NCBI RefSeq assembly: GCF_044792175.1
Contig: NZ_CP172866.1
Length of the DNA stretch: 64,000 nt
From: Corallococcus coralloides
GTDB taxonomy: Bacteria > Myxococcota > Myxococcia > Myxococcales > Myxococcaceae
Strand: one strand, 5' to 3'
Shown piece after piece: positions 1 through 64,000 of this stretch (the first letter of the stretch is position 1; every line of letters begins with the position of its first letter). The position numbers and the translations under genes were made by a program. The notes under the pieces are model-generated. The model was not told where the DNA came from, searched no databases, and saw only the letters and a program-made list of their open reading frames with translations.

Positions 1-1242
1 CGCGGAGATGCTCGCCGTCTGGGGGCGCTGGAAGTTGATGACGCCCAGGAGCGTGTCCGCGTGCACCATGGGCACCGCCAGCAGCGAGCCCTGCTCCGAG
101 CCGCCGCGCAGCCCGCGCCGCGCGAAGATGCTGGTGCTGTCCGTGAGGTCCGGCAGGTACACCGCCTTGCGCGCCTGGGCGGCCCGGCCGCACGCGCCCT
201 CGCCCATGGCGAAGGTGTGGCCCTCCAGGCCCCGGCCCTGCGGCCACGCGTGCTTCACCTCCAGCAGGCCCTCCTCGTTGAGGAGCATGATGGAGAAGTC
301 CGGGATGTGCAGCCGCTCCACCACCATGCGGGTGATGCGAGAGAGCAGTTCGTCCAGCTCCAGCGTGGTGTTGAGCGAGCGGGCCACGTCGAACAGCAGC
401 GACAGCTCCGTCAGGCGCTCCTCCAGCTCGTCCTTCAGCGCCAGCTTCTCCTTCACCAGTTGCAGGTCGCGGTGCGTGTCGATCTCCTCCACCTTCATGG
501 AGGTGAGCCGCGCGAGCATCCCGTTGAAGGCCGCGCCCAGCCGCGAGATTTCATCCGTGCCCCGGGCCTCCGCGCGCACCAGCAGGTCGCCGTCCGCCGC
601 GCGGCCCATGGCCTCGCTCAGCCGCTTGAGCGGCGCGGTGAGCACGAAGCGCAGGGACAGCCAGGTGACGAGCCCCAGGATGCCCACGAAGAGCACCATG
701 GCGCCCAGCGCGTCCTGGAACACCGTCTGGAGCTGGCGCGTCAGCGCGGGCTCGCCCAGGCGCACCTCGAGGACGCCCATGCGCTGCGCGGCCTCGCCGG
801 TGTGACAGCCGGAGCACTCCGGACCGCCCAGGGGCCGCACCACCTCCGTGCCGTGCTCGCTGGAGCGCGCCGTCTCCGGCCCCGTCGCGGACAGCCGCGC
901 GGCCTCCGGGTGCGGGTGGCCCTGCTCGGCCGGCCGCCGGCTCCAGCGGATGCGCCCGTCCGGCGTCAGGACGCGCACGTCCTCCACGGAGCGGAACAGC
1001 CGCGTGTCCGACGCCAGCACGTCCGCGACCGCGCCATGCGGTGCCGCGCCCGGCGCCTGCGGCAGCGTGAAGGTGGAGGCGACGGCCTCCGCCAGCGCGA
1101 GCGCCTCCAGGTGCGTGCCTTCCCGCACCGCCTGCCGCGCCTCGCGCGAGAAGTGCCCCACGCCCAGGAGCGCCACCACCAACCCGGGCAGCGCGATGCT
1201 CCACAAGAGCTTCCTGCCAATCGTCTCGGAACCGAGGGCCAT
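1..1242 (-). CDS. Signal-transduction sensor protein, partial. It has an N-terminal TM/periplasmic region, a HAMP domain and a GAF domain. The C-terminus runs off the window start.
   Basis: Reverse-strand translation reads MALGSETIGRKLLWSIALPGLVVALLGV...MGVLEVRLGEPALTRQLQTVFQDALGAMVLFVGILGLVTWLSLRFVLTAPLKRLSEAMGRAADGDLLVRAEARGTDEISRLGAAFNGMLARLTSMKVEEIDTHRDLQL...GAF-like LLNEEGLLEVKHAWPQGRGLEGHTFAMGEGACGRAAQ. The ORF is missing from the track because it runs off the window edge. The start codon is at 1240-1242. Confidence 0.6.
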   Translation of the reverse strand, partial: MALGSETIGRKLLWSIALPGLVVALLGVGHFSREARQAVREGTHLEALALAEAVASTFTLPQAPGAAPHGAVADVLASDTRLFRSVEDVRVLTPDGRIRWSRRPAEQGHPHPEAARLSATGPETARSSEHGTEVVRPLGGPECSGCHTGEAAQRMGVLEVRLGEPALTRQLQTVFQDALGAMVLFVGILGLVTWLSLRFVLTAPLKRLSEAMGRAADGDLLVRAEARGTDEISRLGAAFNGMLARLTSMKVEEIDTHRDLQLVKEKLALKDELEERLTELSLLFDVARSLNTTLELDELLSRITRMVVERLHIPDFSIMLLNEEGLLEVKHAWPQGRGLEGHTFAMGEGACGRAAQARKAVYLPDLTDSTSIFARRGLRGGSEQGSLLAVPMVHADTLLGVINFQRPQTASISA

Positions 1243-1457
1243 GTGCGGGGCGCAGTGTGCTTCGTGCTCTCGCGTTCTGTCCGCGAGTCACGGAGTGTTG
1301 AAAATTGTCAGGTGCGTGACACGCCCTGTCAAACGTACCGGCGTCGAAATATTGAAACGGGGGTGTTGTTCCCCGGCATGTTCCTGTTTTCACGGGCTGT
1401 ACCCGTGGCACGGTGTGGGTACTCCCGAAGCCGCCTCCCGAAAGAGGAGTTCCGCCC

Positions 1458-2216
1458 ATGAGCCCGCCCGTGTTCCTCACCTCCGCGCTGCTGCCGGTGC
1501 CGCACGGCTTCGCCACGCGCGCGGGTGGGGTGTCCGAAGGGCCCTACGCGTCGCTGAACCTGGGCTTCTCCGTGGGGGACGAGCGCCCCCGCGTGGAGGA
1601 GAACCACCGCCGGCTGGCCCAGGCCGCGGGCGGGCGCCTGGGCGCGCTCTGCCGGGTGTCCCAGGTGCACGGCGACACGGTGCTGGAGGCGCGCGGCGAG
1701 GCCGACGACGTGCTGCGCCCGACGCTGGGCGAGGCGGACGCGCTGTGGACGGAAGGGGAGGGAAGCTGGGTGGCGGTGGGCACCGCGGACTGCGTGCCGG
1801 TGCTGATCGTGGATCCGCGAGCCCGGCGCGTGGCGGCGGTGCACTCCGGATGGAAGGGCACGGACCTGGAGATCAGCGCCCGCACGGTGGAGGCGCTGGT
1901 GGCGAAGGGCAGCCGGCCGGAGGACCTGGTGGCGGCGGTGGGCCCCTGCATCCAGGCGTGCTGCTACGAGGTCTCCCCGGAGCTGGGCGACCGCTTCCGC
2001 GCGCGCTTCGGCCCGGAGGTCGTCCGCGCAGGGACGAGGCCCCACCTGGACCTGCCACGCGCGGTGAGGGCGTCCCTGCGGAAGGCGGGCCTCGGGCCGG
2101 AGCGCGTGGACGTGCTACAGGCCTGTACGGCGTGTGATCCGGACCGGTTCTTCTCCCACCGCCGGGACGCGGGCCGCACCGGGCGTCACCTCAACTACGT
2201 GCTGCACCGCTTCTAG
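1458..2216 (+). CDS. pgeF: YfiH/PgeF family protein (peptidoglycan editing factor / purine nucleoside phosphorylase, DUF152)
   Basis: MSPPVFLTSALLPVPHGFATRAGGVSEGPYASLNLGF...AVGTADCVPVLIVD...AAVHSGWKG is the typical YfiH motif set. The start was moved to the internal ATG at 1458. Confidence 0.8.
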   Translation: MSPPVFLTSALLPVPHGFATRAGGVSEGPYASLNLGFSVGDERPRVEENHRRLAQAAGGRLGALCRVSQVHGDTVLEARGEADDVLRPTLGEADALWTEGEGSWVAVGTADCVPVLIVDPRARRVAAVHSGWKGTDLEISARTVEALVAKGSRPEDLVAAVGPCIQACCYEVSPELGDRFRARFGPEVVRAGTRPHLDLPRAVRASLRKAGLGPERVDVLQACTACDPDRFFSHRRDAGRTGRHLNYVLHRF

Positions 2217-2274
2217 CGGAGGGCCCGTGGGGTCGTTTTCTTGACGGTCTCCGACCGGCCTTCCTATCCTCGAC

Positions 2275-3171
2275 GTGGAATTCCCTCCGTCCAGGCTCGT
2301 GCCGGTGCGTCCCTTCCTCTTCCGCCTGTTTGCCGCCGTCGCGCTGTCCGCGCCGACCGCCTGCGCCACCACCGCTGCCTCGCAGACGGAAGTGGGCCGG
2401 CTGGAGGCGGAGGTGCGCACGCTGCGCGCGTCCCAGGCGTCGCTGCTGGAGCGCCTGGAGCGGCTGGAGAACCGCGACGCCGTCGCCCGCGCCCGGAGCG
2501 CCGCCCCGGCCCCCGCCGCGAAACCCGCCGCCCCCGCCAGCGCGAAGCCGGAGGCCGCCTCGGCGGAGCCGGGCGAGGCGCTGAGCCTGGCGCCGGCGGA
2601 GCTGACGGTGGTGCGGCTCAAGCCGAAGAAGGAGCCCGCGCCGCGCATCAACACGGCCGTGGCGGTGGTGGAGCCGGACGCGGACCAGATGGAGATGTTC
2701 ATCTCCCCGGTGGAGGGCTCGTCCGGCACCGGCTCGGTCGGCTCGCTCAGCGCCTCGACCGCCGCCCGCATGGAGCCGCCGGAGAAGGATCCGGACATCC
2801 TCGACGCCGAGTACGAGCGCGCGGTGGCCATGCTGCGCACCGGCAACGTGGAGGGCGGCGTGGAGCAGCTCACGCGCTTCGCGGCGGAGAACCCGCGCCA
2901 CCCCCGCGCCGACAACGCCCTGTACTTCAGCGGCCTGGGCCAGATGGGCCTCCAGGATCCGACGGGCGCGGCGAAGACGTTCGAACGGCTCATCAAGACC
3001 TACCCCGCCGGGGACGCCGTCCAGGACGGCATGCTCCGGCTCGCGGAGTGCCGGGTGCGGCTGAACCAGGCCGTGGATGCCCGTGCCCTCTATACCCGCG
3101 TCGTCACCCAGTTCCCGGGGACGGCCGCCGCCACGCAGGCGGAGCAGCGGCTCGCCGCGCTCTCGCCGTAA
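2275..3171 (+). CDS. YbgF/CpoB-like periplasmic protein with an N-terminal coiled coil and C-terminal TPR repeats
   Basis: It has a signal-like N-terminus, a coiled-coil (EVGRLEAEVRTLRASQASLLERLERLENR), an Ala/Pro linker and a C-terminal TPR-like region (NALYFSGLGQMGLQDPTGAAKTFERLIKTYPAGDAVQDGMLRLAECRVRLNQAVDARALYTRVV). The start is GTG at 2275; an alternative GTG lies at 2305. Confidence 0.6.
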   Translation: MEFPPSRLVPVRPFLFRLFAAVALSAPTACATTAASQTEVGRLEAEVRTLRASQASLLERLERLENRDAVARARSAAPAPAAKPAAPASAKPEAASAEPGEALSLAPAELTVVRLKPKKEPAPRINTAVAVVEPDADQMEMFISPVEGSSGTGSVGSLSASTAARMEPPEKDPDILDAEYERAVAMLRTGNVEGGVEQLTRFAAENPRHPRADNALYFSGLGQMGLQDPTGAAKTFERLIKTYPAGDAVQDGMLRLAECRVRLNQAVDARALYTRVVTQFPGTAAATQAEQRLAALSP

Positions 3172-3198
3172 GCCCTTTTTGTGAAAGGACGTCGTCCG

Positions 3199-4413
3199 AT
3201 GCGCTCCCGGATCCTCGCCTCCCTGCTCGTGCCCCTCACCGTCGCGCCGGCATGGACGGCTTTCGCCCAGGACGCGCAGGAGGAGGAGTCCCAGCCGTCC
3301 TCCGAGACGGAGGGGCAGGACATCTCCGACGACGTGGAGCAGCGCCCCACCTCCGTCGCGCTGCCGCCCGGCGCCCCGCAGGGCCGTGAGAGCGCGCCCG
3401 GCCAGGTGCACACCGTGGAGACGGGCGACACGCTGTGGGACCTGTCCCAGCGCTACCTGGGCAGCCCCTGGTACTGGCCCAAGGTCTGGTCCTACAACCC
3501 GCAGATCGCCAACCCGCACTGGATCTACCCGGGCAACAACGTGAAGTTCTTCGCCGGCGGCGAGGAGGTCCCCGCGCGCGTGGAGGGCGGCGACCTGCCC
3601 TCGGATGACGTGGCGGCGCCCACGGACGTGAGCGGCGGCAGCCTGGTGTCGGTGGTCGGGAAGATCGGCTTCGACCCGTCCAAGTCCAGCCCGGTGACGA
3701 CCAAGGGCTTCGTGACGACGCGCGAGCTGGACGAGGCGGGCCGCATCGAGGGCTCGACCTCCGAGGCGCTGATGCTCTCCGCCCCGGAGAAGGTCTACCT
3801 GCGCTTCAAGAAGCGCGGCGCCGCCAAGATTGGCGACCGCTACGTCATCTTCCACACCGTGGAAGAGGTGAAGCACCCCATCACCAACGCGCGCACGGGC
3901 TACCTCACGGAGCTGCTGGGCACGGTGCAGGTCGTCTCCATCCACAACGACGTGGTCACCGCGCGCATCACGGAGACGTGGGACCCCATCGCCCGCGGCG
4001 ACCTGGTGGGCCCCTCCAGCGAGAAGCTGACGGAGCGCGTCGCCCCCAAGCCCAACAGCAAGGAGATCCCCGGCTACGTGCTCACGCCGATGACGCCGGG
4101 CCAGACGCTGCTGGGCGAGCACAACTTCGTCGTGGTGGACCGCGGCACCGCGGACGGCGTGCAGGTGGGCAACACCTTCACCATCGAGCGCCGCGGCGAC
4201 CCCAGCAAGGACGTGCTGGGCCGCGGCGACTACAAGATGGGCGACGCGGGCAAGGAGCAGAAGGCCTACCCCTGGGAGGCCGTGGCCCAGTGCATGGTCA
4301 CGGAAGTGCGCGAGCGCACCTCCAACTGCCTGATGGTCCGCTCCCTGGTGGAGGTCTCCGCTGGCGACCGCGCCACCATGCGCAAGGACGGGACGCCCAC
4401 CGCCAGCCGCTGA
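3199..4413 (+). CDS. LysM peptidoglycan-binding domain protein (secreted)
   Basis: It has a signal peptide (MRSRILASLLVPLTVAPAWTAFAQD) and a LysM motif (HTVETGDTLWDLSQRYLGSPWYWPKVWSYNPQIANPHWIYPGNNV). ATG 3199 is preceded by an AAAGGA Shine-Dalgarno; the track frame starts at GTG 3181. Confidence 0.8.
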   Translation: MRSRILASLLVPLTVAPAWTAFAQDAQEEESQPSSETEGQDISDDVEQRPTSVALPPGAPQGRESAPGQVHTVETGDTLWDLSQRYLGSPWYWPKVWSYNPQIANPHWIYPGNNVKFFAGGEEVPARVEGGDLPSDDVAAPTDVSGGSLVSVVGKIGFDPSKSSPVTTKGFVTTRELDEAGRIEGSTSEALMLSAPEKVYLRFKKRGAAKIGDRYVIFHTVEEVKHPITNARTGYLTELLGTVQVVSIHNDVVTARITETWDPIARGDLVGPSSEKLTERVAPKPNSKEIPGYVLTPMTPGQTLLGEHNFVVVDRGTADGVQVGNTFTIERRGDPSKDVLGRGDYKMGDAGKEQKAYPWEAVAQCMVTEVRERTSNCLMVRSLVEVSAGDRATMRKDGTPTASR

Positions 4414-4433
4414 ACGAAGGCGCTGAACCGGCA

Positions 4434-4448
4434 GGAATGCTGCATTCC
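4434..4448. promoter_or_regulatory. 15-bp perfect palindrome GGAATGCTGCATTCC between the LysM gene and dprA
   Basis: Direct reading of the sequence at 4434-4448. It sits immediately upstream of a stem-loop. Confidence 0.3.
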
Positions 4449-4471
4449 GACCCGCCCGGGAAGGGCGGGTC
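4449..4471 (+). terminator. GC-rich hairpin GACCCGCCC-GGGAA-GGGCGGGTC downstream of the LysM gene (no U-tract)
   Basis: A perfect 9-bp stem with a 5-nt loop seen in the sequence. It is followed by TTGACC...TATGTG, a possible dprA promoter. Confidence 0.4.
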
Positions 4472-4554
4472 GCTTGACCCCCGAAGAACCGGTGTTATGT
4501 GTCACGCCCCTCCCGGGACCACCTCTATATAGGTGGGAAACAGGCGGGGACGGC

Positions 4555-5685
4555 ATGGCGGACACGAACACGGACACACACCTCCACTGGGACGAGCAGC
4601 GCGCCACCCTGGCGCTCTGGGCCATTGCCGGCCTGGGGCCCCGGACGTTGGACGCCGTGCGCGCGTTCGCCGGTGGGGCGCTGTCCCGGCTCGCGGCCGC
4701 GCCCGTGCGGGACTGGGTGGTGGACGTCCCCGTGCCCGCGACCGTCCGCCAGCGGCTGGCCACCGTCGCATCGCTGGACGCCCTGGCGTCCCGGACGGAG
4801 GAGGCCTGTGCCCGGGCGGGCCTCCAGGTGGCCTTCGCGGGCTCGCCGGCCTATCCCGCCCGGCTGGTGGGGCTGGAGGACGCGCCCCCGCTGCTCTTCT
4901 ACCTGGGCACCCCCGGGCCTCCCCGGCGCAGGCTGGCCATGGTGGGCAGCCGCCATCCGGACCAGGGCTTCCTGCCGTTCGCGCGCACGTTCGCCCGGAA
5001 GGTGGCGGAGGCCGGGGTGGGGGTGGTGTCCGGCGCGGCGGAGGGCGTGGACCGGGCCTGTCATTGGGGCGCCATGGACGTGGGCGCGGAGACGTGGGCC
5101 TTCCTGGGCTCCGCGCTGGACGCGCTGGACCCCGCGCAGGCCCGCCTGCTGCCCCACTTCCTGGAGCGGGGCGGGGTGTACTTCAGCGAGCTGCCGCCTG
5201 GGGTCCGGGCGAGCACGACGACCTTCCCCCGGCGCAACCGGCTCATCGCTGGCGCGTCGGACGCGGTGCTGGTGATGCGGGCGGGGGAGGGGTCCGGGGC
5301 CCTGTACACGGCGGAGGCGGCGCGGGCGCAGGGCCGGCCGGTGTTCGCCCTGCCCGGGGACGTGTGGCAGCCGGCCGCGGCGGGCGGCAACGCCCTGCTG
5401 GCGGACGGGCGGGCCCGCGCATGCACGTCCGCGGAATCGATTTGTGCGGTGGTGGGCGTTCACCCGGTCCGTGCGGTGCCCGCGGGGCGGGACGGTGGGT
5501 GGTGGGAGGCGCTGTCGGTGGAAGCGCGCGGGGCCTATGGGCTGTTGGACCGGGTTCCCCGTTCGTTCGACGAGGTGCTCGCCGCAAGCACGCTGTCACC
5601 CGCGGCGCTCACGAGCGCCCTGGTGGAGTTGGAATTGTCGGGGCTGGTGGTCCAGCACCCGGGTAAACGGTACGAGAAGGTCTAG
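4555..5685 (+). CDS. dprA: DNA processing protein DprA/Smf
   Basis: LFYLGTPGPPRRRLAMVGSRHPDQGFLPFARTFARKVAEAGVGVVSGAAEGVDRACHWGAMDVGAETWAFLGSALD...RRNRLIAGASDAVLVMRAGEGSGALYTAEAARAQGRPVFALPGD. It lies immediately upstream of topA, which is the conserved smf-topA arrangement. Confidence 0.85.
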   Translation: MADTNTDTHLHWDEQRATLALWAIAGLGPRTLDAVRAFAGGALSRLAAAPVRDWVVDVPVPATVRQRLATVASLDALASRTEEACARAGLQVAFAGSPAYPARLVGLEDAPPLLFYLGTPGPPRRRLAMVGSRHPDQGFLPFARTFARKVAEAGVGVVSGAAEGVDRACHWGAMDVGAETWAFLGSALDALDPAQARLLPHFLERGGVYFSELPPGVRASTTTFPRRNRLIAGASDAVLVMRAGEGSGALYTAEAARAQGRPVFALPGDVWQPAAAGGNALLADGRARACTSAESICAVVGVHPVRAVPAGRDGGWWEALSVEARGAYGLLDRVPRSFDEVLAASTLSPAALTSALVELELSGLVVQHPGKRYEKV

Positions 5686-5708
5686 AGGCAGTTCGAGGTA
5701 GGAGAGCC

Positions 5709-8303
5709 ATGGCCACGCGGAAGAAGACACAGGCGGCGCAGACGGAGGCGGCGGCGGAGGAGACGCCCAAGAAGGCGGCTGCGAAGAAGCCGGCGGCCAA
5801 GAAGGCGGCCAAGAAGAAGACGGCGGCCAAGAAGGTCACCGCCAAGAAGAAGACGGCGGCCCGCCGCCGTGGCGCGGACGCCGACGAGCTCCCCACCGTG
5901 GACGCGGACGCGGACGCCGAAGAAGAGGTGCCCGAGCGCCGTGGCAAGGGCCCGCACTACCTGGTGGTCGTGGAGTCGCCCGCCAAGGCGAAGACCATCA
6001 AGAAGTACCTGGGCTCCGGCTACACCGTGAAGGCCTCCGTGGGCCACGTGAAGGACCTGCCCAAGAGCAAGATCGGCGTCGACGTGGAGGACGACTTCAA
6101 GCCCGAGTACACGGTCATCAAGGGCAAGGAGAAGGTCCTCAACGAGCTGAAGAAGATGGCCAAGACGGTGGACCGCGTCTTCCTGGCGACGGACCCCGAC
6201 CGCGAGGGCGAGGCCATCGCCTGGCACATCAAGGAGGAGCTGGGCCACCCGGACTCCCTGCGGGTGACCTTCAACGAGATCACCAAGCGCGCCGTGCAGG
6301 ACGCCATCGCGCAGCCGCGGGAGCTCAACCAGGACAACTACGACTCGCAGCAGACCCGCCGCATCCTCGACCGGCTCGTCGGCTATCAAATCTCGCCGCT
6401 GCTCTGGAAGAAGATCCGCCGGGGCCTGTCCGCCGGCCGCGTGCAGTCCGTGGCGGTGCGCCTGATTGTGGAGCGCGAGGCGGAGATCAAGGCCTTCCAG
6501 CCCGAGGAGTACTGGACGCTGGACGCGCTGGTGCAGGGCCCGCAGGGGCCGCCGCCCTTCAAGGCGAAGCTGTCCCGCGTGGACGGCAAGAAGGTGGAGC
6601 TCAAGGACCGCGCCACCACGGACGGGCTCGTCGCGGAGCTGAAGGACGCCCCCTTCACCGTGACGAAGGTGGACCGCAAGGAGCGCCGCCGCAACGCGCC
6701 CGCGCCCTTCATCACCTCCAAGCTCCAGCAGGAGGCGGCGAACCGGCTGCACTTCACCGCTAAGAAGACGATGACGCTGGCGCAGAAGCTGTACGAAGGC
6801 GTGCCGCTGGGCGAGGAGGGCCAGACGGCGCTCATCACGTACATGCGTACGGACTCCACGCGTCTGTCCGACGACGCCGTGACGCAGGTGCGCGAGTTCA
6901 TCGGGCAGAAGTACGGCGCGGACTACCTGCCGCCCGAGCCCATGGTCTACAAGAGCCGCAAGAGCGCCCAGGACGCGCACGAGGCCATCCGCCCCACGTC
7001 CCTGGAGTACCCGCCCGAGCGCGTGAAGGCCTTCTTCGAGGCCATGGACGAGCTGGACATGTTCCGGCTCTACGAACTCATCTGGAACCGCTTCGTCGCG
7101 TGCCAGATGAAGCCCGCCGTCTACGATCAGACGGCCGCGGACATCACCGCGGGCCGCGCCACCTTCCGCGCGTCCGGCAGCACGCTGAAGTTCCCCGGCT
7201 ACCTGGGCGTCTACGGCGCCGGCCTCACGCCGGAGGAGGAGGCCGCGGCGGAGAAGGCCAAGGCCGCCGGTGAGGAGGGCGCCGAGGACGTGGTGGGCGA
7301 GCTGCCCCCGCTCAACGAGGGCGAGGTCCTCACGCTGGACAAGCTGCTCAACGAGCAGCACTTCACCCAGCCGCCCCCGCGCTTCAGCGAGGCCACGCTG
7401 GTGAAGGAGCTGGAGGAGCGCGGTATCGGGCGTCCGTCCACGTACGCGGCCATCCTCTCCAACATCCAGGACAAGAAGTACGTGGAGAAGCTGGAGAGCC
7501 GCTTCCGCCCCACCGACCTGGGGCAGATGACCAACGAGCTGCTGGTGAAGCACTTCCCCCATGAGCTGGACGTGTCGTTCACGGCCAGCATGGAGGAGAA
7601 GCTGGACCAGATCTCCGACGGCGGCGCGTCCTGGAAGACGGTGCTGCACGACTTCTACGGCCCCTTCAAGGAGACCCTGGAGAAGGCCGAAGCGGAGATG
7701 CGCGACGTCAAGCGCGAGGAGATCAAGACCGACATCGCCTGCGAGAAGTGCGGCAACCCGTTCGTCATCAAGTTCGGGAAGATGGGCCACTTCCTCGCCT
7801 GCTCGAACTACCCCGACTGCAAGAACACCAAGGACTTCAAGCGGGACGCCGAGGGCAAGATCGTCATCGTGGAGGAGGAGACCACGGACGAGAAGTGCGA
7901 GAAGTGCGGCAAGCCCATGGTCATCAAGCGCGGCCGGTTCGGGCGCTTCATGGCGTGCTCGGGCTACCCGGACTGCAAGACGTCCAAGCCCATCTCCATT
8001 GGCGTCAACTGCCCGGAGTGCAAGGTGGGCTACCTCACCGAGCGCCGCAGCGGCCGCGGGAAGATCTTCTTCGGCTGCAACCGGTATCCGGAGTGCAAGT
8101 TCGCCGCGTGGGACCGGCCGCTGGCGGAGCAGTGCCCCCAGTGCGCGTCGCCCTACCTGCTGCAGAAGTTCTCCAAGCGGGACGGCGCCTACATCGCCTG
8201 CCCCAACAAGGAGTGCGACTACCGCCGCGAGGTGGTGGAGCCCGCCATTCCGGGGGCTTCCGCGGAGGCCGCGCCCGCTCCCACGCCCAGCGTGGAAGCC
8301 TGA
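5709..8303 (+). CDS. topA: DNA topoisomerase I with a Lys/Ala-rich N-terminal extension and C-terminal zinc ribbons
   Basis: LVVVESPAKAKTIKKYLG...DREGEAIAWHI... plus C4 zinc-ribbon repeats (CEKCGNPF, CEKCGKPM, CPECKVGY, CPQCASPY). Confidence 0.95.
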   Translation: MATRKKTQAAQTEAAAEETPKKAAAKKPAAKKAAKKKTAAKKVTAKKKTAARRRGADADELPTVDADADAEEEVPERRGKGPHYLVVVESPAKAKTIKKYLGSGYTVKASVGHVKDLPKSKIGVDVEDDFKPEYTVIKGKEKVLNELKKMAKTVDRVFLATDPDREGEAIAWHIKEELGHPDSLRVTFNEITKRAVQDAIAQPRELNQDNYDSQQTRRILDRLVGYQISPLLWKKIRRGLSAGRVQSVAVRLIVEREAEIKAFQPEEYWTLDALVQGPQGPPPFKAKLSRVDGKKVELKDRATTDGLVAELKDAPFTVTKVDRKERRRNAPAPFITSKLQQEAANRLHFTAKKTMTLAQKLYEGVPLGEEGQTALITYMRTDSTRLSDDAVTQVREFIGQKYGADYLPPEPMVYKSRKSAQDAHEAIRPTSLEYPPERVKAFFEAMDELDMFRLYELIWNRFVACQMKPAVYDQTAADITAGRATFRASGSTLKFPGYLGVYGAGLTPEEEAAAEKAKAAGEEGAEDVVGELPPLNEGEVLTLDKLLNEQHFTQPPPRFSEATLVKELEERGIGRPSTYAAILSNIQDKKYVEKLESRFRPTDLGQMTNELLVKHFPHELDVSFTASMEEKLDQISDGGASWKTVLHDFYGPFKETLEKAEAEMRDVKREEIKTDIACEKCGNPFVIKFGKMGHFLACSNYPDCKNTKDFKRDAEGKIVIVEEETTDEKCEKCGKPMVIKRGRFGRFMACSGYPDCKTSKPISIGVNCPECKVGYLTERRSGRGKIFFGCNRYPECKFAAWDRPLAEQCPQCASPYLLQKFSKRDGAYIACPNKECDYRREVVEPAIPGASAEAAPAPTPSVEA

Positions 8304-8321
8304 GCGCAAAAGCCCAGTCAT

Positions 8322-8347
8322 TCCAGGGGGGTAGGCTCCGCCCCCTG
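8322..8347 (+). terminator. Hairpin CCAGGGGG-(10 nt)-CCCCCTGG right after the topA stop
   Basis: An inverted repeat seen in the sequence 15 nt after the topA stop. It is followed by TTGACA (8349-8354), a candidate -35 for the MotA-like gene. Confidence 0.4.
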
Positions 8348-8466
8348 GCTTGACACCCTCGCGGGCGAAGTCCTAGAAGTCCGGATTGCTCCCGGCCCAC
8401 CCGCATGCCCCCTGCCCGTTTCGCGGCAGGGGTGCGCGCGGGGGCAGCGAAAGGACGCGGTCCGCG

Positions 8467-9222
8467 ATGATTCCCTCCATGAACGAGTTGCTGCGTGTGG
8501 TGGTGGCCGAGGCCGCTCCCGCCGCGGCGGGCCATGCCTCTTCGGGAGGCCTGGGGGACTTCATCGTCGGCGCGTTCAAGGCCGGCGGTCCGTTCATGTT
8601 CGTGAACCTGTTCTGGCTGGCGGCGTCGCTGGCGGTGATTGGCGAGCGCGCGGTGACGCTGCTCTACCGCTACCGCCTCAACGCGACGGCGTTCATCGAG
8701 CAGGTCCACAAGATGGTCCGCAGCGGCAACCTGGACCGCGCGGTGAAGTTCTGCGGCATGGCGCCGCGCTCGCCCCTGGCCCGCGTCATCCGCGCGGGGC
8801 TCATCAACGCGAACCGGGGGGAGCTGGAGGTGGCCAAGGCGGTGGAGGAGGCGCTGGCGGAGTACACGCCGCACGTGTCGCGCCGGGTGCAGTGGCTGTG
8901 GTCGCTCGCGAACATCGCGACGCTGGTGGGCCTGGTGGGCACCATCGTGGGCCTCATCGGCACCTTCCGCGCGCTGGGCAACGTGCCGGCGGAGCAGAAG
9001 CAGGCGCTGCTCTCCAACGGCATCTCGGAGGCCATGTACAACACGGGCTTCGGCCTCTCCATCGCGGTGCTGTGCATCGTGTCGCACCTGTTCTTCAGCA
9101 ACTACGCCAAGAACATGGTGGAGCTGGTGGAGCTCAACGCGCTGAAGCTGGAGAACCTCCTGTCGCGCCGGGGCTCGCTGGAAGTCGTCCCCGCGGACTC
9201 CGACGTCCGCGCCGCGTCTTGA
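8467..9222 (+). CDS. MotA/TolQ/ExbB family proton-channel protein
   Basis: Three TM helices and the typical motif LANIATLVGLVGTIVGLIGTFRALG...LSNGISEAMYNTGFGLSIAV. The start was moved to ATG 8467. Confidence 0.85.
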   Translation: MIPSMNELLRVVVAEAAPAAAGHASSGGLGDFIVGAFKAGGPFMFVNLFWLAASLAVIGERAVTLLYRYRLNATAFIEQVHKMVRSGNLDRAVKFCGMAPRSPLARVIRAGLINANRGELEVAKAVEEALAEYTPHVSRRVQWLWSLANIATLVGLVGTIVGLIGTFRALGNVPAEQKQALLSNGISEAMYNTGFGLSIAVLCIVSHLFFSNYAKNMVELVELNALKLENLLSRRGSLEVVPADSDVRAAS

Positions 9223-9250
9223 ACCGCGCTGCACGGGCCACGGACACGCC

Positions 9251-9775
9251 ATGGCGTTCCACTACTCGCGCCGAAAGCTGAAGCCGAGGGAAGAGGAGGA
9301 GGCGGGCGAGCTGAACATCGTCCCGTACCTCGACATCCTCATGAACCTCATCATCTTCATGCTGCTGTCGATCACCGGCCTCACCGCCTTCGGCGCGCTC
9401 AACGTGAACGCGCCCAGCTACGGCGCCACCGCGGGGGCGGGCGGTGACGCGGACGCGCCCAAGCTGAACCTGTCCGTGCTCATCTCCCAGAAGGGGCTCA
9501 CCGTCCGGGGCAACAGCGAGGTCATCCCCGTCACGCAAGGGGGCGCGCCCACGCTGCCCCTGCGCGCGGACGGCACGCAGGACTTCGCCGCGCTCAACGC
9601 CCAGATGGTGAAGCTCAAGGCCGCCTTCCCCACGGAGACGAAGGTCATCGTCGCGGCGGAGGGGAACGTCCCCTACGAGTCGCTGATCCAGACGATGGAC
9701 GCCCTGCGTGAGACGACGGGCACCGCCGCCGAGCGCAAGCTGCTCTTCCCCGACGTCACCCTGGGCGCCCTCTAG
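9251..9775 (+). CDS. ExbD/TolR family biopolymer transport protein (1 of 2)
   Basis: ELNIVPYLDILMNLIIFMLL TM with a conserved Asp, and a periplasmic C-terminal domain. Confidence 0.85.
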   Translation: MAFHYSRRKLKPREEEEAGELNIVPYLDILMNLIIFMLLSITGLTAFGALNVNAPSYGATAGAGGDADAPKLNLSVLISQKGLTVRGNSEVIPVTQGGAPTLPLRADGTQDFAALNAQMVKLKAAFPTETKVIVAAEGNVPYESLIQTMDALRETTGTAAERKLLFPDVTLGAL

Positions 9776-9777
9776 CC

Positions 9778-10368
9778 ATGTCCGAACCCGCGCCCCTGTC
9801 CGCCGAGGAAGCCGACCAGCTCGCGCGCATGCGCTACCGCCGGGCGCTCGCGCGCAAGAAGCGCAAGGAGCGCGAGGCCGCCAGCGAGGTGAAGGAGCTC
9901 AACATCACCGCGATGATGGACATGATGACCATCATCCTGGTGTTCCTCCTGAAGTCCTTCGCGTCGTCCTCCGCGGCCATCACCGCGTCCGAGGATGTCC
10001 GGCCGCCGGTGTCCTCCACGCGCGCCACGCCCAAGGACACGGTGGCCGTCACCATCACCCCCCGCTTCATCCTGGTGGGGGACAAAGAGGTGGTGCGGCT
10101 GGAGAACGGCGTCATCCCGAAGGAGCAGCGCTCGGGGGACCCGCGGCAGGGGCGCCTGGTGCTGGGGTTGGATCAGCGTCTGAAGAAGGAAGTGGAGAAG
10201 CTCAAGCTGATCGCCGCGCGCAACCCGGCGGCGCCCTTCACGCACGAGCTGTCGGTCATCGCGGACAAGATGGTCCCGTATGATCTGCTGCTCGACGTGC
10301 TCTACACGGCGGGCGAGAACGAGCTGCAGAACTACCGCTTCATCGTGCTCCAGCGCGACGCGGAGTAG
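9778..10368 (+). CDS. ExbD/TolR family biopolymer transport protein (2 of 2)
   Basis: ELNITAMMDMMTIILVFLL TM with a conserved Asp. It starts 3 nt after the previous stop. Confidence 0.85.
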   Translation: MSEPAPLSAEEADQLARMRYRRALARKKRKEREAASEVKELNITAMMDMMTIILVFLLKSFASSSAAITASEDVRPPVSSTRATPKDTVAVTITPRFILVGDKEVVRLENGVIPKEQRSGDPRQGRLVLGLDQRLKKEVEKLKLIAARNPAAPFTHELSVIADKMVPYDLLLDVLYTAGENELQNYRFIVLQRDAE

Positions 10369-10429
10369 CCGCCGGACACACGACTCCCCCGCGCGGGATG
10401 GACGCACGGGGGAGGGCTGGACGGCTTCG

Positions 10430-10822
10430 CTAGAGGGACAGGCTGCCCACGTGGCGCGCGGCCTCTCGCGTCTCCTGCTCGTGCACGGCGGCGTCCTCTT
10501 CACAGCGGATGGCGAAGGGCATGGCCTCCAGCCGGTCCAGGGAGATCTCGTTGCCGCAGTCCACGCACTCACCGAACACGTCGTTGTCCATGCGGCTCAG
10601 CGCGGCGTCGATGAGCATGATCTCCCGGCGCTGCGCTTCAATCAGCGTGCTGAGCGTGTAGTCCGCCAGCTCCGCCTGCGCCTGCTCCTCGTACTCGGGA
10701 TCACGCTCCTGATCCTTCAGGGCGGCCAGCTCGCGGCGTGCGCCCGCCTGGGCGGTCTCGGTCGTCCTGCGGCGCTCCTGCAACAGGCCCCGGATCTTCA
10801 ACAAGTCGTCGGCTCGGCTCAT
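10430..10822 (-). CDS. DksA/TraR family C4-type zinc-finger transcription factor
   Basis: A coiled-coil N-terminus plus CVDCGNEISLDRLEAMPFAIRC (a C4 finger). Confidence 0.75.
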   Translation of the reverse strand: MSRADDLLKIRGLLQERRRTTETAQAGARRELAALKDQERDPEYEEQAQAELADYTLSTLIEAQRREIMLIDAALSRMDNDVFGECVDCGNEISLDRLEAMPFAIRCEEDAAVHEQETREAARHVGSLSL

Positions 10823-11050
10823 GGCTGCGTCACTCCCATCCCAGATTCGCGGTTGAAGGGCGCTCGCCCGGACGCTTCCCGTCCCGAGCGAAGACCGCGA
10901 GAAACCTAGGGTTGGATCCGAGGTGGGGAAACCTCACCTCCCATTCCGCACGAATGGCGGGACGCAGGGCAGGCGGGCGGACGTGAAAGGGCGTGGCCTC
11001 TCTGCTAACAGGGCCCTTTGGGGCCCCGGTGCGGGGGCCCGGAGGCACGC

Positions 11051-12415
11051 ATGTCGGACGTGAAGCAGCAGCGGGTGACGGTGATTGGCGGGGGCCTGGC
11101 GGGGACGGAGTGCGCGTATCAACTGGCGCGGCGCGGCGTGCCGGTGGTGCTGCGGGAGATGAAGCCGCACAAGCGCTCTCCGGCGCACAAGTCGGACACG
11201 CTCGCGGAGCTGGTGTGCAGCAACTCGCTGCGCTCGGACAACCCGGAGAGCGCCATTGGCCTCCTGCACGCGGAGCTGCGCGCGCTGGGGTCGCTGGTGC
11301 TCTCCAGCGCGGACCTGCACCGCGTGCCCGCGGGCGACGCGCTGGCGGTGGAGCGCGAGGGCTTCTCGCGCGAAATCACCACCCGGCTCGTCTCCGGCGC
11401 GGGCGTGGAGCTGGTGGGCGGTGAGGTGGAGCGGCTGCCGGAGGACGGCGTGGTGGTGGTGGCCACGGGGCCGCTGACGTCGGAGGCGCTCACGGCGGAC
11501 CTGGAGCGCCACGTGGGCACGAAGCTCTACTTCTACGACTCCATCGCGCCCATCCTGTCCGGTGACTCCATCGACATGGACATCGCCTTCCGCCAGAGCC
11601 GCTACGGCAAGGGCGGCGGGGACGACTACCTCAACCTGCCCATGACGAAGGACGAGTACTACCGCTTCGTCCACGAGGTGAAGGCGGGCCAGAAGGTGGT
11701 GCCGCACAGCTTCGAGGAACCGAAATACTTCGAAGGGTGTCTGCCCATCGAGGTGATGGCCGAGCGCGGCGACGACACGCTGGCCTACGGGCCCATGAAG
11801 CCCGTGGGGCTGAAGGACCCCCGGACGGGGACGGATCCGTACGCGGTGGTGCAGTTGCGCATGGAGGACCGGGCGGGCACGGCGTGGAACATGGTGGGCT
11901 TCCAGACGCGTCTGACCTGGGGTGAACAGAAGCGCATCTTCAGCACGTGCATCCCGGGCCTCCAGAATGCGGAGTTCCTGCGGATGGGGCAGATCCACCG
12001 CAACACGTTCATCGACTCGCCCCGCCTGCTGGCGGAGGACCTGTCGTTGAAGACGGAGCGGCGGGTGTTCTTCGCGGGACAGGTGACGGGCGTGGAGGGC
12101 TACGTGGAGAGCGCGGCGTGCGGCTACCTGGTGGCGCTGGCGGTGCACGCGCGGCTGACGGGCACGGCGTTCGTGCCGCCCCCGGCCACGACGGCGCTGG
12201 GGTCGCTGTACCGGCACCTCACCGGGGAAGCGCACCCGCCGGACCACCCGCACCAGCCCACGAACGTCATCTACGGCCTGTTCCCGCCGCTGTCCGGGCG
12301 GATGAAGAAGGCGGACAAGCGCGCGGCCTACTCGGCGCGGGCGAAGCAGGACCTGGCGGCCTGGCTGCCACTCGCGGGCGTTGTCGCCCAGACGGAAGGA
12401 CAGACGAGCGCATGA
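11051..12415 (+). CDS. trmFO: Methylenetetrahydrofolate--tRNA-(uracil54-C5)-methyltransferase TrmFO (Gid)
   Basis: [33 protein letters not shown]...[18 protein letters not shown]... The track ORF was trimmed to MSDVKQQ. Confidence 0.9.
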
Positions 12416-14031
12416 AGCGAACCGGGATGGTGGGCCTGGTGGCCCTGCTGGCGGTGTCGGGGTGCAAGAAGGGCGAGGACAACGCCGCGCCCTCGCAGCG
12501 CAGCGCCGCGCAGGGGGACACGGTCCGCAGCGCGGCGAAGGGCACCACGGTGGTGGGCGGTCAGGGGCAGTTGCTCGCGGCGGGACGGGCGGCGGACCTG
12601 CGCCTGTCGCCGGACGGGCAGTTCGCCACGTTCCTGCTCAACGGGCAGAAGCCCCGGCTGGACGGCATCCCGCCGCAGATGCTGGTGGGCTCGCTGCACG
12701 TCGTGCCGACGGCGGGCGGGAAGGCGCGCGCGCTGGGCGACGGCGTGACGAACGTGCCGGGCAGCCTGCTGTTCTCCCAGGACTCGAAGCACCTCTTGTA
12801 CGTGACGGGCTACAACCCGGCCTCGCAGTCCGGCGAGCTGAACGTGCTGTCGCTCACGGACGCGGGCGCGGAGCCGGTGAAGCTGGGCACGGCGGTGAGC
12901 TACCTGCTGCCGTCTCCGGACGGGGTGAACGTGGCCTTCGTGGACGCGGGCACGCTGAAGCTGGGCAAGCTGCCGCAGGGGCCGTTCCAGGACGTGGCGG
13001 GCGAGGTGAGCACCGCGCAGTTCACCCCGGACGGCAAGACGCTGCTCTTCAAGCGCCGGCTGTCCGCCGCGGGCGGGCTGGCGGCGGTGACGGTGGGCGC
13101 CACGGAGGCGCCGCGCAAGCTGGCGGATCAGGTGGGCGACTACCAGGTGTCCTCCGACGGCAAGCACGTGGCCTACCAGGTGCGCAGCGAGGCCGTGCGA
13201 GGCATGTATGACCTGTACCTCGCGGCCCTGCCGGCGCTGAAGGGCACGAAGCTGGCCACGGGCACGAAGACGTTCGGCTTCTCGCCGGATGGCCAGTGGC
13301 TGGCGCGCACGGAGAACGGCAAGCCGGAGCAGTTGGGCGACCTGTACGTGGGCCCGGCGTCCGGCGGCGCGGGGCGCAAGCTGGGCGAGGCCGTGGAGGA
13401 GCTGGCGTTCGCGCCGGACTCCAAGGCGGTGGGCTTCCTGGAGAAGTACGACCAGCCGTCGCGCGCGGGCGGGCTCGCCGTGGCGTCGCTGCCGGACGGC
13501 GCGCCCAAGCGGGTGGGGGACCGGGTGCCCAACTTCGTGTGGGGCTCGGACAGCCGCTACGTGGCGTTCCTGTCGCGCTTCCTGAAGCCGGTGTTCTCCG
13601 TGGACCTGATGCTGTACGCGCTGGGGGAGGAGAAGGCGGAGAAGGTGCAGCCGGGGGTGTTCGGCTACGGCTTCGCGCCGAACAACAGCGCGGTGGTGTT
13701 CCGCACCAACTGCATCCGCAACGGCCGCGCGTGCGACTTCAAGGCCGTGGACCTGAACGCGAAGCCGGCCGAGGCGAAGACGTGGCTGCAGGGCATCTTC
13801 AGCTACAAGATCTCCGAGGACGGCGCCCGCGTGCTCGCGACGTACGCGCGCATGGACTCGGACACGTACGACGTGGCGGTCTACGACGTGAAGTCGGGGG
13901 CGCGGAAGACGCTCGACCAGGGCGTGCAGGTGCCCGTGTACTTCGCGGGCAAGGATGACGCGCGGGCCGTCTACATCATCGGCCAGGGGCAGAACCCCGG
14001 CGTGTACAGCGCCGTCGCCACCGCGCAGTAG
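12412..14031 (+). CDS. TolB-like (PD40/WD40-like beta-propeller) lipoprotein
   Basis: [20 protein letters not shown] lipobox, with repeated SPDG/TPDG/SSDGK/APDS propeller motifs. Its start codon overlaps the trmFO stop (ATGA). The real gene is the 3' part of the 11947..14031 track ORF. Confidence 0.7.
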
Positions 14032-14052
14032 CGGGTGGCCCTGGTGAAGGGG

Positions 14053-14072
14053 GGAGGGCGCACCGGCCCTCC
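14053..14072. terminator. Hairpin GGAGGGC-GCACCG-GCCCTCC between convergent genes
   Basis: An inverted repeat seen in the 47-bp gap between the lipoprotein stop (14031) and the stop of the minus-strand hypothetical gene (14079). Confidence 0.35.
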
Positions 14073-14078
14073 TCCCGC

Positions 14079-15581
14079 CTATTCGTACATCAGACACACC
14101 TCACACCAACCATCGGAGGTGTTGCGCGGAGGCCAGTCCGTCACCGGCTTGCCTTCGTGGCGGGCCAGATGGTGCCTGAGGTGGTTGTCTACGGCCTGGG
14201 AGGCCTTTCCTTCCAGGCGCATCTCCAGCAAGAGGGAGAGGTCTTCATCCGTTCCTCTCCGGGAGAGCGCGTCGACCGCGTCACTCCTCCCGACTCCGTG
14301 CTGTGACTCCAACCCTTCCCGCTGGCCTTGCTGAACGAGCCCTGCGAGCGCGAGGCCGCGGACGCTGGGGTTCTCCGAGTGCGACAGGGAATGGAGTCGA
14401 TCCACCCATCCCGGCCCGCTTTCGCCCAGCGAAAGCAACGCGGACACCGCCAGAAACTGCATCCTCTCATCCGATTCGCGGAGCGCCGCCAGGAGCACGG
14501 GACGGTCCTCGGCCACTGGAGCGCGGGCCACGACGTTCATGAGGATTTGACGGAGAAGATCCGCATTGTCTGGGTATCGCCACGCGACGAGCCCCCAACG
14601 CGCGGCGGCGGCCGGATCCTTCTCTCGAAGCTGTTTGTACAGATCGAACCGAACGTCCGCAGCCATGTCGAAGTCACAGAGGCGCCGGTACAACACGCGC
14701 CGCCGGGCAACCTCCCACTCCCCCAGCAACTCCACGGCCCGCGCGAAGAACGTGGGGCGCGCCACGAGTTGATGCGGCACGGTGCACGCGACATTCGCTG
14801 CCTGCACGACACGGTCCAGACGGCGTAGCAGTTCCTCCTCTCCCCAATGCGCCAGAAGCGCATCGAGGGGGAGCAGGAGTCGCCTCGCGGCAAAATCATG
14901 GAAGGCCTTGGAGGCGTTCGCGAGCCGTACCACGTCCTCGTGGTGGCGGCCCTTCAGGCGCTCCATCCGAGCTTCGCTCAGCCGCTCGCTCCATTCACGC
15001 AGCAGCCGCCAGGCGGCCGGGCGCGCACGCTGGACGAACGCCACGGTGACGTTGCACTCCTCGCCCTCGGAGAGGCCCTCATCCTGCGCCACCAGCAGGT
15101 GGCGGTCGCACTGGTACCACTGCTCGAAGAGCCACGCGTCCAACTCCGGAGGCTGCGGGACATGACACGGGTCACGGAGGTGACGGCTCCGCTCCAGGGG
15201 CGTCAGGCGGAGCAATGCCTCCTTCATGACGTCATCGAAGGACTCGAGCCTCGCGTAGTCGAAAAGCACGAGCAGGTCCGGGGCCAACGCCTCCCCCTGG
15301 CCGGGGCTTCCGCTGAGCTGGACGAACTCCTGCCCGGAGAGCGTCAGGCCGAACCTTGTCGCCACTCGCAGCGCGTTGACACGGATGCGATAGGGCTCGA
15401 GCGGGTCGAAGATCCACTTCCGGAGGAGGGGGAGCTGCTCACCGCTCCCGAAGATGTCGAGCAACGAGAGGCCGCGAAACCTCAAGTCGACGGACTCCCG
15501 GGGCGCTTCCCTCAGGAGGGCAACCAACTGCGCGGCGATGCGCTCGCGCGAGGACCACACCAGCCGGGGCTGCAGGGACAA
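14079..15581 (-). CDS. Hypothetical protein (alpha-helical, possibly HEAT/ARM-like repeats)
   Basis: A 500-aa ORF with a diverse, non-low-complexity composition (MSLQPRLVWSSRERIAAQLVALLREAPRES...CEVCLMYE). I recognise no family. Confidence 0.55.
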   Translation of the reverse strand: MSLQPRLVWSSRERIAAQLVALLREAPRESVDLRFRGLSLLDIFGSGEQLPLLRKWIFDPLEPYRIRVNALRVATRFGLTLSGQEFVQLSGSPGQGEALAPDLLVLFDYARLESFDDVMKEALLRLTPLERSRHLRDPCHVPQPPELDAWLFEQWYQCDRHLLVAQDEGLSEGEECNVTVAFVQRARPAAWRLLREWSERLSEARMERLKGRHHEDVVRLANASKAFHDFAARRLLLPLDALLAHWGEEELLRRLDRVVQAANVACTVPHQLVARPTFFARAVELLGEWEVARRRVLYRRLCDFDMAADVRFDLYKQLREKDPAAAARWGLVAWRYPDNADLLRQILMNVVARAPVAEDRPVLLAALRESDERMQFLAVSALLSLGESGPGWVDRLHSLSHSENPSVRGLALAGLVQQGQREGLESQHGVGRSDAVDALSRRGTDEDLSLLLEMRLEGKASQAVDNHLRHHLARHEGKPVTDWPPRNTSDGWCEVCLMYE

Positions 15582-15723
15582 TTCAAACGCCGAGTTGGGA
15601 CCGGCTGGCGAGACCGACCGCGAACGCGCGGGATGTGCCCCATGAATCTAGTGAAGGCATCCGCCCCGGGCAATCCAGAGTCCACTCGGACCTTTCTTCC
15701 CGGGCGCGACCTGATGTTGAGGC

Positions 15724-18030
15724 GTGCACACCCGCACGGGGTGTGCTGTCTTCTCGCGCCGAATGGCACAGCTCGTCTATCGCCGCTATGGCGGCTCGCT
15801 CCAGGTCGACATCCCTGACTTCAACACCCTCACCGAGGCGGTGAGGATCCCCGCGACCCAGTGGATGGCGCTCGCGTGCCCCATGGAGGGCATCGCGTGT
15901 GATCCGCGCTTCCTCACGCTGATGGACGCGGACGGCAACCGCCGCATCCGCGTGGAGGAGCTGCGCGCGGCGGTGGACTGGACGGCGGCGCGGCTGCAGG
16001 ACCGCAAGGGCGCGGACGCGGGCAGCGACGTGCTGGAGCTGTCGGCGCTCTCCGAGACGGCCTCCAACCTCAGGGGCGCGGCGGAGCTGGTGCTGCGCAC
16101 GCTCAACGCGCCGGACACCACGAAGCTGTCGCTGGAGCAGCTTCGCACCAGTGACAAGGCGCTGCGCGACGCGGGCAAGAACGGCGACGGCATCATCGCC
16201 CCGGCGTCGCTGCCGGAGCGGCTGCGGCCCCTGGCGCAGTCCATCATCGCGGCCTTCCCGCAGGTGACGAACCGCGCGGGCCTGGCGGGCGTGGACGTGG
16301 GCCTGGTGAAGCGCTTCCGCGAGGAGCGCGCGGCCCTGCTCGCGCACCTGGGCGGCAGGGACGGCGTGTTCACCTGGGGCGCGGCGAGCCTGGACCAGGC
16401 GAAGCGCGTGCACGACGTGGCGCCGCTCCTGGACGGCTACTTCGTGCAGTGCCGGCTGGTGGCCGCGCAGCCGGAGGCCGCCGCCAGCCTGCGCCTGCGC
16501 GCGGACCGGGTGGAGGGCGCGCTGGGGGACCTGGGCGCCATGGGGAAGGCCGCGAACGAGCTGCCCATCGCGCCGCCGGACCCGAGCGGCGTGCTGGTGT
16601 GGGCGCGGCTGTACCGCGGCGCCGGCTACGAGAAGCTGGAGGCCTTCCACCAGGAGGTGGCGACGCCGCTGCTGGGCGACGGCGTGAAGCTGACGGACAC
16701 GGCCTGGCGCGAGCTGTCCGCGAAGGCGGAAGCCATCCTCGGCTGGCAGGCGAAGCGGGACGCAAGCCCGCTGCACGCGGTGGCGGACACGCTGGGCGCC
16801 GTGTCGGACGAGGAGCTGGACGCGCTGGAGGCGGTGAGCCGCGAGGACCTGTCGCTCAAGCCCACGCTGGACGTCATCGCGGAGCTGGAGCGGCTGGTGC
16901 TGTACCAGCGCTGGCTGCTGCAGTTCGCCAACAACTTCATCAGCATGCCCAACCTGTACCTGCCCAAGCGGCGGGCGCTGATGGAGCGGGGCTCGCTCAT
17001 CATGGCGGGGCGCAAGTACACGCTGTCCGTGCTGGTGACGGACCGCGCGGCGCACGCGGCGCTGACGGGGCAGGGGACCACCTGCATCCTCTACGTGAAG
17101 GTGCTGCCCCGCGACGCGGCGGACGCCTACGAGGTGGCGGTGCCCGTCACCGCCGGCCGCAGCACGGAGCTCGTCGTGGGCAAGCGCGGCGTGTTCTACG
17201 ACGTGGACGGCAAGGAGAGCGACGCCATCGTCACGCAGGTCATCCGCCAGCCCGTGTCGCTCTGGGAGTCGATGACCATGCCGTTCATGCGCATCGGCGC
17301 GTTCATCACCAGCAAGGTGGAGGGGCTGGCCGCGTCCGGTGAGAAGGACTTCGATGCGTCGCTGGAGTCCGGCTACAAGCAGACGGTGACCGCGCCTCCG
17401 CCCCCGGCGGCGCCGGCCCCGGCGGGTGCGGCGCCCGCAGCGGCTCCGGCGGGGGGCGGCATCGCGGGCGTGCTCGCGGCGGGCGGCATCGCGTTCGCGG
17501 CGCTGGGCTCGTCGCTGGCGTTCATCCTCACGCAGGTGAAGTCGCTCACGCTGGTGGACGTCATCACCGCGGCGACCATCCTCGCCATCGTGGTGATGGC
17601 GCCCGCGGGGCTGCTGGGGTGGTTGAAGCTGCGGCGGCGCAACCTGGCGCTGCTGCTGGAGGGCTCCGGCTGGGCGCTCAACGACCGGCTGATGCTCACG
17701 CGCGGCGTGGCGACGCTCATCACCCGCAGGCCCCGGATGCCGGGCAACGCGCGCGTGGACCACGCGGACCTGGTGCGCGGGGCGCTGCGCCACACGCAGG
17801 GCGACGACGAGTCCGAGAGCATGTCGTTCGGCGCCCGCCTGGGGCTCACGCTGCTCATCCTCTTCGTGCTGGGCTGGCAGGTGCGCGTGCCCGTCACCGA
17901 GTGGCTGTGCACGTACCACTGGCTGTCCGAGGACGCCTGCCGCGTGCTGTTGCCCAAGCTGGTGCCGTCTGAGTTGCCGGGCGCGCCCGCGCCTTCTGGG
18001 GCGGCGCCCGCTCCGGCGCCCGCGAAGTAG
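15724..18030 (+). CDS. Hypothetical large protein (~755-768 aa). It has a soluble N-terminal region, a Pro/Ala-rich linker and C-terminal TM helices.
   Basis: Non-repetitive sequence. Features include PPPPAAPAPAGAAPAAAPAGGG, then IAGVLAAGGIAFAALGSSLAFILTQV and VITAATILAIVVMAPAGLLGWL TMs, and a second TM pair near the C-terminus. The start may be ATG 15763 (MAQLVYRRYGG). Confidence 0.55.
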   Translation: MHTRTGCAVFSRRMAQLVYRRYGGSLQVDIPDFNTLTEAVRIPATQWMALACPMEGIACDPRFLTLMDADGNRRIRVEELRAAVDWTAARLQDRKGADAGSDVLELSALSETASNLRGAAELVLRTLNAPDTTKLSLEQLRTSDKALRDAGKNGDGIIAPASLPERLRPLAQSIIAAFPQVTNRAGLAGVDVGLVKRFREERAALLAHLGGRDGVFTWGAASLDQAKRVHDVAPLLDGYFVQCRLVAAQPEAAASLRLRADRVEGALGDLGAMGKAANELPIAPPDPSGVLVWARLYRGAGYEKLEAFHQEVATPLLGDGVKLTDTAWRELSAKAEAILGWQAKRDASPLHAVADTLGAVSDEELDALEAVSREDLSLKPTLDVIAELERLVLYQRWLLQFANNFISMPNLYLPKRRALMERGSLIMAGRKYTLSVLVTDRAAHAALTGQGTTCILYVKVLPRDAADAYEVAVPVTAGRSTELVVGKRGVFYDVDGKESDAIVTQVIRQPVSLWESMTMPFMRIGAFITSKVEGLAASGEKDFDASLESGYKQTVTAPPPPAAPAPAGAAPAAAPAGGGIAGVLAAGGIAFAALGSSLAFILTQVKSLTLVDVITAATILAIVVMAPAGLLGWLKLRRRNLALLLEGSGWALNDRLMLTRGVATLITRRPRMPGNARVDHADLVRGALRHTQGDDESESMSFGARLGLTLLILFVLGWQVRVPVTEWLCTYHWLSEDACRVLLPKLVPSELPGAPAPSGAAPAPAPAK

Positions 18031-18045
18031 GAAAGGGGGACGGGA

Positions 18046-18435
18046 ATGGCCAGGCGCAACGGCGAAGTCGACCAGTTCATGGCGGAGCTCGAGCACCCGC
18101 TGAAGGCGGAGATCCAAGCCGTGCGCGCGGCCATCCTGGACTCGGACGACAGCATCGCCGAGCGCATCAAGTGGAAGGCCCCCAGCTTCGTGCACTCGGG
18201 GGATGACCGCGTGACGTTCCGCCTGGCCCCCAAGGGCATCTTCCAGGTCATCCTCCACCGGGGCGCGAAGGTGAAGGACGCGAAGGGCTTCGCCTTCGAG
18301 GACGACTCCGGACTGGTGGAGTGGCTGGCGAAGGACCGGGGCGTCGTGACGCTGCCGGACGCGAAGACGGTGAAGGCGAGGAAGGCGGCCCTGATCAAGC
18401 TCGTGGGCCGCTGGATGAAGGCGACCGCGACCTGA
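18046..18435 (+). CDS. DUF1801 (YdhG-like) domain protein
   Basis: MARRNGEVDQFMAELEHPLKAEIQAVRAAILDSDDSIAERIKWKAPSF... An AAGGGGGA Shine-Dalgarno lies upstream. Confidence 0.7.
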   Translation: MARRNGEVDQFMAELEHPLKAEIQAVRAAILDSDDSIAERIKWKAPSFVHSGDDRVTFRLAPKGIFQVILHRGAKVKDAKGFAFEDDSGLVEWLAKDRGVVTLPDAKTVKARKAALIKLVGRWMKATAT

Positions 18436-18514
18436 GCGCCCCCCAGGGTGAGGGAGCGGACAGCCGGGCGGTTTTTGTGGGTCGCGGCCGGGCGGTCTTG
18501 TTAAACCCCCTCTC

Positions 18515-19042
18515 ATGTTCCACGGCACCACCATCCTCTGTGTTCGCCGCGACGGGAAGGTCGTCATCGCGGGCGACGGCCAGGTCAGCCTCGACAAGAC
18601 CATCATGAAGAACACCGCGCGCAAGGTGCGCAAGCTCGGCGAGGGCCAGGTGCTCGCCGGCTTCGCGGGCAGCACCGCGGACGCCTTCACGCTCTTCGAG
18701 CGCTTCGAGGCCAAGCTCAAGGAGCACCAGAAGAACCTGGCCCGCGCCTGCGTGGAGCTGGGCAAGGACTGGCGCACCGACCGCTTCCTCCGCCGCCTGG
18801 AGGCGCTGCTCATCGTCGCGGACAAGGAGAAGACCTTCATCCTGTCCGGCGCGGGCGACGTGATTGAACCGGACCACGGCATCGCCGCCGTGGGCAGCGG
18901 GGGCCATTACGCCCTGGCCGCCGCGCGCGCCCTCCAGGCGCACTCCAACCTGTCCGCCCGCGACATCTGCACGCAGGCCATGGCCATCGCCGCGGACATC
19001 TGCGTCTACACCAACGCCAACGTCTCCTACGAAGAGCTCTGA
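18515..19042 (+). CDS. hslV: ATP-dependent protease subunit HslV
   Basis: [26 protein letters not shown]...[23 protein letters not shown]...[14 protein letters not shown]. Confidence 0.95.
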
Positions 19043-19054
19043 GAGGACCGCCCC

Positions 19055-20452
<1,398 letters not shown>

Positions 20453-20510
20453 CGCGCTAGGGTCCGCGCGTCGTCACACCGCGTCATCAGGAAGAGAGAG
20501 GTACACCTCC

Positions 20511-21737
20511 TTGCAAGCGCCGCCGTCCCCCGCATCCGCCCCTGGTAACGAGCCGCTCATCCAGAAGGCGAAGCAGCACCTGCTGCAGAACTACAAGCAG
20601 CAACCCATCGCCCTGGTCCGCGGGCAGGGCACGCGGGTCTGGGACGCGGACGGCAAGGCGTACCTGGACTGCATCGGCGGCATCGCGGTCTGCGCGCTGG
20701 GCCACTGCCACCCGGAGGTGGTCGCGGCGGCCAAGGCGCAACTGGACACGCTGTGGCACGTGTCCAACGTCTTCTACTCGCAGCCGCAGATCGACCTGGC
20801 CGCGCAGCTCACCGACTGGGCGGGCCTGCCGCGCGCGTTCTTCTGCAACTCCGGCGCGGAGGCCAACGAGGCCCTCATCAAGCTGACCCGCAAGGTGATG
20901 AAGGACCGGGGGCAGCCGGAGCGCTTCGAGATCCTCACCTTCGAGAAGAGCTTCCACGGCCGCACGCTGGCCACCGTCACCGCCACCGGCCAGCCGAAGT
21001 ACCACGCCGGCTTCGAGCCGCTGCCCCAGGGCTTCCGGCACCTGCCGTTCGGCGACCTGGAGGCGGTGCGCCGCGCCGTGGGGCCGTCCACCGCCGCCAT
21101 CCTGGTGGAGCCCATCCAGGGCGAGGGCGGCGTGCGCATGGCGCCCCCGGGCTTCTTCCAGGGCCTGCGCGCCCTCTGCGACGAGCAGGGCCTGCTGCTG
21201 CTCGTGGACGAGGTCCAGACGGGCATGGGCCGCACCGGCCAGCCCTTCGGCTTCATGCACCACGGCATCCGGCCGGACGCCATCAGCATCGCCAAGGCGC
21301 TGGGCAACGGGCTGCCCATGGGCGCCATGCTCTGCCGCGAGGAGCTGGCGGGCAGCCTCTCCGCGGGCACCCACGGCTCCACCTTCGGCGGCAACCTGGT
21401 GTCCGCCGCCGCGGGCAACGTGGTGCTGCGGCTGATGCGCGAGCCCGGCTTCCTGGCCGACGTGCAGGCCAAGGGGGAGCACTTCCTCGCCGGCGCGCGC
21501 GCGCTCCAGGCCGCGCTGCCGCAAGGCCGCATCCAGGCCGTGCGCGGGCAGGGGCTGCTGCTGGGCGTGGAGCTGGACCGGGAGGTCGCCCCCGTCATCG
21601 CGAAGCTGCGAGAAGCCGGTCTTCTGGTGAACTCCGCCGGGGAAGTCACGCTCCGCTTCGCCCCGCCCCTCATCATCACCCGGAACGAACTGGACGAAGC
21701 GCTGGGCATCCTCCAGCGTGTCCTCTCCACGCTGTAG
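20511..21737 (+). CDS. argD: Acetylornithine (or succinylornithine) aminotransferase, class III PLP enzyme
   Basis: GQGTRVWDADGKAYLDCIGGIAVCALGHCHPEVV...LVDEVQTGMGRTGQPFGFMHHGIRPDAISIAKALGNGLPMGA. It has a TTG start with a GAAGAGAGAGG ribosome-binding site. Confidence 0.85.
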   Translation: MQAPPSPASAPGNEPLIQKAKQHLLQNYKQQPIALVRGQGTRVWDADGKAYLDCIGGIAVCALGHCHPEVVAAAKAQLDTLWHVSNVFYSQPQIDLAAQLTDWAGLPRAFFCNSGAEANEALIKLTRKVMKDRGQPERFEILTFEKSFHGRTLATVTATGQPKYHAGFEPLPQGFRHLPFGDLEAVRRAVGPSTAAILVEPIQGEGGVRMAPPGFFQGLRALCDEQGLLLLVDEVQTGMGRTGQPFGFMHHGIRPDAISIAKALGNGLPMGAMLCREELAGSLSAGTHGSTFGGNLVSAAAGNVVLRLMREPGFLADVQAKGEHFLAGARALQAALPQGRIQAVRGQGLLLGVELDREVAPVIAKLREAGLLVNSAGEVTLRFAPPLIITRNELDEALGILQRVLSTL

Positions 21738-21828
21738 AAGGGGAGCGGTTTCACGGTTCCGGGAGGTTTGACGCCCTGCTTCCCGGACACCTACACTTGG
21801 GGATTCGCCAGCCCGCGGAACTGACACC

Positions 21829-23139
21829 TTGAGCGCGCCCAACCCCATCGTCGGCCTGGGGGGCAGGACCGACCACATCGCCACGGTGCCCCACCTGGAC
21901 CCGGCCCGTCTCCAGCTCAGCCCCGAGGAGGGCTCCGTGCTGGCGCTGGTGGGCCGCGTCGAACGCATCGACGCCGTGCTGTCCCGCTCCTCGCTGGGCG
22001 AGGCGCGCACCATCGCCGTGCTGCTGGCCCTGCGCGCCAAGGGCGCCATCGTGCCCGCCCGGGTGGTGCAGCGCGCCGCGCCCGCCGCCCCGGCGGTGGA
22101 CGCCGCCATGGCGGAGGAGGTGGACCTGGAGCCCGACCAGAAGCGCGACATCATCGAGATGGAGCGCTCGCTGGACGGGATGGACCACCACGCGGTGCTG
22201 GGCGTGGCCCGGGGCGCCAGTCCCCAGGAGGTGAAGCAGGCGTATTACAACGCCTCCCGCCGCTTCCACCCGGACCGCTACTTCGGCAAGAACCTGGGCA
22301 GCTTCCGCGCCCGGCTGGAGCGCATCTTCAAGCGCCTCACGGACGCCCACAACGCCCTCAGCCGCCAGGAGCCGCCGCGCGCGCCCGCGACGCCGCCTCC
22401 GGCCGCGCGCCCCTCCACGCCGCCTCCGGTCGCGCGCACGGTGTCCAGCGGCGGCTTCGCGGCGGTGTCGCCCTCCGCCGCCTCGGGTGCACGGCCTCCC
22501 TCGGGGTCGTTCGCCACGGTGCCGCCCGCCGCCGCCCCGCCTCCAGAGGACGCGGAGTCGGAGGCCCGCCGCGCCGAGCGCCAGGCCCGCTTCGCGCGCC
22601 ACCCGTACATGGCGCGCAGCCACAAGCTCACGGAGCTCATCGCCCGGGGCAGGGCGGCCACCGCGCGCGGGGACTTCGAGCGGGCCTACCAGGACTTCAA
22701 CCACGTGCTGGGCCTGGACCCGAAGAACCGCGAGGTCGCCCAACTGCTGGTGGAGGCGCGCCGCAAGCACGACCTGACGCGCGCGCAGGCGGAGGTGGAG
22801 CGGGGCCAGGAGCTGGAGATGCGCGGCGACTTCGCGGGCGCGCAGGCCGCGTACAAGCTGGCCGTGTCGCTCAACGCGGACAACCCGGAGGCGGCCTTCC
22901 AGGCGGCGCGCGTGGGGCGGGAGCTGGCGCAGGACCCGCAGGAGGTGCTGAAGCTCGCGCAGCGCGCGGTGGAGCTGAAGCCGGGGCGCGCGGACTACCA
23001 GCTCCTGCTGGCCCAACTGCTCCTGGTGGCGGGGCAGAAGAAGCAGGCCAAGCACCACTTCGAGGATGTCTTGCGCCTGGACCCCGACAACGCCGACGCT
23101 CGCGCCGGCCTCAAGAAGCTGCGCTGGACGTTCACGTGA
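21829..23139 (+). CDS. J-domain (DnaJ-like) protein with a Pro-rich linker and C-terminal TPR repeats
   Basis: J-domain motif HHAVLGVARGASPQEVKQAYYNASRRFHPDRY, with TPR-like ERAYQDFNHVLGLDPKNREVAQLL...AQAAYKLAVSLNADNPEAAFQAA...FEDVLRLDPDNADARAGL. TTG start. Confidence 0.75.
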   Translation: MSAPNPIVGLGGRTDHIATVPHLDPARLQLSPEEGSVLALVGRVERIDAVLSRSSLGEARTIAVLLALRAKGAIVPARVVQRAAPAAPAVDAAMAEEVDLEPDQKRDIIEMERSLDGMDHHAVLGVARGASPQEVKQAYYNASRRFHPDRYFGKNLGSFRARLERIFKRLTDAHNALSRQEPPRAPATPPPAARPSTPPPVARTVSSGGFAAVSPSAASGARPPSGSFATVPPAAAPPPEDAESEARRAERQARFARHPYMARSHKLTELIARGRAATARGDFERAYQDFNHVLGLDPKNREVAQLLVEARRKHDLTRAQAEVERGQELEMRGDFAGAQAAYKLAVSLNADNPEAAFQAARVGRELAQDPQEVLKLAQRAVELKPGRADYQLLLAQLLLVAGQKKQAKHHFEDVLRLDPDNADARAGLKKLRWTFT

Positions 23140-23157
23140 TGAGGTGCATGCGTCCCC

Positions 23158-25005
23158 ATGGCTGCTGAGCCCGAACCGCTGATTGGCATCGACCTGGGGA
23201 CGACGAACAGCCTCGTCGCCACGGTGCAGGACGGTCAGCCCATCATCATCAAGAACCGCACCGGCCAGCCCCTCACGCCGTCCGTGGTGGCGGTGTCGAA
23301 GAACGGCAAGCGGCTGGTGGGCGGCATCGCCAAGCGGCAGGCCATCACCAACCCGCAGGAGACGGTGTCCGCGGCCAAGCGCCTCATCGGCCGCAAGTTC
23401 TCCTCGCACCCGGTGCAGGACGCGCTGCGCGCGCTCACGTACCAGGTGGTGTGCGGCGCGCACGACGACGTGCGCATCCGGCTGGCGGGCCGCGACCTCG
23501 CCGTGCCGGAGGTCAGCGCCATGATCCTGGCGGAGCTGAAGGCGGACGCGGAGGCGCACTTCGGCCGGCCCGTCACCCAGGCCGTCATCACCGTGCCGGC
23601 CTACTTCAACGACGGGCAGCGCCAGGCCACCAAGGACGCGGGCCGCATCGCGGGGCTGGACGTCCTGCGCATCATCAACGAGCCCACCGCGGCGGCGCTG
23701 GCCTACGGCTTCGGCCGCACGGTGAACGGGAAGATCGCCGTGCTGGACCTGGGCGGCGGCACCTTCGACGTGTCGGTGCTGGAGATCAACAACGGCATCT
23801 TCGACGTGGTGGCCACCGGCGGTGACACCTTCCTCGGCGGCGAGGACTGGGACCACCGCATCATCGAGTGGATGGTGTTCGGCTTCGCCAAGGAGCACGG
23901 CATCGACCTGCGCAAGGACCGCATGGCGCTGCAGCGGCTGAAGGACGCCGCGGAGAAGGCGAAGGTGGAGCTGTCCTCGGTGAAGGAGACGCAGGTGCAC
24001 CTGCCCTTCATCTGCACGCCGCCGGGCGGAGGCGCCGCGCTGCACCTGCAGTCCACGCTCACCCGCGAGAAGCTGGAGGAGCTCACGGCGGACCTGGGCG
24101 AGCGCCTGGTGGGCATCACCTCGGAGGTGCTGGGCGAGGCGAAGGTGCGCCCCTCGGACCTGAAGGAGGTCATCCTGGTGGGGGGCATGTCGCGCATGCC
24201 CCGCATCGTGGAGCAGGTGCGCCAGTACTTCCGCCGCGAGCCCTGCAAGGGCGTGCACGCGGAGGAGGTGGTCGCCCTGGGCGCCGCCATCCAGGCGCAC
24301 GCGCTGGTGGGCCACGAGAGCGAGCTGCTGCTCCTGGACGTCACCCCGCAGAGCATGGGCGTGGCCATCGCGGGCGGCTACGTGCGGCGGCTGATTCCGC
24401 GCAACACCACCGTGCCCACGTCCGCCACGGAGGTGTTCGCCACCTCCAAGGACTTCCAGCGCACGGTGAAGATCATGGTGCTCCAGGGCGAGCACGAGCT
24501 CGCGCACCACAACGAGCTGCTGGGCGAGTTCCTCCTCACCGGCCTGCGCGAGGCGCCGCGCGGGCAGGTGGAGATCGAGGTGACGTTCGACATCAACGCG
24601 GAGGGCATCGTGTCCGTGTCCGCGCGCGACCGTGACACGGGCCTGCGCCAGTCCATCACCGTCACCGCGTCCAGCGGCCTGACGGAGGACGAGCTGCGCC
24701 GCATCATGGACGAGCAGCGCGACTGGCTGGTGGCGGCGCGCAACACGGAGGAGCTGAAGTCCAAGCGCGTGGAGCTGGACATCCTGGCGCGCGACCTGGT
24801 GGACGCGCTCTCCCGCGTGCGGCTCATGCCCGGGGCGGGAGGCCTGCCGCCGGACGTCGTCGCCCGCGCGGAGGCCGCCCTGGACTCCGCGCGGCAGGCG
24901 CGCGGCGCGGAGGACGTGGGCGTGCTCACCCGGGCCTGCGAGGCCCTGTCCCAGAGCCTGCCGCTGCTGCGCTCGGCGGGCTCGCGCGGGACGCCGGGGA
25001 GGTAG
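23158..25005 (+). CDS. Hsp70-family chaperone (DnaK/HscA-like paralog)
   Basis: [13 protein letters not shown]...[43 protein letters not shown]...[15 protein letters not shown]...[10 protein letters not shown]. It lacks a C-terminal EEVD motif. Confidence 0.85.
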
Positions 25006-25008
25006 CCG

Positions 25009-25785
25009 ATGAACGCGCTCCGGGCCAAGGCGCTGGTCGAAGCCGGGTTGCTGCTGCGGCTGAGCGGCGACCTGGCGGGCGCGGAGAAGCTGTTCGCCCG
25101 GGCCCTGGAGCTGGACCCGGCCAACGCGCGCGCGCGCCGGCTGCTGGGGCGGGACGGCCTGGCGGAGCATAGCGGGGACACCGGGTGGAACCTGACGGGC
25201 CCGGATCAGGAGGCGGACTGGGGCGCCTGGGCCGGCCCCTCCGAGCCCGGCCCGGTGGTGGCCCCCTTGCGTGAGTCCGTGAGCCTGCCCGAGGGCACGG
25301 GCATGCGCGGCGACGCGCTGGACCTCATCGCGGAGGCGCACCGCACGCAGGAGTTCGGGCTGCCGGACACCTTCGCGCCGGTGGGCGGGCTGCCGGAGGG
25401 CTCGGAGGTGGAGAGCCTGCTGCGGGGCGCGGAGGACCTGCTGGCGCTGGATGACCACTCCGGCGCGGTGGAGCTGCTGCGCCGGGCCCAGTCCCTGGCG
25501 CCGGAGAACCCGCGCGTGGAGGCGCTGCGCGACCGCAGCGAGCGCATCCTGGTGTCCATGCTGGAGGCGCGACTGGGAGACCTGCACCGCATGCCGCGCG
25601 TGCGGCTGCAGCCGGATGACATCATCTGGCTCAACCTGGACCACCGCGCGGGCTTCGTGCTGGCGCAGATTGACGGCGCGGTGAGCTTCGATGACCTCTT
25701 CGCGCTGTCCGGCATGTCGCGCCTGGACACCGCGCGCATCCTCGCGCAGTTGCTCGACGAGGGCATCATCGCCCCCGGCGAGTAG
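25009..25785 (+). CDS. Hypothetical protein with an N-terminal TPR-like region and a C-terminal DUF4388/PATAN-like segment. It is co-operonic with the Hsp70 paralog.
   Basis: It starts 4 nt after the Hsp70 stop. LLLRLSGDLAGAEKLFARALELDPANARARRLLG is TPR-like; the C-terminus reads IIWLNLDHRAGFVLAQIDGAVSFDDLFALSGMSRLDTARILAQLLDEGII. Confidence 0.55.
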   Translation: MNALRAKALVEAGLLLRLSGDLAGAEKLFARALELDPANARARRLLGRDGLAEHSGDTGWNLTGPDQEADWGAWAGPSEPGPVVAPLRESVSLPEGTGMRGDALDLIAEAHRTQEFGLPDTFAPVGGLPEGSEVESLLRGAEDLLALDDHSGAVELLRRAQSLAPENPRVEALRDRSERILVSMLEARLGDLHRMPRVRLQPDDIIWLNLDHRAGFVLAQIDGAVSFDDLFALSGMSRLDTARILAQLLDEGIIAPGE

Positions 25786-25803
25786 CCGCGCGCGGCCGCT
25801 TCG

Positions 25804-26286
25804 TCACGCGGGGCGGATGACGGCCGTCCACACGCCGCGCACCACGGGCTCGCCCTTCGCGTCGCGCGTCTCCGTGGTGACGACGAGGAAGTCCATCCCG
25901 GCCTTGCGGTACAGCTCGGAGATGTGGCCCGTGGTGGTGAGCACGTCCCCGGGGCGCATCACGCCCAGGAACTCCAGCTCCTGCTCACCGTGCACCAGCC
26001 GCACGCGGTCCACGCCCAGCTCCGGATCCGCGATGGCGGCGCTGAAGGGGCGGATGGCGAACACCACCGCGAAGCTGGGGAAGGCGATGACGTCGCCGTA
26101 CGGGCCCGCCTGGGCCGCCTCCTGCGAGTAGAGCAGGGGGCTGACGTGCGCGGGGGGCTCCCCGAAGGTGCCCGCGGAGGGCACGGAGCCGCCGAGGATG
26201 AGGGAGAACTCGCGCAGCTTCTCCCGGCCAATCTCATAGGTGAAGGGGCCGTACGCACGGCCGACGAACTTGGGGTCCAGGGCCAT
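25804..26286 (-). CDS. MaoC-like hot-dog fold protein (N-terminal/FAS1-like dehydratase half, HadA-like)
   Basis: MALDPKFVGRAYGPFTYEIGREKLREFSLILGG...VRLVHGEQELEFLGVMRPGDVLTTTGHISELYRKAGMDFLVVTTETRD. Only the 3' third of the track ORF 25804..26637 is real. Confidence 0.7.
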   Translation of the reverse strand: MALDPKFVGRAYGPFTYEIGREKLREFSLILGGSVPSAGTFGEPPAHVSPLLYSQEAAQAGPYGDVIAFPSFAVVFAIRPFSAAIADPELGVDRVRLVHGEQELEFLGVMRPGDVLTTTGHISELYRKAGMDFLVVTTETRDAKGEPVVRGVWTAVIRPA

Positions 26287-26288
26287 GG

Positions 26289-26684
26289 CTATCCGAGCGA
26301 GGTTTCGACGACGGCGCCCCGGAGGACGGGCTCGCCGCGCTGGTTGGTGGCGGAGACTTCCGTGGTGAGCCGGCCCTCCGTGATGGCGGTGACGCGGCCC
26401 TGGAAGGTGACGGTGTCCTCCGGCAGCACCGGCCGGGAGAAGCGCACCTTCACCCGGCGCACCAGCCCCGGGTCTCCCACGAAGACGGCCACGGCCTCCA
26501 CCGCCCAGCCCAGCGTGCAGAGCCCCTGGAGGATGACGCCGTTGAAGCCGGCCTGCCGGCCCACCTCCGGGTCGATGTGGATGGGGTTGTAGTCCCCGGA
26601 AGCGCCCGCGTAATACACCGGCCGCAGCCGGTCGCACTGGCGGACGTGCGTGAAGGTGTCTCCCACCTGGAACGTGCGTGCCAT
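26289..26684 (-). CDS. MaoC family dehydratase (hot-dog fold, (R)-specific enoyl-CoA hydratase-like, HadB-like)
   Basis: PVYYAGASGDYNPIHIDPEVGRQAGFNGVILQGLCTLGW...GEPVLRGAVVETSL. Confidence 0.8.
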   Translation of the reverse strand: MARTFQVGDTFTHVRQCDRLRPVYYAGASGDYNPIHIDPEVGRQAGFNGVILQGLCTLGWAVEAVAVFVGDPGLVRRVKVRFSRPVLPEDTVTFQGRVTAITEGRLTTEVSATNQRGEPVLRGAVVETSLG

Positions 26685-26807
26685 GAGGCGCGGAAGCCTA
26701 CCGCATCCTCCGTCCCCGGACGCCTGACGGAAATGAAGAAGGGGCGGCCCCCACGCTTCGTGAGGACCGCCCCCGTGTCACTTCAGGGCTTCAGCCGCGG
26801 CGCCGGC

Positions 26808-29800
26808 CTACGCCTTGCGACGGCGCGCGAGCGCCATCGCCGCGAACAGCGCCATCAGCGGCGCCATGCCGCCAGCGGAGCCGCCCGTGGAGGAGCAGCC
26901 ACCGCCGTCGTCGGCCTTCGGCACGTTCACCGTGATGTTGGCGGTGCTGGTGGCACCCGCCGCGTCCTTCACCGTCACCTTGAAGGTGTAGTTCTCCAGC
27001 GTCTTCTTCGCCGGCGGGGTGAAGCTGGCCTCGGCGGAGTTGGCGCCGGTCAGCGTCACGGACGGGCCACCCGTCTGCTCCCAGGCGTAGGTCAGCGGCT
27101 CGTTGTCCGGATCCGTGGACGTGGAGGCGTCGATCTTCACCAGCTCACCGCCGCGCACGCCCGAGATGACCCGGACCTTGGCGACCGGCGCCTGGTTCAC
27201 CTGCTTCACGTTGACCGTGTAGACGTACGGGCCCGAGGCGGCGCCGTCCACGTCCGTCACCGTCAGGCTGAAGGCCACGGCCGTGTCGGCCTGGACCTGC
27301 GGCGCGGTGAACGCCAACTGCGCCGTGCCCGCGCCCGTGGTCTGCACCGTGGGGCCGCCGACCTGCGCCCAGACGTAGGTGAGCGCGTCACCGTCCGGAT
27401 CCGTGATGCCGGAAGCGTCCAGCACCACGTTGCTGCCCTCGTCCGCGTCGACGGAGGCCGGAGCCTGGCCCACCGGGTGGCGGTTGGCCTTGCGCACCGT
27501 CACGTTGACCAGGTCGGACACCGACACTCCGCCCGAGGACACCGTGAGCTTGAAGGTGAGCTCGGTGGGGGCGCTGACGTCCGGCGCCGTGAAGGTCGCC
27601 GTCGCCGTGTCCGCACCCGTCAGCGTCACCTGCGTGCCGCCCGTCTGCTCCCACAGGTAGGTCACCGCCGTGCCGTCCGCGTCCGAGCCGGAGCCGGCCA
27701 GCGTCACCGTGGAGCGGGCATCCGCGTCGAAGTCCGCGCCGGCGTTGGCCACCGGCTCACGGTCCACGTTCTTCACGTTCACGGCGACCGACTTGGTGGA
27801 CTTCGCGCCAGCGCTGTCCGTCACGGTGACCGTGAAGGTGAACTGCGTGTCCGCCGTCACTTCCGGCGCCGTGAACGTCGCCTTCGCCTTGGTGGCGTTG
27901 GCCAGCGTCACCTTGGGCGAGGCGGGGAGCGTCTGGACCCAGGCGTACGTCAGCGTGTTCGCGTGAATCACATCCGCGTCCGTGGAGCCCGAGGCGTCCA
28001 GCGTCACGTTGGTGTCACCCTCGTTCACCGTGGCCGGCGCGGTGGCCGCGGCCACCGGGGGCTGGTTCACGTTGACGACCTGGATGTCCACCGTCTTCGG
28101 GGCGCTCGCCTTGCCGGCCGCGTCGGTGACGACGAGCTGGAAGGAGAGGGTGTCCGTGTAGTCCACGTCCGCCACGAAGCTCGGGGTCGCGGTGTCCGCG
28201 CCGGTCAGGGAGACCGGCGTGGCGCCACCGACCTGCGTCCAGTTGTAGGTGAGCGTCTCGCCCGCGGCGGCATCCGGGTCGAAGCTGCCCGTGCCGTTCA
28301 GGGTGATGGTGGCGCGGTTGAGGACGCCGTTGACGAGCGTGCCCTCCGCCACCGCCGCCGTGCCCACGCGCGACGGACCCGCGTTGGCCACCGGCGGCAC
28401 GTTGCACGCGCCCGTGGAGGCCGCCTGATCCGCCTGGCCGGAGAACACCGCCGAGGCGCCCTCGAACGTCACGTCATCCACGTCCAGGCCGTAACCGCCC
28501 ACGGCCACGTCACCGCCGATGCGGAAGCGGAAGCGGACGTTCTTGAGCTCCAGGTCGGGGAAGAAGGTCCCGAAGTTGATGCTCGCGGTCTTGAACGCCG
28601 GGAAGCCCGTGCTCACCCGCGCCATCGCGGCGCGGTCCTCGAGCGGGTTGCCGCCGCCCGCGGCGATGTAGTCCACGTAGCCCGGATCCGCGTCCACCAC
28701 CGGGTACAGATCCCACGGGTCGATCCAGTCGATGCCGTCGACCGTGAACTCGAGCACCGCGCCGTCGTAGGAGGCGTTGGAGTCGAACTCGAAGGAGTGG
28801 CGGTACTTGTAGCTGATGATGAAGTCCGCCGCGTCGTCCACCTTCAGCCAGGGGCTGGTGATGGTCGTCTCCGCCGCCGTGCCCGGGTCGTTGCCGTGCG
28901 CGTAGCGGTTGGCCGGCGAGCCGGACAGCGTCCAGTCACCGGAGGAGGACAGGTTCTGCGACACCGTCCACCCGCGCAGGCCGGACTCGAACGTCTCCGT
29001 GTTGCTGGTGGTGGGGACGTGGTCGTAGTTGACGCGCGGGTCGAACGTCACCGTCTTCGCCGCCGCCGGGATCTCGTTGGTGTCGAAGACCACCTTGATG
29101 CCGGCGCGCGCGGGCGAGCCGGAGACCGCGGTGACGTTGACGGGCACGGTGATCGTCGCCGAGGCGCCGCGGGACAGGGCGGGGACGTTGATCGCCGCGC
29201 CGTTCGGGAACTCCAGCGTCGCCGTGGTGCTGGTGCTGCTGACGGTGCCGGAGAAGGCGCTCAGCCCGTTGCCGCCCACGTTGCGCACGGTGATCTTCAG
29301 CTCACCCTGCTCACCGATGTCGAGGATGCCGTCCTGGTCGCAGCCGCCCGCGCTGTCCGCCAGCGTGATGCTGGTGACCTCCAGGTTGCCGGCCGAGGCG
29401 AAGCTCTCCGTCACGCCGATGTGGTCGAACGCGTCGCGGTCCGGCGACTTGGCGCCGAAGCCGAGGCCGCGCTTGGCGAAGGCCGCCACGAAGCGCTGGT
29501 AGTCCGCCGGGTCGCTCGCGAGCGCCACGGCCAGCACCGCGTCACGCGCTTCCGTGAAGGTCGGCGCGTTCGGCGTCGCCTTGTAGGAGGCGACGAGGTA
29601 CCGCTTCATGCGGTCCTGCGCCTCCTGGAACGGGTGCGCGTTCAGCAGGCTCGTGTAGCACTCCCACAGCGCCGTGGCCCACACCTCACCGCTGTTGTGG
29701 ACCTCGCTGTTGTTGGCGGTGCTCGCCGTCGCCAGCTCGTTGGGCAGGGTCGTGAAGTTGGCGATGTGGCGGAACGTGTAGCCGTTCTTGCTCATGTCCG

Positions 29801-31955
29801 TCGTGTAGGGCAGGCGACGGATGCCGTAGTAGTAGCCCTGGTTCTTGCCACCGCTCGTGACGTAGCCGGCGGTGCTGTAGACGCCCTGCCAGTTGTTGTT
29901 GCCCGCCTTGGTCCGGTCGGACTCACGCACCTGCATCAGCATGGCGTGGAAGTCGCCCCAGCCCTCGCCCATGGAGCGGCCCTGGTTGTTGCTCAGGCCC
30001 GCGGCGTTACCGACGAGGCGGTTGCTGATGTAGTGACCCCACTCGTGCGCGATGATGCCGTTGTCGAGCGTACCGTCGCGGTCCTGGTCCGGCGCGCGCA
30101 GGAAGTGCACGGCCACCGGCTCGGTGGCCGCCGCCGCCTTCCACGCGGTGCCCGCGGCCTGGGTGATCATCAGGGACGGCGTGTTGATCTTCGCGTCATC
30201 CGTGCCGTTGCCGCCCATGCTGATGGTGCTGCCGGCGGCGTTGTTCGCGATGACCGTGGCGATGGCGCCCGCGTTCTGCGCGTTGAGCGACTTGATGACG
30301 AAGTTGCACGTCCCGCGGTCGATGAGGGCGATCTTCCCGGTGAAGTAGCCCGGGTCGAACGCGGCGCAGCCGTCCTTGTTGGTCTCCGGGACCTTGATCT
30401 CACCCGTGACGTCGTACGCCTGCTTGCCGTAGCTGGCGGAGCCGGCCTCGTAGATACCGGCCAGCGCCGCGGGCGCGGTGACGGACAGCTCGGGCGTGCC
30501 GTCGAACACGTACATCTGCATGCGCGGGGACGCACCGTCCGCCGGCGTGCTCATGTTCGCGTTGTTGCGGCCGCCGTAGTCCTGCGCCTGGGCCTGGAGG
30601 GGGTCGCCCTCCACGCCGCCACGGCCGAAGTTGAACGACTGGGCGTTGCCCGCGGCCTCGTCGAAGCCGGCGTCGTAGAACCAGTCGTGCAGGAAGTTGT
30701 TCACGTAGAACAGGTTCACCACCGAGGCCTTGATCTGCTCGGTGCTGGTGCCCGGGGCCTTGGTCGTGTCGTAGACGTACGAGAAGGTGTTGTCGCTCGT
30801 CGTCTCCGCGCGGGTGTCGCGGGTGCCGGGCTGGAAGCCGTCCGGCGCGTTCAGGTCCGCGTACGCGTCCACGTTGTTACCCGTGGTCTGCGTGGCGTTG
30901 GCCGGCAGCCAGGGGTCGTTCTTGCTGTAGGGGCTGTTGGCCAGGGTGATGTCGTTCGCCGGGCGGTTCAGCGGGGCCTGGTAGCCGTCGCGCGTGCCCG
31001 TGGGGTGCGGGGTCGCGTCGTTGCCCTGGGGACCGTCTTCCGGGATGAACGGGGACGCCGTGTCCGCCCAGACCTTGTACGTGAAGGCCGTGCCGGCGTC
31101 CGCGGACAGGTCGTTGCGGAAGAGCACCTGGCCGGTGGCGGCGGAGATGACGTAGCCGAAGTACTGGCTGGAGCGCGCGGCCTTGGGGCCGGCGTTCACT
31201 TCCACGTACCAGGCCGGCTCCAGGTTGCCGGCCAGCATGAAGAACACCTGCCGGGCGCGGGCCGGGGTGGCCAGGTCCTGCGGCAGCGCGGACTTCGCGC
31301 CGGGGGCCAGCTCGAAGAAGGTGTCGTCACCGCGCGTGCCCGCGTTGATGAACGAGGTGGCCTGCGTGCCGGAGCCCGTCAGGTCCTTGAACGCGCCGGA
31401 CACCGCGTCCGCGGCGCCCAGGTTGAAGCCGGCGCGCGCCTTGGTGCGGGCGGACAGCGCCAGCTCGGACGGGGCCAGGTAGCCGCTCACGGCCACCAGG
31501 CGCAGGTCCTGGCCCATGATGACCTTGATCTCGTTGCGGAAGACGGGGATGCCGCCCACCGACTGGTTGAAGGTCGCGACGATGGCGCCCTTGCCGGTGT
31601 TGTGCACCGAGCGCAGGTTCGCGCCCGCGACATCCTCACGCGTCAGGCGGTAGTTGTCCGCCACGGTCTGCAGGTGCGCGCGCGCCGCGCCCTCCACCGT
31701 CATGCCGGAGCGGATGACGGACTTGGACTGCGCGCCGTCCTGCGTGGCCCACGCGAACGTCGGCACGCCGAGCCGCTGCTCGGACTGCTCGATGCGAAGC
31801 CCGCGGGACACCGCCGTGTTCGAATCCACGGCGAGAGAGCGGGAGTCCCGCTGCTCCAGGAACGCGTCGTAGTTCGACCGCTCCTTGGCCCACGCGCTGG
31901 TACCCGCGATGGGCACCAGCAGCAGGCTGGTCAACAGCTTTTCCCTGAGACGCAT
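26808..31955 (-). CDS. Secreted M36 (fungalysin)-like zinc metalloprotease with a PA domain, about 8 tandem PKD/cadherin-like repeats and a C-terminal MYXO-CTERM sorting signal
   Basis: Signal peptide MRLREKLLTSLLLVPIAGTSAWA. PA domain GKIALIDRGTCNFVIKSLNAQNAGAIATVIANN. Zinc site IIAHEWGHYISNRL...GEGWGDFHA. Repeated ~95-aa modules (NQPPVAAATAP..., NREPVANAGADF..., NRHPVGQAPASV..., NQAPVAKVRV...). C-terminal ...GGGCSSTGGSAGGMAPLMALFAAMALARRRKA. Start trimmed to ATG 31955. Confidence 0.8.
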   Translation of the reverse strand: MRLREKLLTSLLLVPIAGTSAWAKERSNYDAFLEQRDSRSLAVDSNTAVSRGLRIEQSEQRLGVPTFAWATQDGAQSKSVIRSGMTVEGAARAHLQTVADNYRLTREDVAGANLRSVHNTGKGAIVATFNQSVGGIPVFRNEIKVIMGQDLRLVAVSGYLAPSELALSARTKARAGFNLGAADAVSGAFKDLTGSGTQATSFINAGTRGDDTFFELAPGAKSALPQDLATPARARQVFFMLAGNLEPAWYVEVNAGPKAARSSQYFGYVISAATGQVLFRNDLSADAGTAFTYKVWADTASPFIPEDGPQGNDATPHPTGTRDGYQAPLNRPANDITLANSPYSKNDPWLPANATQTTGNNVDAYADLNAPDGFQPGTRDTRAETTSDNTFSYVYDTTKAPGTSTEQIKASVVNLFYVNNFLHDWFYDAGFDEAAGNAQSFNFGRGGVEGDPLQAQAQDYGGRNNANMSTPADGASPRMQMYVFDGTPELSVTAPAALAGIYEAGSASYGKQAYDVTGEIKVPETNKDGCAAFDPGYFTGKIALIDRGTCNFVIKSLNAQNAGAIATVIANNAAGSTISMGGNGTDDAKINTPSLMITQAAGTAWKAAAATEPVAVHFLRAPDQDRDGTLDNGIIAHEWGHYISNRLVGNAAGLSNNQGRSMGEGWGDFHAMLMQVRESDRTKAGNNNWQGVYSTAGYVTSGGKNQGYYYGIRRLPYTTDMSKNGYTFRHIANFTTLPNELATASTANNSEVHNSGEVWATALWECYTSLLNAHPFQEAQDRMKRYLVASYKATPNAPTFTEARDAVLAVALASDPADYQRFVAAFAKRGLGFGAKSPDRDAFDHIGVTESFASAGNLEVTSITLADSAGGCDQDGILDIGEQGELKITVRNVGGNGLSAFSGTVSSTSTTATLEFPNGAAINVPALSRGASATITVPVNVTAVSGSPARAGIKVVFDTNEIPAAAKTVTFDPRVNYDHVPTTSNTETFESGLRGWTVSQNLSSSGDWTLSGSPANRYAHGNDPGTAAETTITSPWLKVDDAADFIISYKYRHSFEFDSNASYDGAVLEFTVDGIDWIDPWDLYPVVDADPGYVDYIAAGGGNPLEDRAAMARVSTGFPAFKTASINFGTFFPDLELKNVRFRFRIGGDVAVGGYGLDVDDVTFEGASAVFSGQADQAASTGACNVPPVANAGPSRVGTAAVAEGTLVNGVLNRATITLNGTGSFDPDAAAGETLTYNWTQVGGATPVSLTGADTATPSFVADVDYTDTLSFQLVVTDAAGKASAPKTVDIQVVNVNQPPVAAATAPATVNEGDTNVTLDASGSTDADVIHANTLTYAWVQTLPASPKVTLANATKAKATFTAPEVTADTQFTFTVTVTDSAGAKSTKSVAVNVKNVDREPVANAGADFDADARSTVTLAGSGSDADGTAVTYLWEQTGGTQVTLTGADTATATFTAPDVSAPTELTFKLTVSSGGVSVSDLVNVTVRKANRHPVGQAPASVDADEGSNVVLDASGITDPDGDALTYVWAQVGGPTVQTTGAGTAQLAFTAPQVQADTAVAFSLTVTDVDGAASGPYVYTVNVKQVNQAPVAKVRVISGVRGGELVKIDASTSTDPDNEPLTYAWEQTGGPSVTLTGANSAEASFTPPAKKTLENYTFKVTVKDAAGATSTANITVNVPKADDGGGCSSTGGSAGGMAPLMALFAAMALARRRKA

Positions 31956-32500
31956 GCGCCTTCCTTCTTGGGGGTATGTACTGCCGGACGAGGGGACTGC
32001 GAGAGACGACGACTGCAAGAGGAGAGGTCCGCCGGGGGAGGCGGACCGCCCCGCTACGGATGGCGGACCGTGGATGGACGACAGCCCGATAGGAAACGCT
32101 GCCCAACGCCACAGGTCGCATGGGCGACGTGCGCGGGGACTTCAGCGTGCGAAGGCGGGACGCGCGAGGCGACCAGGGCGGGTGCGAAGCGCTGCGACTG
32201 GCCGGACAGCCCGGGCGCCACACCCGAACCCGGGGCGGCCCATCCGAATCGACTGTCAACGGTCACCGGCAAGCGCTGCTCTCCAACCCACTCTTCCAGG
32301 CGCGGTTGTCTTCACCGCGCCGGATTCAGTGGGAGCGCATGCTAACCAGGACACTGTTTCGTTGAAAAGAGGGGGGCCCCTGCAACTTTGCGTTAGCAAC
32401 CCAGTAACAATTGTCAGTCTGGAATAAGCCGTAGCAACCAGGCATGCGTGGCCATGACACAGGTGCCGCGCCGCACCTTGCGTGCGGGCGGAAACCCTGT

Positions 32501-33670
32501 TCAGCGGCGCGAGCGCGGCGCCGGCGCGCCTTCCTCCGAAGAGGGCAGTGGGCCGTGGTCCAGCGGGTCCTCGACCTCCGCGCCCTCCTTGCGCTGCTTG
32601 TACTGTTCGCGCACGTAGGCGACGAGCTGATCCAGGTACGTCGACAGCGGCGGGCAGCGCACGCCGGTGCCGTCGAGCAGCTCCAGCGTGTTGTGGCAGT
32701 TGTAGATGGCCAGGTGGTTCACGTAGCTGATGGCGGCGCGCTGGGGCCGGGCCAGCTTCTCCAGCACGGGCAGCCGCAGCATCACGTCCGCGGCGCGCGC
32801 GGACAGGTTGAAGCGCGGCAGCCGCTTGTGGGCCTTCTCCGCGATGAGCTCGTACACGCGCCGCGCGCTCATGGGGTTGGGGTCCACCAGGTGGAAGGTG
32901 CGCCCCTTCGCCCTTTCATCGCGCGACAGCCGCCACACCGCCTCCACCACGAAGTCCACCGGGACGACGTTGAGCGGCGCCACGCCGTTGCCCGGCAGGG
33001 GCAGCGGCACCACCAGCGGGGACGTGACGAGCAGGATGCCCAGGTAGTAGGGACCCTCGAAGCGGTCGATCTCCCCCGTGCGCGAGTCGCCCACCACGCT
33101 GGACGGGCGGAAGATGGTGACGGGGAGGGTGGCGGAGGCGCGCTGCACCAGCCGCTCCGCCTGGAACTTCGTCTCCTCGTAGGCGTTGCGGAAGGACTGG
33201 CCCCGGTCCAGCTCGTCCTCGGCGATGACGCCCACGCGGTCGCCGGACACGTAGCAGGTGGAGAAGTGGTTGAAGCGGGAGAGGTTCTCGCAGTCTCGCG
33301 CCAGCTCCAGCAGGTTGCGCGTGCCGTCCACGTTCACGCGCCACGCGGTCTCCTTGGGCACGCCCAACTGGGAGACGGCGGCCAGGTGGAAGATGTCCGT
33401 CACCCGCTCGCACAGGCGCTGGTACTCCTCGCCGGACAGGCCCAGGTGCATGTCCACCGCGTCACCGGTGAGCAGCTCCACGCGCGCGCCCTTCACCTTC
33501 GCCGCGAGCGCCTGTGCCTCCTTGAAGGCCTTGGGCTGCACGAGCGCGTAGATGTGCCCTTTCGGGTCCTCCCGCGCGATGTGCTCCACCAGCCGCTTGC
33601 CGATGAAGCCCGGGTAGCCGGTGATGAAGTAGGTGCCAGGGACCTGCCGCGTCTTCGACGTCTCGCTCAT
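32501..33670 (-). CDS. SDR-family NAD(P)-dependent reductase/epimerase (thioester-reductase / fatty acyl-CoA reductase-like)
   Basis: YFITGYPGFIGKRLVEHI (Rossmann GxxGxxG)...STCYVSGDR...YEETKFQAERLV. Start trimmed to ATG 33670. Confidence 0.75.
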   Translation of the reverse strand: MSETSKTRQVPGTYFITGYPGFIGKRLVEHIAREDPKGHIYALVQPKAFKEAQALAAKVKGARVELLTGDAVDMHLGLSGEEYQRLCERVTDIFHLAAVSQLGVPKETAWRVNVDGTRNLLELARDCENLSRFNHFSTCYVSGDRVGVIAEDELDRGQSFRNAYEETKFQAERLVQRASATLPVTIFRPSSVVGDSRTGEIDRFEGPYYLGILLVTSPLVVPLPLPGNGVAPLNVVPVDFVVEAVWRLSRDERAKGRTFHLVDPNPMSARRVYELIAEKAHKRLPRFNLSARAADVMLRLPVLEKLARPQRAAISYVNHLAIYNCHNTLELLDGTGVRCPPLSTYLDQLVAYVREQYKQRKEGAEVEDPLDHGPLPSSEEGAPAPRSRR

Positions 33671-33693
33671 GCGCGGCGCAGCATAACCGCCCG

Positions 33694-34290
33694 TCAGCCG
33701 TGCGCGAGCATCGCCCGCCACACCGCTTCCACCTGTGGACGGGTGGCCTCCGGCGCGCCGCTGTTGTCGATGACCCACGTCGCGTGGGCGCGCTTGTCGT
33801 CCAGCGGCATCTGCGCCGCGAGCCGCGCCTCCGCCTGGTCCGCGGAGAGCCCGTCGCGCGCCATCAGCCGCGCCTTCTGCACGTCCCGGGGCACCCACAC
33901 CACGGCCACGCCCTCCATCGCCTGGTGCAGGCCCGTTTCGATGAGCAGCGGCACGTCGTACACGGCGTGGGTGACGCCTTCGGCCTCCAGCGCCTGGAGC
34001 TTCTGGAGGAAGAGGGCGCGCACCTCCGGGTGCACGATGGCGTTGAGGGCGGCCCGCTCCCCGGGGTCCGCGAAGATGTGCGCGCCCAGCTTCACCCGGT
34101 CCAGGCGGCCGTCCGGGCCCACCACGCCGGGGAAGCGCTCGTCGATGCGCCTCAGGCCGGGCGTGCCGGGCTCCACCACCTCGCGGGCGAGCACGTCCGC
34201 GTCCAGCACGCGCGCGCCCAGCTCCCGCAGCATCCGGCTCACCGTGCTCTTGCCGGAGGCGATGCCGCCCGTCAGGCCGAAGACGTGCAC
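33694..34290 (-). CDS. coaE: Dephospho-CoA kinase
   Basis: VHVFGLTGGIASGKSTVSRMLRELGARVLDADVLAREVVEPGTPGL... It has a GTG start that overlaps the upstream stop. The N-terminal 189 aa of the track ORF 33694..34857 is out-of-frame junk. Confidence 0.85.
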   Translation of the reverse strand: MHVFGLTGGIASGKSTVSRMLRELGARVLDADVLAREVVEPGTPGLRRIDERFPGVVGPDGRLDRVKLGAHIFADPGERAALNAIVHPEVRALFLQKLQALEAEGVTHAVYDVPLLIETGLHQAMEGVAVVWVPRDVQKARLMARDGLSADQAEARLAAQMPLDDKRAHATWVIDNSGAPEATRPQVEAVWRAMLAHG

Positions 34291-34292
34291 GG

Positions 34293-34775
34293 CTACTTCG
34301 CGGCCTTGGGCGTGGTGAAGACGAAGGACTGCACCGTCTTGCCGTCCTCGGTGAAGAAGATGGCCACGCCCAGCTTCACGTAGAGGAAGTAGGTGCGGAA
34401 GTCGTCCGTCAGCTTGCGCAGGTAGCAGGGCGTGGCGGGCATGGCGCCGGCCGGGCAGGCGGGGCCGTAGCTGTTCTCGATGGTGTCCTTCTCGATGACG
34501 GGCCCGGGGAACACGTCGATGCGCTCCACCAACTGGGTGGCCGGGTCCACCTTGAACTGGGCCTGGGTGGTGCCCTTGATGGCCTCCTTGGAGAAGTAGG
34601 CCAGGATCTCCTTGCCGTCCTGGCTCATGGTCCGGGACGGCTCCCCGAACTTCTTCACCACGTCCTCCTTCTTGGAGGACCCGGGCTCGATGCCCTGCCA
34701 CGGCTTGGCGGAGGCGGGCAGGCAGAAGGCAAGGACGGCGACGGCGCACAGGACGGCAATCACGGGGGTCCGCAT
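34293..34775 (-). CDS. Small secreted hypothetical protein (160 aa, signal peptide)
   Basis: MRTPVIAVLCAVAVLAFCLPASAKPW... It has a balanced composition with many Lys/Glu/Phe/Tyr, unlike the GC-driven junk frames. Confidence 0.6.
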   Translation of the reverse strand: MRTPVIAVLCAVAVLAFCLPASAKPWQGIEPGSSKKEDVVKKFGEPSRTMSQDGKEILAYFSKEAIKGTTQAQFKVDPATQLVERIDVFPGPVIEKDTIENSYGPACPAGAMPATPCYLRKLTDDFRTYFLYVKLGVAIFFTEDGKTVQSFVFTTPKAAK

Positions 34776-34910
34776 CTCGACTCCTCCCTAGCGGATCAGG
34801 CAGGCACGCCTCAAGGTCCGTTACCTCAAGCCACGCGCCTGTCCACCCGGTATTCAATCACGAACGAGACGCCTTGCCCCCTCCAGGGGCCTCTGCTACG
34901 TGCACAAGGC

Positions 34911-35420
34911 ATGTCTCCTCGTGCCTTCCGGGTCTTTTCCGCCCTCCTGCTCGCCCTCGGTGGCGGCCTCGCCGGCGCCGCGGACTTCACGGGCCCCGAT
35001 AGCTGCAAGGGCTGCCACCCGGAGGCATACGACGCGTGGATGAAGTCCAAGCACGCCCGTGCGACGGAGACGCTGGCGGACAGCCAGAAGAAGGACGCGC
35101 GGTGTCTGTCCTGCCACGCGCCGGACCAGGCCGAGCAGCAGCTTTCGGCCGTCACCTGCGAGACGTGCCATGGCGGCGGGCAGTACTACTCGCCGTCCTA
35201 CGTGATGAAGGACCCGGAGCTGGCGCGGCTGGTGGGTCTGGTGGACCCGTCGGAGAAGCAGTGCCGCACCTGCCATGACGCGTCCTCGCCGTCCCTGCGC
35301 CCGTTCGACTTCAAGGAAGCGCTGAAGGCCATCGACCACTGGTCCGCCGAACGCGCCCGCAAGCAGACCCGCGCGGACGCGGCCCCCTCCACGCCGGCTC
35401 CGGCCACGGCGAAGAAGTAA
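34911..35420 (+). CDS. Periplasmic tetraheme c-type cytochrome
   Basis: Signal peptide MSPRAFRVFSALLLALGGGLAGAA plus four CxxCH motifs (CKGCH, CLSCH, CETCH, CRTCH). Confidence 0.8.
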   Translation: MSPRAFRVFSALLLALGGGLAGAADFTGPDSCKGCHPEAYDAWMKSKHARATETLADSQKKDARCLSCHAPDQAEQQLSAVTCETCHGGGQYYSPSYVMKDPELARLVGLVDPSEKQCRTCHDASSPSLRPFDFKEALKAIDHWSAERARKQTRADAAPSTPAPATAKK

Positions 35421-35431
35421 GTGACCCCCGC

Positions 35432-36052
35432 TTGATCAAGATCCTCGACTCCCGCTTCGTCACCACCGCCGTGGAGCTCAAGGGGCTGCCCACGGACCAC
35501 GCCGCGGAGGTGGCCTTCGTCGGCCGCTCCAACGTCGGCAAGTCGTCCATGATCAACGCCCTGACGAACCGGCGGAAGCTGGTGCGCGTGTCCAACACGC
35601 CGGGGCGCACCCGGACGCTCAACTTCTTCGACGTGGACCTGGACCGCGACGGCGTGCGCCACACGGTGCGCCTGGCGGACCTGCCCGGCTACGGCTTCGC
35701 CAGGGCGAGCAAGGCGGACAAGGCCCAGTGGCAGGAGATGATCACCACCTACCTCAAGAACCGGCACCGGTTGGAGGTGGTGGTGAGCATCATCGACGCG
35801 GAGGTGGGGCCCTCGCCGGAGGACCTGCAGACGCTGGACTACCTCCAGGAGCACAACCGCCGCATCCTCGTGGTGGCCACCAAGGTGGACCGGCTGACGA
35901 AGGCGCAGCGCAAGCCCCGGCTGCACAAGCTGGCGGAGCAGTTGGAACTGCCCCGCGAGGCGGTCATCCCGTTCTCCTCCACGGAGAAGCTGGGCGTGGA
36001 GGAGGTGTGGGGCACGCTGCTGGACACCTTCGGCAAGGCCACCCGCGTCTGA
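35432..36052 (+). CDS. engB: Ribosome-biogenesis GTPase YihA/EngB (YsxC)
   Basis: EVAFVGRSNVGKSSMINALTNRRKLVRVSNTPGRTRTLNFF...DLPGYGFA...ATKVDRL. TTG start. Confidence 0.9.
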   Translation: MIKILDSRFVTTAVELKGLPTDHAAEVAFVGRSNVGKSSMINALTNRRKLVRVSNTPGRTRTLNFFDVDLDRDGVRHTVRLADLPGYGFARASKADKAQWQEMITTYLKNRHRLEVVVSIIDAEVGPSPEDLQTLDYLQEHNRRILVVATKVDRLTKAQRKPRLHKLAEQLELPREAVIPFSSTEKLGVEEVWGTLLDTFGKATRV

Positions 36053-36091
36053 GGCTGCCGGGGGCGGGCGCGCTGTGGTAGCACCCCCGCC

Positions 36092-37753
36092 GTGTCCCAG
36101 AACGGCAAGACGAACGGTGGTGTTTCGCCCCTCGCTCCCCGCGAGGAGCGTCAGCGGTTGATGCGCCTGTCCCCGCGCCAGCGGGTGGCGGCGCTCTATG
36201 ACGCGGAGGACACGGCCGCGCTGGTGCGCTCGCTGCCCGCGGAGGACCTCTACGTCACCATCCAGGAGGTGGGGCTGGCGGACACGACGGAGCTCGTGCA
36301 GCTCGCGTCGCCCGCGCAGTTCCGCACCTTCGTGGACCTGGGCGGCTGGGCGAAGGACAAGCTGGACCCGCACGCCGTCCTCACCTGGCTGCGCGCCGCG
36401 CGCGGCGACGAGCAGGAGGACTTCCTGCGCAAGGTGCACGCGGTGGACCTGGAGGTGGTGGAGACGCTCCTCAAGGAGTTCACCGTCGTCCACGACCTGG
36501 AGGAGAACCCGGACGTCAACCCGCAGGGCGTGACGCTGGAGACCCCGGAGGGCCGCTACCTGGTGGAGCTGAAGGTGGAGGGCGTGGAGATGTCCGCCAT
36601 GCGCGCGCTCCTCAACGACCTCATCGCGGAGAACCCCTTCGAGGCGGTGCGCCTCTTCGAAGCGGTGCGCTGGGAGATTCCCTCCGAGCTGGAGGAGACC
36701 GCGTTCCAGTTCCGCCGCGCGCGCCTGGCCGACCTGGGCTTCCCGTCGCTGGAGGACGCGCTCGCGCTCTTCAGCCGCGTGGACGTGCCCCCGCGCCCCA
36801 CCGGGCCCGGGACGCCCGCGCTCACCGCCACGGGCGGCCACGTGGACTACCTGGAGGCGGCCTTCCGGGACCTGTCCGACGTGGAGCGGATGAACGCGGA
36901 GGACGAGCTGCGGGAGGTGGCCAACGCGGTGCTCGTCGCGGAGCTGGGCGATCCGGGCGACCTGGAGGCCGTGCGCCGCGTGGGCGAGTGGGTGCGCGAC
37001 TACCTGTCGCTGGGCCTGGAGCACCTGACGGGCGGCGACCCCGCGAAGGCGCCGGAGGCGCTGCGGGACACGCCCCTGCGCCGCGTCTTCCAGGTGGGCT
37101 TCACGCTGACGCTCCAGCTCAAGTACCGCGCGGACCGCCTCTTCAAGGCGCCCTTCGTGAAGCTGGACGACGTGCCGCTGGTGCTCCCGGAGGAGGCCGC
37201 CGCGCTGGAGGCCCTGCGGCGCAAGCGCCCCCGGCGGGCGCTGCGCGTCCCGGGCGCGGAAGCCGTCCCGTTCCGTTCGCTGCGGGAGGTGGCCGCCTCG
37301 GAGGGGCTGCTCGCGCGGGCGGAGGCACAGGTGGCGGCGCTGGGCGCGCTCCTGGGCGGCTCCGAGGACGCGGCGCACACCGTGCTGGCGCGCTTCGGCG
37401 TGTCGCTGGACGTGCTGGGCGTGGAGCGGCTGTGGGCGGCCGTGGTGGGCATGGCCGTGCTGGAGGAGCGCGTGGACGTGCGGCCCGTGCCGCTGGGGCG
37501 CACGGTGGAGCTGGGCCAGCGCCTGTTCGAGGGCACCCCGGAGGCGCCTCGCCTGCGCGTGAGCGCGGCGGAGCGCGCGGTGGCGGCGCTGTCGCCCGAG
37601 GTCCCGGAGGCCGCGCGTGAAGAGCTGCGTCGGGTGGTGAACGTCACGCTGGCGCGCCTGCTCTTGGAGCTGGGCCCGGCGTGGCTGCGCGAGGGGCGCC
37701 TGGATCTGATCGCCTCCGCGGTGCTACCGATGGAGAGCGCCCCGGTCCCGTAG
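36092..37753 (+). CDS. Hypothetical protein (553 aa, acidic, alpha-helical)
   Basis: Non-repetitive sequence (MSQNGKTNGGVSPLAPREERQRLMRLSPRQRVAALYDAEDTAALVRSLPAEDLYVTIQEVGLADTTELVQLASPAQFRTFVDLGGWAKDKLDP...). GTG start. I recognise no family. Confidence 0.55.
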   Translation: MSQNGKTNGGVSPLAPREERQRLMRLSPRQRVAALYDAEDTAALVRSLPAEDLYVTIQEVGLADTTELVQLASPAQFRTFVDLGGWAKDKLDPHAVLTWLRAARGDEQEDFLRKVHAVDLEVVETLLKEFTVVHDLEENPDVNPQGVTLETPEGRYLVELKVEGVEMSAMRALLNDLIAENPFEAVRLFEAVRWEIPSELEETAFQFRRARLADLGFPSLEDALALFSRVDVPPRPTGPGTPALTATGGHVDYLEAAFRDLSDVERMNAEDELREVANAVLVAELGDPGDLEAVRRVGEWVRDYLSLGLEHLTGGDPAKAPEALRDTPLRRVFQVGFTLTLQLKYRADRLFKAPFVKLDDVPLVLPEEAAALEALRRKRPRRALRVPGAEAVPFRSLREVAASEGLLARAEAQVAALGALLGGSEDAAHTVLARFGVSLDVLGVERLWAAVVGMAVLEERVDVRPVPLGRTVELGQRLFEGTPEAPRLRVSAAERAVAALSPEVPEAAREELRRVVNVTLARLLLELGPAWLREGRLDLIASAVLPMESAPVP

Positions 37754-37873
37754 CTTTTTCAGCCTTGCCCGGCCCGCCGGTCGGGGGCGGGCTCGCAACC
37801 GCCCGAAGATACAGGCCTCCCGCGTTGCCATCTTCTGGCACGCGCGCTGCTTTGCCCCTCGCCCGCTAGCTGT

Positions 37874-37893
37874 GTGCGAACCGTGGTTCGCAC
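37874..37893. promoter_or_regulatory. Perfect 20-bp palindrome GTGCGAACC-GT-GGTTCGCAC upstream of the O-antigen ligase gene
   Basis: Read directly in the sequence, about 80 nt upstream of the likely ATG start at 37971. Confidence 0.4.
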
Positions 37894-37970
37894 GCGGCCA
37901 ACGGAAATCCACGAGGGCCAGGGGCACGCGTGTGACGGGACGAGCGACCGACAGCGAAGGGGTGGCGTAC

Positions 37971-64000: not shown

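What the first reader, a model, noticed from the sequence alone, without database searches (positions are those of the whole stretch)
8467..10368. A MotA/TolQ/ExbB protein plus two tandem ExbD/TolR proteins, with no tonB or tolA nearby. This could be an AglRQS-type motor or an ExbB-ExbD1-ExbD2 energiser.
The three-gene unit has one MotA/TolQ-family channel followed by two different ExbD/TolR-family single-pass proteins. Each carries the conserved TM aspartate (YLDILM and MMDMMT). That stoichiometry is the layout of the myxobacterial gliding-motility motor AglR-AglQ-AglS. It is also the layout of some TonB-independent ExbB-ExbD-ExbD energisers. No TonB, TolA, TolB-Pal or TonB-dependent receptor gene is adjacent; the next gene is a divergent DksA-like regulator. 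The TolB-like lipoprotein at 12412 is separated by trmFO.
Basis: partly seen in the sequence, partly recalled or inferred. Interest (0 to 1): 0.55.

Follow-up and report, generated by a model that had tools for sequence, protein, structure and literature searches.

The report
Second, non-gliding copy of AglRQS motor
The three genes are real, but they are the Corallococcus copy of a known "spare" paralog (M. xanthus MXAN_3003-3005) of the myxobacterial gliding motor; deleting that paralog does not affect gliding or sporulation in M. xanthus, so this is a catalogued proton motor whose job is still unknown.

Summary
Window 8467-10368 (+) encodes one MotA/TolQ/ExbB protein (251 aa) and two different ExbD/TolR proteins (174 and 196 aa). 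Each ExbD/TolR protein has an invariant transmembrane Asp (D28, D48). No tonB, tolA, pal or receptor gene lies in the 64 kb.

The window is Corallococcus. The layout is AglRQS-type, but this is not the gliding motor. Across 80 genomes the cluster sits in a fixed neighbourhood: PgeF, CpoB-like, LysM, dprA, topA, [R-Q-S], dksA-like, trmFO, aglU, hslVU. In the M. xanthus copy of that locus:
- The published cloning primers for MXAN_3003 match exactly at the first and last codons.
- The aglR primers are absent.
- Protein lengths (260/173/193) equal MXAN_3003/3004/3005, not aglRQS (245/162/194).
- The middle protein is identical to a DK1622 entry.

This is therefore the "M2" paralog. Published work shows that deleting MXAN_3004 leaves gliding and sporulation intact, and that MXAN_3003 does not bind GltG or NfsG.

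The most likely mechanism is a proton-driven R5:Q:S TolQR-like motor that energises a transducer encoded elsewhere. New points here:
- M2 synteny extends to Anaeromyxobacteraceae.
- The residue aligned to ExbB E176 is E in Corallococcus but K in Myxococcus.
- The TolB-like neighbour is the AglU ortholog.

Interest is low to moderate.

The parts
8467..9222 (+). R2: a TolQ/ExbB-type channel subunit (251 aa) and the ortholog of M. xanthus MXAN_3003 (AglR paralog). It has three predicted TM helices (about 40-58, 143-161, 192-210). T159 and T193 are invariant. E188 aligns to ExbB E176 / TolQ E173.
   Evidence: - Pfam MotA_ExbB, E=4e-22.
- NCBIfam tolQ and exbB scores are far below their cutoffs.
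- 67-69% identical to the M. xanthus gene that carries the published MXAN_3003 primers.
- AlphaFold2 model with pLDDT 85.5. Best PDB matches are TolQ and ExbB (TM 0.6-0.74); MotA is weaker at 0.47.
- Residue conservation.
- Hydropathy.
9251..9775 (+). Q2: an AglQ-type TolR/ExbD protein (174 aa) and the ortholog of MXAN_3004. It has a single TM helix with invariant D28 (YLDILM), followed by a variable Gly/Ala-rich linker.
   Evidence: - Pfam ExbD, E=2.2e-14.
- The M. xanthus ortholog is identical to ABF88211.1 of DK1622. Its 173 aa equal the length of MXAN_3004.
- D28 is invariant in 78 of 78 orthologs.
- The linker at about residues 55-72 is not conserved.
9778..10368 (+). S2: an AglS-type TolR/ExbD protein (196 aa) and the ortholog of MXAN_3005. 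It has a long basic cytoplasmic N-terminal tail (residues 1-40) and a single TM helix with invariant D48 (MMDMMT).
   Evidence: - Pfam ExbD, E=1.2e-11.
- Only 27% identical to Q2.
- The M. xanthus ortholog is 193 aa, the length of MXAN_3005.
- D48 is invariant in 77 of 77 orthologs.
10430..10822 (-). A DksA/TraR-type zinc-finger protein (130 aa), convergent with the cluster. It is a conserved neighbour at the MXAN_3006 position. Nothing shows it to be part of the motor.
   Evidence: - Pfam zf-dskA_traR, E=3e-8; NCBIfam DksA models score below cutoff.
- Present next to the cluster in Myxococcaceae, Archangiaceae, an Anaeromyxobacteraceae MAG and other MAGs, and absent in some.
12412..14031 (+). 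The AglU ortholog, a TolB-like PD40 outer-membrane lipoprotein (539 aa, lipobox LLAVSGC). Its start overlaps the trmFO stop by 4 nt. It is a conserved neighbour of the cluster, but a functional link is unproven.
   Evidence: - Pfam PD40.
- 67% identical to the M. xanthus gene at L026 7035-8678, which is 547 aa with a lipobox.
- This equals aglU MXAN_3008, 547 aa, described as a WD-repeat lipoprotein (PMC3169522 Table S1; bioRxiv 10.64898/2026.08.28.747804).

Best explanation
The cluster is the Corallococcus ortholog of the M. xanthus "M2" set MXAN_3003-3005. M2 is the second, non-motility copy of the AglRQS-type TolQ/TolR-like proton motor.

**Shown here**
- Its family, its orthology to M2 and its deep conservation.
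- Retention of the residues that line the ion path in TolQR and ExbBD: Thr159 and Thr193 in R2, Asp28 in Q2 and Asp48 in S2.

**Inferred by analogy** with the TolQ5R2 and ExbB5D2 structures and the published AglR5QS model
- Five R2 subunits form a ring in the inner membrane around one Q2-S2 heterodimer.
- Proton flow through the two Asp sites drives a conformational or rotary cycle.
- That cycle is passed on to a single-pass TonB/TolA/GltG-like transducer.

**More speculative**
- The transducer is encoded outside this window.
- The best candidates are the GltG paralogs of the motor-less Glt-like clusters G4 (MXAN_1919-1923) and G5 (MXAN_1327-1331).

It is not the gliding motor.
For: **Family**
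- Pfam MotA_ExbB plus two ExbD hits.
- The R2 model matches TolQ and ExbB with TM 0.6-0.74.

**Orthology to M2**
- Gene order is identical across about 14 flanking genes in 80 loci, including M. xanthus.
- In the M. xanthus locus L026, primer 3003-O1 (ATGGGCGCGCCCCG) matches exactly at the ATG of the 260-aa ORF. Primer 3003-O2 (CGAAGCGCGCGCCTC) matches at the last 15 nt before the stop.
- The aglR primers are absent from L026.
- Lengths of 260/173/193 aa equal MXAN_3003/4/5, against 245/162/194 for aglRQS.
- The Q protein is identical to DK1622 ABF88211.1.
- The gene count 3003 to 3008 fits aglU = MXAN_3008.

**Evidence that the genes are functional**
- D28, D48, T159 and T193 are invariant.
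- dN/dS is below 1.
- The same locus exists in an Anaeromyxobacteraceae MAG and in other deep-branching MAGs.

**Q/S specialisation like AglQ/AglS**
- Q2 has a variable linker and S2 a long N-terminal tail. The AglR5QS model describes the same features (PMC11761067).

**G4 and G5 lack motor genes**
- PMC3169522 Table S3.
Against: - No partner protein was identified here, and the stoichiometry is untested.
- In M. xanthus the MXAN_3004 deletion has no motility or sporulation phenotype. Polar mutations in the G4 and G5 gltD homologs also have no motility phenotype. There is therefore no positive functional evidence for any role.
- R2 position 188 (ExbB E176 equivalent) is not conserved; it flips between E and K.
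- I could not obtain the true AglR/Q/S sequences. The M1-versus-M2 distinction therefore rests on primers, lengths, an identical DK1622 protein and synteny, not on a tree that contains M1.
Confidence: 0.8

Rival explanations
1. It is the gliding-motility and spore-coat motor AglRQS itself, that is, the ortholog of MXAN_6862-6860.
For: - The R-Q-S layout is the same, with a TM Asp in both small subunits.
- D28 has the same number as the published AglQ D28N mutation.
- The R protein of M. xanthus at this locus is 245 aa if counted from the second ATG.
- The gliding gene aglU lies two genes downstream.
Against: - The published MXAN_3003 primers match the M. xanthus ortholog exactly, and the aglR primers do not occur there.
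- The Q and S lengths are 173 and 193 aa, not 162 and 194.
- The AglR N- and C-termini deduced from the aglR primers (DLASV......RDEE) do not fit this protein (my own reading of the primers).
- Locus-tag arithmetic places the cluster at 3003-3005.
Confidence: 0.03
2. It is a TonB-system energiser (ExbB-ExbD1-ExbD2) that powers TonB-dependent outer-membrane transporters, with tonB encoded elsewhere.
For: - It belongs to the same superfamily, and ExbB structures match nearly as well as TolQ.
- No transducer gene is adjacent, so a distal TonB is possible.
- ExbB-ExbD-ExbD operons are known in other phyla (own knowledge).
Against: - NCBIfam exbB and ExbD equivalog scores are 5-7 times below their cutoffs, and tolQ/tolR models score higher.
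- The cluster was placed in the Agl family, not among Exb sets, by Luciano et al..
- No receptor, tonB or iron-related gene occurs in any of about 85 syntenic loci.
Confidence: 0.07
3. It is the motor of a second, dispersed Tol-Pal-like envelope system. This system would work with conserved neighbours: the AglU TolB-like lipoprotein, the CpoB/YbgF-like TPR lipoprotein (2275-3171), the LysM protein (3181-4413) and PgeF.
For: - All these genes keep the same order around the cluster from Corallococcus to an Anaeromyxobacteraceae MAG.
- The TPR protein hits the tol_pal_ybgF model at 2.6e-21.
- TolQ is the best structural match.
- In lineages that lack the dksA-like gene, S2 abuts trmFO-aglU.
Against: - The ybgF hit is below its cutoff (76 against 90 bits).
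- The linkage runs through housekeeping genes (dprA, topA, trmFO, hslVU). These form an old conserved block on their own (own knowledge: smf-topA-gid-codV-clpQY in Bacillus).
- aglU mutants lose gliding and spore maturation, whereas the MXAN_3004 deletion does not.
- M. xanthus has a complete Tol-Pal system at MXAN_5753-5757.
- No TolA-like gene is present.
Confidence: 0.08
4. It is a redundant or decaying duplicate with no function of its own.
For: - No phenotype was reported for the MXAN_3004 deletion.
- An E/K charge reversal occurs at a TM3 position that matters in ExbB.
- dN/dS for Q2 and S2 is higher than for the neighbouring genes.
Against: - All three ORFs are intact in every one of about 85 loci across several families.
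- The catalytic Asp and Thr residues are invariant, and no frameshifts were seen.
Confidence: 0.03

Closest known systems
M. xanthus M2 cluster MXAN_3003-3005 (Luciano et al. 2011; Wartel et al. 2013)
   Same: - It is orthologous, with the same gene order R-Q-S.
- It has the same flanks: topA upstream; dksA-like, trmFO and aglU downstream.
- Identities are 67% / 68% / 73%.
- Lengths are nearly the same: 251/174/196 here against 245(260)/173/193.
   Different: - It comes from a different genus.
- R2 residue 188 is Glu here and Lys in M. xanthus.
- All functional data (no motility or sporulation phenotype, no GltG/NfsG interaction) come from M. xanthus, not Corallococcus.
AglRQS gliding and spore-coat motor (M1, MXAN_6862-6860)
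   Same: - Both have one TolQ-like protein plus two non-identical TolR-like proteins, each with a TM Asp.
- The Q-type protein has a long linker and the S-type protein a long N-terminal tail.
- Both are presumably pentamer-plus-heterodimer motors driven by proton-motive force.
   Different: - It is a separate paralog at a different locus.
- The Q protein is 174 aa here and 162 aa in M1.
- The M. xanthus ortholog of the window cluster cannot replace AglRQS and does not bind GltG or NfsG.
TolQ-TolR of the Tol-Pal system
   Same: - It gives the best fold match (TM 0.62-0.74).
- The TM2 and TM3 Thr residues and the TolR Asp are conserved.
- tolQ and tolR are the best-scoring NCBIfam models.
   Different: - The window has two different TolR-like proteins rather than a homodimer.
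- No tolA or pal is present.
- Scores are far below the equivalog cutoffs (47.6 against 221; 40.4 against 127).
- M. xanthus has its true Tol-Pal system elsewhere.
ExbB-ExbD (TonB system), including ExbB-ExbD-ExbD operons
   Same: - The fold is the same (TM about 0.6-0.7) and the ExbD Pfam family is shared.
- The Glu aligned to ExbB E176 is present in the Corallococcus protein.
   Different: - No tonB or receptor gene is linked.
- Equivalog scores are 5-7 times below the cutoffs.
MotA-MotB / PomA-PomB flagellar stators
   Same: They belong to the same superfamily of 5:2 ion-driven motors.
   Different: - The structural match is weaker (TM about 0.47).
- The small subunits are ExbD/TolR-type, not OmpA-type MotB.

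Membership tests
M2 paralog set (MXAN_3003-3005 orthogroup) | Orthology to MXAN_3003, anchored by a published sequence | tested here: met
   In the syntenic M. xanthus locus L026, primers 3003-O1 and 3003-O2 match exactly at 3050-3063 and 3815-3829, which are the start and the last codons of the R gene. The window R2 is 67-69% identical to that gene.
M2 paralog set (MXAN_3003-3005 orthogroup) | Protein lengths and annotation of MXAN_3003/4/5 (260/173/193 aa) | tested here: met
   The L026 ORFs are 260 aa (from the first ATG), 173 aa and 193 aa. The 173-aa protein is identical to DK1622 ABF88211.1.
M2 paralog set (MXAN_3003-3005 orthogroup) | Conserved genomic position (topA upstream; trmFO and aglU/MXAN_3008 downstream) | tested here: met
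   The order is the same in the window, in 80 genome loci and in 3 further MAG lineages. aglU = MXAN_3008.
AglRQS gliding motor (M1) | Orthology to MXAN_6862/6861/6860 (245/162/194 aa) | tested here: not met
   The aglR primers are absent from the orthologous M. xanthus locus. The Q and S lengths differ. The locus is MXAN_3003-3005.
AglRQS gliding motor (M1) | One TolQ-like protein plus two distinct TolR-like proteins with a TM Asp | tested here: met
AglRQS gliding motor (M1) | R subunit binds GltG/NfsG; genes required for gliding and spore coat | not testable with these tools
   Published results for the M. xanthus ortholog are negative. MXAN_3003 shows no two-hybrid signal with GltG or NfsG, and the MXAN_3004 deletion glides and sporulates (PMC3858216; PMC3169522). 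Nothing is known for Corallococcus.
5:2-type TolQ/ExbB/MotA ion-driven motors | MotA_ExbB fold with three TM helices and conserved TM2 and TM3 Thr | tested here: met
   - Pfam and hydropathy.
- Model with pLDDT 85.5, matching TolQ/ExbB chains at TM 0.6-0.74.
- T159 and T193 align to the TolQ/ExbB Thr residues and are invariant.
5:2-type TolQ/ExbB/MotA ion-driven motors | Small subunit with a single TM helix carrying the proton-binding Asp | tested here: met
   Q2 D28 and S2 D48 are invariant.
5:2-type TolQ/ExbB/MotA ion-driven motors | Pentamer:dimer stoichiometry and dependence on proton-motive force | not testable with these tools
   Only single chains can be modelled here. The AglR5QS stoichiometry is itself a prediction (PMC11761067).
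Tol-Pal system | TolQ/TolR equivalog scores, with tolA-tolB-pal adjacent | tested here: not met
   NCBIfam tolQ scores 47.6 against 221 and tolR 40.4 against 127.3. No tolA or pal is in the window.
TonB-ExbB-ExbD system | ExbB/ExbD equivalog scores, with tonB or a TonB-dependent receptor linked | tested here: not met
   NCBIfam exbB scores 31.6 against 206 and ExbD 25 against 216. No tonB or receptor is present in the window or in the syntenic loci.
Zorya-type defence motors | A match to ZorA/ZorB or other defence models | tested here: not met
   PADLOC gives no hit for any of the three proteins.

The most novel reading that the evidence does not exclude
M2 is an old, positionally fixed Agl-type motor with its own undiscovered job. 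It is present from Myxococcaceae to an Anaeromyxobacteraceae MAG, always between topA and trmFO-aglU. One possibility is that it energises the motor-less Glt-like G4/G5 envelope complexes. Another is a Tol-like envelope task carried out with AglU and the CpoB-like and LysM neighbours. The E188/K188 switch would mark a functional difference between the Corallococcus and Myxococcus versions, so the negative M. xanthus phenotypes need not apply here.
Probability: 0.25. Interest if true: 0.55.

Novelty: already known. Interest (0 to 1): 0.3.

Why it matters
The result prevents a mis-annotation. A motif-and-layout reading would call this the A-motility motor, but it is the paralog that published genetics shows to be dispensable for gliding and sporulation.

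The open question is what a strongly conserved second Agl-type proton motor does. That is a real but modest gap in myxobacterial cell-envelope biology. Three observations made here give concrete handles for experiments:
- The deep synteny of the locus.
- The constant linkage with aglU.
- The E/K dimorphism at the ExbB-E176 position.

None of them changes the picture of how such motors work.

Tried and rejected
**1. Attempts to obtain the true AglR/Q/S (M1) sequences for a reciprocal comparison and a tree.** All failed.
- The single-protein search listed only M2-type hits in its top 120.
- The 50%-representative search gave unlabelled representatives.
- A profile of 224-aa representatives returned Haliangiales/Kofleriaceae-type proteins.
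- The NJ sister lineage P0182 turned out to be another syntenic M2-type set from a delta MAG.
- No fetched protein carries the AglR termini deduced from the primers.

**2. Metagenome scan with aglR primer gmoA-O1.** It gave 43 chance matches, none next to a MotA/ExbD gene.

**3. Literature access.** Sun et al. 2011 (PNAS) is not held. Supplements of the 2025 structural-model paper and of the 2026 Tn-seq preprint are not held.

**4. PDB search.** No Agl structure exists.

**5. The 768-aa conserved neighbour (15724-18030) as a possible GltG/TonB-like partner.** Rejected. It has no Pfam or NCBIfam hit, three C-terminal TM segments and no TonB-like features.

**6. Promoter and terminator scan.** Nothing above chance.

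**7. Defence-system reading.** Rejected.

**8. First guess from lengths.** Counted from the second ATG, the M. xanthus R protein is 245 aa, the same as AglR. Counting the Q protein from an internal GTG gives 162 aa. This briefly suggested M1, but Table S3, the identical DK1622 protein and the primers overturned it.
Full report
**What is there.** The window has about 70% GC. Filtering ORFs by third-position GC gives a clean gene map. At 8467-9222, 9251-9775 and 9778-10368 (+) lie three tightly packed genes with gaps of 28 and 2 nt.
- The first gene is a MotA/TolQ/ExbB protein (Pfam E=4e-22).
- The other two are ExbD/TolR proteins (E=2e-14 and 1e-11).
- The two ExbD/TolR proteins are only 27% identical to each other.
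- RefSeq annotates the same three proteins with the same ends, under generic names.

Pfam scans of the confidently called genes across the 64 kb found no TonB, TolA, Pal or TonB-dependent receptor, and no second motor set. The only correction is that the DksA-like gene is convergent with the cluster, not divergent.

**Whose genome, and which paralog.** The proteins are 98% identical to Corallococcus interemptor and C. exercitus proteins. M. xanthus has two complete Agl-type sets (PMC3169522 and PMC3858216):
- M1 is aglRQS (MXAN_6862-6860; 245/162/194 aa).
- M2 is MXAN_3003-3005 (260/173/193 aa).

The question is therefore which of the two this is.

A scan of species-representative genomes returned 80 loci. 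A tblastn comparison of 18 window genes showed the same order in all of them, as far as each contig reaches: HAMP-GAF(-), PgeF, CpoB-like TPR, LysM, dprA, topA, R, Q, S, dksA-like(-), trmFO, PD40 lipoprotein, then hslVU and argD. One of these loci, L026, is M. xanthus strain AM003. Five lines of evidence identify its cluster as M2:
- (a) The R gene read from its first ATG is 260 aa. The Q gene is 173 aa and the S gene 193 aa. These are exactly the Table S3 lengths for MXAN_3003/4/5.
- (b) The 173-aa protein is identical, end to end, to ABF88211.1, a "conserved hypothetical protein" of DK1622. MXAN_3004 is listed as a 173-aa hypothetical protein, whereas AglQ is 162 aa.
- (c) The gene-specific parts of the primers used by Wartel et al. 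to clone "3003" for two-hybrid assays (supplement of PMC3858216) match exactly and uniquely. 3003-O1 matches at 3050-3063 (the ATG) and 3003-O2 at 3815-3829 (the last five codons).
- (d) The aglR primers do not occur in the locus, even with two mismatches allowed.
- (e) Counting genes from 3003 puts the PD40 lipoprotein at 3008. aglU is MXAN_3008, a 547-aa WD-repeat lipoprotein. The L026 gene is 547 aa with a lipobox.

The window cluster is therefore the ortholog of M2, not of the gliding motor.

An early length coincidence pointed the other way: 245 aa for R counted from the second ATG, and 162 aa for Q counted from an internal GTG. Points (a)-(e) overturned it.

- An in-frame deletion of MXAN_3004 affects neither motility nor glycerol-induced sporulation.
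- MXAN_3003 gives no two-hybrid signal with GltG or NfsG, whereas AglR does.
- Its function is stated to be unknown, and I found no later paper that addresses it.

**Is it a working motor?** The evidence is circumstantial but consistent.
- Across 81 R, 78 Q and 77 S orthologs, the TM Asp of Q2 (D28) and of S2 (D48) is invariant.
- The two R2 threonines (T159, T193) are also invariant. They align with the TM2 and TM3 Thr of TolQ and ExbB.
- dN/dS against three relatives is 0.2-0.6. This is higher than for topA and trmFO but below 1. dS is compressed by the extreme codon bias, so these ratios are upper estimates.
- An AlphaFold2 model of R2 (pLDDT 85.5) matches TolQ and ExbB chains at TM 0.6-0.74 and MotA/PomA only at about 0.47.
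- NCBIfam tolQ, tolR, exbB and ExbD equivalog models all hit, but 3-7 times below their cutoffs, with tolQ and tolR best. The cluster is thus neither a bona fide Tol nor a bona fide Exb set.
- Q2 has a variable Gly/Ala-rich linker after its TM helix, and S2 has a 40-residue basic N-terminal tail. The published AglR5QS model uses the same division of labour to explain why that motor needs two TolR-like proteins (PMC11761067).

By analogy I infer an R2(5):Q2:S2 complex driven by proton flow through the two Asp sites. The stoichiometry and the dependence on proton-motive force were not tested here.

**What it drives.** Nothing in the window answers this. TonB-, TolA- and GltG-like proteins are absent. 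The conserved 768-aa neighbour has no such features.

Two leads exist:
- First lead: M. xanthus has two Glt-like clusters, G4 (MXAN_1919-1923) and G5 (MXAN_1327-1331). Each has a GltG paralog but no motor genes. M2 is the obvious orphan motor for them. This is inference only.
- Second lead: the neighbourhood has a Tol-Pal flavour. It contains a CpoB/YbgF-like TPR lipoprotein (tol_pal_ybgF model, 2.6e-21, below cutoff), PgeF, a LysM protein and the TolB-like AglU.

Against the second lead:
- The linkage runs through a block of housekeeping genes (dprA, topA, trmFO, xerC, hslVU).
- aglU mutants have motility and spore phenotypes that the MXAN_3004 deletion lacks.
- M. xanthus has a complete Tol-Pal system elsewhere.

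**New observations.**
- (i) The M2-type locus is much older than Myxococcaceae. An Anaeromyxobacteraceae MAG and two other MAG lineages carry R-Q-S (216-259 / 175-178 / 192-193 aa) in the same place, between topA and dksA-like/trmFO/AglU-like/xerC. Identities to the window proteins are 49-63% (R), 46-53% (Q) and 49-65% (S). Non-syntenic R-Q-S sets from other Myxococcota-like contigs are clearly more distant in Q and S, at 29-40%.
- (ii) R2 residue 188 aligns with ExbB E176 / TolQ E173 (residue numbers from my own knowledge). It is strictly dimorphic. It is Glu in all Corallococcus, Citreicoccus, the distant MAGs and the Anaeromyxobacteraceae MAG. It is Lys in Myxococcus (including M. xanthus), Pyxidicoccus, Archangium, Hyalangium and Vitiosangium. 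The version tested genetically is therefore the Lys form, and the window carries the Glu form.

**Limits.** I never obtained the AglR/Q/S sequences themselves. No tree containing M1 could be built, and percent identity to M1 is unknown. The identification as M2 nonetheless rests on several largely independent lines. I put it at about 0.95, and the generic motor mechanism at about 0.75. For the partner, the G4/G5 or Tol-like readings together get roughly one chance in four.

**Verdict.** The feature is real and correctly delimited, and its family was correctly recognised. However, it is the already catalogued, functionally silent M2 paralog rather than the A-motility motor or a TonB energiser. 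Interest is low to moderate.

Noticed in passing
window 9028-9030 (R2 codon 188); loci L001-L080: The R2 residue aligned to ExbB E176 / TolQ E173 is Glu in 42 orthologs: all Corallococcus, Citreicoccus and the distant MAGs. It is Lys in 39: Myxococcus including M. xanthus, Pyxidicoccus, Archangium, Hyalangium and Vitiosangium. No other residue occurs at this position. The neighbouring pore residues are invariant.
   Followed up: partly
window 12412-14031 (+): The TolB-like PD40 lipoprotein is the ortholog of AglU (MXAN_3008), a gliding and spore-maturation protein. Its ATG overlaps the trmFO stop by 4 nt, so the two genes are probably co-translated. The pairing of the R-Q-S cluster with this gene is kept even in an Anaeromyxobacteraceae MAG.
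   Followed up: partly
window 1413-4413 (+): PgeF (peptidoglycan editing factor), a CpoB/YbgF-like coiled-coil plus TPR protein (tol_pal_ybgF model, 76 bits against a cutoff of 90) and a secreted LysM protein form a conserved trio upstream of dprA-topA in all related loci.
   Followed up: partly
L124, L126/L127, L128 (MAG contigs): The whole block dprA-topA-[MotA+2xExbD]-dksA-like-trmFO-AglU-like-xerC-hslVU resembles the smf-topA-gid-codV-clpQY block of Firmicutes (own knowledge), with the motor and the lipoprotein inserted. Some lineages have extra insertions: a P-type ATPase in L126/127 and MFS transporters in L128.
   Followed up: partly
L129 7479-13656: A 7-Mb MAG contig carries two divergently transcribed MotA+ExbD+ExbD sets back to back, directly beside rodA-pbp2-mreD-mreC-mreB.
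   Followed up: no
window 40906-51141 (-): Three very large consecutive ORFs (about 1303, 806 and 1283 aa) have essentially no Pfam hits. The only one is a faint Hint-domain match in the middle ORF.
   Followed up: no
window 26808-32018 (-): A 1736-aa secreted M36 fungalysin-type metalloprotease with a PA domain and a long run of PKD/Ig-like repeats.
   Followed up: no
window 10372-10428: A GC-rich inverted repeat (CTCCCCCG...CGGGGGAG) lies between the convergent S2 and dksA-like genes and could be a bidirectional terminator. The simple terminator scan did not call it because it has no T-run.
   Followed up: no
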